Below are positions 1-64,000 of a DNA stretch of 64,000 nt, in pieces. The translations under genes were made by a program, and so were the position numbers. Positions within the stretch are counted from its first letter, which is position 1, and each line of letters opens with the position of its first letter. Below the pieces are notes generated by a model. That model ran no database searches. It was given only the letters and a program-made list of their open reading frames with translations, and was not told the DNA's origin. The stretch is from Microthyrium microscopicum (lineage: Eukaryota): the NCBI GenBank assembly GCA_010405405.1, contig MU004237.1:596191-660190 (forward strand). The letters are read 5' to 3'.

Positions 1-122
1 ACCATCATAGCCTTAACTCATTCTCGAAATCCAAGGAAATTCAAGACTTTCTTAAAATGCTTATATCTAGAGCTTAATCTTTTACACATCAGATCATAGT
101 ATACTAATACCACGCTCTGCTT

Positions 123-1233
123 ATGATGAAGTTCCTCCCCATCCTGTTCGTTTCCCTCGCAAGCGCCATCTCCGTTTCGAACTTCACCGCCGCAATTCCT
201 CAATGCATCGACCCAGCAGGCACACAGCAATGCATCGATAAATCCAATGTAGGAATCCTCTCAGCATGTGAAGCCGCCTGCGGCTGCGGCGATGCCTTCA
301 CCTGTGGCTTTGGAAGCGCAGACTGTGTCCTGGCATGTGGTTGCGCAGCTTTTCAGGGGGTAATCAATTGTATGGTGTCGAACTGTTGGAATAAGGTTCG
401 TAGCGCCCTTTAGCGTATACTTTAATGCCCTGTGCTTATGACGGTTTGTATGAGAGTTTGTACGATGAGGCTGATGCGAATAGGTGTATTCATGCGAATA
501 TCAGCAATTGCTTATTGATGCGGCTACATACTGTCCAATTTCCACGCCACTATACTTCCCATTCTTTGGGGCGAAGGTTGACCAGCCGGGTTCATGTTCA
601 TGTGCGTTGACGGATCTTTGGGCTAGTCAACTTGTTGCGTCGAATGCGGAGACTACTTGTTTGAAGAATAACTTCAAGCTTGGGACTGAATGTTCTTGTT
701 GTGCTGCCGCTGGTGTGACTTCGGTGTATGTATTGGCCTACAGACCATTGCACTGTGACCAGAGCTGACCTCAAAAATACAGATACTACGATCTGTGCAA
801 TACTACCGCCCCTGAAGTGGTCAGGCCGATTGTGGGATCAATACCTTTCAACACTTTCTCGACTTGCGATGCCACTCTATCTAATATCAACTGCTCAGAT
901 GTCCAGCACGGGCTTCCAGTTGCTGCGCCTGGTTTGTTCAAAAGTAGTCTACAGCCAAATGGTACTGCTAGAACATTCTCAAACCAGGCTGGCACGATGA
1001 CGGTGCCGCCATATTCATCAACTACGGCATGGTATTTCTTAGGAACTGCCAAAGGTGCAGTGACCGCTACAGCTTTTCCATATAAAGCGGGCGCACAAGC
1101 AAGTGGATCCATTAGTGCAGCTGGAGGAACTGCAGGAGGTGGCAGCAAGTCCAATAATGCTGCTTCTACAAGACTTGGAAACCGCGAATTTTGGCCACTG
1201 GTTTTACTGGTGGTGACTTTATATTTCCTATGA
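123..1233 (+). CDS. Secreted, Cys-rich, probably GPI-anchored cell-surface protein (3 exons: 123-395, 484-725, 783-1233)
   Basis: Signal-peptide-like MMKFLPILFVSLASA; about 22 Cys. Introns GTTCGT..TAG and GTATGT..CAG join three ORFs in frame. Ser/Gly linker, NNAAS omega-like site and hydrophobic C-terminal tail. Confidence 0.8.
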
Positions 1234-1464
1234 TGCGAATTGTAGATCTCGCAACCTTCCGCCTCGTTCTCTCTTTTATCTCATGGCACCCCCTTTCGTC
1301 TCATCTTCACATCACCTCCAAAAAGGAAAAGCCCCCAGCCACGAAGGCTGAGGACTCTACCTCTCTCTTCTCCTCCCATTCCATCCCAACTCGCAAGCAT
1401 CGAAAAGGAAAAGCAAACAGCCCGCCAGGGACTAAGAGCTCATCCTCCACATCGCCACCCCAGG

Positions 1465-1545
1465 CACAACACCAACCCGCCAATCTCAAGCACAACACCA
1501 ACTCACCAATCTCAATCACAACGCCAACTCGCCAATCTCAAGCAC
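1465..1545. repeat. Minisatellite, 26 bp x 3
   Basis: CACAAC(A/G)CCAAC(C/T)C(G/A)CCAATCTCAA(G/T) at 1465, 1491 and 1517. Confidence 0.85.
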
Positions 1546-1764
1546 GATCTCCCCCGGTCCGCGGCAAACCGCATCCCGACGAACACCGGCCCACGACCAC
1601 TGGTTGAGTATACCTTTGCTTGGCCCCACATCAGGTGACGTCCTGCCAGTCGCCGCATCAAGATCAGAGACTCCCTGCATTACAGGGAGGAAGCTACCAA
1701 GCGCAAGGCCAGACGCATCGCTGCGGCCCGCCAGACAGATGCAAGACGCACCTCGCTAATCTGC

Positions 1765-1820
1765 CCATCGCTGGGGATGCGAATGTATGTCCCTGTCCAT
1801 CGCTGGGGATGCGAATGTAT
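1765..1820. repeat. Tandem duplication, 32-bp period x 2
   Basis: CCATCGCTGGGGATGCGAATGTAT identical at 1765 and 1797. Confidence 0.85.
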
Positions 1821-2065
1821 CTCTGTCCCTGCTCTGCCAGCGGCAACTCACTGCGGCCCGAGAGCCTGCATGGCGTCCATCAATGGTCTTTGTCCTTTTC
1901 ACCCCGCCTATGGTGAAGAGGAAGAAGTTGTGGAAGAGTGTGAGAGCAAAAGGCTTTAAGGTGAACGAATTTGCAAGATGTCTGCTTTGGGATGGGAATG
2001 TCACTGCTGAAGTGACGGGTGGCGTGACGTTTGGAGATGTGGAGTGGGTGAGTGGAGGTAGTCAG

Positions 2066-2317
2066 GTGTAGTGAGTAGCTGGATTTGGGCGGTATGGTAG
2101 TGATGAGGTGTAGTGAGTAGCCGGATCAGGGCGGTATGGTAGCGATGAGATGTAGCGAGTAGCCGGATTTGGGCGGTATGGTGGTGATGAGATGTAGTGG
2201 GTAGCCGAATCAGGGCGGTATGGGGGACATAAGATGTAGTGAGTAGCTAGATCAGGGGGGCATAGGGCGCATGAGATGTAGTGAGTAGCCAGATTGAGCG
2301 GTATAGTGATATATGAG
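2066..2317. repeat. Minisatellite, 42 bp x 6
   Basis: Consensus RTGTAGTGAGTAGCCGGAT(TT/CA)GGGCGGTATGGTAGTGATGAG, units starting at 2066, 2108, 2150, 2192, 2234 and 2276. Confidence 0.9.
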
Positions 2318-3124
2318 ACGTACGAGTTGTTTACAAGTAGTGATAAGAGGTTATGAGAATTTTTATGAGAAGCGATGAGAGTCATGAGTCGCTATGAGAC
2401 CCTCTATGAAGTAGCGATGAGCTTATGAGACGGCTGCAAGTGGTAATAGGATGTCACGAGAAGCTTTATAAAGTAGTAATAAGAAGTCACAAGTGCTCCG
2501 CGAGTAGTAATGAGAAGTTATGACATGCCGTAGTGACAGCGATGAGAAGTCTTGAGACGGTTCGCCAGCAATATTGAGAAGTCGTGAGTTGCATTACCAA
2601 GGAAGGGACTAGTCTTATGACTTGCTAGAGATGGTGTTCAGAAGTCGTGACTAGGTTGCAAGTAGTAGCGAGATGTCCTGAGCGCTATGGATGCCAGCAG
2701 TGATAAGAAGTCAGGAGACGAGTAGCCGTAAGCAGTGACAAGTCTATGAATGTTCACAAGAAGTAGTGAGCAGCGATGAACTACCAAGAATAGCAAGAAG
2801 AAAGTATCAAAAGTGAGCGACCGGATCTGGTTTGTGAGTTGCGATGAGAGGGAAAGAAGTGACCGCAGCCTCTTTGAAGACCAATGAACAGACAAAATTG
2901 AACTAGGCGGTTAGATATATAACAATGGAAGAAGCTCAGTCGCCTAATTCGGTTGAGGAAAGCAAATTCGTGATATTTTGATACTGAGTATTCATACTAG
3001 ATCTAACCTCAAAACCAAAAACGCCAACAATGCATTGCCATAATTTGTGTTCTTTGCGCCAATCCGGGAAGTTACGCTTGCATTTTGTGAAGTAATCAGA
3101 TACGCCTTGGAAGTAGTTGTTCCT

Positions 3125-3980
3125 TTATTCGTCCGATGAGTTGGTCAGACTGAGGTAGGCGGTCCATGCAATACCGATAGTAGAGACAAATGGCTGTGAA
3201 AGGGTGCGTTAGCGTCGGCTTCGTCGCATAGATCATGCCTCATAAGGCTTGAGGAAGAGGGTCGAAACTTACAATCTGAAACTGCAACGGGATAACCCGA
3301 AAATTCAAGATCTGCACCGCCGGCCAAACCAGGTAATTCGCCTTCAGCGCAGGCACATATACATCTCTAAACTTCTTCGTCACCGCCCTCCTTCCACCGC
3401 CCTCCGCGACTGTCATAAACGTAAAGAACAGCCCCAAACCCACTGGCGCAAACAGCAACTGGTCAAATGCCACCCTCTTCATCGCCTGTCCAGTCGCGCC
3501 ACCAGCTTTCAACGGGAATGTTGAGCTCAAAAAGCTAAACCATCTGTGTTGCACGGGCGCCATCAGGAAACCGTATGCCATGAAGCGTGTGAGGCGCTCA
3601 AAGTCGAACGGTGGTGGGAGACCGAGGGAGGAGGGGATGAGAAGGTCTTCGTTGAGAGGGTTTTTGTTGTCGAGGTCGTGAATTTCTATGGCGAAGAAGT
3701 CGTCTCTGTTGGGACCACCTTTACGCACTGCACGTTGGCGGATTGCTGTGAGGGTTTGGGCGACTGTGTCTGCTATGCCACCTAGGACCTGATATAGTTG
3801 TTAGTATCGTAGGAAGCGCGGGATCGTTGAAAGGACTAGACGGTTCGTACGGCGTTGGTTATCATGGTGGTGAGTACTAGACACGTCAGCGAGGTTCATG
3901 CATGGAAGTGGAAGGGACATACCCGGCCTTGAGGCATAGTAGGAGTTGAAGCGCCGCACGAGCATAGATACGATGGCCAT
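3125..3980 (-). CDS. Mpv17/PMP22 family membrane protein (4 exons)
   Basis: Spliced product MAIVSMLVRRFNSYYASRP-VLTTMITNA-VLGGIADTVAQ...KRVAFDQLLFAP...ANYLVWPAVQILNFRVIPLQFQI-PFVSTIGIAWTAYLS carries the typical family motifs. Confidence 0.9.
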
Positions 3981-4716
3981 TTGAAGGAGAAATATAAGAG
4001 CGTGAAGGAGAGGCTGAATCAATTGTTCATTAGTGATCTTTCACAAGGGCATCGAGGGATGGCACAAGGCCTCAGGTTTGAGATGGGAACGCACCAGTTT
4101 TCCGTAAATGTATCTCCGATTGAGAGCCCGCAATACACCGCGCCGTTGTTGTTCAATCATACTGACGTAGAAGAGGATGGATGCACAGATAGCCGCGATA
4201 TCGAGGCGAGGCGGCGGATCTTGGTGGTGACGTCGCTAGTGGAGCAGGCGCCAATCGAGGCTGGTACAAAGCACTGACACGGGGAATTGCAATAACACTG
4301 GCCTCGTCGGATTATCAGGAAGACAAACTATGAGATGCTGAGGTGTAAATAGCGTACGAAATAATAGGGAAAATGGATCAAGTGTGGTAGGAAAGCAAGA
4401 ATTGGCAAGTAGGTCAGATGGTGAGGTGGAGAATGAGAGGATCAAACACAGCCCAGCCGCCAACCTTCCTGATTGGTCTAAATATCCTCAGTCAGCCTTG
4501 TGGTTGGATTCTCCAATAAAATTTGCATTATTAAAGGGTATTTCGAGGGCTATCAAGGATTTATACTCTTGTGCTCCCCAAAAGACGCCATACTATCACA
4601 ACATCTGCCAGCTCTTTTTCGATTCAAGCTTCCGATTGTGCCAGATCTCACAACAGAGATCTTGTTTCACAACTTCCCGAGGCTTGCATCTACAACGTGA
4701 AACACCCGCTAAATGT

Positions 4717-6584
4717 TCAAGACTTTGCACAAACTACGATGTCTGGCAGCTGTCTAATGTCCACCGTCTGTTGTGTGGCCAAATCCACCAGCCGCAATGC
4801 TTCTAGCTGCAAGACACCCGCTTTCATGGGAAGAAACTGTAGCTCTGCCACATAACATGCCGATGGTCCAAGAGCACTATTAGAGTTAGATGCAGGGTGA
4901 CAAAAAGGAGAATGAAGAACTTGCCCAACTCGCACATCAGGTGTCAAGCAGAGAATTTCTGCTGGTTCAATCGTTGACCCCTTTTGTGTCGAATAGAGGA
5001 TGTTGTCATCCAACACCGGATTGACCATACGACCATTCGATCCTATTGAACTTCCAGTCGAGCTAGGCCGTCTCGCAGCAGCGTATATATCCGTAGCTTT
5101 GCGCTTCGGTATTGGGATCAATGCGAATCGCTGAGGTCTCTCTGACCGATTGACAATCAACACCTCCCACGAAAACGCCTCCTCCGCAACGATCTTTTCT
5201 GGGCCAGAGATCGTCAGGCTTACTCCTTCTGCGACAGCTGGCGCTGATGGGAACTCTATCACTTCTCCTGTCATCACAAGAGCATCGTGCTCTATTGATG
5301 AAAGTGGTTCCAAGGGCGTCAAAGGCATTGGTCCTGCGCGAGAAGTTGGGCGCGATGGAGGTAATTCGAGGGCGGTCTTCCATTTTATCTTCACTTTTGG
5401 TATACATATATCTGATACCAGGATTGTGGAAGAGAGTGATATCGTTAGTGATCTTGACGCTCCTGGGTCTGGTATTTGTCTATCCGACAGCGATGGCGGA
5501 AGGATTTTGTATGTCAGCGTGAATTGCTCAGCAGGCCTTCCGCGCTGTGGAAGATTAACACCTATCGCTTCATAAGAACCTGAGGACAGCTTGAGGCTGA
5601 TGCTGTCTAATGATACATCGCAAGCTGCAAAAGGTGTAATCTCAATATCGAAACATGCAAGAATGGCGTCCTTCTCGGCGAGACCTGGGAAGCGCAAAAA
5701 TCGGATCCGCCATAGAAATGCTGGTGCCGCTCGAAATAGCCTTCGTGCTCCGATTTTGATCGGTCTCGATGATTCGTTCAGTGCTGGCGCGCTTGGAAAG
5801 GGCCGCGTTATCCTTGATGCTGAGAGATGTGGATTTATGCCAGCCAGACTGGGATCGCTGGTGAATGATTGGAGAAGGTTAGTGGAGGTGGGCATTATGC
5901 TTGGTAGATATTCGTTATCGTGATTATTTCCAAAGAATGCTTTCGGCGGATTCAATACTGTTATGGGGTTGAAAAAGACTGCTAGTTTCTGCAGCCGTGT
6001 TTTTGGTCTCCCTGTTTTGTGTGAGCGTTGAGTTGGTGGACATGTTATCAAACTCACCAATCGGTATAATAACTTTCCAGAAAAGAAACAGATACTGTTG
6101 CGGTTCTGCATCGTCTTCCGGTTGAATCTCAGTCGCACACATCAGCGGCTCCTCTGATATGTTCACCGCTTCTGCAGACAGCGCTTCTGTCGCCTCCCGT
6201 ACCACAGCCGGGTTCCGGGCATCACCCGGTTTGTCTATAATTTGACCCGTAGCTCGAGTCTCCACTGTAATAGCAAGCCGTGATATGAATTGTTTCAGCT
6301 CATCCTCATCCAAGGCCGGTATTCGAAGCAACACATAAGCAGTGAGCAGTTCATCTGATGCCTACCATGAGCAAGGGTAAACACAATAGCTCTCCAAAAC
6401 GCGACACGAACATACCTAATAGTATAAACTGTCTTGGCTCGATAAATGGGACCATAGACGTGGAATCTTCAGGAATTTCTCCGTCCCATGCTTGGAACAA
6501 GTCTTGCAGGTCGACATCACTGGCGTTGGGCACTACGACCTCCGCAATGGCGGCCTCGGCGATTGCTGTGCTTCTCTCTGCCAT
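4717..6584 (-). CDS. TRS65: TRAPP-II subunit Trs65-like protein (multi-exon)
   Basis: N-terminal FIEPRQFILL-DELLTAYVLLRIP; C-terminal Ig-like region WEVLIVNRS...LCLTPDVRVG..LGPSACYVAELQFLPM..GVLQLEALRLVDL resembles Pezizomycotina Trs65. Confidence 0.75.
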
Positions 6585-6895
6585 AGTTCCATGAAAAGGT
6601 TATTGACAGGTCGTTTCTTCGCGTTTCATGCCATTCTGTAATTTTTTGCTAGTAAGTGAAGAAGTTATGCGAAAGCCAATGATCAAAATCTAGACCATGG
6701 AAGTCTGTAGCCCTAACCCTAGATCTTCACGTCCTACCAATTTGGACGACGTGGAGCTCAACTCCATTGCCAAACTAATTCACCAGCACGCGACACTTGC
6801 TATCTACTTCACAACAACAATACTACTCTCTAGACCTGTCCAAGAACATGCGATCTCCTTCTCACGCATGCCAACAATCGCCTCATTAGCCCACC

Positions 6896-9812
6896 ATGGC
6901 CGGCATGTTCTCCAACGCCCTGCGCTCCTTCAACTCCCCCATTCTCTCAAACTACAAACTCGCCGAACAACCAACCTCCACCGCCGGGCCCTGGAAGATC
7001 TTTGACGCCAAACACAAAACGAATGGCAAAACCGTCTCTGTCTTTGTTTTCGACAAGAAGACACTCGAGCCCAATGCCAACGCCTCCTATGGCCGATCCA
7101 CTGGCCGCTCCGCTGGTGGCTCCGTGAAGCGCGCGCAGGAAGAAGTCGTTGAGCGATTACGGAAAGAAGCGTCGAGTTTGGCGCGGTTACGGCATCCGAG
7201 TATATTGGAGCTTGTGGAGCCGGTGGAAGATACGAGGAGTGGCGGATTGATGTTTGCGACGGAGCCGGTCACTGCGAGTTTGGCGGGATTGTTGAGTGAG
7301 AAAGATGGACAGGAACGGCGGGGTGGAAGATTTGTGGTTGAGGATGGGGAGGGGAATCGGAAGAGGAGGGAGATTGAGATTGATGAGTTGGATATACAAA
7401 AGGGGCTGTTGCAGATTGCAAAGGGTATTGAGTTTTTGCACGAGAGTGCGGGCTTGATTCATGGGAATATCACGCCTGATGCGGTGGTGATAAATTCAAA
7501 GAGCGATTGGAAGATTACAGGATTGGGGTTCTCGGGAAAGGTTGAGGGGACGACGGTTGCGACGAGTGCGGCGCCGATGGTGCTGAACGAATTGCTGAAT
7601 TTCGATCCGAGATTACCACGGTCCGTTCAGTTGAATCTGGATTATAGCAGCCCGGATTTCATACTGGATAATAATGCGTGTCAAGCGGCAGATATGTTCT
7701 CTCTCGGGATACTTATCATCGCATTATACAACTCGCCACATAAAAGTCCACTTGAAACGAATATGAGCATATCAGCATACGAACGGATGTTCTCCTCCTC
7801 CTCTACAGTACCATCACAAACAAATAACTTCATGTCATCAGCACCTGTCGCCAAGCCAGTACAAATGCTGCTATCTCGATTAATCACTCGGAGGCCAGCG
7901 CAACGATTGAGCGCGAAAGAGTTTCAGCAAGCTGAATACTTCGATAACATACTCGTATCGACCATTCGATTTCTGGAATCATTACCAGCCAAAACCCAAC
8001 GAGAGAAATCACAGTTCCTCAGAGGTCTTCCGCGGATAATGCCTCAGTTTTCTAGCAAAGTACTTGAACGTAAAGTTCTACCTGCGTTGCTAGACGAAAT
8101 GAAAGATCGGGAACTCATTGCATTGATCCTGCAAAACGTCTTTAAGATGATCAAGGGCATGCCATCTTCAAAAAGAGCTTTCCCGGAGAAAGTAATACCC
8201 AAACTTCGCGAAACCTTCATTCCTCCTCCGAGCGGGAAGAGAGATCAACAGGTTCAACCAGAACGAGATAGTGCTAAAGAAGCTGGACTGATGGTCATAT
8301 TGGAGAATATGCAGTTAATATCAGACAATACCACGGGCTCGGAATTCAAGGATGGTAAGTTATCATTGTTGGTCGCCAGAGATCTGCTAATATTTCTAAG
8401 AAATCCTTCCTATAATACACTTCGCCTTGGACTCACCGACACATTCACTAGTGGATGCTGCTTTGGGAGTCTTGCCTGTTATTCTATCAACTCTGGATTA
8501 CTCCACAATCAAGAACGAAGTGTTCCCTGTCATAGCTGCTGTGTTCAGCAAAACAAGCAGTATGGGAATCAAAATCCGAGGACTCGAGGCACTGAAGCTA
8601 CTCTGCGGTGGCGGAGGTACGAATGACGATGATGGATTAAACGGCTTTGATGATACAACTTCAAAACAAAAATCTAACAGTGTCATTCTGGACAAATATA
8701 CCGTACAAGAGAAAGTGGTTCCACTACTCAAAGCTATCAAAACGAAAGAACCAGCAGTCATGGTAAGTTGTTGATGAAGAAGCATTATATTGCCGAGCTA
8801 ACCGATTCAGCTTGCTGCTTTGGACGTCTTCAAAGAGATAGCCAAACTCGCCGACGCAGAATTCCTCGCCATGGAAGTCCTCCCGATCCTATGGAACTTC
8901 AGTCTCGGTCCACTCCTAAACCTCCAACAATTTCAATCCTTCATGTCCCTGATCAAGGGTCTCTCCGCCAAAGTAGAATCCGAACACACCCGCAAACTGC
9001 AAGAGCTCTCCGCCTCTAATCCTGTCTCCGCCAGCCGTAACGACTTCATGACTTTCGGCGGACCAGCCCTCCGCAGCAACGGCTTCGACGAACCCAACGG
9101 CGATACCAATGATTTTGAAGCCCTCGTCCTCGGAAAAGGCGGTGCACTCAGTCCCACTGCCTCCGGCTCCGACTCTTTTGACATCTGGAACAAGCCAGAG
9201 CAAGTCCCTTCCAATCATATCCCTCTCCGCACATCGCGGCAGGCCAGTCCAGCACCAACATTCGCGTGGTCTACGCCTTCTCCCACTTTACCGTCAAGAA
9301 ATACATCGACGACTAGCATGTCTACCGCAAGTCAGCCGATGAGCGCATTCTCCACCCTCCAACCGACTCAACCGAATAGACCAATATCAACAACGTCACA
9401 ACCCATAAACTGGTCGTCCTCTACCACCACACCCGCCACCCAATCCACAATATCTAATCCATGGTCCACTCCATCCGCCACCACACCAGCCGCAAACCCA
9501 TGGAACGCCGCTCCCATAGCACCAGCTCCGAATCTCTGGGCGCAGCCTGCCGCACAACCTACGCTTAATCAGTCATTCAATCAGCCGTTAAGACCTACGG
9601 TTAGCTCACAGTCTTCATTTGCCATTCCGCCGCCACCGCGTTCACCGTATACAGCAGGAGGTATTGCTCCGCCGCCTGCGGTTAACGCGCCGAGAATGGC
9701 GGGGGCCATGAACAGTTTAGGTCAAATGGGAGGACAGCAGCAGCGACAACAACAGCCGCCGCCTCCACCGCCGGGTGCTGGTGGGTTGGATAAGTATGAG
9801 AGCTTGTTGTAG
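6896..9812 (+). CDS. SCY1: SCY1-like pseudokinase with HEAT repeats and low-complexity tail (introns 8355-8400 and about 8763-8809)
   Basis: GPWKIFDAK, VSVFVFDKK, LARLRHPSILE, HGNITP, WKITGLGF; HEAT region; ends GLDKYESLL. Confidence 0.9.
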
Positions 9813-10589
9813 AATGTATATGTGAAGACTCTGGCTTATGGCATAAAGTCAATTTGACTGGCAATTGTGATCAACGTTGAAAATGCGACTTTGATCTACT
9901 GGCTGTTTTCCTCAGATCGCTGGCATATGGCGTGATTGAATGGGTAAACCTAGAGTAGGTTTAAAGCTATTCGTGGGCATCAAACGTGTTGGTGGATATC
10001 CTGTTATCGACACTGGCTTTGGCTTGAATCGAATGCTCCCAGCCATCGTTTAAGACCATAAACGAGAGCAGCGTGTTGATACAGACGTTGTTCGATGGTT
10101 GGCATTGAAATGGCCGCCACTGCACATGATTTCCTCGGTTATCATGGCTATGTTTTTGGATAAATGCTCTTTGCAAAGACTTGATTGCTTTACAGTGGAC
10201 TTGCGGCTTGTCCGTTACTTGAGCTCCATCAAGCATCGATTGTTTGGTCTTTTTGCTTCTGTGTTCGAACAAATAACCATTGTAAAAGCTCGATTGCCGT
10301 GCAGTTGGCATGTGGTTTGGCCATTTCTTGAACACTATGAAGCATCTTATCTCTGCACTCATGCTTTGTCTATTTTATTCTGCCTGTCATCGAGCTTCGT
10401 GTGTTTAGTTTTCCTGCTTACGTGTTCGGACAAAGCATCTTTGCTACATCTTGATTGCCTCAACAAGGGCGATGGGCTTTTGCGAATATTTGCAGAGGGT
10501 ATAAGTCTGGGAGCTGCTAACATTGCCACCAACATAGGCTTCCCAGCTGTACCACAGATCAAATACACGTAGCAATCACTGCGTACACC

Positions 10590-13500
10590 ATGGCTGAAAT
10601 CATCGCAGGGGTTTCTATTGCCTCTAGCTTCATTCAACTTGTCGACTTCGGAACGAAGGTCGTATCCAGGCTCCACGATTATAGATCCGACTTCCAAGAA
10701 CTGCCCAAAGTATTTCGTGATCTGCATATACAGCTTCCATTACTGTTGAGAACAATTGAAGCGCTTCGATCAAAGGCAGAAAGTTCAACGCTTCCGGGAC
10801 TAAAGGATCACCTGGTGCCAATTCTGGATGGGTGCAAGAATGAGCTCCAATCGCTCGATCAGCTACTAACTGACCTTCTACCGGTGACAAACTCATGGAG
10901 AGAAAAGCTAAAGAAAGCCTCTCGAAGTATCTTCCAGGAGTCCAAACTCGAAAGGATGCATAAAACTCTTCGACAATATACCGACACTTTGATGTTCTAC
11001 AGCATCGCGGAGGCACAGAATGGACCAAGTACATTAGGTACTATGCAATTCGGTTTCCTCCAGTATGTTTTATGGTGCTAACTGCTGATAGGGGAAGAAG
11101 TCGACACGCAGAACGAGGCAACTGAAGCCGAAATGGAGAGAATCCGACGATGGGTAAAAGGCCCAGATCCACACATCAACTATCAGAGCGCCCTGAACCA
11201 AAGACTTGACAAAACCGGCTCTTGGTTTCTAGAAGGCAATGAATACCAGAACTGGAAAGCCCAGGACAAGTCCCTGCTGTGGGTCAATGGTATTCCAGGC
11301 AGCGGGAAGTCGGTGTTGAGCGCTTCCATCATTGAAGACGTTCAGCAGTCCCGCCCGGGACTAGCCCTTGCTTTTTTCTATTTCAGTTTCAACGATCCAG
11401 AGAAGCAACTATTTGACAGCTTCTGCCGCTCGATCTTCCAACAGCTTACTCGTCAAGCTCTGATAATCCCCAAACCCATTAAAGAGCTGTTCAGGTCGTG
11501 CACTTCAGGGCGTCGAACACCAACGGTATACGAGTTGGTAAAGGTCTTGGGTGATTTGGTAGGAGCGTTTCCAGGATGCTACCTCATAGTCGATGCTCTA
11601 GATGAAAGTAGCGAGCCTGACAACGTCCTACGCCTCCTAAAAGATCTCTGGTCTCGTGAGAACATTCCGCATCTACATATCTTGATGACCAGTCGGAAAG
11701 AGCGAGACATAGAACTAAGCTTGAGTGGATTTGTGGCCGATGAGGACTGTGTCAGTCTTCAAACGAAGTCAGTCGACGAAGACATTCGTCGGTATGTCCA
11801 GTACTGTTGGGACCATGATCCAAAGTTCAAGAAGTGGAGGAAGAATTCAGAGCTCAAAGCGCAAGTTGAAAAATCCTTGATGCTTAAGGCAAGCGGCATG
11901 TAAGTTGAATGCTTCTCTGGAGGGAGGCACTGTCTGATTCTGCTAGGTTTCGATGGGCATCGTGCCAGATGGATGAGCTCAGGAAGTGTATCAACGTCAA
12001 ACAACTTCGCAATGCCTTAGTCAGCTTGCCAAAGGATTTGGATGAGACGTACGAGCGGATATTGTGTGGGATTGAAGAACAAAATCGCGAATATGCACTT
12101 CGAGTTCTACGATGGCTGGCCTTCGCCAACAGTACCCTCACGACTCTAGAAGTTGCGGAAATAGTTGCGATTGATGCTGAAGGTGAGGGTGCATTTGATA
12201 AAGACGAGGTTCTATCCGACCCGGAAGATATCATCGCACTCTGCTCAAGCCTCGTGACCATTCGAGAAAGCGCAGTGGTTCTCGCACATTACTCCGTTCA
12301 AGAGTACCTGGTATCTTCACGCGCATGCCAAGGACCGGCCAAACATTTCGCCCTTGAAGCAAGACATTCAAATGCGATCGTGGCTTGTGGATGTCTCATG
12401 TATTTGCTGCACCTTGCTGATGGTAGCATGCACGATCTCAAGAAGCTCAAACTATTCTACCCGTTGGCTTTATATTCAGCCCGCCAATGGTGGACTCATG
12501 CGAGCCAGGCATCTGAGAGTTGCGCTGATAGGATCTGCATATTGGCCAACAAACTCGATGGCAATTACCGCGGCTTTACTATATGCCTCTCTTTACACGA
12601 CCCCGATGACAACAATAACCAAGGTCGGAGAAGTACGAATGAGAAGCCAACTCCAGAGCTGTTGTATCATGCAAGCTGCGCAGGTATCATTCCCTTGATA
12701 CGGCAGCTGATGTCAGCTGGAGCAAATGTCAACCATGCGGGCGGCTACCTCGGAACCTCACTTCAAGCCGCGATTGTAAAGAAACACTCACCGGCTGTAA
12801 AGATGCTTCTCGCTGGTGGTGCACACGTTGATGTATGCGGAGGGCGGTACGGATCTGTACTCAATGCTGCATGTGCCACAAACTCGGAGAATATAGTGCA
12901 GCAGCTGATTGTTGCTGGTGCAGATGTGAATCTTCAAGCAGATACGCATGGCTCGCCTCTGCAGGTAGCATGTTGCACTGGATCTGATAAAGTCTTGCAA
13001 CTGCTATTGAAAGCCGGAGCAAATGTGAATGGCCCCCAACCTTTTAACGACAAATTTAACCTATCTAGAGCCGGGGCGTACAGTCCTTTGCAGATCGCAG
13101 CATTCTGCGGCTACACCACGGTTGTAGAGAAACTCCTCGCGGCTGAGGTTGAAGTAGATCTCACCCCGAGTAATCCCGAGCACATTGCGAAAACCTCCAC
13201 GGCCGTCCAGTTAGCAGCTGGCAAAGGCTTCTATGAAATAACAGAGAAGCTGATTGCCGCAGGAGCCGATATCGATCGAAAAACAGCCAGCAGTCCACCT
13301 GCTCTTGCCAGAGCCTGTGAAGCCAAGCATGAGAACATTGTCAGGCTACTAATCCATGCTGGGGCTGATGTGCTTGACTCCGCCACGCTCTTTACTGCTG
13401 TCAGATGCGGGAACGAAGCAGTCATCCAACAGTTTCTAGCCGCAGAAGCTCGTGTTGGCCCACTCTTTGTGGCCCGGAATGATACTTCCTCAGAGCAAGA

Positions 13501-14419
13501 CGACACATTTGTGAGCCCCCTTGTTGCCGCAGTCGTAGAAAACAATCAACGTCTGTTTGAGCATCTTCTCAAAGCTGGAGTTGATCCAAATGCGTCCGGA
13601 TGGACTGTATATTGCTTTGAAGAAGCTTTTCCTAAGCGAGACATAATACAAAACGACTTGCTACGACGACCGATAACTCCTCTATATGCCGCTTCGTGCC
13701 TTGGCCATGTAGCGATGGTGGAAAGGCTTGTCGCGCACGGAGCTGATGTAAACAAAAGGTCTCAGCATGACTACTGTTATGCTCTTCAAGCTGCAGTATA
13801 TGGAATGCATGCTGAGATTGTCAAGCTGCTAATCAAAGCCCGCGCTAACGTTAACCAAATTGGTGGGTTTTATTCCACTGCTCTCAAGGCAGCGGTATTT
13901 GCAAACGCCCGTGTAGAAGAGTTCAGCTACTTGTTCAAGCACTCCAAAGGAATGAAAGAAAACAGTCTTCAAATCCTAGATCTACTACTGGAAAGCGGAG
14001 CAGATGTCGATGCCGCTTGGGGCAGATATGGCACCGCTCTAGGCGCAGCGACGTACTGCAACTTGGCTCCAATCGCCTATAAGCTTATTGACCTAGATGC
14101 AGATGTAAATCGATGCGGAAATGGCACAGAGCCGACTGAAGATGAAGTGCAGTTATGGGGTATTGAACGCATGGGCGACCCAGCTCACAAAGATCGGGTT
14201 ACACCGTGGCAGCTAGCAATACTGAACGGATCCCAAGCTGTGGCACAAATACTCCACGACGCTGGTGTAGACAAGTCGCCTGTGCCGCTAGCGAACGGGC
14301 ACTTTACTGTGCTTTGGGATAGGCATGTTGCAGCACCGTTAGCGAATCAGATACGTCGATACGCACATCTTGGTAACTCTCCTGCTACAGTGCTTGTAGA
14401 AGGACCACGGCCGAGTTAG
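10590..14419 (+). CDS. Fungal NLR: SesA/HeLo-like N-terminus, NACHT-type NTPase, winged helix, ankyrin repeats (introns 11038-11091, 11900-11946)
   Basis: MAEIIAGVSIASSFIQLVDFGTKVVSRL N-terminus; Walker A GIPGSGKS; Walker B YLIVDALDES; GMFRW restored by splicing; LAHYSVQEYL; many G..L.AA...G.DVN ankyrin repeats. Confidence 0.9.
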
Positions 14420-14513
14420 ATTAGCTCGGAGATTTCAAGAGAGTTGAATACAGGCGTGTGGAGAGCATCATAGCCTTCGATTACGTATCAATATAGTTTT
14501 TTAGTATTCATTT

Positions 14514-15993
14514 TCAACCATGCATCAGCTCCTCCTCCAGTCCAATTTGCTGTCTAACAACCAATGTAACAGTATGAAAAGAATTCCAAATATCCCCACC
14601 AGTCACAAGAATATACGCGCTCGTCTCGCACCGCTTACACGTGTGCCCATAAGTTCTGACGACTCCCCCAGTACCTCGATCCACGATCCTTCGATGTTCA
14701 TTGTTTCCCGTGCCTGATATAAGTTGCTTAGTACTCATATGCCCACAAACCCACCAGTCGAGCTGCCGCAAAGTTGCAGTCAGCGCTTCACCGGTCATCT
14801 GGTGTGTGCGAGCATATTGAAACCTAGAGAGTCCACCAGACTTGGGTACATTCGCGTCCGATGTAGGTCGAAAGTCGAAAACGCCTTGTAGAATTATGCC
14901 GCCGTCACTCAGTCTGGATGGTATGATGCTGTAGCGGAACTGTAAAGGCACGGTGGGAAAGGTGGCTGTCCATTTGGATGCGACTTCTCTATTGCGGTAT
15001 TTTGAGGTTATGGTAGACTTGAGCTTGAATACTGGATCTAGGAAAGCCCAGGGTGGACTGCCGCCGCACCTCATACCGCGTCTACGACGATTTGTGGGAT
15101 ATGGTGGACTGTTGAGACATTTTACAGGGCGACCAGGTTTGATTAGTGCTTCTTTGGCTTCTGATAGTTTGTCATAGCGAGCTTGAGGATCGAATACCAG
15201 ATTCGCGTTTGGGCGTCGTGGCGGTTTGAATGCGTTGACTGTTCTGTTGAGGTCAGCAATCAGTTATTTACAACAAGATAATAGCTTCAATTGTCGTTGT
15301 TCCTGCGAGTTGAACATGGAACTTACTTTTCTGGAATTGCCCATTCAGTCCTACAGCTCAGTAGGCTCGGACATAGTGTTTTTTCAAACCCAACCATTCG
15401 TATGTAGTCGTGTGGTAGCTGAAAGAAGTTTCCCTGAAAGTCAAACCGATCCTCCACGTCAGAAGATACGGTGAGAAACCTAGTCTGATCCATCCGATGC
15501 AAGGTCACGCAACCACTACAATACAAGAACTTTGGCCAGAATGTCTTTTCAAGCATTGCAAAAAGTCTGAATATGGATTGATCAGGCTGTTCCGCATCTT
15601 CATTCGGTCTCTTGAAATCGAGCGGGAGTCTTCCCACTGATCGATACATAATGGGATGGACCAACGCAAAACTTTGTTTATCCACTGGATCGTCGATATT
15701 GGAGTGTATACTTCGAATTAGTTCCATTGGTAATGAGGCGATATTTTTTGCTGCAGGATCGACCTTCAATTCTTCGATTTCTTCCTGATCACCATTAGCT
15801 TAACCACAAGATATACTAGCAATCGAAGCCAAGTGATGAGAGAACCATAGCGAGCACCTGACGGCTCTGCAGTGATTACACCTGTATAACTTACCTTAAG
15901 AGCTTCCCACTTCCAAGAATGTGAGTATCGCTCATGTCGACTACATTTATTCCCACTCCACGCACATGGAAAGACCACATTTGGGGCTTCCAT
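14514..15993 (-). CDS. F-box-like hypothetical protein (3 exons)
   Basis: GTAAGT donors at 15894 and 15326 with CTAAT/CTGAC branch sites join three ORFs in frame. IASLPMELIRSIHSNIDDPVDKQSFAL is F-box-like; YCSGCVTLH and CKRCET motifs follow. Confidence 0.65.
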
Positions 15994-16447
15994 AATTAGT
16001 GAAAGCTCCGCCTAGAGCCCAAGTACAAATTGAATAAAATCAACTGACAAATCCTGAGGTGAAAGGACCTGGGAGGCTGAAAAATATCAGGCATAGGTCC
16101 TTTCAACCGCCCCCAAATATTTTTGCTGCGCCTCAATCTCCATCTGTAGTCTCCCGCAGGTGGCCTCCCCCTTTCACAACATCACATCGCGGAATTGATG
16201 CGAACTGTAGGTAAGCCGTTGCGAAGGTCCAGTGAGTAGTGAATAATGTGATGTGCTAGATGTGCAAAAGTGTATGCTTCGATTATGGTGTGGCAACAAA
16301 AAGCACTGAAATGAGTGCGAGTAGCTTAAAAAGCACTCGAATTCCAGATCTGGGTGAAAACCTCTAGTTGAACTATGGGAATTATTTGCTGTCCTTGTAT
16401 TAGGAAGCTGGCCACTCTAACCTCTGTCTCAATCGCTTTTGAGATTT

Positions 16448-17347
16448 CTATATGCCATAGCTGTCCAAAGGAAAATCCACCAAATTTTTATACAGCCGTC
16501 CCCATCCATCATCAACCTCACCCGGCCGCCCTCGCACTCTCGCGAACCCCCGTCCTGCATCGACCCATTCGCCTCTCAATCGCTCCATTTCGACTGTCTC
16601 AGCGCGCGCCTCTTCACTGTCGACTTCCTTGTGCTCTCCAGTCAACCCGGCTAGCACTTCGTGCTTTCGTGGGCCGTAAACACCAAAGAGACCTTCATGT
16701 GGAACCCAAGCGACCTGCATACCAGCTCGTCGACCAGCCTCCACACCCGGGACACTGTCTTCGAAAACAAGACACTCCTCGGGGTGGATTTGCTGGTCTT
16801 TCGGTACGCCCTCATTCAGCGTTGAGAGTGCGAGCAAATAGATGTCTGGCGCTGGTTTGCCACGGCCCTTGGGGATCCGGGGATCATCGCCAACAACGAC
16901 ATGCTCTTTTTGAAATATGTCGATTAGATGACCAAGGTGACCAGTCTTGGACTCAAAATTGAGGCGATGACTGCTTGTAGCCACTGCCATCTTGACTTTT
17001 CCTTGTTCCCGTGCCTTCGCTAGACGAGTGAGGAGATCCAGCGCGCCAGGGAGTGGTTGAGTGGATGGAAAGTGCTTAGTTTGCAGCTCTTGTGTGCGCT
17101 TTTTGAACTCGTCCATGCTGATGGGCAGTTGCGCCCAGGCTTGGAGCATCTCACTTGCCTCGGGGCCTGGTCGTCCTTGGAGTCGGGCTTTGACGTCCCA
17201 TGGTAGCGGTGGCTTTCCAAACTGTGCGAGAACTTCATTGGTGCAAAATGTGTAGATGTCCTCGGAGTCGATTAATAGACCATCCATATCGAAGAGGCAG
17301 GCGCGGATCTTTGGCAGCCCGGTAGGAGTCAGATTTGATTGAGCCAT
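16448..17347 (-). CDS. HAD-superfamily hydrolase, HDHD1/pseudouridine-5'-phosphatase-like
   Basis: LFDMDGLLIDSE, VATSS, GKPAPDIY, LVFEDSVPGVEAG motifs; likely start MAQSNL at 17347. Confidence 0.9.
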   Translation of the reverse strand: MAQSNLTPTGLPKIRACLFDMDGLLIDSEDIYTFCTNEVLAQFGKPPLPWDVKARLQGRPGPEASEMLQAWAQLPISMDEFKKRTQELQTKHFPSTQPLPGALDLLTRLAKAREQGKVKMAVATSSHRLNFESKTGHLGHLIDIFQKEHVVVGDDPRIPKGRGKPAPDIYLLALSTLNEGVPKDQQIHPEECLVFEDSVPGVEAGRRAGMQVAWVPHEGLFGVYGPRKHEVLAGLTGEHKEVDSEEARAETVEMERLRGEWVDAGRGFARVRGRPGEVDDGWGRLYKNLVDFPLDSYGI

Positions 17348-18534
17348 ATTTGATGCTTGATTCCCAATGGCACTGAGGAGCCTGAAGGTGGAGAATAGTC
17401 GTTGGATGGGACTGAAAAGTGGTTGAGAACTTGAGATGAGGTTGAAGAGTTGAAAAATACGGTATGCGCTTGATGACTGGTAGTTTTCCACTTGCAGGGA
17501 TGTTGAGTTCGAGGTTTTTAGCTCCTAAACTTCATGTTCACTTTCTTTGTTTACACTCAGAAGTATTTATGCTGAGATAACAAAGTATACACTATCTGTT
17601 CCGTAGTTACATGTAGACAGATCAATTCCTGAGTATCTAAGGATTCCCAAAAATTATCAACATCAAAATGGATCTACTCTGTCCGATATAAACCTTGCTT
17701 GAGCTACGCTTATACCTTGTAAGTTCTTTGCAAAATCACTGAGAGGGTGGAGGAATTTATAGGAAGTAGGCAGCATCCAGATTGCTCGAAAGGTGCCAAC
17801 GCGGAGTCACTAAGAGACTAAGAGTGTCTGTGCGAATCTGGGGTAGATTGGCCGAGGCCTTTTCGTATATCAAAACTCCAGCATACTTTGTACCTAGGTA
17901 TTCCTTAAAAGTCCATTACGTGTCTAACTACAAGGGATATGCTGTGCTACTGTGAGTCTGCTTCACAATATTCGTAGTCACCATAAGGCTGAAGAAATCA
18001 GGAGTGAAAGACTCCAATTGGACGAAATATGTCTTGCTTTTGCTCCATGTTACAACTACAAAGTCATACAGCTTTCGCGATCATGAAACCATTCCAGTGA
18101 TTTTGCTGCAAATGATTTCCTGGACGATGATTATATTTCAACATTGCTACCAACGAAGCTGATTCCTTATGGAAAACGCTAGCATTATTTACCACTCCAC
18201 TGGAGAACGCCACGTCTTCACTGCTCTACGCTTTGCCAACTCTGAGACCCTCATCAGTAGTAACAAACTTGTCTTTTCCAGAGACTTTTCTATTCGGAGC
18301 GACACAAATAAAGTTCGTCACAGTGCAAGGGTTGCAACTTGTACAGCCAGGTTTCACGAAGCGAAAATGGTCACCATCCCTGTGCGGCATGACGTAGAAG
18401 AGGCAACAATACATTATCACTCACTGCCCCGAGCAGGACATGTTTCTACTAATTTTTATTTTGGAGCCTTGAGGTAGTTCCCTAGCATCCAACTCGCATA
18501 TCAGTTAGCATTATCGAAAAAGCACTTCATCAAT

Positions 18535-19204
18535 ATGGTCAAAGTTCTCGAAAACAAAATCATCGATCTCGATCTCCTCCCTGGCCAAGAACACATCGAA
18601 GTCCAACGCCAACTACGGCAACAACTCAACAATGCTAGAGGCCAAATAGAAAATGGCGGAGAGCAAGCTCAGGGAGCTGTAGTGGGAGCTGGAGGGCAAG
18701 CACAAAATTTAGCAGGACAACAAGGCGTACAAATCCCAAAGGAGATGCTGCCTGATAGCATGAGTGATGAACAGAAATCACAAGCAAGGTCAGTGGCAGG
18801 TACAATCTTGGATGGAAGTGGTAATGTCATTGGCGGACTCGCCGGGACAGTTGGTGGAGTCCTGAAAGGTGTAGGAGATACAGCGGGCAATACTGTGAGT
18901 CTAAGGCGTAGTTCAGTATAATCTGCAGTATATACTAATGCTTTGATGCCAATAGGTCTACGCTCTCGGATCAGGACTTCTCCAAACAGGATCTGGCGCT
19001 GCTACAACTCTGGCTGGTACTGCGACGGCGCCATTCTCTGGTGGTACAAAGGAAGTCGAGCCAGCTCCTGCTGAGGATGCCAGCGAGGGGGCGGCAACAA
19101 AGAAAAAAGGACCTCGAAAGATCGAAATTAGAAATGGAAAGCCTGTTGATATCAGTGAAACCAATGAGAAGGAAGATGTCAACGAGGCTGAGGGGGAGAA
19201 ATGA
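18535..19204 (+). CDS. Small Gly/Gln-rich hydrophilic protein, LEA/stress-like (intron 18895-18955)
   Basis: GTGAGT..CTAAT..TAG intron gives a continuous frame through the GNVIGGLAGTVGGVLKGVGDTAGNT-VYALGSG repeats. Confidence 0.7.
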
Positions 19205-19827
19205 TGAAAGACAAAGAGATGGTTCATACATTACCAGGACATCTAGGGGGTTTATTTGGACTATTCGCATATGATTTCAGCCTTGCGCTTTTGCATCCAG
19301 CATAGTTCCAAGCGTTGTTACTATTAATCTATGATTACCGCAACGCAATAGAGATAGATTGATTCAAGAACAGGAAAGTGCATAAATGAGGGGCTCATCC
19401 CAAAATAACTCAACACGGGATTCATAAGTCTTTCTGATTCGATAGCCAAGTCGGATCCTCATAGTAATGATTTAGCCTCTCTTCTACATGTAAGAGTAGA
19501 TCTTGAACGAAAAGTGACGGTGTCAGCGACCGATCCTTTGGTGAAATTGGGCTCGTTTGACTGGACAATTGAGGTTCAGGTTACATAGGTATGTATGAAA
19601 TCAGCCTAGGAAAGCGCCTTACCTTTCATGCCTACCTTCTAGAAGATCTCACCTGCCCATTTACCCCTGCACAAAGAGGCGAGGAGTTGATCCTTCCAAT
19701 TAGATCGTAGGTACTACATACTTACATAGCCACCTTCTTCACGGCGAGATCATCAACTACAACCGAATACATAGATAAATATCCAAGAGAATTTGAAGAT
19801 GCTGCCTTTCTTCTCACGACCAATTTC

Positions 19828-22423
19828 ATGATGGAAAATCCAAAAGATCAACGTAACTCGCTTAATGCTTCATCGGAAGACGGTGAACGGCTCCCGAGCT
19901 ATGCAGAGCAGCCGCCGCCTCACGAACTACCACCGGATCTTAGCGCCAGATTGGCTCAACTAAATCTCAGTCAAACTAACACTGGTAGAGTAAGTCTTCA
20001 AGTCTTCTTAGTTGGAACAGAAAAGTATTCACAAAGAGCAGAATGGCATCAACGTAACGCCAGACCAATGCATAGCACATCTCAAGCTTCTAGAAGCATT
20101 CCATCAACTCCGAGAGGACATTGGCAACACAGACAATCTTTTCGACATCCAAAGTCCTCCCTCCACAGAAGAACTGCAGCAACCCGAAAAGACGCCTATT
20201 GTTCATGGTGTAGACCTTGATGCTTTGGCTCAGGTAAGAGTACGCGAGAAACGATGGGCTGTGTTTGTTGCGAGGGCTGTGGATCGTTTCGAGAAGTGGT
20301 GGGATACTTGCGTTCCCACGACAATTCAAGGAGCACCGTGTGCAAAGCTTACTGGCAAAACGTTGTGTGAGCAAAAGGGTATTGATCGTATTGCACTTAT
20401 GGGGGATGCTATCATGCAGTTGGGAGGTAGAGATCACTTGCCTCCTCTTGGTATGTATTTCTGGCAATCTCTTAACTGGTGAAGGAAGTACTGATCGTGT
20501 ATGTAGATGTATTGATGGTGTGGCATTCGTATATGCTGAACCCGAGATGCTTCTTGGAGGACTGCTTTCGTTACGGTAGGTCTTCTGCTCGCTCACGCTA
20601 AAATTGCGTACTCACTGTCCTTCAGGCAAGATGGACTTCTACGCTACACCTATGCCATGGCCTGCGATTGACAAGTGTATTGACATAGTCACGTTTGAAT
20701 ACAATGCATCTGAGCAAGCAGTAAACAACTTCGCTGCTGCCACAGGGCTCAATTGGAACAACACCGAAGACAGCGCAGCCAAGGCATTAATCTGCCCAAA
20801 GTGTGCTGCCAACGTTGAGATTCCGTGGACCGATGGCTCGACCTGGCATCCCGAATCGAAAACTATGACACCGGGAATTGGATACGCGGATCCTGGATTC
20901 ACATGGATTTGTTCTAATTGTGAATCAATCCTCACTCACGACTACCTTCGAGTTCGCAAATTCCATAATGATGTCCATATGCTCATTCGAGCTGACTTAC
21001 CCATGCCGGGCACGGTCCTGAACGCCAATGGAAAGCCAGAGACTCGCATAAGTTATTCTCAGTCAGCGAGTGGAGGCTACGAGAACAGAGGCCCCAGCAA
21101 CTACTTGCCTAACCTATTGCTCAAGAAAGGTCTGGACAAGATCCTCGAATCAGTGTTGGATAATCCCCAATCTACAATGAGCGACGTCAAGACTGTAATT
21201 GAGATGCAAATCGCGGACAAAAGTTGGCTTTTCGCCATAAGACAGTCAAGGCTGCGCATGCTGCCCCCAGAACGTCTCTCTGTTCGAAAAATGATGAGCC
21301 GCTACTGGTTCAACTCTTCGCCATTCGCCCTGGACCTTGCTGGAGCAGTCATTCGACAAGGTTCATTCGTCGAAAAAATGCACGACATCGACTGGCTCCA
21401 TTCACCAGCTCTTAATCATACCATGGAACGTCTCATCGTCAAGTACTCCCGCTTTATGAAGATAATAAAAGATCATCCAAGGACTACAGTTGTCCCGACA
21501 CTAGATGTTGATCTTGCTTGGCATACCCATCAACTCAATGCACAAGGATACTATGCTTTCTCTGACAAGACAACAAGGAAATACATCGATCATGACGACA
21601 AGATTGAAGAATCAGCGCTCAGTGATGCCTTCGCATGGACATCAAAGACCTACGCTGCAGAGTATCGCGAGCCATACAGCGAATGTACCTGTTGGTACTG
21701 CGAAGCTGTCCGTGAAACTTATTCGTCTCGACTGGACATGTTATTCAATCCATCGAACAAAGAAGCAAACGAGAAGGTGCACGCTGCGGAAATGCCATCT
21801 GATCCACTAAAATCAGCACACATCAGCGCCCACAATGCCGTCCGAAACGCTGCCACTGAAGCCACCGCTCGTGTCAAAGCTGCGGAACTCGAGAAAGCAT
21901 ATCAGAAAGTGTGTGCAAAGAATCGAAAGAAGGGCACACCAGAGCCAAGAAGGGATGATTTCTACTACGCCTACGCCTGGGGTTATCCGATATACATGCC
22001 TATGTACTATCCTTATGGTGCTGGATTTGGCTATGGTGGCGGTGGTGGTGGAGTGTATACTTCGGATCCTTGTTCTGTTGATACTGGCTCCGGTGCGTAC
22101 GGAAATTGTGCTTATGGAACTTGTGGAGGTATGGCAGCAAGTGGTAAGTACATCTCTTCAGATTCAGAAGGATCTCTTGCTAACGACCAGGAGGTGGCGC
22201 ATGTGGCGGTGGTGTTGGCGGGTGTGGTGGAGGTGGAGGTGCAGCATGTGGCGGTAAGTTCTTCTTCCACTTTTTTATGTAGCAATTATTAATTAGCGAC
22301 AGGCGCTGGCGGCGGATGCGGTGGAGGAAGTGGAGGCGGATGTGGTGGAGGAGGAGGTTTGTAACTCTGCTCTATTGACGTACTGATGCTGACCATTGTG
22401 CAGGCGGATGTGGCGGTTCTTGA
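19828..22423 (+). CDS. Glycine-rich domain-containing protein (GRDP/DUF1399-like), multi-exon
   Basis: HLPPLDVLMVWHSYMLNP after splicing, AVIRQGSFVEKM, VPTLDVDLAWHTHQL, IDHDD, CTCWYC; Gly/Cys-rich tail on short exons. Confidence 0.85.
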
Positions 22424-22644
22424 CACCGCGATACGAATCTAAAAGATTTGCCGTATTGTGTTCAGTACTTCTGTTTTCAAGCTAGTACATATGCTTTTTG
22501 CTTGCTGAAGAATGATATTGTTTAATTGACGATCTGCTCCCGGAGACTTTGGGCGTTTGGCCACTTTTTGGGACACGAGTTCGAATTCTAGTTTGTATCA
22601 TTATTTATCGCATTCTCCCCAGGTCTAATTCTAGAAGATCTCAC

Positions 22645-23643
22645 TCAACTATCGCTCATTTCCGTATCCGTATCAAACCTTCTCGTCTCATACGTATCAT
22701 TTACAGCATCCCACGACAACTCAGACCTCTTGAACCGAAAAGTCAAAGTCCTCCGCACGATACTCTTAAACGTCGGTCTCAATGGAGTCGGCGGCTGGAA
22801 CCAAGGATTCAGCACCCCATAAGTATGCAACGGCGTCCTAAGATCGTCCATAAACCGTCGTGCATTACCTGGATAATCATAATACGGAATATTGATCACA
22901 ATATGATCAAAATTCTTCCCATTCCGATGCAGCTTCAAAAACCACATACCTGTAAGGTGCTGAATACTCGGTATCATTATGCCCTGTAGCTCGTCCTCAT
23001 ACAACGTCGTTGGTGGAAATGGCCAAGGAGCTGGAGGTACTCGATTGGGTATACGCGTTATTTCAATTCTGCGTGTATCGCCAAAACCTGGCTGGGAAAG
23101 GTGGATATATGGACTTACTGAGCGGAAAGCCCAGCCATTGTTGACAGCTTGGAATCGGCCGTGGGTTTTTAGATGCTCCCAGTGTGGGATGTCGCAGTTT
23201 ATTGTCAAGCTACTTAGATGGCATTGGTTTAAGGGATTTACTAGTGGACGCGGTAAATGGGTGAAGAGGAGTAGGGGCTTATAGTAGCCGTAGCGGTCTG
23301 TGTAGTTTGCTTCGTAGTGCAATGGCACGAGGCCTTGGATGTAGCGATCGAGGATGCGCATGAAATCCCAGCAGACGAGCTTTAGGATTTGTTGGTTTGA
23401 GGGTGGCTGCCTTATATCATACGTGCCTGGCCGCACGTAGTCTAGGGGGCCAGGTGGGAATTGCCTTACGAGTACTTGATGGTGAGTGAGCACGCGATTT
23501 CTGGAAGATGGGTAGTTTTCATTGTTGATTGCGTATTCGAGAATCATTATTTTTAACTCGCATGGAAGATCATACCATCCTGTTCGGTTCTGGATGGCTT
23601 GTTGGTGTGCACGAGCTGCTATTTGCCCACGAGTTTGCACCAT
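22645..23643 (-). CDS. Hypothetical protein with N-terminal F-box-like motif
   Basis: 332-aa intronless ORF; WYDLPCELKIMILEYAI. Confidence 0.6.
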   Translation of the reverse strand: MVQTRGQIAARAHQQAIQNRTGWYDLPCELKIMILEYAINNENYPSSRNRVLTHHQVLVRQFPPGPLDYVRPGTYDIRQPPSNQQILKLVCWDFMRILDRYIQGLVPLHYEANYTDRYGYYKPLLLFTHLPRPLVNPLNQCHLSSLTINCDIPHWEHLKTHGRFQAVNNGWAFRSVSPYIHLSQPGFGDTRRIEITRIPNRVPPAPWPFPPTTLYEDELQGIMIPSIQHLTGMWFLKLHRNGKNFDHIVINIPYYDYPGNARRFMDDLRTPLHTYGVLNPWFQPPTPLRPTFKSIVRRTLTFRFKRSELSWDAVNDTYETRRFDTDTEMSDS

Positions 23644-24128
23644 TTTCTTTCCAGTCGTGGTGAATTTGTCATAGAATTGACAGAATATGCATTGTTGATA
23701 TTGGAGTACACTTCAATCTTATAGTTATTGAAGAACCTTCATAGACGCTGGTAGCGTTCTCTTTGTTGCCGGATTGAGAGAGACGTGATCTATTATAACA
23801 AAGATAAAAAAAAAAGTCTATGTCTTGCAGTTTTCATTGTTGGCTCACTCAAGCAGTTGCAACAAAGAAAGTCATTTCTGAAAGATTGAAGCTTCAATTT
23901 ACTAGCCTGGTAGAGACTTAGCGGCTTCAATGCAGTTTTTGGGTCAGAGCTTACGATTCACGATCAAAAAACGTGCTTGCAACCAGAATGAGGAAAGCTT
24001 CAGGTCGAATACTTCCCCGAGGAATACAGAGGCTAGAATGGGAGGGAAATTCTTTGATAGCTCCGATGCTTTAGTAGTATGACAGTGCTCTAACTACCAC
24101 ACTGCATCCGTTATCATGACCACAGCCT

Positions 24129-24815
24129 TCAATCAATTATTGTCATATTAGTAGATAATGCTGTGCAATCCATCGGTATAGTCAAAACCGGTCCCTCTCC
24201 AACTTCTGCCTGACTGGTAGTATAGCCCGGATTAAACGCCATAATCTGTCCAACAGTGGTCCCAACCCGGGCAGCCAAATCTCTATAAGTACCATATGTC
24301 AAATGATACGGCTGTACGACACATTGACTTGGTGAGCATTGCGGAATTTTGATAGTCATACCAGGATTCAGCGGTGTAGTCACTGTAATGTTGCCACCCT
24401 GTCGACGCCGAGTATTCTTCATTAATGTTGCAGTAGTGATGTTGAACTTCTTCAGTGCGATAGACTCCAATGTGTCGCCTTGTACTGTTTGGTATGTGTG
24501 TGGACCTCCGAGAATGCAAGTTGCAGTTGCGTTTTGTCTTGCCAGTAGGCAGGAATTGTTGTCTGGTTTGCAGACTTCGCTGGGAATAAGGAGAGTTCTT
24601 CCTGGATGTAGAGCAAGGTCTGCGTCGGCCATTCGGTTTGCTCGAGCAATATCGCAAACTCCGCGTTTCATGGCTTTGGAAATAGTCAAGATTGTGTCAT
24701 TGGCTTGAATCCGATATATTCTTTCTGCTATGTTGAGGGCCTTGTCAGTACAGCTTTGTGATGCTGCCTGAGCAATAAAAACTAAGAACAAACAGCAAGT
24801 CGTTTTGAGAAACAT
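24129..24815 (-). CDS. Secreted three-LysM effector-like protein, Ecp6-like
   Basis: Signal peptide; three LysM modules (YRIQANDTILTI, YQTVQGDTLESIA, DLAARVGTTVGQIMAFN); Cys spacing GVCDI..CKPDNNSC..TC..PQCSPSQC..PMDC matches the Ecp6 pattern. Confidence 0.85.
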   Translation of the reverse strand: MFLKTTCCLFLVFIAQAASQSCTDKALNIAERIYRIQANDTILTISKAMKRGVCDIARANRMADADLALHPGRTLLIPSEVCKPDNNSCLLARQNATATCILGGPHTYQTVQGDTLESIALKKFNITTATLMKNTRRRQGGNITVTTPLNPGMTIKIPQCSPSQCVVQPYHLTYGTYRDLAARVGTTVGQIMAFNPGYTTSQAEVGEGPVLTIPMDCTALSTNMTIID

Positions 24816-25448
24816 CTTACAAGATATTTACGGAACCCAATTGAGTAAGAAATCTAGCTTTTGAGAATTGATGTAGTAAGGGATGATCGTGAATATTCAT
24901 ATTGAAAATGGCCTCAGTGATGAGTTTGTACTTTATATGACTGGCACCCAGAAATTTTAAGAAATATACTAAGCCATTTCGGATATCTCATAGACCTCCT
25001 CAAAGTTATAACGCTATATCTAAGATTATCAGGGCAAAATCTCCATGCTGCAGGTGGATCAAAACCTCCACTATATTCATCCTCCTCTTCGGCTTTTCGG
25101 ACACTGGTCTATGGCGAAGCGAATCCCGAGTTGGGCCGACTTTAGACTTGTTCTTAGTTATGCAGCTAGAATGCTGGCTAAAATAAACTTTCGTATGCTT
25201 TGGCAATCTACAGCCTTACCTTAAATATACCAACAATGGCATATTTTCGCGTTGGTAAAGCTGCACGGATCGCTTCAATATCAAACCAAAACATCTCTTA
25301 AGTTAAAATAGCTTAAACCATCAAAGTCTGTGTGCTCTACCAGGTCACAGACATGATTCCGGACCTGTGCTCTATAACTTCTATAAATGCAGCCTCACTG
25401 TACAATGGCACATACACGACCTCTCTTTTCAGCACTTTCGCTTACAAT

Positions 25449-27281
25449 ATGATACAAGAAGCTTTACTGGTCCTAGGGACTTATGTATCCCTCGGTGCTT
25501 GTATCAGTAGCGCATCTCCACAAGGCCTATGGGAAACCACCATTCGCACAAACAGTGGCCCAGTACGAGGGGTACAGGCATTTCCAACAAAACCGGCTTT
25601 CAATATTTCCAGCTGGCAAGATATCACAGTCTGGAAAGGTATACCATATGGAGCATCAACGGCATATGAAAATCGGTTCAAAGCACCCCAGCCACCAAAA
25701 CCCTGGACTGGTGTTAGAAATGCAGATAAATTCGGAGACATCTGTCCAGTGGACCCAAACCAGGAGGCAGGATATCCCATCAGCGAAGACTGTCTGAATC
25801 TTAACATTTGGACAGCTGGATCCTCGATCACTGCAAAACTTCCAGTGGTCCTATGGAGTTATCCTGATGGTGCTTCGGCGTCTCAGCCCAGATTTGATGG
25901 AGCGAAGATGGCTTCCAGAGGTCTGGTATTTGTCAATTATAATTACCGAGCAGCTGCATTTGCCTACTTAGTACATCCCGAACTTCACGAGGAGAGACTT
26001 CGTGAGTCTGGTCATAACTCATCTGGAAATTATCGGATGCTGGATCAATATGCTGCGTTGAAATGGGTCCATGAGAACATTGCCAATTTTGGAGGAGATC
26101 CCAGCAAGATCACCGTGGCAGGAGAGTCTGGAGGCAGTGCCGCCGTTTATCATCTGGTTTGTTTTCTCTTTGTGCTGATTTATAGAGATAGTGCGCTGAC
26201 ACACAGGACTAGGTCAATGGTCCGTTCTCCAAGGGGATGATATCTGGAGCAATATCAGAAAGTGGAATTCGAGATCCATACGATCCAATGTGTGCCACTC
26301 TCGCAGAAAACTACAAAGACCTTGATTACCGGCTTGAGGAGGGTAAGGACTTCCTCAAAGATAGAATTGCTTCCAGCATCAAGGATCTGAGAGCTCTGAA
26401 AATGGAGGACTTGCTAGTCCCTCTCTCCTTTGGGCCAAAGGGAAAGCCGAAAGACCCAGGAAACGGAAAAGGAGGCAAAGGAAAAGGGATGGGTGGAAAG
26501 GGCATGGGCGGGAAAGGCCCACCTGCTTTCAAAAATCTGCCGTCGAGCAGTCGCGCCTGGCAATTCGGTACAACACTTGATTACTTCGCGATTCCGGACA
26601 AGTATATCGACACATTGAAGAAAGGCCCAGCAAACGACGTGCCACTTATAACAGGAAACAATAAAGATGAAAGGTATGTATCTGGGCTGATATATCATTC
26701 AGGGACTAATTATCTTTTGCAGTGGTGTCTTGCCTGATGGACAGAATTCTCCTGAAGAATACAAGTCCGAAATGGAGGCTCTGTTCGGCAAGTTAGCACC
26801 GCGATTTTTCGAGCTTTACCCTGGAAGAAACAGTAGCGAAGCATCCCTTTCATACAACTCTTACTACAGAGACGCCAATCGCGTGTCCTCTTGGCTATAT
26901 GGAAACAAGTGGGCCAAATCAGCAAAGGCACCATTTTATAGCTATTATTGGGACCACGCGCCTCCAGGAACGACTCAAGCCGGACACATGTCGGAGATTG
27001 TGTATGCTCTGGGAAATTTACATACACAGAACTTGTCATATACCGCAGAAGACTATGCGGTTGAAGAGAAGTTGAACTCGTACTGGGTCAATTTCGCAAA
27101 GACAGGAAACCCGAATACAGGAGATGCATACAAGGACGGCACCTTGGAACAATGGCATCCTTCCGTTGAATCCAAAGAAATGACCCATAATGTGGGTAAT
27201 AGTTGGGGTAATGTTCCTATTGCAGAGCCCGCGAAGGTACAGTTCATCAGTGACTTTTTTGCGAGCCAAAAGCCATTCTGA
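25449..27281 (+). CDS. Secreted type-B carboxylesterase (3 exons)
   Basis: WKGIPYG, SEDCLNLNIW, FGGDPSKITVAGESGG (Ser), GNNKDE (Glu), AGHMSEI (His), YWVNFAKTGNPN. Confidence 0.9.
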
Positions 27282-27910
27282 TATCTTGATGGGAATCATG
27301 CGAGGCTATCAACATAACAACACAGTACCCTGAAAATAGAACAATAATATTGACATAGTTTCCAAGAAGCTTTCAGACTGTGATCCAGTGAAGTCCACTT
27401 CGTGACTGCTCGGTTGATCTGCAGTCATTTGTGACCAGCGATCAAGTAGACTCCTTCTCAAAAGGTCATGATATATGAATTTGAGAGATCAGACGAAGCG
27501 CCGGTATGTTCATAGAAACCGCTGAAGTATGCTATATTCGATGATGATGAGGGCGATAGGAGGGGCTTAGCCTAAAGCTTTGAGGGCATTTGCTTTACAA
27601 GATCGGCATGGATTCCGTCTAACTGCAGCAACCTGCAGCTCATCTGCATCCATGTCAAAGATAAGCCCAGGTACTGCCACGATTAAGTACCTCCGTCTAC
27701 CTCAACGGCGCAATCCGCTGTCATGCTATAGATGACTTTAGGGAGCTAACAAGGTGATAGGCATGCTTCGTTGCAGCAGTACAAGCTTGTATGTCGACCT
27801 TGGAATTCATCTCTTCTTATCGACTGTGGGCTGATCTTGATTCTTGAAGGTAAACCTAGCCTGCTATTCCACTTCCCTGCCTAAGCTTAGCTTCATGGAA
27901 TCTTCCGAAC

Positions 27911-30900
27911 ATGTCAAACTGGGCGGCTGCATTTAGCGAAGGTGGTGCAGAGGAAGACGGCCTCGAAGAAGACGAAGTATGGGAATCCACTGAATGCGAT
28001 GCTTGCGGTAGCTTTGATTCGGATCTCTACTACTGTTTATCATGCGTACAGACCTTGTGCGATACTTGCTGGGAAGAAGTGCCTGCTCATGGGAGAAACA
28101 AATCGAGGTTCCGTTTCCCGAATATTAATGGCATGAAGCACGAAAAGACTCCACATCATGTTCTCAAAGCCATACAGCCGGCATTTTTCACTCCTCCTAA
28201 TGATGCTTCGTATGAGGCTATGTTGAAGGAAGATGACCAGGCCTCTTGGTTTGGTTAGTATATCACTATATTTGTTGTTCTCAGCCTGAACAAAGCTGAT
28301 CAACGGGCTTAGGAGTCCGTCGAGAGGAAGATGAGAAGCTACCCATTCTCCTGCAAGACCATGGTCGATTCCCGGAATTGATGGCGGCTTCTAGTATCGA
28401 TTCTCGGAAGAAGTTTATGCAGCAAGGAAAAGGTCCAACAAGAGTCGTCAAACGAACCCCAATACTAGTTTCCTTTGTCGGACAGACTGGTGCAGGCAAA
28501 AGTACATTGATCCGTCTATTAATCGGCTTGAAGTTGGACCACAAGACCAGCAATGGCGTACGTCCACAGCTCCCTGTCATTGGCAGCGCCATCTCCGACA
28601 TAGCTACTTCATCGGACGTTCATTTATATCCAGATCCTGCCACCATTCAAACCGAAAATCCTATACTCTATGCCGATAGCGAAGGCCTAGATGGTGGAGA
28701 GCGTCTATCTTTATCAGCTTCGTTTCGCTCACTATCAACAAGCGATAGCATAGCGCCACCTTTTGTTTCTGAGGGATCATTTAGAGCTGCGTTCTGCTCA
28801 GAACGGGAACTCGTTTGGTCTGATGATCCTTCACGTCGTACCAGAGACTTTATAGTCGCTCAGTTGTACTCGAGGCTGCTCTTTACTTTCTCAGATGTTA
28901 TCGTCTTCGTTCAGAGAAACGCCAGGTACGTATTGATCAGAGTTGCGCGATTTGATCCTAATAATTATATTCAGAGTAATCGAAGGCGTCATCGAGACCA
29001 TGGTAGAATGGGGTAAAGCTGATGAAAAGAATTCTCTCTGGTATAAATAAGCTGATGTATTGATAGCTGCCGCCGCACTGGAAACAGCATACAATCAACC
29101 TATCTTGCCTTACGCAGTTGTAGCACTCAACGCAACAGACGAATCTACGCCTGAGGAACTATGGGATGTCAACGTATCAACTAGTGCCATTCTGAGCTCC
29201 TTTTCTGGAATCCTTTACAAGAATCTGGTCTTCAAACGACACGTAAAGCTTTGGGCAGACAGAGGCAAGATTGTTACCACACTAGACGAGCTATTGGGCT
29301 GTTACTTTTCTAAAGTCCAAATCATACGAATTCCCACAAGTCAAAGTCCGAATCTGATGTACAAGCAAGGCCATCAACTGTACTCGGAAATCTCCGCTGC
29401 TGGTAGTCTGGCTCAAGTTCGAAAATCACACTTACGAATGCTTCTCAATTCTCGCCAGCTTCAAGCATATCTGGATCGTGCGTTTGACCACTATTCTCGA
29501 ACTCTTGAACATCCATTCGACTTTGTTCAAGCTTCTTTCCTGAACTCGCCTGTCCCTAATAACTTGGGTGACAACATTCTGGAATTCGCGATTGTAAGCA
29601 AATTGCAAAGTTATTTTTGCCCTTTACTTGCCATTGTTCAGTGCTATTACTTTAAGGATACTGCCAGAACACTCCTCACATTAAATGACGCTGGCAAATT
29701 TCGTGCTAGACAATGAGATAATTGTTACTGACCAGCAATTAGGCACTCATGAATCACCAAATTGAGGAGAAGCAGCCACGCGTTGGCAAGGAAATATTTG
29801 AGAAGCTCAGTCCACTAATTGCATCCTGTATCATGATTGATGCTATCCGTCACAGTGTTCTTGGTACTATTTTACTTTTGTCTTCGTACACAAATAACCA
29901 AAAGATCAACCTTTACTAACATGGCAGCTAGGAACCGCAGACAGAATATTTCCAGAGTATTTGAAGCACCTGGACACTGCCCTGCAACGTTTTTGTAACT
30001 ATCACTGGCGCTGTGAATACAACACAACGGGACAAATACCGGCCCACTTGCAGGCTCATTTGAACGCAGTAGGTTTTCTCTTATGCTTCATATGGTCCCA
30101 ACAAGATCACATATGCGCCCTCGTACTACGGAATTATGCTAACCTACGCGCGGGTTCATTTTCACAGAAATATGCGAGCCACCGCAATCATTTACAGATG
30201 TAATAATACTCGCATTGGGCATACTTCCAAAGGCCATCAGCTCCAGAGCGGCATTATATTCAAGCATGGCGAATACTTCTCAAACATCACGTTTGCCAAC
30301 TATAGAGATACATTTCATTCCTTGGTGTTCATGCACTTGTCAGATATACTTTCGAAGCTTGGCAGCAATTCAGACGACTCCTTGTTACAACAAGCTCGAG
30401 CACATCGACTCCATTCCGACGTTCTTAAATCATTCTATTCGACTTACAAATCGGCAGAGACTCTAGGAATTCCCAGTCATAACATCTGTTTAGGCTGCTT
30501 GTCAGGAAGTCCCGAGCATGTACTTTCTTGTGAAGACGTTCTTTGCTCTGCATGTATAGAAGCTTACGGCCGACCTCAGGGTCGGAATGCTTATGTACTT
30601 GAGACCTGCCCCATTGGTTTTCAGCACGAGAGTACAATCGAACCTCAATACATTTGCTCGAAGCCAAAAAATGCTGGGGTTCGATTACTATCCCTTGAAG
30701 ATGGTGCTCTCCACAGCATTACTCAATTAGAAGTGCTTCGCCGGGTCGAGCTCGAGCTCCTGGGCAAGATCTCTGTGAGATCACTGTTCGATATGATATC
30801 CGCAAACGGCATGGCATCGATTATTGCGCTAGCCATTGCTACCCAGGAGTGGTCGCTAGACGAATGTGCCAGTAAATTTCTGGACATAGCGACACAATCA

Positions 30901-32228
30901 TTCAGCCAGTCAAATCTTCGAAAAACTCGAAAACTTCTTGGAGTCAATAAAGGGGCACTTGCGGCGAAATATCGATCTTCGTCATTGGAATCTAGTCTAC
31001 AAAAAGCGTTTGATTCTGATGCTGTGTTGTTCGGACCTGAGTCTAGGTGTTTGGGGAATACTTCGATACCAAAAGTCATGATTACTTCAGAGAGCGCCGA
31101 TGGTGGAACTACTGTGTTCACTAATTATCATCGTGGAAACTCAAAATCATGTAAGTAACATTGTACCCTGACAGTTACATCTCTGACGTCCATTCCAGTG
31201 CCGTATAAGGTAGTGCGACCGAATTCGGTCAAAGGAGAAATGAAGATCTGGGAAGTGTAAGTTCTTACACGATTTGCAATAACACACATCCCAAAGCTTA
31301 CCTCATAAAGTGCTCGAGCATCACTGACGTTTTCGGGTCACTTCAAACCCTTCAAGCACGATGCCACAGAAAGGACCTACACTGGCCATGGAGGATATCC
31401 ATCGGATCCAATCGAAGTCATGCAACATGAGTCAGAGCGACTTTGGCCATCTCCAACGTCTACATTTCCAGACGCTGTGCTATCAATTGGTACCGGAACA
31501 GGCTTGAACAATTCGAAATTCAAGTTCTCCAAAGAAGCGACAGAGCGAATGATGTGGAAGCCCGCCAGAGCAGCAACTAGCGAAAAGCCCGAAGAAGAGC
31601 CCCACGACTCAGCCTGGAACCAATTCCTTGGTACTTTACCTCCAAACTATCCTAGCTCCAAATATAGTCGTCTAGATGTGCAGATACCTCACATTTTGCC
31701 TGAAAAAGACGATGTCAGTGCGCTCCTCGCCTTTCAAAAGACTGTGCGAGCCAATATTCGACAGGAAGAGATCAGAGAGATTGCAATGAAGCTTCTCGCA
31801 GCATTATTCTACTTCGAAAGAACCGGGATCATAGATGAAGTATCGGACGAGGAATTCTATATATATGGTAATATTGCCTACTCTGGAAGCATCTTTTTTC
31901 CTTTGCAAGACTGACTTTGTCGATAGGAGAAATTCACTGCCGACTGCCTAACGGAAGATCAGAGGTCAAGCAGTTGGCCGACCTCTTGACAGACAAGAAG
32001 TTCGATAATCCAGCTTTCATCTTCCAAGAAACACATGGACCAGAGCAGTGTTTTCCCATTCCTTCCTGCTCATTAGACGATATGCAGAGATCTTGCCGCT
32101 TCCGACTTCCAGGAATACGGATCCGACTCTCTCGCAGCATGGCTGAGGTAGATGCTGTCCTCAGGGTCACGCCTGAGGAGAAATTTTCTATCAGCGGATT
32201 TCCACGAGTCATGCAAGAGACTGAATGA
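27911..32228 (+). CDS. Large multi-exon protein: B-box-like Zn finger, P-loop GTPase-like domain, RING-like Zn finger, degenerate patatin domain
   Basis: CDAC..YCLSCVQTLCDTCW..H; FVGQTGAGKST; YADSEG; ICLGC..PEHVLSC..LCSAC..CP; RLLSLEDG, KIWEVARAS..FKPF and VLSIGTG are patatin-fold motifs. Confidence 0.75.
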
Positions 32229-32272
32229 ATGGATGGCAGTCGATTGAGATTACTTGGTCACGACTTCCCAGC

Positions 32273-33999
32273 TCATCGGGAAGCACGAGTGAGTTTGACC
32301 ATAAGCGGACCCTTCTCCCAAACGAAGAATACTCGCTGCTTCTTCGTCCAATTCTGGCTTTCAGGCAGCAACTCGATATCAAAATTCCAAACTAATCGTG
32401 CCAAGATGGTACGCATTTCCATATATGCGAGATTTTTGCCAACGCAATTCCTTGGCCCATAGCTAAATGGCTGCAAGACGTCCTTCTTGTCATGGTCGTA
32501 GCGGGGATCCTCGTCAAGCCAGCGAGATGGTACGAAGGAATCGGGGTCTGTGAAGTTCGAAGCACTATGATATGCTGCCCATTGGCAGACTCCGACAGAT
32601 GTACCTCCTGGCACAGCATATCCGTCGACAATATCACCGCCTGGTGGGACTTCGCGTGGCAGGCCGACAGAGATTGGTGGGTAGACACGCATGGCTTCTG
32701 TCAGCACGGCAGTCAAGTAGGGAAGGCTGGAAACAGCGGAGAATCTGATCTCATCTTCGGTCTTGAATTTTTCGCGGATCTCAGCTTTGAGCCTTTCCAT
32801 GGTGTGAGAATTTTGCGATAGGTAATAAACGGCACCGGCAAGGAGCGTTGCCGTAGTCTGACATTTTGTTAGCATGTGTGTATGAGGGATATAAACGGGA
32901 AGGGTAAATCAATCAAATTGACCTGATATAGGGGGCAGAGAAGGAGATGAAGTTAAAATAAGCCTGCCAACCACGTGGAAAATTCAATCCACGTGGATGA
33001 CGTTGCCGCGATGGTATTCAAGTTCATCAAATGAAAATCTTACCTCCGAACCGCCAATGATGATCACATAGGCGTTGGTCTGAATTTCAGGGACAGTTAG
33101 TCTTGTCGCCTTGTCCCCATGTCGCAAGATGTAGGTAATGAAATCCGGCCGTTTAGTTTCACCCTGTTCGATTCGTTTGCTGACTTGTTGCTTGACAAGC
33201 TCAGCGTGCGCCATGCCTTCATCGATAGTCTTCTGCGGAGCAAGTTTCATGAGCAAGCTTTTCAAGAATGGTATCTTTCCAGCCACATTGCTGTATACAA
33301 ATAGCTTCAGGTTTTGGAACATGAATGTAATCCACGGGTGCATCTTGCCATCTCTTAGGCAGTTGAAAGACTCGCCAAACGCCAGATCGCCAATGACATC
33401 GAAAGCGGTGAAATTGAACCAAGCAGCGAGATCAACCGGCTTGCCTGCATTTTCGTGTAGGCGAGCCATCAGTTTGTCCACATATTCGGTGATCAACGGC
33501 TCTTGCTCTCTCATGGCTTTGTCGCTGAATGCATGAGATATCACTCGTCGGAATCGAGAATGAGTTGCTATATCGGTGACAATCATGTTTGCAACCTCGA
33601 AGCCTTCGGCAGGCTGTATTTCTTTTGACTTCGGCATTTGGCCTTTACCTGGTCTGGAACCATAGACATCCGGCCAAGTTTGTGGTGTGATGAAAGACAG
33701 TTCGTTTGGCGCCACTCGCACGACAGGCCCATATTTGTCATGAAGCTCTGCGTACTTGTAGATACCGATGCCTTGTACAGTCTGTATCATGTTTGGAAGC
33801 TCAAATGCGGCATAGAGCTTGGGACCTGGGAATTTGGAAAGTGGATGCAAGTATGCATTATAAACAAGTCGGAAGGCAACATAACTGAGCAACTAGACAC
33901 TCATGAGCACGGGTAATGGTGAAATAATTTTGCTCAGAGTTTGGAAATACCACATACCACGATACTGGTGCCCAGAATCAACTCAGATGTATTGATCAT
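32273..33999 (-). CDS. Cytochrome P450, CYP65-like (3 exons)
   Basis: HPLSKFPGP, GPVVRVAPNELSF, GGSE|TTAT split by an intron, EAMR, PSRW, heme motif FSYGPRNCVG. Confidence 0.95.
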
Positions 34000-34887
34000 G
34001 ATGGATACCGTGTAGTTTCAAGCGACCAAAAGGCTCAGAGGCGAAAACACCACGGTGAGATCGTGATATATGCCAAATTTCCAGTGATTTCCTGACCTGC
34101 TGGGCTTGCGAGGATGAGTTGGAATTGTGATTATAATTTGCGTGCTAGAATGCTATAGTCCCAAAATTTGGTATTTCAAATCTATAAAGATGGTCAATAC
34201 ACATTAGCTCTATAAGAACTTTCCTGTCGAATAACAACACAGGAGACATACTCTGATGGACGTACCTGCTAGAATGATGGAAGGCAGGTAGTACTTACCT
34301 GTACAATGCTAGTGTTTTCCAAGGCGTTCAGTTTTAGAGGACGGTCCAAAGTTGTAACAAGTCAACAAGTCAACCCAAATGCAAATGGCTACCGGTAGCG
34401 TCAATGATAGTACGCGTTTGTCTAGAGAGTCGTTCCAGCGATTTCATAGCCACGATATTTATAGGTCTAAGAGGTGAATAAAAAGCACTCATGCATGCAG
34501 CAGATAAGCTAAAAGCTAACCTTCGTACCTTCGTACCTCTGGTGACCCATTGCCATCAAAATTCTACTCTACCATCACGGTCACCTACCAACAGCATCAA
34601 ACAACAACAAATCATGATGCTCCAAAGCTCGAGTTCTTTGACTGTAAGACCATGATGGTTGCTCTTTACACATCTTTGCTTTGTCGCGGTTTGTCCTTCC
34701 CCGCAAAAAGTGGGCCTGCATGGCGGCTTCTTTTGTTTGCGTCTCCTGAAGATCTCTAAATAAGTATTTTGGTTCCTTTCATCATACATTCCCCTCTTCC
34801 TCTTTTTCATCCATCTATCGCAGAAATATTTTGATCGGGCACTTCTCAAGATACCTACTCGATTACTCTTCCAAGAGCGAAGAGGAA

Positions 34888-35880
34888 ATGGCTCCCAATG
34901 CCCCAACCGGAGAAGCCTACAACGTGGACTGGATCGTTTCCAATACCTCTGACATTCACGCAACCAACAACCGTGACTGGTTCACGGCCTACACTCCCTT
35001 CGAGACTACATTCGGCACGATATACACCAAAGAACACAGTGTCAAGGCTTTGGGCATTGGTGAAGTGCATCTGAACGTCAGACTCTACAAGCAGAAGAAA
35101 GGCAACAAGCCTAACTCCAAGATCCTTGTTCTAAAGGATGTCCTCTACGCTCCTAGTCTTACCTGCAATATTCTTGCTACCCCAGTCCTCTCCGAGCATA
35201 GTCTCAATTTTGTTGGCGGAGGTGGCTACTTGACCGACGGAGATGGTAAACGCGCTGCCCTGATCGAGACACTGGTGCTTCCGCGCCTGCGTCTTCATGG
35301 CCAGCCCGCTGGAAAGTCCAGCCTTGATCCCAATACAATGTACTTGATGAATGCAAGTTGGTCAGCTCCTGAGCGAGCTCGCTGGGAGAGACAGAACCCA
35401 AATCGCACCGCACCTTCCTTGGGCGAGGCGCCATACACTGAGGAGGAGAATGCCTGGTTGAACAAACACTACGACGGAGAGTTCAAATTCCTTCGCACAT
35501 TGGGCTTGTCAATCCACAAAGAGGAGGATCGTGAGGAGGGTCGTCTCATTGCAAGAGGTTTCATGGAGGATGATGCCAAAACACAGACCAGCTCAACTTC
35601 TCAGGCGTCGAAACAGCCCACAGTCGACGTCGAAATGATCGACCCGAACGATGAGACCAGTGATGATGATGATGATGGCGATACATTTTTGCAGGAATTG
35701 GAAGATGATCCCATGAGCCACCTTGCGGACTACAACTTTTCTGCCAAAGAGCTCAAGTGGATCAAGAAGAACTACAAATACTCTTCCAGATTCATGTTGA
35801 GCTACCGTCTCAAGCCGTTTGAGCAAGAAGATTGCAACACTGCTAAAGAACTTATCAAAAGTCTGATGGCTGGACCGTAA
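34888..35880 (+). CDS. Free-standing protein with a Copia-type Pol protease-like beta-barrel and two copies of a small helical motif
   Basis: WIVSNTSDIHATNNRDWFTAYTP...ALGIGEVHL...LKDVLYAPSLTCNIL follows the Copia protease-region pattern WxxDSGAxxH..F..Y / G.G.V.L / L.DVLY.P.L..NL. Confidence 0.7.
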   Translation: MAPNAPTGEAYNVDWIVSNTSDIHATNNRDWFTAYTPFETTFGTIYTKEHSVKALGIGEVHLNVRLYKQKKGNKPNSKILVLKDVLYAPSLTCNILATPVLSEHSLNFVGGGGYLTDGDGKRAALIETLVLPRLRLHGQPAGKSSLDPNTMYLMNASWSAPERARWERQNPNRTAPSLGEAPYTEEENAWLNKHYDGEFKFLRTLGLSIHKEEDREEGRLIARGFMEDDAKTQTSSTSQASKQPTVDVEMIDPNDETSDDDDDGDTFLQELEDDPMSHLADYNFSAKELKWIKKNYKYSSRFMLSYRLKPFEQEDCNTAKELIKSLMAGP

Positions 35881-37162
35881 GTGGCTGCAGTTGGTCTTGC
35901 AAGGCAGTGTCCCTCTACGCAACAAATTCTGGTAATGGCATGTTTTAGTATCATGATTTGTGTATAATTATAGCCTAGTAGACCTACAATAACATACAGG
36001 TACGCACCAGTCTCCATTAGAAACTCAAATGTTTAAGTACCTAGTTAGTTACAGTAGTCAAAACATCTGTAATGCCGCACGCCCAGCACGCCAGTGATTC
36101 AGGTCTTTCTTTGCTCGAACGTAGCGGATAGAGCTTCAAAGATAGGAAGCTGAATACATGATTATAGATTAACCATCGCATCCGAAAAAAGCTAACAGAC
36201 AAAACAGACTACGAGAGTGATCCGAATGCTGCGCCTTGCAAACACGATCTGCCTAGGCCATTGTTGATGTGATGGGAAATCAAAGCAGCATGCGAACCAC
36301 ATCGAATTCCAACCACCATTGGATAGACCAAAAACTGCCAACGATCGAACGCTTGCTTAAGCGAGCAGGTGCATATAGCTAAGAAAAAGCTATTTTGCTA
36401 AGCTTGGTCGAAATGCTTCCCCCAATATCATGTAAAGGTTGTTCCAGAAACGCTGACTTGCTAGTCACAAAGTTCACTTCTTCGCAATCCTTTTTGTGCG
36501 CTATTGCTCTCACAATACTTGTACGAGTTGATCTGAACCCCGAGCCTGAGTGGCCCCCAAAAAATCGGGTTAGTGAGGTGGGAGGCAACCAATGGACAGA
36601 ATAACTGGCGTTCACCCATCATCTTTAATGGCTCCCGCAAACTTTGTTAATTCAAACATGTTATATTTCCCATCGCATTCGATAAAAGTTCCAATTCTAA
36701 ACGCGCTTAATGGCAAATAAAGCACTCGATAGCAGATCGTCTTGCATGGGAGCCATCGCACTCGCTGGGAGCGCGGCATTTATTTTGTCGACCCCTTGGG
36801 AGGCTGCTGTGCCGTCTTTGCATGATGAATAATGCACGATGGACGGCCTCGACCCAAGCCACGAATCCTGTTTAGAAACAGCCTAACAGAGCCCCGCGAA
36901 GCCGGACTTTTTCAACACGTCTATAGAGCCGCAAGTGGATTCAATTTTCAAATGATATAGAAAACCGGTCGCGATACGACGCGTATTACTCAGACCAACG
37001 AGCCGTGACCGATGGGAGCGCCATAGGGACAATACCAATTGGATAATAATGGTCAGCAGCTGTCCTGAGCAAGATATATAATGTCTAACTGACCCAAGTT
37101 CACAGAATTCATATTGATGAATCCCTTCCTACATCCCCGCTTAGATTAGGCGACCACGATCC

Positions 37163-39031
37163 ATGTCCAGATACAACAGGTTGCCAGAGGCTCAAGACAG
37201 TTATCAGACTGGCTATCGCTATCAACCACCACGTAATGTTCAATATCCGCAGTCCACCAGTCCTCAGTACCAGCAGTATTTCGGTCAAACCCCACAGTAT
37301 CAGTACCACGTAAACCAGCAATGGCAGCAGACTCAGACGTGGGACCAGAATCAGTCTTACCAGACGGATCAGCATTTTCCTCAAGCTTCCCTCAACTCGT
37401 CTCTCAATACATCTTATCCATCACAAACATCCTCCCAGCCATATGTGCAACAAAATGAGGAAGCGACCCCTTTTATCAGTGCCAGTCCGATGAAAAGGCC
37501 GGAGCAGTTGACTGAAGAGATTCTTTCACGACGATTACCAGCAAAACGGCGCACACTAGACTGGGCTACTATCCTCCTTACGATAGCAGTATGGATCTTC
37601 CTCACAGCAGCTTGTCTGGTCCTCCTATATTTTTCGCACAAGGCGTCGCAGACCCGTTCAGCTGAAGGCTCCAGCGCAACTGGCGACGAGATAGCTCTTG
37701 CAATCGCTGTCTCGTCAATACCGCTATTGCTGGCCACCATCCTCAATGAAGTCCTCGTAGAGCGTTGCTGGAGGCGAGTCATACACTCCGCACTTGGCAT
37801 CGGCGCTGAACATCTCAGTGATGTGCAGATGGGTGTATATCTGCGAGCCGCCAACTTCCAGTGGGTGAACATTGTGAAGCGTATGTGGAGACACGAGTTT
37901 TCCTGGCGCGATTTGAGATCCATGGCAAGCTATGGCCTTTTGAGATGGGGAACTGCCATCAGCATTGCCAGTGTGCAGCTCTGTGTGACCTGGACCAAAG
38001 AAGGTACTGGTGATGATGGCCACGACAGCCTATACACGGCGAAGAAGCGAGCATATTGGCTTGGTATCCCTGTTTTTATACATGCTGTTTCTATCTTTGC
38101 AACTACGACTATCTGGCTCATGGTGCCGTGGGCAATGTTCAGTGGTCGATATGATGAACAAGGTCTATTAGAACGATACAAACCTTACCTCCAGAGGGTG
38201 AGCCAGAGGGGGGGCAATGGCTCCATTGCAAAATACGAGGACATTGCGCGATTCCTGGACGAAAAGAAATATCCGGAGTATAGGTTAGAAAAGAAATTGA
38301 TAAAGAAACATCAGCCTGGATACCAGTTATGGGGCAAACTGAAGGGCATCTCGCTGGGATTAGTTCTGATGGGACTTGCACCCGGCGCGGCATTGCTATA
38401 TACCTCTCTGACGCAACACCTCAGTGAGGACGGTATGCAAGGAATGATAAGAAATGGCGTCTACCGCTTTGGCTTCCATCTCGTTTTCCTAGGACAAAAC
38501 ATTTTCTACATCATGGCACTGGATTTCGTCGTATGGAATCTGTCTCTGGAAGGATTCTGTAAAGGCCCTCGCACAAAACCAAACAAGAGTCTTCGGGATC
38601 TAGGTTACTCCTCAGGAATTGTGCTCCTATGGCGGGCACTCCGGCAACGAAGACCTTATCGCTCTCTTATCTTCATGTGTCTGTTTTGGGTACAAGCATT
38701 ACTGGTGCGGTCATTGACCACCTTGTACTCACTTGCCGTAGTAGTTTTGAGATATGGTACAGACGAGAGTCGCCAAAGCTTTTACGACCCCGACTTCTGG
38801 ATAGGCTATTTGATGATATCGATGGTGCTTGTGGTTCCATTGTTCCTGATCTGGATGTTCACAGAGTTCCAAGCTCCCATTGGCGAGCAAGATGGTTGGA
38901 GATGGGCCAAGATTGCACAAAAAGCGCTTCAAGGAGACGGGTACTATGGCGTACGCGAAGGAGAGGCAGCGTGGGGAAATGAGAGTGAGATTAAATCTTT
39001 CAAATCAATCGGGCGAACCGAATTACGGTAG
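37163..39031 (+). CDS. Polytopic membrane protein of unknown function with Q/Y-rich N-terminus
   Basis: 622-aa intronless ORF with about 8 hydrophobic segments and a Q/Y/S-rich first 95 aa or so. Confidence 0.75.
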   Translation: MSRYNRLPEAQDSYQTGYRYQPPRNVQYPQSTSPQYQQYFGQTPQYQYHVNQQWQQTQTWDQNQSYQTDQHFPQASLNSSLNTSYPSQTSSQPYVQQNEEATPFISASPMKRPEQLTEEILSRRLPAKRRTLDWATILLTIAVWIFLTAACLVLLYFSHKASQTRSAEGSSATGDEIALAIAVSSIPLLLATILNEVLVERCWRRVIHSALGIGAEHLSDVQMGVYLRAANFQWVNIVKRMWRHEFSWRDLRSMASYGLLRWGTAISIASVQLCVTWTKEGTGDDGHDSLYTAKKRAYWLGIPVFIHAVSIFATTTIWLMVPWAMFSGRYDEQGLLERYKPYLQRVSQRGGNGSIAKYEDIARFLDEKKYPEYRLEKKLIKKHQPGYQLWGKLKGISLGLVLMGLAPGAALLYTSLTQHLSEDGMQGMIRNGVYRFGFHLVFLGQNIFYIMALDFVVWNLSLEGFCKGPRTKPNKSLRDLGYSSGIVLLWRALRQRRPYRSLIFMCLFWVQALLVRSLTTLYSLAVVVLRYGTDESRQSFYDPDFWIGYLMISMVLVVPLFLIWMFTEFQAPIGEQDGWRWAKIAQKALQGDGYYGVREGEAAWGNESEIKSFKSIGRTELR

Positions 39032-39281
39032 TTGTAATGGTATGAAATTATGTTCCGTTCGAGGACTTTCATCGAACATCTTTTTGAAACAAACACTCGA
39101 CGAATGCAATCTCCAATAAGTCATCATGGCTCCCAGGCACTGGTGGATTCTCTAGTACTTATCCGTTACACGCTCTGGACTAGCTTTCATGAATCGCTGT
39201 GCGCTCCTACGATTGAGTGGCAACACATCCAAACTCAATCGTAAATTCTATAACTCATACAACCACTTCGCAGCTCTGGGA

Positions 39282-41450
39282 CTATTTGTCGACGTTCAGA
39301 GATCGTATGCTTGTCCAGTAGTTTTGCACAAAGTCGCATCGATCCTTCGGAACAACATTGTTTGTGCCTATGACAAAAGTGTCATTGCCAGGTATCAGTA
39401 CACCAGCAATATCCTGCCCCTGCAAATTCGAAGCTGGGACCTTGTTCCAAAGTACAGCCGGAACAGTTGTTAAGGACGATGTTTTGATGGAAAGAGTATT
39501 TGGATCTCCTTTGACCACGAAGGATGCAAAGTATGATTGAAAGGTTCTCGCAAACGCTCCAAAGCTAATAGGCAGTGGGACAGCTCCACTGCCAACTCTC
39601 AAGTCTGCGCGAAGATATAAACCGAGAATATCTGAGCCATGCCATCCACCAAACGGAGTCCACATGTAACTCCAGGCCTTGCTGGGATATGCCTGAGCGA
39701 TAAATCTAGTGTTACAAGCAAAAGCAACGTCTTGAATGAAGTCCATCGTCCTGGCCGTCTCGTTTTTGTACTTCGCCGCGGGATTATCTGGATTTGCTGG
39801 CGGCCAGTATTGGTTGATGCCTTCGAGAAGCCCGGATTTCTTTACAATGCCAGGTTCAACTATGGCATTGATGAACGTGTCGAATTCTTTGTCCGTTCGG
39901 AGATGACCATCCACAAAGATATACCCTTCATGTTCAGTGTTTGATACAATCAAAGACTCCAATGGCACTACATGCCCCTGTAGCAGTTCTGCCGCAGCAT
40001 ATTGTTGGATCCAGCGGCCGTCACTAGATGGGCCAACAGAGAAGGTGCCTTGAGGCGTGTTGTCCTGAAGCTGCTGATTGACTGCGTTCAGTTTGCTCGT
40101 AGGAACGGTCCTCAGACAAGCTATCCCTTTGCCTTTGCAACCTGCTAGTTCTGTGACATTCTGAAAAGTCTTTTCCAGATTTCCGTTCTTTCGTCTATCG
40201 CCCATAGGTTGAAACGCAGGTGACATGACAATTGCACGTTTAAACAACGGGTCTTGTTTACCACCGAACGCTATCAAGTGATGAAGAATGCTTGATGCCT
40301 ACGAAATGTCAATGAACTGTCTATTAAAGACAAATAATGTGTCCTTACTCCCGCTGATTCTCCGGCAACAGTAACTTGGGACTTGTCACCTCCAAAAAAA
40401 TGAATATATTTCTGAATCCATTCGAGTGCGAATCTTTGCTAAGAACTTGTCAGCCTGAAGTTATTGTGTAATTGGCACTATTAGACATCATCGTTTATAA
40501 GCTGAGATCCAACTCCCTACCATAGGATAGTGACTTTATGGACTAATTGATGAACCAGGAGATTTCAACGGCTAAACTTACATCCCATAGTCCTGCGTTT
40601 GGGGTAACTGTTGGATCATTTTCCATTGTATGCCCAGCAAGCCATCCGTAGACTCCTAGGCGATAGTTAAAAGCGCACCAAATCATATCACCTTTTGCAA
40701 GGTCAATGAGCTGACTACCTCCATAAACACCGCCCAGGAAGTCTTTAGATCCAAGTACTATATCGCCAATGTAAGTCAAAAAGCCTAAACTTCACCTGTA
40801 GTTAGACTTACGATACTAAGTTTGTTAGTTGCTAGGGATTTGAACATATCAGAGGAGGTAAACTCACGGCTCCCCCATAAATCCAGTTGAAGACCGGGAC
40901 CTTGGGTCCGGTAGGATTCCTAAGAATCTTTCCAGGGACATAAACATCGGCAAACAAGCAATCCTCACTTGATGTGGTCAAGACTGGCCATAAAGCTGAT
41001 CCAATGCCTCCAATTATTCCATCTAAACACGATGCCCAAACCTCCTCATTATAGCCACCAAGAAAGTTGAGTCCACGCTTTGGCAGAATCTGAGGACATG
41101 AAAAGCCCTCAGTACCGTTCTGAATACCGCCTATAGCAGATGGTGGCTGAGGCTTGCCAAAACGCAGTGGACCGACTGGTGGTGCTGCGAAACGAATGTT
41201 TGTGAAGACATAGACCTGGGCTGTGTTAATTGCTGGCCTCTGGAAGGAGAGTTTGAATAGGACTAACATCTCGTCCAGAGTCGTATGAGCTAGCTCTGAA
41301 AGTCCCGTATGGCAATGTTATTGTGGGAAGTTCTGCACCAGAGCCCCATTTGACTCCCAGGTCACTCCACTCCGCATTTAAAGGAAATGCTAAAGAGAGC
41401 GGCGATGCTAACCAATTTACGACCAGGACCGAGAAGCTGAAGAAGTTCAT
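39282..41450 (-). CDS. Secreted type-B carboxylesterase/lipase (multi-exon, includes a 4-nt micro-exon)
   Basis: Signal peptide; NIRFAAPPVGPLRF, SEDCLFADVYVP, WIYGGA, NYRLG, NAGLWD, GESAG, TEHEG, WHGSD. Confidence 0.9.
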
Positions 41451-42143
41451 TTTACCTCAGCAATTGCCAGCTATTACATAAATGCCAATTGTCATCAAAA
41501 GGTAAAAAGCTCTAATGTAATCCGATTGAGCTGGGAACAAGTTTCTTAAACTAAATTTTGCCCGCCAGCGCTCGACCGAAGATAAATGTCTATTCAGCCT
41601 CAGCTTTAACAAGCATGTGTAAAGACAAGGTAGCTTTTGTGTTTAGGAACTGTCTTTCGGCCACGTGAAACCTGTGTATATTTAATTGATTGTACATTGA
41701 ACCGCTCGTGCTTATAGGGGGCAAGGCGGCTGATAAATTTTACGCAGTTCTGAAACACATATTTGAATGTCTTTGAAAGGCATGAGCAATGAGTACGACT
41801 GTAAGACTACTCTAGTCTTATAGTCCCATGACACTTTGATTCGATTCTCATCTTAGTCTACAAAACCTTACTGAAATTCTGTAGTAGCAAAGTCTTGCTC
41901 AGTGTTGTTGTTGGATCAAAGCACTTCAGATGTTGTTGGGAGCGGAGCCGACCTAGGGCACTGGGCAGACCAGTAAGGATAGGAGATAAGGATAGATGCA
42001 AGGTCGAAGTGGACTGGAAATCGAGGGGAGCGGTACACCAGCCAGATCCTAAAATTCTTATCTTTGAAATCTTCACTTCTCCGTACTGAAACGAGGAATA
42101 CGCACTGATTATTGTGAGTGCAATAGCGAGAGTATTCTTTGCC

Positions 42144-43422
42144 ATGCTTCAGCTTCGAAGTTTGTACGCATTCCAAGGTCCAGAGCGACTTCTGTACGCA
42201 GGATTTGCGTCAAGTACTAGCATTGGTATATCTACCGACAATGGGGCGATCCATGTCCTGAACGCCGACTGCGAGCTGCTTTACGTTCGACAAGATGACC
42301 CAGATTTGGTTACAAGCCTCGACAGCTTCGCCTTTGGGGAAGATCAGCTTGATGAAATGCTAGTGGTTAGTGGCAAAACATCGCTTACAATATGCAACAG
42401 TGCAACAGGGTGAATAATACAACAATCAGGAGTTGCCGATCAAGAATACGACTAATATGCCCCAGGGCAATCTGCCATGAGTTCCCCGTAGATCATCAAA
42501 GTCACATTGGTAAGATCAAGGCTCTCCAGCTCGGTGAAAGTCAGTCCAAGGGTAGTGGTTCTATCGTTCTTGCCGTCGCGGGTTTGAAGGGTAACATCCA
42601 TCTCTTGGACTTCGACAGTAGTGGGATGAAACTACGATGTACCCTCACTGGACATACGCAGGCTATTACGTGTTTATCGTTACATCCACACAATAGTCAT
42701 CTCTTGGTCTCAAGTTCTTACGACGGCTCGATACGAGTGTGGAGTATGGAGACTGGATCACAGACCTTGTTATGCGCGCTCAGAGACGACGAGAAGATGG
42801 TACGCACTTCAGTTGATAGTAAGGGACACACTCGGACCTTCATTGAAGGAGCGTCATCAATGTTAGCCACCTCCGACGGAAGATTGATTGCGGGAGGAGT
42901 TGGTGGATTGTTCGTGTGTGGGACTTAGAGACTGGGTAAGGGATATTTATGTTTTCATTAGGCCGCTGACCGTTCCGCGTTAGTAAACTTCAGCACTCAT
43001 GGCAGGCACATTTCGGCGGTCACCGACTGGTTGGCCCGGTATTGAATAAGATCCTGCTCCATCCGTCCAAAGAAGCATTCATTACCACTGGTACCGATGG
43101 CAATGTGTGCTTGTGGAATCTAAAAACATACGAGCTCTTCCGAAGAATCAAAGCGTTTGAGCACAGCGTACTGCGCGAGACTGTAATCTGGCTCAATAAT
43201 AAGCTGATTTGTGCTGGCAAAGATGGGGCCCCTGAAAATTCTTGCGGTGACTTTATTCGAGTTGTAGTCTGGGATCTCGAGAAACTGAAGCTTGAAAAGC
43301 AGGAGATTGATTGCTGCAACGATCTTGGTATAGCATGTAATTTTGTTCATTACATATTGGTGGTCGGCTCTCGAGTCATTTTGTTGGTAAACAGACGAGG
43401 AAAGATCAATGTTGAGGCTTGA
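42144..43422 (+). CDS. WD40-repeat protein (3 exons)
   Basis: LTGHTQAITCLSLHP..LVSSSYDGSIRVWS; FITTGTDGNVCLWN; VVVWD. Confidence 0.75.
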
Positions 43423-43517
43423 GAAGAGATCGATAAGGTCGATGGCCCTTCTCTATGAATACTTTGCGTATCATGAGTGTCCAGAACTATTCTGTTGCAC
43501 CAGTGAAGTATTCGAGC

Positions 43518-45830
43518 TTAGACTAAGGTGATATCCTCCAAGTCTTCTCCTGTCCACTTCTGTCCCTCCATCATCGCGTGAATAAAAGCTGGACCAACAT
43601 GGGAGTAAGCCCCAGATGCCATGCGCCGTAGAATAAGTGGCATCGCTATTCCAGACCCGAGCATTACATGATCTCCAACGGCAATACTTCGAAATGCTGT
43701 TCCTAACAGCCCATCTGATGTCACGAAGAGAACCCTTCCAAACAACTTGTCACAGATATCTCTATGGAAAGTTACTGATGTATTTTGAAGCCTTATGAGG
43801 TCTCGCCAGTGTAGCAGCTGCTCATGAGTGTCAACCATCATAGAGTTTGCAGTGACTAGAGACTGAAACCAGTAATTGAACACATCAGACTCCTCTGGTG
43901 GCACACGAGACATGACTCGAGCATAGAGAACCTCATGAACGGCACTGTGAATCGTGTCTGATTCTTTTTGCAGCCTCATTCGAAGTCTAATCGTAGTAAA
44001 AGCATCGAAGAAAGTTTGGGCAACATCTTGTTCTGCGTCAAAAGGACTGGAACAATATAATACTGTGCCACGAAAACATCCACGTATAACTAGTCGCGAA
44101 TTCTCCATCAATCTCCACACCGGCAAAGATTTAGATGTAGTTGCATGGCCATCCACACTGTAGACACAAGCAGGATCCAGCCAAGCTCTTGAGGGTGTGT
44201 GAGCTAAACTCCAATCTGGAGTCCAAGAAGTGGCGTTTAGCAGCCCAGGAAGACCAGCATCTAAAAGTAAGTTTAGTGACCCTCCCCAGTGCAAAAGGGC
44301 CAAGAACAGCTCTTGATAAACCAGTCCGACGGGCTTCTCATAGCTGACTAGTGCAATGCCGACCCCCAAATCTTTCAGTACGCCATACAGCCCATATGAT
44401 TTATCTCTAGGATCTTTGCATTGACGGGTACGGATGGCGCGCTGGATAGAGAGAAACATAGATAGGTCTATAGTCTTAGGTAGCTTTTTGTCTGGTGAGC
44501 CTGGTACCAACTGTAAGGGAGACATGAAATTGAAGAACATGATGCAAAACATTGCGACGAGGGACAAACTGGTGATAGGCCAAAAGATTTTGTCGACATG
44601 AGAATCCGAATTCGTAACAATGTAACTTGTGTCGAAAGTTCCATTCAGGTACAAAACTTCCACCTGACCTGTGTGGTGAAAACGATGAAATATACCTTTG
44701 TTTTCGGAATACAAGACCATGATCGTGATAAGCGAACCCATGAGCAAAAGGAGGATCACAGTGTGCACTATTCGCAGAAGAGCTCTGACCATTTTGTTGG
44801 CAAGAGCCTGGTAATGGAAGAATGAAATCCCCGGACGTCGGTTTGCGGATTCCGGATCCAGTTTTTGTCGCGGAGCTGGAATAAGGCGCCGAACCTGGCG
44901 GTTGTTCCAATGCGACTTTCGCTCGAAGTTCATCCAGAGCTGAATAATTGACATCCAGATATCGTATTGTGTAGGGGCTATTGCCTGTATTGTTTTGCTG
45001 TTGGCTGCATACCATTCCCAGGTTCCAAGCACAAGTCCTCGAATAAAATCGTTCCAGGTAACCATTTGCGTGCCACAGATTACTACTACATTACGCGCCA
45101 GGATGATCTCCTGTAAGGTCCATATACGTTCAGCCCAGTCGCATGATAGGAGCGTTTGAAAGTCTTCCGCCTGGAATCGCTTATCGAAGCGTCGACTTTG
45201 GATTTGATCTAAATAGTCCGTCATAACGTATTTGTTGTTGCTCACAGCAAAGCACTTACCCTGAAGTACGCCAACTGGCGCCAGAAATGTCCAATACAGA
45301 TCTTTGATGGAGAAACAAGCACTCTTCATTCGCCCGCTCATAGTCGGCGCTGATTTGAGTTCCATGTCTTCCAGACACCGAACAAACTTTGGTGTGTAGC
45401 GAATGCAGTCCATTGCTCTGTCGGTCTGAGCCGTCCCCTGTCCAAGCCAGAGGAACACGGTTTCTGCCCATGAATATATCTCTTCCATTAAAGGGATCTG
45501 GATAGCCTTTTCAGCATTGTCCGACTGGTTGATAGAGACAGCATCGACCCATATCGTGAGATGGCCGTAGAGCCTCCTTAGGGAAATGAGAGCTTGGTAA
45601 CAATTGACCGTGACGGCAATGTCATACCCGGAGCAACTAATCGTCGGATCGCTGTCTGTTTGAGGACCCCAGACATATGATAAGGCTGTAAAGCGCGGGC
45701 AGTCCGCCAGTGAAATAACGCGAAGGGTTGCTCGGAGTGCTGCCTGAGGGGAAGAATCAGGGTGAATGTCAAGAACCCGAGTCATTCGGGCTGCATCCAG
45801 AGGAAACTGACGATACAGACTCGAGTTCAT
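43518..45830 (-). CDS. HET-domain (heterokaryon incompatibility, HET-6-like) protein with inserted transmembrane hairpin
   Basis: FTALSYVWG, IWVDAVSINQ, MEEIYSWA, WAERIWTLQEIILA, CKDPRDKSYGLYG, SWTPDWS, C-terminal VGPAFIHAMMEG. Probable in-frame 51-nt intron at 45209-45259. Confidence 0.9.
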   Translation of the reverse strand: MNSSLYRQFPLDAARMTRVLDIHPDSSPQAALRATLRVISLADCPRFTALSYVWGPQTDSDPTISCSGYDIAVTVNCYQALISLRRLYGHLTIWVDAVSINQSDNAEKAIQIPLMEEIYSWAETVFLWLGQGTAQTDRAMDCIRYTPKFVRCLEDMELKSAPTMSGRMKSACFSIKDLYWTFLAPVGVLQGKCFAVSNNKYVMTDYLDQIQSRRFDKRFQAEDFQTLLSCDWAERIWTLQEIILARNVVVICGTQMVTWNDFIRGLVLGTWEWYAANSKTIQAIAPTQYDIWMSIIQLWMNFERKSHWNNRQVRRLIPAPRQKLDPESANRRPGISFFHYQALANKMVRALLRIVHTVILLLLMGSLITIMVLYSENKGIFHRFHHTGQVEVLYLNGTFDTSYIVTNSDSHVDKIFWPITSLSLVAMFCIMFFNFMSPLQLVPGSPDKKLPKTIDLSMFLSIQRAIRTRQCKDPRDKSYGLYGVLKDLGVGIALVSYEKPVGLVYQELFLALLHWGGSLNLLLDAGLPGLLNATSWTPDWSLAHTPSRAWLDPACVYSVDGHATTSKSLPVWRLMENSRLVIRGCFRGTVLYCSSPFDAEQDVAQTFFDAFTTIRLRMRLQKESDTIHSAVHEVLYARVMSRVPPEESDVFNYWFQSLVTANSMMVDTHEQLLHWRDLIRLQNTSVTFHRDICDKLFGRVLFVTSDGLLGTAFRSIAVGDHVMLGSGIAMPLILRRMASGAYSHVGPAFIHAMMEGQKWTGEDLEDITLV

Positions 45831-46962
45831 GATGCTATGATAAAGATGTAGAATGTGAAGCGCTCCGGGGAATTGAGGCCGGTTTTGAGCGTCTCACAAC
45901 GACACGTCGAACGAGCCTTGCTTTCCATGATCGTACTTCTGATCAGGCTGAGCTAACCAGATCCGGTGTAACTGAAGGCGTCGAAAGCAAGAATGAACCA
46001 ATCAACGATGGTCAGCCACTTTGGCATAGCCCTACATCTCAAGGTCAGTTCTAAATTGGTACTCCAAAAAGATCGCCGGTAGAACTATGGGCCAATAATC
46101 TTCAGTGTCTTTGGAAGAAGATCTAGTAAGTACCTAATTTAGAGCCAAAAATAGATTAGGGAAGTCAAGATGGTGTATCTCTGGCAAGTCAATATGTAAT
46201 ATCGGTATCCTTGCTGCCGATCAATCAACACCCTTGAAGCTTTACAGTGTCATTGGGGTTGAGCGATCCCCCCCCCCAAAATTCTTGCTGAGAAAGTTCA
46301 GCCGTTGATTGGCTTATAAGCAAGCCACCAAGGCTCTATCAGGCTTAGTGAGTAGAAGTTTCGTTGTGGTCGAATCGCTTCTATCCAAGCTTTCATTTTG
46401 CACCAATTACATCGTAAGTTGGTGTTCTATATTTTTAGCGGGGGGGATCGCTCAACCCCAATGGCACTGTATAAACTACTCCAGGGTAGCTTGTCAAGCT
46501 TGTATAAATGTAGCTCACCGCCCACAATCGTCTCCAAAACCTTCCTCTCAACAAAAATATTCTTCATCCACGAGAGCCAAAAAAACGTACAGCAGTAGGG
46601 ATTCTCACGTGGTCACCCACCGCAATACTAATCTACCGGTTCGAAGCTTAAATAGGGCGGAGCGGACGGGACGCCTTGTATTCTTCGACCTATGGCCGTA
46701 CGTGAAGGACAATTGTAATCGATCATTACATATAATTGTTGACTTCGATCGATCATCAACGGCGAAAATCGCGTTTATTCAAAAGCAAGCACTTCTTTTA
46801 CAGTATCATCGCAGCTTGAATCTCAGAAGTAAACCCTCATGACCAAACTATTATCATTTCTATCTCGCCTGCATACCAATAAATTATCTTTATGCTCCAA
46901 GTCTCATGTACAGATCCACTTTCGTGTCGTTGTGCTATGTCCTTCTTCTCCTTGCTCCTTGA

Positions 46963-47217
46963 CTAAATGCCTCCTAACAATTTGCAAGCTTCGCAAGCGG
47001 ACTGAACATCGATTGCCGGCATGATTCTCGCGCATGCAGAGTCGATTGAACACGGTGTTTGTATGAGCGATGCCCCGGTACACATGACTCCCGAGTGAAC
47101 AATTGCTTCGTGGTAGCAGGTATATCGATACCAGTAGTAGGTGCAGCGGGATGGATCGTCTTCAAGTAGTATCATAGTCTGGCGTTGCTTGTGGATGTCA
47201 TTGCTGAAATTGGCCAT
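46963..47217 (-). CDS. Small Cys-rich putative Zn-binding protein
   Basis: CTYYWYRYTCYH...C...C....C...CEAC pattern; isolated ORF, no further support. Confidence 0.4.
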   Translation of the reverse strand: MANFSNDIHKQRQTMILLEDDPSRCTYYWYRYTCYHEAIVHSGVMCTGASLIQTPCSIDSACARIMPAIDVQSACEACKLLGGI

Positions 47218-48686
47218 TGGTCGGTGGAGAATGGCAGATATAAGATATTCAAATAAAAATGGTATTGATAGAGATTGGATAGTGTATACACTAATTTGAT
47301 AGATTTGCAAAGGAATGTGAGATTGTACGGACCGAAGTCATGGCTTGTCGATTGGTGCGGTGGTGCTCATTGCGCTGGTTATATCGCATGTCTTTGGGGA
47401 TCCCATTCTCACGATCTTTGGATCTGGCGTTCAACCTTTCCGTGTCAGCCGAATCAATAGTAGCACGCTATAGACAAAATACCAAGCACATTGAGACGTA
47501 CGATATTTGTGTAATAACTCAGTTGTCGAGTCATGCCGATTGGCTTGTGTAGTAGACATATTGTTATGCAAACTATGGTTTGTACCATTGCAATTCAATA
47601 TGTCATCGGTGAGAATTACCATGTTTGAAGCTGCTTGCCCACTGGTGAAAGCAGTGACAGGATAGACTGAACGGCTGATGCCGTTTTCTTTAACTTGGTG
47701 GCTAAGTGCTGGGCCGCGCTCCAAGCCCGGTACATCACAAAGCCTTTTTGTTTAGGAGAAGTTGCTCGGTTAGTGATGCAACTATTGTTAGTACCATCTT
47801 GATCCAAGAGTGTGGTCGTATCGGAAAACAAGTACAACCTTCATAACGTTTCTATGGATAAGATTTGTCCCGAAAGAGTGGTTCGTAGTTGCTGTCAAGT
47901 TTTGTTTCTAAGAGGATTGCGATCATGGTCTGCCGCTCAAGCCTTGAGCGCTTCACTGTGTGATTATGAGCTCAGCGGTGGAACTAGATCTCCATTAAAT
48001 ACTATGGAGCGAGGAGACAATGTAATATGGCAACATTGAACCGGAAGCGTACTACCAGAAATCAGGCAGCCGGCTCAAAGAATATGGACTAACGCTCTAC
48101 TTCCAGAATAGCATAGCAGATCATGTATGTTTCTGGTAGCACTGTGTGGTAATCGTGAAATCTGTTACTGAACAGTAGTCAGAATCGCAGAAGTCCAGGG
48201 AGAGCGACGTACAATATGAGCATGCGTATTGTTTGCGCCATGTGGTACAGGCGCCACTAATGCGGCCAGTATCATAACTTTAAGATAAATCAGTTAAGCT
48301 GCCTTGATAATGTTGATCAGACCACCAGATTAGCTTCAATGCAGCTCAATCTGCCTTTATTTCTTTCACACAGCGGATACTACACTGAACATATAGCGTT
48401 TGTTGGGTTGTATTGAGTAGAAGAATATAAACCTCTTATGAAGGCAATCTCGTATTGTTATAAGCAGTTCATAACCACCAAATCACAATTATATCGGATT
48501 TTTGAACAAGACAACTAAAACCCAAACCGGAGTCAACATGACCATAGGAACGAATGATCGTCAAGTCGACTTGTTTGGATTGACAGGACATAAACCGCTC
48601 ACCATTTACCAACATATGCTTACTAACTTGGGCATACATCAACACAACTCATCTATTGCATTGCCCGCCAAATCTCTAGATCGAAG

Positions 48687-49817
48687 TCACTTTCCCTCAA
48701 AGGCATAACTCAACGCCCACATAACCATCGTATCACTCGCCGTCCCCATATGCCCACCCCCATCCGTACTCTCCCTCAAATCATGCTTCGTCAAATCATA
48801 ACTCCCCCTCAACGCAAAACTATCCCCCTTCTTCAACCCAATCGGCTCCGGACAAATACTCATCTCCGTAATAACTCCCGCCCCATTATACGTCGGCCTA
48901 CTCGTACAGACATCTTTCCCATTCAGCGTCATAACCACCTCAGTGCCGCCCGCATGGATATGTCCTCTTGCCCAAACGATCGTCGCGTCTTCGGTGACGG
49001 TCATTGTTTTGCTGGTGGTGGTTGCGGCGCCAGATTTGGAGACTTTGGGCGTTCCTTGGACGGATTTCATTACGTGGCCGGCGTCTTTGCCGATTAGGCC
49101 GTCGAGGTATTCTAGTTCGAGGTCGAGGTAGACGCGGCGGGAGGTTTTGTTGTAGTTGACGAGATCGTATTGGATGCCGAGGGAGGGGGTGCGGAAGTGG
49201 AAACCGGAGTTGTATTTGCCGTCGGGGGTGGTGAAGATTGTTTCGGTGTCGCCGCTGTCTTCGCCGCGGTCGGTGAAGCTGATGATTTCAATCAATTGCC
49301 ACTCGAACAATGTCATTCCAAAGAACTTACGCTTGTGTGGCAGAACCGGTTGCGCCGTCAGAGCTAATGGGCACTCTTGCTGCTTTGGAATTGTCGTATG
49401 CTAGCAGGTGGTGCACGTAGAAACCGTTGGATGGTTTGGCGGGTGAGCCGTCTTCGTTGTGGAATGATATACGGGTTAGGAGAACGGTGCAGTTGGAGCA
49501 GAGACCAGTTTTGGATGTGAATGTTGTTGAACCACCTAGACCTTTGCGATCCATGGAGAAACCTCCACCAGGCTTCTTCTCCTGATCAATGTATTAGCAC
49601 AATGTGATTATGGCTTGAAACATTCGCGTTATGGACTCACATCCACACCAGGCATGAGCAACGGCCCATACGATAACATGACGCGCTTAGCATTATCTCG
49701 AAGTTTTGGCTTAAGCTCCTTCTTTGAAGCCAAAGGCAATGAACTTCCAGCACCACCAAACTGAGGCCTGCATTCAGCTATGGCGCTCAGTAACAATAAA
49801 GCAGCTTGGAGCTTCAT
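48687..49817 (-). CDS. Secreted protein with PHM/DBH-like copper-ligand pattern (SURNod19-like), 3 exons
   Basis: Signal peptide MKLQAALLLLSAIAEC; CSNC; YVHH; GHIHAGG; C-terminal GTASDTMVM. Confidence 0.75.
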
Positions 49818-50302
49818 TTTGATAGCTGTCAATATTTACCGTGGAAAATGAGGGACATTGAAGTCAACGAGGCTATATTAATATATTTTGTACTGAATGG
49901 CGTCTAGACTTTACATAGATTATAGGTAGAAATGAAAGGGATAAATAATATAACAGAGATTAATAGACGGAAGATATGGTACAAGAGAGCCCTCGTCTTG
50001 GTGGTAGGGAAGCATGTCCATGATTGATACACAGTCCATGATATGTTTGATAACACCGAGATTTCGGAAATTAGATCGCTATACATATGTACATCAGCTT
50101 TCTTTGATAAGGCTTGAGAAGTGGAGTGCAATCGCAGTTTGTTGTCATTGATCGCTGATGGGGCAATACATGAAGAGAGTCATTCTAGAGCCTTTCTGGT
50201 CTTCTTTCGATGAGCTTGGACTCCTCCTGAAGGTTCAGTCTTACATAAGGATTCGGTGTGGTAGTTCGTTTAGAGTATCGAGAAATCTAGATGGACTTGA
50301 TG

Positions 50303-51496
50303 TATCCCCTCGGTGCATGTGGTCATGTTGGAATTTGATAGAAACTATAAGGACACGTTTTAGCTAGTTTCACCCCCTGTTTTTAAGCCCCTATTTTTGC
50401 CCCTTTTAGGCACTAATAGTACCTATATTTAGCTATATAAACCTATAGAAACACTTTCTTAGATAGAAATCTAGAGGTCCTTCAAAATAGTGTAATTTCC
50501 TTAAAATTTATAGAATCTAGTTTCTATTAGTTATAAGCCTAGTTATCTCTATACTAGACCTTCTTACTCTCTTATCTTCTTTTAAGTTAAGCCTTTATTA
50601 ACTCTTAGTTACGCTAAGCTATATATTAAACCTTACTTACTAAAGCTAAAGTATAACGAAGCTTCCTAATAAGAATAATTATTAACGTTTACGATTCTAA
50701 TATTAAACTAAACGATTTTTTTTAAAAGGAACGTTAATCTCGCTATAGGCTAAATAATAGCTATAGTAAATACTATAACTTCTTACTAAGAGAACGTCTA
50801 ACTTCCTTTAATAAGAAGGAACGTCTTTATAATTAGCTTTACTTCTAGGGAGGAACGTCTTTAAGTTTAATAAACTTCTTTTTAAGTTTTAATAAAAGAG
50901 AACGCTAAAATAATAATAGGGTTTACCCTTAGGAAGAACGTTTTTAATAATAGGATTTACCCTTAGGGGGAACGCCTTTAATAATAGGCTTTAAGGAACG
51001 CTTTTAGATAATAATAGACTTTTCTAGAGAACGCCTTTATAGCTTTATAATTAGGAATTTAATAGAATAGTATAATAAGCTATAGAGGAATAATAGAAAC
51101 TATAAGGATACATTTTAGCTAGTTTTACCCCTTGTTTTTAAGCCCCTATTTTTGCTCCTTTTAGGTACTAATAGTACCTATATTTAGCTATATAAACCTA
51201 TAGAAACATCCTCTTAGATAGAAATCTAGAAGTCCTTTAAAATAGTGTAATTCCCTTAAAATCTATAAAATCTAGTTTCTATTAGAATTTGATCCTCGTT
51301 GCCTTGTGGCCTGTAATGTGCCTAATATAGCCTAATATAGCCTAAATAGCCTTAAAAGTTATAGGAAACTCTACAAGGCGCGCGGCTAATGTAGCTATCC
51401 CGTGACTTTTAAGGCTGTTTAGGCTATATTAGGCTATATTAGGCACATTACAGGCCACAAGGCAACGGGGATCGAATTCCAACCACCGAGGGGATA
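50303..51496. mobile_element. Palindromic MITE/foldback-like element, interrupted by the LTR insertion
   Basis: TATCCCCTCGGTG (50303-50315) is the inverted repeat of CACCGAGGGGATA (51484-51496). Arms 51285-51365 and about 51400-51479 are near-perfect reverse complements. Confidence 0.8.
50336..51284 (+). mobile_element. Non-autonomous mini LTR retroelement (TRIM-like), RIP-degraded
   Basis: 194-bp direct repeats at 50336-50529 and 51091-51284; termini TGATAGAAAC..GTTTCTATTA; GAATT duplicated at 50331-50335 and 51285-51289; AT-rich 561-bp interior. Confidence 0.9.
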
Positions 51497-52158
51497 TGTA
51501 TGGAGATGGATGGAATAGGTGTGGTGAGTGCAAAGATAAAAGCAAAGATCAGAAGAGCTCAGAGGCTTGGCAGGCACGCGAGATAAGATAGGAACTCACG
51601 ATCTCCGATCTCGGAAAGCATCCGGCCCCGCCATGCACTGCAGCAAGGATACCCCTGCTTGGGCCTGGATAGGCTTGGAGTTGGGCGAAGAAACAACTTC
51701 TGGAGTCTGGACTGTCAGACTGTGGGACCACTCGACTGTCACGACCAAACTTCTTTTTCGCCCTCTCGTATTGCTCTTATATGCGCACGCGATCAACTCC
51801 TCTTTCCATCTTCCCTCTATTCTCACTCCATATTGCCTCCTATACACCTTCACCTGCAACGCAAGATACATCCATCAGCATATCCCATCATTCCTGAGCT
51901 TGGTACGTCATCCCCTTTTCCCTGAAATCCATTTCATCGCCCACAATATTGGCCTAGAGAGGCCTACCCGTAGCAACCATTCGACACGATAATGGGCGCG
52001 CTCCATCAACTGCCGTGTTCCTTATCTCACTGGATGACGAGCAGATGGCTTGGATCCCACTCATTTGACGGGAGTCGACGGGTTTTCATTGCTGTATGCC
52101 AATGTTATGTTAACCTTGCTTCAGATTCCAATACTCGCCCTGACACACCTATATCATT

Positions 52159-53472
52159 ATGGGTCCTGCCCCCAAGTACATCGATCTTGCATACGACCAT
52201 GCAAATTCCGACGAATCTGCATTGAAGCTCGTGGCTACATTATTCCCAGACTGGGCTTCACAAAAGGATACTGTTCAGTTTATCCGTTTCAAAGATGGCA
52301 TCACCAATACTCTTTTGAAGGTCATCAATAAACGCCCGGGTTATACAGAAGAACAGATTGACCGAGATGCTGTTCTTCTTCGGGCCTATGGAAATGGCAC
52401 ACAGGTCCTCATTGACCGAGATCGTATGAATCTTTCAATTTGTACAAGATCGTGGTGCTAACCCGTAATAGGTGAATGCGCATCCCACTCCTTACTCGCA
52501 AGTCATAACCTGGCACCTCCACTACTCGCCAGATTCAAAAACGGTCTGCTTTACAGGTTTATCTCTGGCAAGGTATGCTCTCCTGCAGATCTAAGGAGGA
52601 GCGATGTATGGCGAGCTGTAGCAAGAAGACTTGCGGAATGGCACGCGACACTACCAATCTCAGCAATCCTCGACAAACCCGGCGAGAAAAATTCCAGCAA
52701 AGGTCCCTTCGAAACTATGAGCAAGATTTCAAGTCTCCCATCTCCGAACATATGGACTGTCATGTATAGATGGTCCTGCGCCTTGCCAGATCAGACCGAT
52801 TCACAAAGCAATCGCAAAGCCATGATTCAAAAAGAACTTGAATGGATGGCTGAGAAACTAGGCGATGTTCCCGGAATCCACTCTCAGCAGTTGATATTTG
52901 CGCACTGTGATCTGTTACATGGAAATGTAATTGTCCAACCATCTGCTGCGCATTTACACCATCCCTCGGAACACTCTGAGCCTAGTTCATCGGCCAGTTC
53001 TCCATTGACCGCGCCCAGCATGGCTTCGGACAGAGATGTAGCTCCTGTTAAAGTGCATTTCATTGACTATGAATATGCCACACCGTCGCCAGTCGCTTTC
53101 GACATTGCTAACCACTTTGCCGAATGGGGTGGCTTTGACTGCGACTTCACTGTTCTCCCCACCAGAGCTCAAAGAAGGAACTTCTTGAGCACATATCTGC
53201 AGGCGTACAACTCTTTCAAGGGCAGGGAATTTGAGTCAAAAGAACTCGAACAACTCATGGCCGAAGTTGATCTTTTCCGCGGCGTGCCTGGATTCTACTG
53301 GGGAATCTGGGCTATCATTCAAGCTGAGATCAGCTCAATCGATTTCGATTATGCCAACTACGCCGAAGTGCGTATGAGCGAGTACTGGGCGTGGAAGAAA
53401 TCTTTGACCAACGAAAATGGACAAGGAGACCAAGTACCAGTTCGCGAACGGCGGTGGGCACAAGACGAATAG
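52159..53472 (+). CDS. Ethanolamine/choline kinase (intron about 52424-52471)
   Basis: DGITNTLLK, LLRAYGNGT..LIDR, Brenner-type FAHCDLLHGNVI, FIDYEYA, AFDIANHFAEWGGFDCD, GFYWGIWA. Confidence 0.9.
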
Positions 53473-53994
53473 ATACGACCTTTAACGACGACACACTGGC
53501 CAGCTATCTCTTTCTGCAATTAACCCAGATGCATGCTAGCTGAGGCACACAAACGACTTTTGCTTTGGTTTGGGGATATTTGCCTTTTCTCGATATGCTA
53601 CCCGTGTACATAATTTGCATTTCATAGTGCAGCGAACTGTGCGATTCTGATACCCCCTTCAACATATCTTAGATCGAAGACCATAGCAACTGACCTGTTT
53701 CATCAGCAGGTACATTTCCTATAATGACATTTTCAAATTCAGTATTGCATAGCAAACGATGCTATTTCATTTGTCATAAGAAGTTTTCTGCTCGATAAAA
53801 TCGTTCAATTCATACCACATTATCAACACACCCAGTCAATTGTAAACAAATAAATACTCCCTCCATCACCCCTATTCCCCAGTCCCAGATCCATGCCAAC
53901 CCATCTAGAAACTTTTCCAGTCCCAGTCCCAATTCCCTTTTCCAAAACAAAACTCCATCCTAATGCATCCAAGAAAAGAACCGAAAACAGAAAT

Positions 53995-56828
53995 TTATAG
54001 CGTAATGGACATGCAAATCTGCATATCGCTGGTTATCCCTCCATCATCAAAACTCCACGTCCCATCCCCCACCGCATCTAAATCCAACAACGCATCAAAC
54101 TCATCCTGCACATGGAACTCTGGCATCACACTTGCGCTGAACAGTTTTAAGTCTGCTTCGAGATTACTTGTGTGTACATCGTCATGTGTGTCGCCGAAAA
54201 TCGTCGTGCCTGCTGTCGTTGCTGCGAGTGATGCCGTATCAAGATGTGAATGCGAATCAATGTGTGTGTGGTGCGAGGACGAATCGCTATCGGGCGGTGT
54301 TGAGGCGAGGAAAGATTGTAGTTGGGTGGCGACTTCTTCGTCGGATGTGTTGGGTGTGTTCATATCTGCTACGAACAGTGCGTGGCGAGGCAGTGTATCT
54401 GGCGGCGAGGGCGCGTGGGTGCTGGGTGGTGGCATGGAAGCTAAGTCCAGACGGCGGCCGGCATCTACGAGGTCTTCGACGGATGCTACGGGATGCATGT
54501 TCTCTGCCGCTGAGGGACTAGCGCCAGCTTCAGCTGTTAGAGTAGACACTTGGATGCCTGCCTTTCGTATTGCGGCTTCCAGGAAGGCGGTGGAGTAGTC
54601 TGCGGCGGCATACATGTCGCGTAACTTGCCCATTACGCCCATACATTGGCAGAAACCCCTCAGGGAGGCGCGGCGGATGTCGTCGTCGGGGGATTTTATG
54701 TCCAGGAGGTGGATTATTATGGCTGGTAGGAGGACGGTTACGCCGGTGGTGGGGAGGTATTTTACTAGGCCGGCGCCGTCGAGGGCTTGCGCGATGGAGG
54801 TTATGGATGTGGCGGCTCGGCGGACGTTTTGACGGGAACATTCGAGGAGTTCGACGGCGGCGGGGGTGGTTGGGTTGGCGGTTGGTGAGGAGGGTAGGAC
54901 TTGGGGCCGGTGGAGGGCGGAGAGGGTGGTGAAGAAGACGAGATGGAGGAGGGCCCGAGATAGGTCAATGGGCGCAAAGCCGGTGAAGGTGTCGGTGTGT
55001 TGGGCTTCGGGGGGGAGGTTGTCGAGCCAGGTCTGGAGATCTGTGTCGCAGAACTTGACTTCGGAGGTTTCGGGGTCGAGTTTCTTGGGGAGAAGCATCA
55101 TTGTTGTGCGGTCGTTGACCATTCCTTGGTTGTTGTTGAGGACGCAGTACTGCTTGGAGAGTACACGAGAGATGCACAGGCATAGTTTGGCCTTTTCGAT
55201 ACACATGACGGCGAGGGTACGTTGTTTGTCGACATCGCGGGCAAGTGTGCAGTCGGCGGGCACACAGCTGACGTTGTCGGGGATGGCAACGATTTCAAAG
55301 TCTTCGAGGGTCATCATGGGTACGTCGTAGTCTTCGGCCTTGATGCGGGTTGGTCTTCTCATTCCGAGAGCTATTAGTCGGTCTCTCATATATGTTGACC
55401 ACCAGATACGTTTCCAAAGTCTGGTGCGTTTGGCGTCCATGTTAGATCGCTCGGGGTTGCGGTGAAGTCCAATGGTATGGGCTACGGATGTGGCGACTCC
55501 CATCCAGTGCCAGGTATCTTTCTGGTCATCTGGGGTCTCGTAGTAGTATGTCAACAGTAACAGAGCCTGGACTAATGATACGCGATCTGATTCATAGTCA
55601 AAGTCGTACAGAAGCTATGTTGGTTAGTGATATCGATGTTTAGCTGTTCTTTTTGACACTCACCCTGGTCTTGTTGAAAAAATCCTTGCGGGCTTGTTTT
55701 CTGGAGGAATATCCGGCATTGAAAAGATGCTGCATATCCACGAATGCTGAGCCAGCAAACATTACTGCGTGATATAAGATCAAGCTTATCCGTCCCAAAG
55801 CACCATTGCCACTCTCTATGATCATTACAAAGTCATACAAATCGACGAGTGGCATATAAGGATGCACAAATTCTATGTAAGCTCGAAGAAGTTCATTTCG
55901 AAGGGCTGTGCCAGGGACTGTAAGGGCCCCTTTCTTTTCCAAATATGCAGTCTCATCTGGTCCAATCCTCGGTGGAAGAGGTTTAATGAAATATGGAATG
56001 TTTGGAAGGTTGGCGACGGCTGGAAATCGTGGACCTGGGGAGAAATAATGTGAATCGACCGACATTGGACTCGGCTGTAGCATTGGATATGGTGATTGTG
56101 CCCCTGGGCTGAAAGACATGCGAGAATTGATAGTCTGTAAGCTCAAATTCAAACGTTGGCCGGTTGTTCGGTCTGGTATTCATTGTCAGCCTTGTGCTTC
56201 CGCTCAGCCGTGCCAACATCTCCACTCTCCACCAGTTAAGATTCGCACCCCAAAGAATCGTTCAACACACAAATCACACAACTTACATATTGAATGTGGT
56301 ACATGGCTCTCGATAGGTGAGTCGATATCATGTGATCGTGTGCCTGTCATTGCTGGCTGCATGAATGGCATGGAGTTTCTCGAGGCGATTTTTCGACCCA
56401 CGACTTTTGTGGAAACTGCAGCCGCTGCATCTTGGGATGTGACGTTGTTCCCCTTGCCCGTATCCGTTATCTCAGCGCCATCCTTGTTCCATTTCCTGCA
56501 GCACATGTCAGTCCCGTCTCTCGCGTGGTGTGAACGTGATGGATTTGTCAATTTCCCATACGCAATGATGAACCTACTTCTTTCTGCGGGACTCGGAAAC
56601 AATGCATTCGACTTCGTCAAGACGACAATTGGTGCATGGAGCACCATGTTCAGTGACGTTGCATCGAACTTTTCGAGCTCTACAGCATTGACATGCCTTT
56701 GAAGCTCGTCGCTTTACTGGTCGTGCTGGAGCTGCTCCGTCAAGTCCAGCAGCAGATGCTTTACGTTTCTGGGGCGGCGAGGTTGAGGATTCCTTGGGTG
56801 AAGACGGTTCTGAACTTGAACTCGCCAT
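53995..56828 (-). CDS. Zn2Cys6 transcription factor, CTF1-beta/FarB-like, multi-exon
   Basis: RRASKACQCCRARKVRCNV..GAPCTNCRLDEVECIV; fungal-specific TF domain with YIEFVHPYMP, LLMTYYYETPDDQKDTWHW-like segment and KRIWWSTYMRDRLIALGMRRP. Confidence 0.9.
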
Positions 56829-59800
56829 GATTATGTATCGAGCGGTTGTGATCGATGGGACAATGGAGAATATGGCTCCAAATAGTACACGGCGTGGGTA
56901 AACACATGGAAAACAATCACACTGCAAGCAACCACGCGCGAAGCAGGGACAGGCAAAATATAAGTAGGCGGAAAATCAAACGCAATAGCAAGCGTGTGGG
57001 CCAAAAGTTAGTGTGAAGCTTTAAAACGCATCCAGGCCAGGTCTGGTTCGTGACCCATGGGATCAGCCAAGATTACGAGATTATGGCCCTCTGAAGAAAT
57101 AGAGGCATTTTGTACTTATTGCGGGGCTCTTTTTACGCGACTAGGTGTATGAAAGTCTCCATGTTCCCCAAACCAAGCCAAAGCCTTGAACAATGTGCAC
57201 CCCGGATTGCTGGGCTTGCCCCGGTTGCCACTGGTTTGAGTGTAAACGTGCTGCCTCTTCTTTAGTCACTTTGCGGACAGGAACCAATCCCCGTCTGAAT
57301 CAGACTGTGGAGTTCATGAGGCTGTGAGTGACAAAACGTTCATCGATTGTCGGCCTGGCTCGGACTTGAAATTCCGCAGCTTTCGGATAAGTGGAAGTGT
57401 GCTCTCTCCACACGTTACACGATGTTTATCTCCTTGCACAACACGAGAAACATTGTCACTACTTCTCTCCACAGTAGCAGCCATAACACACTCAAAAAAT
57501 ACATTCAGGGTTCAAAAATCCTCAGGTCAAGCACAACCCTCTCAACGCCATCAATGCGGCGATCAACACTATGCCCCTTTGGTCTTTCTACCGAGGCGAC
57601 TCGTCTGCAGGCAGGATGCTCAAACAGGTCATTTGGGAAACTGACTGGAAGCGGAAGCGGGAGCTGGGATCACATTTTTCCAGCCTTGTGCAGTAATTCC
57701 GCCTGCAAACTCTGAACGGGCGAACAGGCTTTGGACAATCTGTCGCCTGGGGTTGGCGTTTTTTGCACGTTGCTCGTGATCATAGCCTCATCAACCGCTA
57801 AAACAAATAACTGTGGATTTCATGGCCAACAGTGAGCCTGCTGACAAGCACGTCAGCTACGATGCCCGTTTGTATCCAATAATTGGCGTCAGACTGTGGG
57901 TTTCAATGCAATCCTTCAATCTCAAGATACTAGACTTGAAAGGGCAGTTGTACCACGAGTTGAAAACATGTTGTTGAAGTCGAGACTTGTACAAAGTAAT
58001 GAATATCAGGGTATCACTGATTGGTCTGTGTTTTGCTCTAACTGACTGGTCCGGCAATCTTTTCCCTTGCTGGTGGCATTCTCGAAGGTTGGAAATAAAA
58101 GCCGATCGCCCTTCCCGTCCATGGCGCCAACGGCTGTTGACAGGGGCCCTTGATGGTGTAATTCTTCACCTTTTGCTGCTGGTCCTTAACTCGAGACACT
58201 GTGAATTTTTGATCGAGATTCGACGTTTTTACCAGAATTAACAGCGGCAAGATCGCCAATTGTATGTGAAGATGTTGTCTAGCGCAAGAAGTAATGCGTT
58301 TGTACCTTTGGAATGGATCCGTGGTACACCAACGAGCTAGTATGCTCTCTATTACTGCACATCGACATTTGGAACATTAAACTTTTATGGGGGACTCCAT
58401 AAAACGTTGTGTAGATATCTCCATATCCATGAAATATACTGACAACGCAACAAGCGGTCTCGAAATAGGTTTAGCACACGCATAAGTTCGAGGACGACCA
58501 GCTTTCTATCTCGAGTTGCCTCGTAAGGCAATCCTCCAGTATTTCGCAAGCAACAATTCATATACAATTGTTAAATTACTCACCAATCAGATTATATTGC
58601 CACGCGACAGATACAAAGAGCCTCGAAGCCGTATCAATAATATTCAATTCCAGTGTGGGCTATATACATGCGCCGTGCCAACCATGCACTCTGGTCCGTT
58701 GGCATGGTTCTATATCTAAATCCATAGGTTGTACTCATTAAACATCTACGAATGATAATCCAAAATATTATGATGATCCAATGTACACAACCCTAGATAC
58801 ACCTAAGGTACCTAGGTACATATGTGGTGAAGAACCTTCACACGAATGGATCATGCAGTCTCCACAAAGGTTTGAAATAGTCCAAAGCTATTGATCGTCC
58901 GGGTTCTCAATTCATGAAAGACTGTCTATCCCGGGCTATAGTGAGTATCTTATGAGATATAAGCTTTGCGATACTGTATTGGTACAAGTGTCAAATGACT
59001 TTTTGCACAGCGAACTTACAAACGATACCAAGCTTGGTCCAAGATACAGGAGATATGAGCCGCTACTACTGGGCCGTGTCGCTCTTCAAAAACATCCCAC
59101 AAGAAATCCTACGGAGTAGCATGTTCCTTGTTCAAAGGTGGGAAGTAAAGAACGCTCCGACTTCAATCCGATCTTATGTCTCAGCTGAAGAACATGCGTT
59201 CTTCGGCGATTTAATTGAAAGCAATATGGCCATGCACGTTAATGACATTCGTTTAAGTTCTGGAATGTTGTTCTATAGTGTCAGGGTTCTTATCTAAACA
59301 CTATATCGTGTCAATTTCACGCCTATAGCGAAGAAAAAGACCTATATTAAATTCCGATCTCGGGCTAGCAATGAAAATATCGTGCTCATCAACTACAATC
59401 GTAAACACTGTCACCAACACAAAATCAGCTACATAGCAGACACCACTTCTCCATTGCTCGGGAACTAGCGATCGCATCGAAACCTTGCTGCAGGCCCCAT
59501 GGGGAAATCCCTCAGCAACAGACTGTCACACTCACGGAAGCATGTACGGTAGTTGTATCCTTGCCGCCTCTAGGCATGACGGGTGGCTGTTTTTGGCAAC
59601 GCATACCTGGCGCCGGCCAACATACTGAACAAGGGTTTTAAAAGCGTCAAAGACTTCTATTCGACGGAATACAGGGGGCACAGACAGATATCACGATCTA
59701 TCGTATCTTCATGTGTCGCAAAATATATATGCGTAGATTGAAGAATTCACGGAACAGAGAAATATTATTATACTCTCGATCCTGAGATACCTATACCTTG

Positions 59801-60602
59801 AAAGATCTATGACAAGGCGGCAATAATCCAGGCAGACTGATCATGGTAGATCATATTTGCCTGCTGCACCTCTTGTCATGAACCTACCAATCACACGTCC
59901 TCTCAAGCTTTTTGATAATCACCCACCACGCGAAGCGAGACGGCACAGCTATCATAGACTGCAGGATGAATGGTGGGGCAAACACCCAGAGGGTCTTACG
60001 CAAGACATCGTAAACAGCTCAACCGCCTCGGCATATGCCTCGAATAGGTAAGGCTTCATCATGTTCCTCCAACAGCATGCATATGCCGGCAGCGGGAGCC
60101 AAGCGCCGGTATTTGGAGAAGACGAGATTTGGTCGATTCGGGATGCCGGAGAAGCGGTGAGCGAAGCGATTGTAAATGCCGTTCCCGGCGACCTTCCTAT
60201 TTGGGATTTTGACATTTCTTTCCCAAGAGGTATGATGGAGTCGTAACGATGTTCTTGTTGGCTGATTGGCAGATACGAGTGCCAGCGCGACGGGCGAGCT
60301 GTGGGTGTAGGATTTCGCGTCCGAGTATTTGGGAACTCAACAAATTTCTAGGTTGACGCATAGTTCATGCAGTTACAATTGGTTGTAAGTAACATGTACT
60401 TGCTTTGACGGAGTCTCGCAAGCATCTCCTGATGCGTTCTTTTCCTATCCACAGGATAAACCTTTGTAAGGCCCCGATTTCGAATTCAATTGATCGGTCA
60501 TAAGGCTGAATACCAAGTAGGTATGCTATGGGCATGACAGATATACCATGAAGTTCATTGATAGGTCTAATTCTAGATGGTTCTTCATTGGTGGAAAGCT
60601 AT

Positions 60603-62135
60603 CTACATCTTTGACTTCCCCAAGAGTTTTGTTTTGGTCTGGTAGATTTTCAAAAGTTGACGAACAGCCAGATCAAGCATAACATCTTCTGATCCACCAG
60701 GAATACTGCCAAAAGTAAGCATCAATTGAGCGTCAGATATAGGATCAACTTACCGGACACCATTCACTTCACGGTAAATTCGCTCAGCAACCTCACCTTG
60801 CCCAGTCCTCGTGTATCCGTTACCACCAAATAGAAGGACAGCCACCTGAGCACATTCGTTGATGACTATTCCAGCTTGAGCTTTGCACAACGCAGTCAGA
60901 CCGCCAAGCTCAACGTCTGCCTCGGCCTTTTTCATCTTTGTCATTTGGTAGACAAACTGCTCGACCCAGGCCCACTGACTTTCTAGCAAAGCACCTGCCT
61001 TTGCAATTCGATGTCTGACCACAGGTTGCTCAATCAGTGTTTTGCCAAATGCTTCCCTCTTCATCACATAAGCGAACGCAGCACTCAACGCAACTCGTGC
61101 CTGTCTGGTAGCTCCAATCGCAATAGCCAAGCGCTCATGGTTGAAGTTCGTCATGATATAAGTCATTCCCTTACCCTCTTCGCCAATGAGATTTTCCACT
61201 GGCACTTTGACATCGTCCAGCTCAATATAAGTAGTACCGCCAGTAATTTGACCTCCAACTTTGAGCCGGCGCATCGTGACGCCAGGGTGACCTTTGAGTG
61301 GCACTAGAAGTAGTGATAGACCTCCTGGGCCTGCCTTGCCAGTACGTACAGCCATGGTGGCGTATTCGGACCATATGCCGGTGGTGATCCATTTCTTACT
61401 GCCGTTGACGATGTAGTGCTTTCCGTCCGATGATTTTTCGGCGGTGGTGGAGATGTTGGCCACGTCGCTTCCTGCGCCTGGTTCCGTGATGGCGATGCAG
61501 ATTCTCTTCTTGCCTAGGAGAAGGTCTGGGAGATACTTTTCTTGGAGACTCTTGCTGGCGAACTTGATTAATGGTGGAATACCGAACGATACACCGGTTG
61601 TTAATGATCCGCCGGGCCCAGCCAGACCGGATCGACTCATCTGCAAAAATTAGATCGAGCTTTGCATAAGATCATGTCCTTGTACCTCATCTGTACTAGG
61701 AATTTATTAGCACCAAAGTATACAAAGATATATCTTGACCGATACCTCCCTTGACGAAGGAGATGTAATCAAGAAATGTAACAGTCGAAATCGCAAAAGT
61801 AGAAGGGGTATTTACTAAATGGACATGTGTAAATAATCAAACTCTTCAACCTTTACACCACCAGGTAGTTCATGTAGTCCAACCTTCTTCAACCACTCAA
61901 CTGGTAGAGGTGCAGGTAAAGATGGAATAAGCATGTTATTCTCCGCAAACGTCTTGAACACATGTTCAGGTACTAAACCCTCCTCATCCCATTCAAGAGC
62001 ATTTGCAATGAGGTTCTTGCCTATAAAGTCGCGACACGCCTTCTGCCACCGCTTGTGGCTGTCGCTGTAGTAAGGAGATGGAAGGCCATTCAGCCATGGA
62101 GGCTCCGCAAACGGGACGTTCACTGATTTCGCCAT
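60603..62135 (-). CDS. Acyl-CoA dehydrogenase, probably peroxisomal (4 exons including a 10-nt micro-exon)
   Basis: CIAITEPGAGSD, VNGSKKWIT, NFNHERL, REAFGKTL, LFGGNGY, IPGGSEDVM; C-terminus ..LGKSKM* is PTS1-like. Confidence 0.92.
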
Positions 62136-62298
62136 TGTTATATTAATGGAGGTGATGCTATGGTACAAGTCGTTTATGAGGCAGTGATGAGGTGGGTGGA
62201 TATGATGTACAGGTGTTACGTGTATTGAAGTCAGCTTCCTCTTGTCAGCATCTGAGACATGGGGAAGTGGAGATGCTTCGGTCAAAATCCGGGGTATG

Positions 62299-62304
62299 CC
62301 GAGG
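62299..62304. promoter_or_regulatory. CCGAGG, candidate FarA/FarB (CTF1) binding site
   Basis: Exact CCGAGG about 165 bp upstream of the acyl-CoA dehydrogenase ATG. Confidence 0.45.
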
Positions 62305-62562
62305 GTAAAGCTTAAACTCCACTTCGAGACGAATTATTTTGATTCTAGATTATCATTGGCTGGAAATCGTTTATATTCTGGAATATCATTAATAGTATCA
62401 AATGATTACGTTCGCCGTTGTACATCGAAATACTCGTATGCTTCGTAGGAGTTCTCAAAAGACCTACAACCTTGGCTTGCACTAGTGCAATCTGAGTTTG
62501 GATAAATACTTCCCAGAATGCAATGAGTATTGCATAGAAGGACAATAATCAAGTTGGATTGA

Positions 62563-64000
62563 TCATTCATCCACCATAGGCTTTGTCCTTCGACCCTTAA
62601 TCGCTCGTCCCGTGAAGCTCACCAGTCGTCTAGTCATCGGTTTGGTAATGATCTTCCCGTCTTCAGCAGTACCACTAATCAGGCTGAACATGGCCAAACC
62701 AAATGCAGACACAGCAAATATTCCTCCAAACCATCTCCAGTATGCCTTGACACTGAACTCGTAGTCGAAGAATTGACATGAAAAGAACGCAGTCATGAGA
62801 CTAACTGGCATAAACAATATCGCGACTTTGGTCAGCAACAAAGTCGTCAAAGTGAGTCGCTCAACGGAAAATGCTTCTTTGATGGCTAGCAAGTTGAAAT
62901 TCTGGGCAAATTAGCTAGGGGTTCCACGAAAAAAGATCATGACAAACCATGAAGATCAAGGAGGCTTTCTGGTCAATACACTCGTTGACCTCGCTCAAGG
63001 CATAGAGCTGTATACGATGCTTGAGTCGTTCAAACCGCACCTTCGCTGCAGAACTCAATGATACTCCAAGGGAAGATTGCGACTCCATAAGGTTTCCGTG
63101 AGGTTGTGACGAAGCTAATGACTCTAGACCACTGTGTATGATGTTTGAGTTCTGCAGTGATGCAAGTGAGATCTCCCTTCTGCCCAAAAGGCGGTCGATG
63201 AGAAGGTCGTAGGCTGAATATAAGCGTTTGAGAACGCTCAACTGACATCCTAGATGATGTAGTCGATCGATGTGCCGCAGTTCAGCTTTACACAGCATTC
63301 GTTCTCTCTAAAATATGTCAGAGAGGTAAAAGCGAGTCATGCGTGTTCATACTTACCAGTGCATTGAGTTCTTCCGCATAGCGATTGTCGCGTCGCGCTA
63401 TGAGGCTATAAATTGCGAGCCAATCGTCAAATAAGTAATAAAATAATAGTCCGGGCACGTCGGAGGCTCGATGCTGGGCTTCCTTTTCACTGTCACCAAC
63501 ACGTACGCGCAGTGGCAGTTGAAGAGGAGTGATGTTGGCCATGGGATCTCTTGCTTTCGAGCATTGACGAAATACGTTGATAACGTTTCTTCGAATGATG
63601 CTCAAACTTCTTTGCTCACGATGAGTCAAAGCACCAGATCTAAATGGGTATGGATGTTCGTGTATCATGATCACAGTCTTGTCTTCGCAGAGAACAAGCC
63701 AAGACCAAACCCGTTTGCACTTTGGCAGGTCTTCAGAAAACTCGTCAATCTCATCCTGGCTCGGAGCTGGTTCGGTGATATGGAGGGTATTGTAGCCTAG
63801 GCAAACGTAGCGACGTCCCCAGTCCATAGTTGAGTAGTGCCATAAGTCACTTGCAAGAGCGTATTGATTCAAAACCCGGTTCATGTCGGGCTCGTTGGAG
63901 AGGCCGAAATCCTCCATCCGAATATTGTCCTCAACATCAACAGACGACTCCATGGTAGAACTCTCTGGACTTGTCCTTCTGGATTTTGAGAGAACATTTC
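62563..64000 (-). CDS. CorA-like membrane protein, 5' end outside the window
   Basis: LLFYYLFDDW, HIDRLHHLGCQLSVLKRLY, coiled region, then VERLTLTTLLLTKVAILFMPVSLMTAFFS and a second transmembrane segment. Confidence 0.7.

Follow-up and report, generated by a model that had tools for sequence, protein, structure and literature searches.

Positions 27911-32228 (plus strand) of the window, the 64,000-nucleotide stretch of Microthyrium microscopicum DNA analysed here, hold a single gene whose product is deposited at NCBI as the hypothetical protein BT63DRAFT_456762 (P0001), to which the locus is 100% identical. A 4460-nucleotide contig from run X1 follows the gene without a differing letter, from the 5' UTR to beyond the stop codon, through 10 splices; its RNA nature is presumed rather than recorded, the ten intron-like skips being the reason why we take it to be cDNA, and this one contig of one run is the basis for expression. 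The transcript begins 5' of 27788, and the start codon (ATG at 27911) and the end of the stop codon (32228) are the same in P0001 and in the spliced contig, whose coding exons sum to 3693 nucleotides and encode 1230 amino acids with no internal stop [Table 1]. The gene is real, transcribed and expressed as one unit. A first-pass annotation of the sequence had described an open spliced frame joining a zinc finger to a patatin-like domain in one protein; the contig, spanning zinc finger through stop codon with all domains in one frame, bears this out and leaves no room for two halves on separate transcripts, and every motif quoted at the time is found in frame on the plus strand. The deposited model, though, is wrong at one junction and counts 1188 residues, having spliced out the 3' part of exon 6 (29958-30068). 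The contig instead joins 30068 to 30154, in frame and in agreement with the relative P0159, across an intron with GT..GG ends; this brings back 42 conserved residues, and the exon 6 segment aligns to the family consensus FPxYxxHxDxALxxFCDxHWPCE.

Table 1. Exons, introns and motifs of the gene, in window positions unless stated otherwise
Feature	Position	Strand	Remarks
5' UTR intron	27789..27849	+	61 nt, GT..AG; joint 27788->27850 in cDNA contig
CDS exon 1	27911..28253	+	ATG at 27911; contains B-box-like zinc finger
B-box-like zinc finger, C-x2-C-x9-C-x2-C-x4-C-x2-C-x6-H	27995-28090	+	exon 1
CDS exon 2	28313..28925	+	P-loop NTPase core
G1, GQTGAGKST	28480-28506	+	exon 2
Candidate switch I, TSSDVHLY	28606-28629	+	exon 2
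YADSEGLDG with G3 DSEG	28669-28695	+	exon 2
Strand LLFTFSDVIVF	28876-28908	+	exon 2
CDS exon 3	28975..29012	+	38-nt micro-exon coding VIEGVIETMVEW; cDNA contig, translation as in P0001
Exon 3 joints	28922->28972 (cut +3), 29011->29066 (cut +1)	+	cDNA contig
CDS exon 4	29067..29593	+	end of NTPase domain, beginning of conserved helical region
N-x-x-D motif, LNATD	29126-29140	+	exon 4
CDS exon 5	29743..29863	+	helical region; cDNA contig
CDS exon 6	29932..30068	+	first half of Cys/His module; cDNA contig
RFCNYHWRCE	29988-30017	+	exon 6, Cys/His module
Intron 6	30069..30153	+	85 nt, non-canonical GT..GG (GTAGGT...GCGCGG)
CDS exon 7	30154..31150	+	second half of Cys/His module, RING-like finger, first two thirds of patatin
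Second half of Cys/His module, RCNNTRIGHTSKGHQ	30196-30240	+	exon 7
RING-like finger	30487-30618	+	exon 7
LSCEDVLCSAC	30523-30555	+	RING-like finger, CED for CGH
CPIG	30607-30618	+	RING-like finger
LSLEDGALHS	30688-30717	+	exon 7, patatin; Gly-rich loop replaced
ISANGMASII	30796-30825	+	exon 7, patatin; nucleophile elbow replaced
CDS exon 8	31199..31256	+	patatin continued; cDNA contig
CDS exon 9	31311..31867	+	end of patatin, beginning of C-terminal domain
RASLTFSGHFKPF	31315-31353	+	exon 9, patatin
YTGHGG	31378-31395	+	exon 9, patatin; for Y-x-D-G-[AG]
CDS exon 10	31927..32228	+	C-terminal conserved domain; stop codon 32226-32228
ISGFPR	32190-32207	+	exon 10, C-terminal domain
Patatin region as taken here	residues 763-1042		protein numbering

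Domain order, NTPase and zinc fingers

The protein opens with a B-box-like zinc finger followed by a P-loop GTPase-like domain, a helical region, a Cys/His module, a RING-like finger, a CapV-like patatin domain and a tail that is probably Pfam DUF8392 (PF28431, so named by the cluster atlas for a related cluster and precomputed on many relatives). An identical order is found in hundreds of Pezizomycotina proteins: at least 116 relatives are listed, with coverage of up to 99-100%, the family amounts to 2684 representatives at E<=0.001 (373 at E<=1e-30), and a profile of its motif-intact members has at least 600 matches at E<=1e-50. The closest relative with a sequence, P0159, is a protein fragment 58% identical to the Microthyrium protein. 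Neither a transmembrane-like segment (highest Kyte-Doolittle mean over 19 residues, 1.69) nor a CaaX box occurs in the latter, which is a soluble member of a Pezizomycotina-wide family of fixed domain order. One protein combines the parts originally read from the DNA: a zinc finger, a P-loop NTPase whose motifs are intact, a RING-like finger that has degenerated, and a patatin domain without canonical catalytic elements.

The integrity of the NTPase motifs is evident from 65 aligned rows, that of the Microthyrium protein included, throughout which G171, G176, K177, S178, V217, H218, D236, G239, G243 and N353 are invariant; these columns take in both the P-loop GQTGAGKST and DSEG (DxxG), and at position 356, 36 rows have E and 13 have D. 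A P-loop with DxxG is common to many GTPase classes and therefore does not decide membership in the GB1/RHD3 group. The likeness to GB1/RHD3-type GTPases (GBP, atlastin, RHD3/Sey1) and SMG9 consists in a P-loop followed by D-x-E-G and in a large N-terminal G-like domain succeeded by a helical region; clusters of RHD3/Sey1, GBP and SMG9 are also the language-model look-alikes of residues 116-556 (0.90-0.93). The region departs from GB1/RHD3 proteins in its fourth motif, N-A-x-[ED], as well as in the missing membrane segment and CaaX box. In GBPs, the fourth motif is an RD motif. Pfam, NCBIfam and PDB profiles gave matches in the P-loop region and otherwise zinc-finger and other weak matches, SMG-9 being a weak PDB match (E 0.16) confined to the P-loop region. 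PF02263 and PF05879 were absent from the P0001 matches at E<=1 and from the 25 families listed of the 47 matched by 24 relatives (E<=10), in a search whose HMMER filters discard most weak matches. The 'GBP/atlastin-like' label given in the first-pass annotation thus keeps the DxEG motif and the language-model look-alikes on its side but draws only P-loop-region matches from profiles, and we regard the assignment of this region to the GBP/atlastin/RHD3 group as only a lead.

The presence of a B-box-like and a C3HC4-like finger in the fungal family is reminiscent of TRIM-type proteins, as is the SPRY domain in which one fungal relative terminates. The family profile matches the B-boxes of TIF1-beta (5.7e-4) and MID1 (8.1e-4) in the PDB, and Pfam zf-B_box scores 16 bits on the protein (E 0.014), short of its cut-off of 24.1. 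The RING-like finger of the family follows the pattern C-x2-C-x10-C-x-H-x2-C-x2-C-x17-C-x2-[HEDC], to which Pfam zf-RING_5 responds at E 0.12 only. Unlike in TRIM proteins, the order is reversed, the B-box standing first and the RING about 650 residues further on, and the protein also includes an NTPase and a patatin domain. The Microthyrium finger has CED for CGH and CPIG for CP.H, placing D at ligand 4 and G at ligand 8. Both changes are found in P0159 too. Since two of the eight metal ligands are gone, any E3-type activity of the Microthyrium finger is doubtful.

A patatin domain that has lost its catalytic motifs

Pfam Patatin (PF01734) matches residues 735-921 of P0001 at E 2.7e-6, just above threshold (28.2 bits; cut-off, 27.7), and the PADLOC CBASS phospholipase profile matches residues 721-966 at 1.8e-12; with motif-intact relatives, the PADLOC profiles reach 5e-39 to 7e-41 and match along nearly their entire length. 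When the family profile is compared with the PDB, the bacterial CBASS effector CapV emerges as the best solved relative (2.8e-27). CapV, a cGAMP-activated patatin-like phospholipase, is described as a single-domain enzyme roughly 330-360 residues long that has an intact Ser-Asp dyad and is activated by a cyclic dinucleotide (PMC12480259). The fungal domain, in contrast, sits within a 1230-residue eukaryotic protein from which the oxyanion loop, Ser and Asp are gone. To our knowledge, the fungal protein has no known cyclase partner.

The consensus of 64 full-length relatives reads LDGGGIRG, GTSTGG, ARATSAAP and DG[AG] in the patatin domain and CGH in the RING-like finger. Set against this consensus, the changes earlier noted in all four patatin motifs and in the RING His are true alterations of the Microthyrium protein. 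Its Gly-rich oxyanion loop is EDGALHS, as against DGGGxRG in at least 55 of 57 motif-intact rows; S-A-N-G-M-A aligns to G-T-S-T-G-G, with Gly in the column of the nucleophilic Ser (a state found in seven of the eight clade members, see below); and YTGHGG aligns to Y-x-D-G-[AG], with Gly in the column of the catalytic Asp, a residue gone from at least six of the eight. We infer that the lipase-like domain is catalytically dead, a pseudo-phospholipase, and yet still conserved. Loss of the Ser by itself is frequent in the family, 42 of 188 full-length members being without it, and at least 13 losses or regains are counted across the family; many members carry GTGTGG or GSGTGG, much as plant pPLAIII proteins have the esterase box GxGxG for GxSxG (PMC4253999). 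The pPLAIII proteins differ in being single-domain, and the Microthyrium protein in being without the Gly-rich loop and Asp as well.

The dead state is common to a clade of 11 species from Dothideomycetes and Helotiales with support of 99/99 (11 rows, mixture model) and an SH-aLRT support of 98 when patatin columns are left out (8 rows), the Helotiales copies being nested within the Dothideomycete clade. As read from the alignment and tree, oxyanion loop, Ser nucleophile and Asp were lost once, in this subfamily, which also has in common an insertion of 20-24 residues. Scored across relatives, motif retention thus reveals a clade-wide loss on a scaffold that was kept: the columns lost from the patatin domain are the active-site ones, scaffold columns persist in at least seven of eight clade members, and eight positions are conserved within the clade only, while the replacement residues at the catalytic sites vary. 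P0001 itself retains 42 of 69 conserved patatin columns and 14/14, 62/71, 33/40, 19/21 and 21/24 of those in five other regions. Relative to the NTPase domain, the dead patatin domain is no faster than intact ones (rate ratios of 1.12-1.28 in 3 dead-clade pairs, 0.78-2.69 in 6 intact pairs and 1.57-1.96 in 2 serine-less pairs). That the dead state is common to a well-supported clade in which scaffold and other domains are conserved argues, through these protein-level proxies for constraint, for a conserved pseudo-lipase rather than simple decay. Given the long branch of Microthyrium (1.02 against a median of 0.23 in the tree built with patatin columns left out; 1.30 against 0.49 in the mixture-model tree) and the loss of RING-like finger ligands, some relaxation in this lineage is possible.

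Possible roles of the disarmed protein

A clue to function comes from Fusarium graminearum FG05_08139 (P0315), which by naming convention we take to be FGSG_08139. This full-length family member (28.7% identity over 1205 residues, E 1.9e-157) has GQTGAGKS, DCEG, FSDVVVF, CGH..C..C and the patatin domain in the same order and is without the nucleophile Ser (GSGTGG); it differs from the Microthyrium protein in keeping the Gly-rich loop (LDGGGVRA) and Asp (YTDGAV), and stands outside the dead clade. Its deletion is reported to reduce growth and to leave perithecia small and immature (PMC10269793), and also to make growth slower (PMC13278821); to these papers the gene is simply a member of a set of 86 putative lipases or a candidate target gene. 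In PMC10269793, a virulence defect is ascribed to fgpld1 only. By analogy with this member, serine-less family members are functional.

Because the dead patatin domain is still conserved, it is probably a non-enzymatic component of a nucleotide-driven protein machine. The account that we favour, and consider reasonably probable, is that of an expressed multi-domain pseudo-phospholipase in which an NTPase would drive a non-catalytic patatin module serving membrane homeostasis in hyphal growth or fruiting bodies. The activity of the protein would reside in its N-terminal NTPase, which would switch or self-assemble in a nucleotide-dependent manner, assisted by the zinc-finger modules. By analogy with CapV, for which membrane binding and filament formation are described (PMC12480259), the dead patatin domain would act as a non-catalytic lipid- or membrane-binding or oligomerisation module. 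By analogy with the serine-less F. graminearum member, the role of the whole probably lies in the membrane or organelle homeostasis that hyphae require to grow normally and fruiting bodies to develop.

Alternatively, the dead copy may regulate active paralogues or act as a decoy for them, mixed assemblies serving to damp or guide lipase activity. The multi-copy nature of the family in many genomes, the coexistence in Tricladium varicosporioides of a dead (P0005) and a motif-intact copy (P0302), and the report that CapV-type lipases act as oligomers (PMC12480259) all accord with this proposal. Among annotated proteins, however, no other Microthyrium family member occurs in the 116 matches or the best 120 of the 600, and Zopfia, Clohesyomyces and Trichodelitschia have dead copies only among the matches listed; the serine-less Fusarium member, furthermore, shows a phenotype of its own. 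The lack of an intact-motif Microthyrium paralogue among the matches listed weakens the idea of an inhibitor, and we consider this explanation rather improbable. The interpretation offered in the first-pass annotation hence stands as to architecture, intact NTPase motifs, dead patatin and absence of simple decay, but not as to a decoy or inhibitor of active paralogues in this genome.

An innate-immunity or allorecognition device, in which a TRIM- and GBP-like sensor would be joined to a disarmed CBASS-type effector and serve non-self recognition rather than housekeeping membrane biology, is suggested by the immune-like parts of the protein (B-box and RING, CapV-like domain, GBP/RHD3 look-alikes), by the variable C-terminal additions of its relatives (SPRY plus ankyrin, or SH3) and by a patchy distribution, with Helotiales nested in Dothideomycetes, that fits accessory-gene behaviour. 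A SesA-NACHT-ankyrin NLR, a LysM protein and a HET-domain gene also lie within the window, although a shared window is an anecdotal neighbourhood. A parallel is the Neurospora PLP-1-type NLR, where a patatin joined to a nucleotide-binding switch is described as a cell-death effector of a filamentous ascomycete (PMC10197012; Bcvic preprint). In PLP-1, however, an N-terminal patatin whose catalytic activity is required precedes NB-ARC and TPR repeats, whereas here a dead patatin lies C-terminally and the NTPase falls outside the STAND class: NACHT had no match, NB-ARC matched no more than three of 24 relatives (E>=0.027), and P0001 is without NACHT, NB-ARC or a repeat domain. The context of a conserved Starship cargo 'PLP' is likewise missing, neither a DUF3435 captain nor DUF3723 or ferric reductase being found in the 87 window ORFs scanned; in the supplement of the Starship paper, 'Microthyrium' appears once, in the genome list. 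Given also that the one family member examined by knock-out has defects in growth and perithecia rather than in immunity, an immune function appears unlikely.

Plant pPLAIII enzymes with a GxGxG box are claimed to keep activity, and it might be argued that the Microthyrium domain is still a hydrolase by way of non-canonical residues, Ser loss being so frequent in the family. P0001, moreover, has one Ser three positions before the canonical site and another three positions after it, and the neighbour of its lost Asp is a His. Three elements are gone together, though (DGGGxRG to EDGALHS, Ser to Gly, Asp to Gly), and the residues that replace them vary from one clade member to the next, as those of a relocated active site would not; we consider this reading very unlikely. 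That the gene is a recent relic on its way to decay, as its long terminal branch, lost RING ligands (H to D, H to G), missing catalytic motifs and one intron with a GG acceptor might suggest, is hardly credible in view of a 1230-codon frame open across 10 exons and spliced in frame, of the conserved columns kept outside the patatin domain, of a dead state and conserved scaffold in 11 species of two classes, and of P0159, which has identical dead motifs and the identical H to D change.

Returning to the non-catalytic module that we favour, the disarmed clade apparently moved between Dothideomycetes and Helotiales. With at least 13 changes of state at the catalytic Ser, with normal growth and perithecia depending on a serine-less member, and with a fully disarmed clade that has persisted and has its own insertion, the main job of the family may be one that is done without lipid hydrolysis. 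Tentatively, the family as a whole might represent an undescribed fungal machine combining a GBP/RHD3-like NTPase, TRIM-like zinc fingers and a CapV-like domain, in which lipase activity would be optional and the patatin domain would mainly serve as a regulated membrane-binding or filament-forming module.

Transcript, gene model and surroundings

The DNA of the window is fungal and its introns are short; the longest exon of the gene is 100% identical to the NCBI hypothetical protein BT63DRAFT_456762 (P0001, 1188 residues) of Microthyrium microscopicum, a member of the order Microthyriales in the Dothideomycetes. All of the motifs quoted in the first-pass annotation were found in frame on the + strand, each mapped to window coordinates. 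Transcript evidence comes from one public sequencing run (X1) whose 'RNA' label is a guess; the share of sampled words present in this run (0.78) is about the exonic share of the gene stretch. One 4460-nt contig of X1 matches positions 27600-32500 with zero differing letters while skipping ten segments, nine of them with GT..AG ends (one of these nine in the 5' UTR), and is therefore cDNA. It extends from 5' of the start codon to past the stop codon and continues into the convergent P450 gene. The two 'halves', proposed earlier to form a single protein, are thus carried by one transcript.

Nine junctions agree between this cDNA and the deposited model. At the tenth, the cDNA joins 30068 to 30154, removing an 85-nt intron (30069-30153) with GT..GG ends, in place of which the deposited model excises 29958-30167, presumably because canonical splice ends were required. 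The RNA-based coding sequence (3693 nt, 1230 residues, 0 internal stops) yields a protein whose sole difference from P0001 is 42 extra residues after residue 556, which include the family-wide motif FPxYxxHxDxALxxFCDxHWPCE. The junction (...HLQAHLNA/VHFHRNMRA...) agrees with the closest relative, P0159 (HLQAHLNTLHFHRNMRA). A suspected frameshift or pseudogene at 30069-30167 was ruled out by the cDNA junction. The GG acceptor may be a true non-canonical site, or else the assembly has a wrong base at 30152. Here, then, an intron with non-canonical GT..GG ends has led to a definite mistake in the annotation.

Features of the window
Feature	Coordinates	Strand	Remarks
Tandem array	2022-2315		six 42-nt units, strong G-over-C skew
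SesA, then NPHP3_N/NACHT, then ankyrin repeats	10521-14419	+	three open frames in a row, ~14 kb upstream of the gene
LysM protein	24129-24827	-	
Carboxylesterase gene	25317-27281	+	upstream neighbour, same strand as the gene
Gene under study	27911-32228	+	
P450 gene	32273-33892		downstream neighbour, convergent with the gene
Pol_BBD open frame	34750-35880	+	2.5 kb downstream of the gene
HET-domain open frame	43518-45893	-	791 residues
Lowest-GC segment	50338-51482		GC 0.38
Direct repeat, 193 nt	50338, 51093		93% identical
Inverted repeat, 85 nt	51282-51366, 51398-51482		92% complementary

Several genes of non-self-recognition type occur within this one 64-kb window, and the SesA, NACHT and ankyrin frames together look like a fungal NLR in their predicted domains. 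A second carboxylesterase lies further from the gene. The Pol_BBD frame is probably a retroelement fragment, and the repeat-bearing segment of lowest GC may be a small mobile element that has degenerated; the tandem array falls in an area of several overlapping open frames without a Pfam match. No repeats were found flanking or near the gene. PLP genes and SesA-NACHT-ankyrin NLRs are described as conserved Starship cargo in PMC9156397, where Microthyrium appears in the genome list only and is absent from the element lists. A Starship link, considered for the presence of a PLP-type gene and an NLR in the window, was dropped, as none of the 87 ORFs scanned in the window matched DUF3435 (captain), DUF3723 or ferric reductase.

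Family and identity of the domains

A word-indexed search returned 116 relatives, mostly with 90-100% query coverage and 27-39% identity, and all named relatives among these matches belong to the Pezizomycotina. When cluster representatives were searched exhaustively with HMMER, 2684 proteins matched at E<=0.001, 373 of them at E<=1e-30, and a profile built from Dothideomycete members with intact catalytic motifs found 600 at E<=1e-50. Across 65 aligned full-length members, the order of the conserved blocks is fixed: a B-box-like zinc finger; a P-loop NTPase (VSFVGQTGAGKS, PTSxDVHLY, LYADCEGLxGGE, FSDVIVFV, VLNAxE) with a conserved helical region behind it; a Cys/His module; a RING-like finger (C-x2-C-x10-C-G-H-x2-C-x2-C-x17-C-P-x-[HEDC]); a patatin domain (LDGGGIRG, GTSTGG, ARATSAAP, DG[AG]); and a C-terminal block with ISGFPR at its end. 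The Pfam entry PF28431, named DUF8392 in the atlas, is precomputed on many relatives, and no mention of either name was found in the literature searched.

We note that many annotations of Fusarium relatives (P0313-P0326) divide the family gene in two, an N-terminal protein of ~666-682 residues annotated as 'C2H2-type domain-containing protein' and a C-terminal half on its own, so that gene counts and 'lipase' lists for Fusarium species are possibly off. Six further proteins (P0108, P0112-P0114, P0199 and P0201; ~750-970 residues) end C-terminally in the B-box and NTPase module, after 360-590 residues without a Pfam match, and have no patatin domain; either their architecture differs or their gene models are truncated.

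The Pfam Patatin model passes narrowly on P0001 (28.2 bits against a gathering cut-off of 27.7), the relatives with intact motifs scoring 72-90 bits. The best solved relatives of the family profile in the PDB are the CBASS phospholipase effector CapV (2.8e-27), iPLA2-beta and potato patatin, and the PADLOC profiles of CBASS phospholipase effectors match relatives with intact motifs nearly end to end (5e-39 to 7e-41) and P0001 at 1.8e-12; the patatin domain is therefore CapV-like. With the family profile, the N-terminal finger gave E ~6-8e-4 to B-boxes in TIF1-beta and MID1, and against Pfam it scores below the cut-offs. Matches of the RING-like finger are weak, two relatives being labelled RING-type by their sources. 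The claim that the NTPase motifs are intact is borne out by the alignment, in which the columns of the P-loop, D236-x-E-G239 and N353 are invariant in 65/65 rows. Against Pfam, NCBIfam and PDB sequence profiles, the NTPase gave matches in the P-loop region only, mainly to ABC transporters, HflX, RsgA and MMR_HSR1; matches to 'Cake' designed repeats in the PDB profile search are spurious. Atlas look-alikes of residues 116-556 fall in RHD3/Sey1, GBP and SMG9 clusters (0.90-0.93), a lead to its class, and the D-x-E-G-x-[DE]-G-x-E-R stretch to our eye recalls RHD3/Sey1. P0001 has no TM-like segment.

A clade with a disarmed patatin domain

Eight rows of the 65-member alignment lack both the Ser nucleophile and the Asp, and are here called dead: Microthyrium, Acephala, Phialocephala, Cudoniella, Tricladium (whose Asp column is ambiguous in the alignment), Clohesyomyces, Trichodelitschia and Zopfia. 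Lepidopterella, Lindgomyces and Verruconis provide three further dead members. The eight rows form one clade in a tree computed without the patatin columns (SH-aLRT 98), and all eleven do so in a mixture-model tree of the pre-patatin part (99/99), where Microthyrium is sister to four Helotiales rows (P0002-P0005; 100/99) and intact-motif Dothideomycete members surround the clade as a whole. An insertion of 20-24 residues in the Cys/His module is common to the dead clade and absent from the intact-motif rows. Judged from these trees and alignments, the dead patatin domain is a feature of a clade and not a private accident of Microthyrium. Since the dead Helotiales copies lie inside a Dothideomycete clade and a second, intact-motif copy of Tricladium is placed outside it, the former are paralogous or transferred; the pattern suggests either that paralogues arose long ago and some were lost, or that the gene passed from one class to another.

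Within the family as sampled, the serine is often lost. Of 188 full-length members, 145 have both Ser and Asp; Ser alone is missing in 24 (mostly as GTGTGG), both are missing in 18 and Asp alone in one; on a FastTree tree of this sample, which is skewed toward relatives of the queries used, at least 13 changes are required for Ser and at least seven for Asp. The GxGxG box of the serine-less members is the same as that described for plant pPLAIII proteins in PMC4253999.

Conservation of the dead domain was assessed by protein-level proxies, since the closest relative, P0159, is a metagenomic protein fragment of 58% identity, and a search of metagenomic contigs did not turn up its DNA. A second scan of metagenomic contigs gave seven more distant loci (23-39% identity), one of which (L006) is flanked by a RING-IBR gene and an amino-acid permease, surroundings that are uninformative. 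Considering columns at least 85% conserved in 57 intact-motif rows, P0001 keeps 14/14 in the B-box, 62/71 in the NTPase, 33/40 in the helical region, 19/21 in the Cys/His and RING modules, 21/24 in the C-terminal block and 42/69 in the patatin domain, a count biased toward the rows on which the columns were defined and fair as a comparison between domains of one protein. The other seven dead-clade members follow the same pattern (patatin, 45-58 of 69). The lost columns are those of the active site (second Gly of the loop, T and S of GTSTG, ARATSAAP positions, D-G and the N of HNNP); in 7/8 or more of the dead-clade members, over 30 scaffold columns persist, and eight positions are conserved only inside the dead clade. 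Ratios of patatin to NTPase divergence in close pairs are 1.12-1.28 in the dead clade (n=3), 0.78-2.69 in intact members (n=6) and 1.57-1.96 in serine-less ones (n=2); across whole clades, the dead value is 1.30 versus 1.17. Neutral drift would not leave a segment ~40% identical across fungal classes. These proxies all point the same way, to a domain that is not decaying; against them stand the long branch and the lost RING-like ligands of Microthyrium described below.

Possible function and significance

The Microthyrium protein is expressed, has an intact-looking NTPase and carries a CapV-like domain that is conserved yet catalytically disarmed. We are highly confident of a real gene whose patatin domain is dead for the Ser-Asp mechanism and belongs to a conserved clade; that this domain also plays a specific non-catalytic role is proposed tentatively, and the reading that joins the two, a conserved dead patatin with a non-catalytic role in an NTPase machine, is in our judgment fairly probable. 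The NTPase would provide nucleotide-dependent switching or assembly, and the patatin domain, hydrolysing nothing, would help to bind membranes or lipids or to make contacts within an oligomer. Basic surfaces attach CapV to membranes, and it forms filaments once activated (PMC12480259).

A Fusarium graminearum member, FG05_08139 (P0315), which we take from the naming convention to be FGSG_08139, has the whole architecture, with GSGTGG and the Asp kept. As far as the accessible sections go, a screen of 86 putative lipase genes lists fg08139 among seven mutants with any phenotype, a virulence defect being seen in fgpld1 only (PMC10269793), and the FGSG_08139 deletion grows more slowly (PMC13278821); neither source remarks there on the domain architecture of fg08139. 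The cellular role of the Microthyrium protein would, by analogy, lie in growth-related membrane or organelle homeostasis and not in killing.

Among other explanations, action as a regulator of active paralogues is unlikely. In bacterial CBASS, plant immunity and fungal NLRs, patatin-like lipases act as death effectors; that the Microthyrium protein would serve as an immune or allorecognition device strikes us as rather improbable, and a non-canonical hydrolase as more improbable still. Early decay of the gene, for which a Microthyrium branch 3-4x the median length and a RING-like finger without two ligands (CGH to CED, CP.H to CPIG, both changes also present in P0159) might speak, is hardly credible against an open frame of 1230 codons and a transcript spliced in frame.

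Patatin pseudo-enzymes and large NTPases are known kinds of protein, of both of which the present one is a variant; it was already deposited as 'hypothetical', with a tail recognized as a Pfam DUF. The family appears to be undescribed as such: the literature searched, largely outside subscription journals, gave no account of its architecture or of the dead clade, the two Fusarium knock-out screens being all that it yielded. What emerges is a CapV-like domain long conserved without its catalytic residues inside a large, widespread fungal protein. Should the non-catalytic reading be true, genome surveys scoring genes of this family as lipases would miscount, and the intact, serine-less and fully dead forms would constitute a natural series that could separate the enzymatic from the structural roles of CapV-type domains.

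Follow-up and report, generated by a model that had tools for sequence, protein, structure and literature searches.

The window, the whole stretch of 64,000 nucleotides analysed here, belongs to the 37.1 Mb assembly (58 contigs) of Microthyrium microscopicum. It contains a short LTR retroelement nested in a MITE, and the nested elements lie between divergent genes, with fungal-type genes (HET and choline kinase domains) nearby. A choline/ethanolamine kinase gene (52144-53472, plus strand; PF01633, E 3e-51; first ATG at 52159) has the nested elements about 0.7-0.9 kb upstream of it. On the minus strand, an ORF at 48687-49400 gave a weak PF07712 hit below cut-off, and a 791-codon ORF at 43518-45893 encodes a HET domain (PF06985, E 3e-26) and has a hydrophobic middle part. 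A tandem array of about six 42-bp units occupies 2067-2322.

The retroelement measures 949 bp, with two 194-bp LTRs and a 561-bp interior (50530-51090). Its features are listed in Table 1. An earlier reading made from the letters only (hereafter the sequence-only reading) had given its coordinates, the LTR sizes, the GAATT flanks and the positions of the primer site and of AGAGGAA, and all were found as described. GTTATAAGCC stands immediately 3' of the left LTR, AGAGGAA has the position of the purine tracts in Copia elements of the same genome, and a TATA-like TATATAA lies at 50434-50440 within the 5' LTR. The two LTRs are 92.3% identical, and their 15 differences are all transitions, as had been noted for those that could be aligned.

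Table 1. Positions in the window of the retroelement and of the MITE that it interrupts
Feature	Position	Strand	Basis or remark
Outer piece of left MITE arm; starts CCCCTCGG	50306..50335	+	aligns to reverse complement of 51464-51493
Left target-site duplication GAATT	50331..50335	+	single GAATT in opposite MITE arm
5' LTR, 194 bp, RIP-mutated	50336..50529	+	repeat comparison with 3' LTR
Primer-binding site, 13 bases	50530..50542	+	complementary to tRNA-Met(CAT) positions 26-38, 10/13
Non-coding interior	50543..51083	+	no CpA or TpG left; nine degenerate GAACG units
Short polypurine tract AGAGGAA	51084..51090	+	adjoins 3' LTR
3' LTR, 194 bp, RIP-mutated	51091..51284	+	repeat comparison with 5' LTR
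Right target-site duplication GAATT	51285..51289	+	copy of left GAATT
Remainder of host MITE; ends CCGAGGGG	51290..51493	.	termini shared with piggyBac-like transposon, contig C14

The interior had been described as non-coding with reiterated GAACG, and this description holds. GAACG occurs nine times (at 50729, 50792, 50819, 50853, 50900, 50936, 50970, 50996 and 51029), whereas 1000 dinucleotide shuffles gave 0.29 on average and never more than 3; 7 of the 9 units lie in one phase, and a 34-bp tandem unit is found among them at 50911-50993. None of the six frames, read through with X, contained a Pfam family, a result that RIP could produce by hiding a coding relic, and no coding remnant was detected by tblastn with the intact Copia element described below. 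Two Rfam matches stayed below the gathering score, the better one being due to the MITE hairpin, and were discarded. Contigs from two runs of one sample, possibly the source of the assembly and so not independent of it, together span the element and agree with the window throughout. In these runs the interior lies on one contig at a depth of 1166, compared to 1004 and 1052 for the flanks, values which do not translate into a copy number. Four of five sequencing runs represent that sample; the fifth (share 0.14) yielded short pieces of low depth, none of which reaches over the element.

The insertion lies within the left arm of a foldback MITE; the inverted arms of this MITE (51282-51366 and 51398-51482) show 92% complementarity over 85 bp. 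Without the insertion, the two arms can be aligned starting at the CCCC end, and at the position equivalent to the insertion the right arm has GAATT once. The window therefore contains its own equivalent of an empty site, which the sequence-only reading had proposed to look for in related strains, and it follows that GAATT is a true duplication and that the MITE was present first. This fixes the order of events: MITE first, retroelement second. The insertion and its GAATT duplication had thus been recognised correctly, while the interrupted MITE arm had been missed. We conclude that the element is a genuine LTR retroelement, integrated with a 5-bp duplication.

Eleven extra bases, possibly the footprint of another insertion, are present in the left arm only (50316-50326). 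Two similar MITEs were found on contig C5, and the MITE termini recur as perfect inverted repeats of 74 bp that enclose a 7.8-kb element on contig C14 (locus L012, 1015-8774). The latter encodes a PF13843 transposase (E 2.6e-37), a family assigned to piggyBac (PMC5751038; here and below, citations refer to the accessible parts of the papers). In all four copies examined of the MITE family and the piggyBac-like element the flanks read NTAT/CCCC...GGGG/ATAN, with neither TTAA nor a 4-bp duplication. They would fit a 2-bp TA or AT duplication, which is unusual for piggyBac; in the literature searched, mostly outside subscription journals, there was no direct match for a non-TTAA piggyBac in fungi. 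The C14 element also contains an AT-rich, RIP-like block, partly N (about 2000-6000 of the locus), downstream of the open 480-codon transposase frame.

A genome search with the whole element returned three places, namely the element itself, a 195-bp solo LTR on contig C14 and a 5'-truncated LTR on contig C9, and the solo LTR used as query gave the same set. The interior was found once by DNA search, and a degenerate-pattern search for it also gave one place, its own two units; all these counts are lower bounds, as some stretches of the genome read N. The solo LTR has TG..CA ends, its own 5-bp duplication (ACATG) and retained CpA sites. Three separate insertions of this LTR family are therefore present. 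None of 23 other LTR-element or LTR-bearing loci shared the interior, and only the C9 partial-LTR locus matched the LTR. The genome search that the sequence-only reading had suggested thus revealed further LTRs on C14 and C9 and a single interior. Its "TRIM-like family" stands for the existence of other LTR insertions, but one full copy, one solo and one partial LTR do not demonstrate a family. The truncated LTR on C9 adjoins an apparently different TG..CA solo LTR of about 200 bp (L003, 1501-1850). Two matches from elsewhere were rejected: an 18-base LTR word in a metagenome fell on a bacterial-type contig of 57% GC with no further similarity and was attributed to chance, and a viral 40-kb contig matching the LTR-primer junction pattern had, by eye, no LTR around it.

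Comparison with the solo LTR gave the direction of the changes. At all 15 positions where the window LTRs differ, the solo LTR has C or G, so that every difference is a C>T or G>A change, as produced by RIP. In the two LTRs, 16 and 20 of the 24 CpA sites were mutated, compared to 6 and 9 of the 57 other C/G sites. The interior has no CpA or TpG where 56.8 are expected, and the flanks are normal (observed/expected 1.15 and 1.13). The proposal that RIP had acted here was borne out. Both ends are mutated in both LTRs, except for the first G of the left one, and the window copy has TA at its end. In the unmutated solo LTR, the start TGACAGAACA and the end GTTTCCATCA form an imperfect inverted pair, which shows that the near-perfect 10-bp inverted terminus of the window LTRs arose by RIP convergence. 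This terminus, pointed out by the sequence-only reading, does exist, but is not an original feature. Dating from LTR divergence (K2P 0.084) was ruled out, the differences being due to RIP.

One tRNA-Met(CAT) gene in the genome matched the anticodon-arm pattern. ARAGORN calls it tRNA-Met(CAT) only; from its sequence type, we take it to be the initiator. The three mismatches between this tRNA and the 13 bases following the left LTR (10/13) are RIP-type transitions, in agreement with the Copia-type primer site announced earlier. An intact Copia element (contigs C25 and C26) has the same primer site, unmutated, and the predicted primer duplex is -13.2 kcal/mol for the mini element compared to -29.8 kcal/mol for the intact one, whose LTR ends TA, not CA. 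This intact element, present on two small contigs (L036, L037), has one 1869-aa ORF with a long low-complexity N-terminal extension.

An autonomous partner was sought by several routes. The RVT_2 search of the genome gave 16 matches, and BLASTN comparison of the 15 loci retrieved at these matches revealed no sharing of the LTR or the interior. The primer-site pattern occurred at 22 places (control 5), six of which have the same LTR-primer junction as the mini element; these six are members of a family of 7-kb elements whose LTRs measure 295 bp (37 LTR matches, of which 30 were fetched, L089-L118). Transition-tolerant alignment against the 22 primer-pattern loci and against a set of 24 loci, one of them the piggyBac locus, returned only the known LTR copies. 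One locus (L079) that had scored 53, compared to 39 for three shuffles, did not hold against 500 shuffles.

All 17 of the 5' LTRs of the 7-kb family begin TGACAGAA, like the solo LTR, and 13 of its 3' or solo LTRs end TTCCGTCA (10), TTCCGTTA (2) or TTCCATCA (1), the last being also the end of the mini-element solo. The primer junction, with one purine fewer than in the other Copia families of this genome, is the same in 17 of 17. The LTR bodies do not align above the level of shuffled sequences, of which 83 and 320 out of 500 attain the same score. As for coding capacity, one Pol_BBD hit below the curated cut-off (E 0.00096) was obtained in 1 of 12 frames, and protease, integrase and RT motifs, in that order, could be read by eye. 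Neither the RVT_2 search nor tblastn with the intact Copia had detected the family, and none of the 100 RVT_1 matches listed falls inside the six 7-kb loci fetched. From this hit and these motifs the family is probably Copia, and it is the best candidate for the lineage of the partner, although no autonomous element among the loci compared shares the LTR body or the interior, so that the partner sharing its LTR, which the sequence-only reading had proposed to look for, was not found. Its members show a clear RIP gradient, with outer LTR ends spared over tens of bases and inner ends saturated, and one solo LTR of the family (L116) is unmutated despite 36 other LTR matches.

Taken together, these features make it likely that the element is a non-autonomous, TRIM-sized LTR retroelement of Ty1/copia dependence, mobilised in trans. 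An autonomous Copia, perhaps of the 7-kb family lineage, would have supplied the proteins for packaging, reverse transcription and integration of the element's RNA; the anticodon arm of the initiator tRNA would have primed the minus strand, and the short purine tract the plus strand. The pre-existing piggyBac-related MITE received the insertion in its left arm, where GAATT was duplicated, and the copy, RIP-mutated, is probably inactive now. With a single interior copy in the assembly, transposition in the short form is an inference.

RIP is commonly regarded as bringing retrotransposition to a definitive end. In reverse transcription, both new LTRs derive from the inner halves of the donor LTRs, so that a donor already RIPed when copied predicts mutated outer ends and shared mutated sites. 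As a control, elements of the 7-kb family were compared with their own unmutated solo LTR, using 11 LTR pairs matched by their duplications (one with a RIP-type mismatch), and leaving out one mismatched pair and five unpaired 5' LTRs; all controls have widely spaced LTRs. In the mini element, mutation has affected 8 of the 10 sites lying no more than 30 bp from the outer ends, compared to 20 of 88 in the 11 sisters (p 0.0006, for one element, with sites that are not independent and a test chosen after seeing the data). Relative to the solo LTR, the two LTRs have 16 mutated CpA sites in common and the left has none of its own, compared to 4 for the right, with 4 further CpA sites intact in both (p 0.0066; p 0.015 for the core alone). 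None of the 11 sister pairs has an excess of shared mutated sites (p 0.46-1.0), nor do three further elements for which the intact C25 LTR served as reference (p 0.30-0.82), and the sister pairs are all less alike, with 81-87.5% identity. Finally, the private changes of the mini-element LTRs lie inward, and the shared ones reach both outer ends. We regard this pattern as a suggestive sign of transposition after RIP. Assuming a mobilised short unit, a donor already RIPed when copied is slightly, and tentatively, favoured: both LTRs would have been rebuilt from heavily mutated inner halves, despite the mismatched primer site and the TA end.

A strong competitor as to timing, compatible with mobilisation in trans, is RIP in place. 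An unmutated insert would have been RIPed via its own LTRs, 561 bp apart, possibly with an extension by the neighbouring MITE arms, and the shared mutations would be parallel hits at the same mutable sites. Such parallel hits do occur: same-side LTRs of independent sister insertions share mutated sites (p down to 0.0002), which indicates strong position and context effects, and CAC sites are resistant (left LTR, 2 of 7). Moreover, RIP in place does not call for a donor re-mobilised with a TA end and a weak primer site, although the LTR of the intact Copia also ends TA. Where direct repeats lie close together in Neurospora, mutation by the DIM-2 pathway falls mainly on the single-copy linker between them (10.1101/344036), which would explain a saturated single-copy interior without siblings. 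For this reason, and because 4 of 11 windows of one sister element also have 0 CpA/TpG, saturation of the interior was not retained as proof of former siblings. The same pathway, however, affects linker and flanks similarly (10.1101/2021.04.05.438447), and here the left flank is untouched, with 9 CpA/TpG kept in 50300-50350; on the other side, the MITE arm beside the right LTR does carry C>T changes, which may extend the mutated zone there. The complete lack of left-only CpA mutations, with no excess of sharing in any sister pair, and the course of shared changes out to both outer ends speak against independent hits in place, and the non-CpA load (6 and 9 of 57, mostly below the 15-32 of 100 in the sisters) does not indicate extra rounds of RIP. 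RIP in place is on balance only slightly less likely than a donor already RIPed, and routes other than these two are less likely still. For the complete scenario of a second-generation copy, in which a RIPed donor was still transcribed, copied and integrated in trans, we consider the overall chances somewhat low.

The main rival to mobilisation in the short form would be a one-off internal deletion: a full-length Copia inserted here and lost nearly all of its interior, with no transposition in the short form. LTRs, primer site, purine tract and duplication would all survive such a deletion, the solo and partial LTRs could stem from full-length parents, and the interior is indeed single. The common phase of 7 of the 9 GAACG units is a weak hint of coding origin, RIP being able to erase an ORF. 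No coding remnant was found, however, and no parent among the 23 loci compared. In addition, where RIP in place has struck full-length elements of this genome, the outer ends are spared and the LTRs more divergent in 11 of 11 cases, unlike in the mini element, whose mutated outer ends speak against RIP in place of a full-length element followed by deletion; the argument bears on RIP before deletion, not on deletion before RIP. We judge the deletion unlikely. Homogenisation of the LTRs by gene conversion after partial RIP would account for two LTRs that are close together and more alike than sister pairs, but a single event would copy one protected outer end, and at least two opposite conversions would be needed, which makes it very improbable. 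An assembly artefact, or a segmental duplication unrelated to retrotransposition, has the single copy in its favour and nothing more, and is in effect refuted by the solo LTR, which has a duplication of its own, and by the empty-site MITE arm, along with the primer site, the purine tract and the contigs tiling across the element, even if these come from what may be the source sample.

As a TRIM, the element carries little weight, such elements having been published in fungi. Should the donor have been RIPed, it would mean that RIP stops coding elements and not gene-less ones, and a two-stage history would imply that what RIP blocks is the proteins, more than the cis signals. A general, single-genome test for transposition after RIP would then be available in the mutation symmetry between two LTRs, and the combination of outer ends and shared sites could be run on any fungal assembly. 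The literature searched, which mostly excluded subscription papers, contained no direct match for transposition after RIP.

TRIMs are defined as shorter than 1000 bp with two LTRs (PMC10886601). At 949 bp with 194-bp LTRs, the mini element falls within this size, encodes no mobilisation protein, and has a primer site and a polypurine tract at the ends of its interior and a target-site duplication. The anticodon-arm primer on tRNA-iMet, the TG..CA ends (in the solo LTR) and the 5-bp duplication correspond to Ty1/copia dependence. TRIMs have been reported in Dothideomycetes (PMC8549362, PMC4646964), and these, like other TRIMs, share with the mini element a length below 1 kb, two LTRs, a non-coding interior, the primer site, the purine tract and the 5-bp duplication. 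It differs in being known from one full copy, heavily RIPed, whereas RLX_TRIM_Sinope, an expanding TRIM, is among the families of highest GC (PMC8549362).

Among Copia elements, Ty5 of Saccharomyces and copia of Drosophila also prime on the anticodon arm of tRNA-iMet (PMC10886601), with a complementary site directly after the 5' LTR; the mini element differs from them by its lack of coding capacity. Of the fungal Copia clades GalEa and FunCo1 (PMC5445492), the first has a palindromic hairpin site, CTGATCAGT/CTAATTAGT, and the sequence after the mini-element LTR differs from it and matches the tRNA; the tRNA-Lys primer site of the second, ATTAAGAGTCT, does not follow the mini-element LTR. The 7-kb family resembles the mini element by LTR start (8/8), LTR end (7-8/8), 5-bp duplications and primer junction, the primer match starting in both one base (one G) later than in three other Copia families here. 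It differs in an LTR body and interior that cannot be aligned, in the RIPed state of all full copies examined, and in their protected outer ends.

A system of similar mode of action is Helenus, fungal TRIMs described in rusts and agarics, with 5-bp duplications, priming on tRNA-iMet at its anticodon loop and Copia partners with unlike LTRs (PMC10886601). The mini element would work in the same way, but the Helenus LTR is tRNA-derived with Pol III boxes A and B, while the solo LTR, which has a TATA-like box, gave no match to box A or B on either strand and no tRNA call. In view of this, the mini element is not a Helenus. The sequence-only reading had called it possibly undescribed; this may be true of the particular sequence, but not of the design, since Copia-mobilised fungal TRIMs are described in the same paper (PMC10886601). 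The Copia-dependent fungal TRIM is thus an already known design, of which the mini element is a single, RIP-damaged example.
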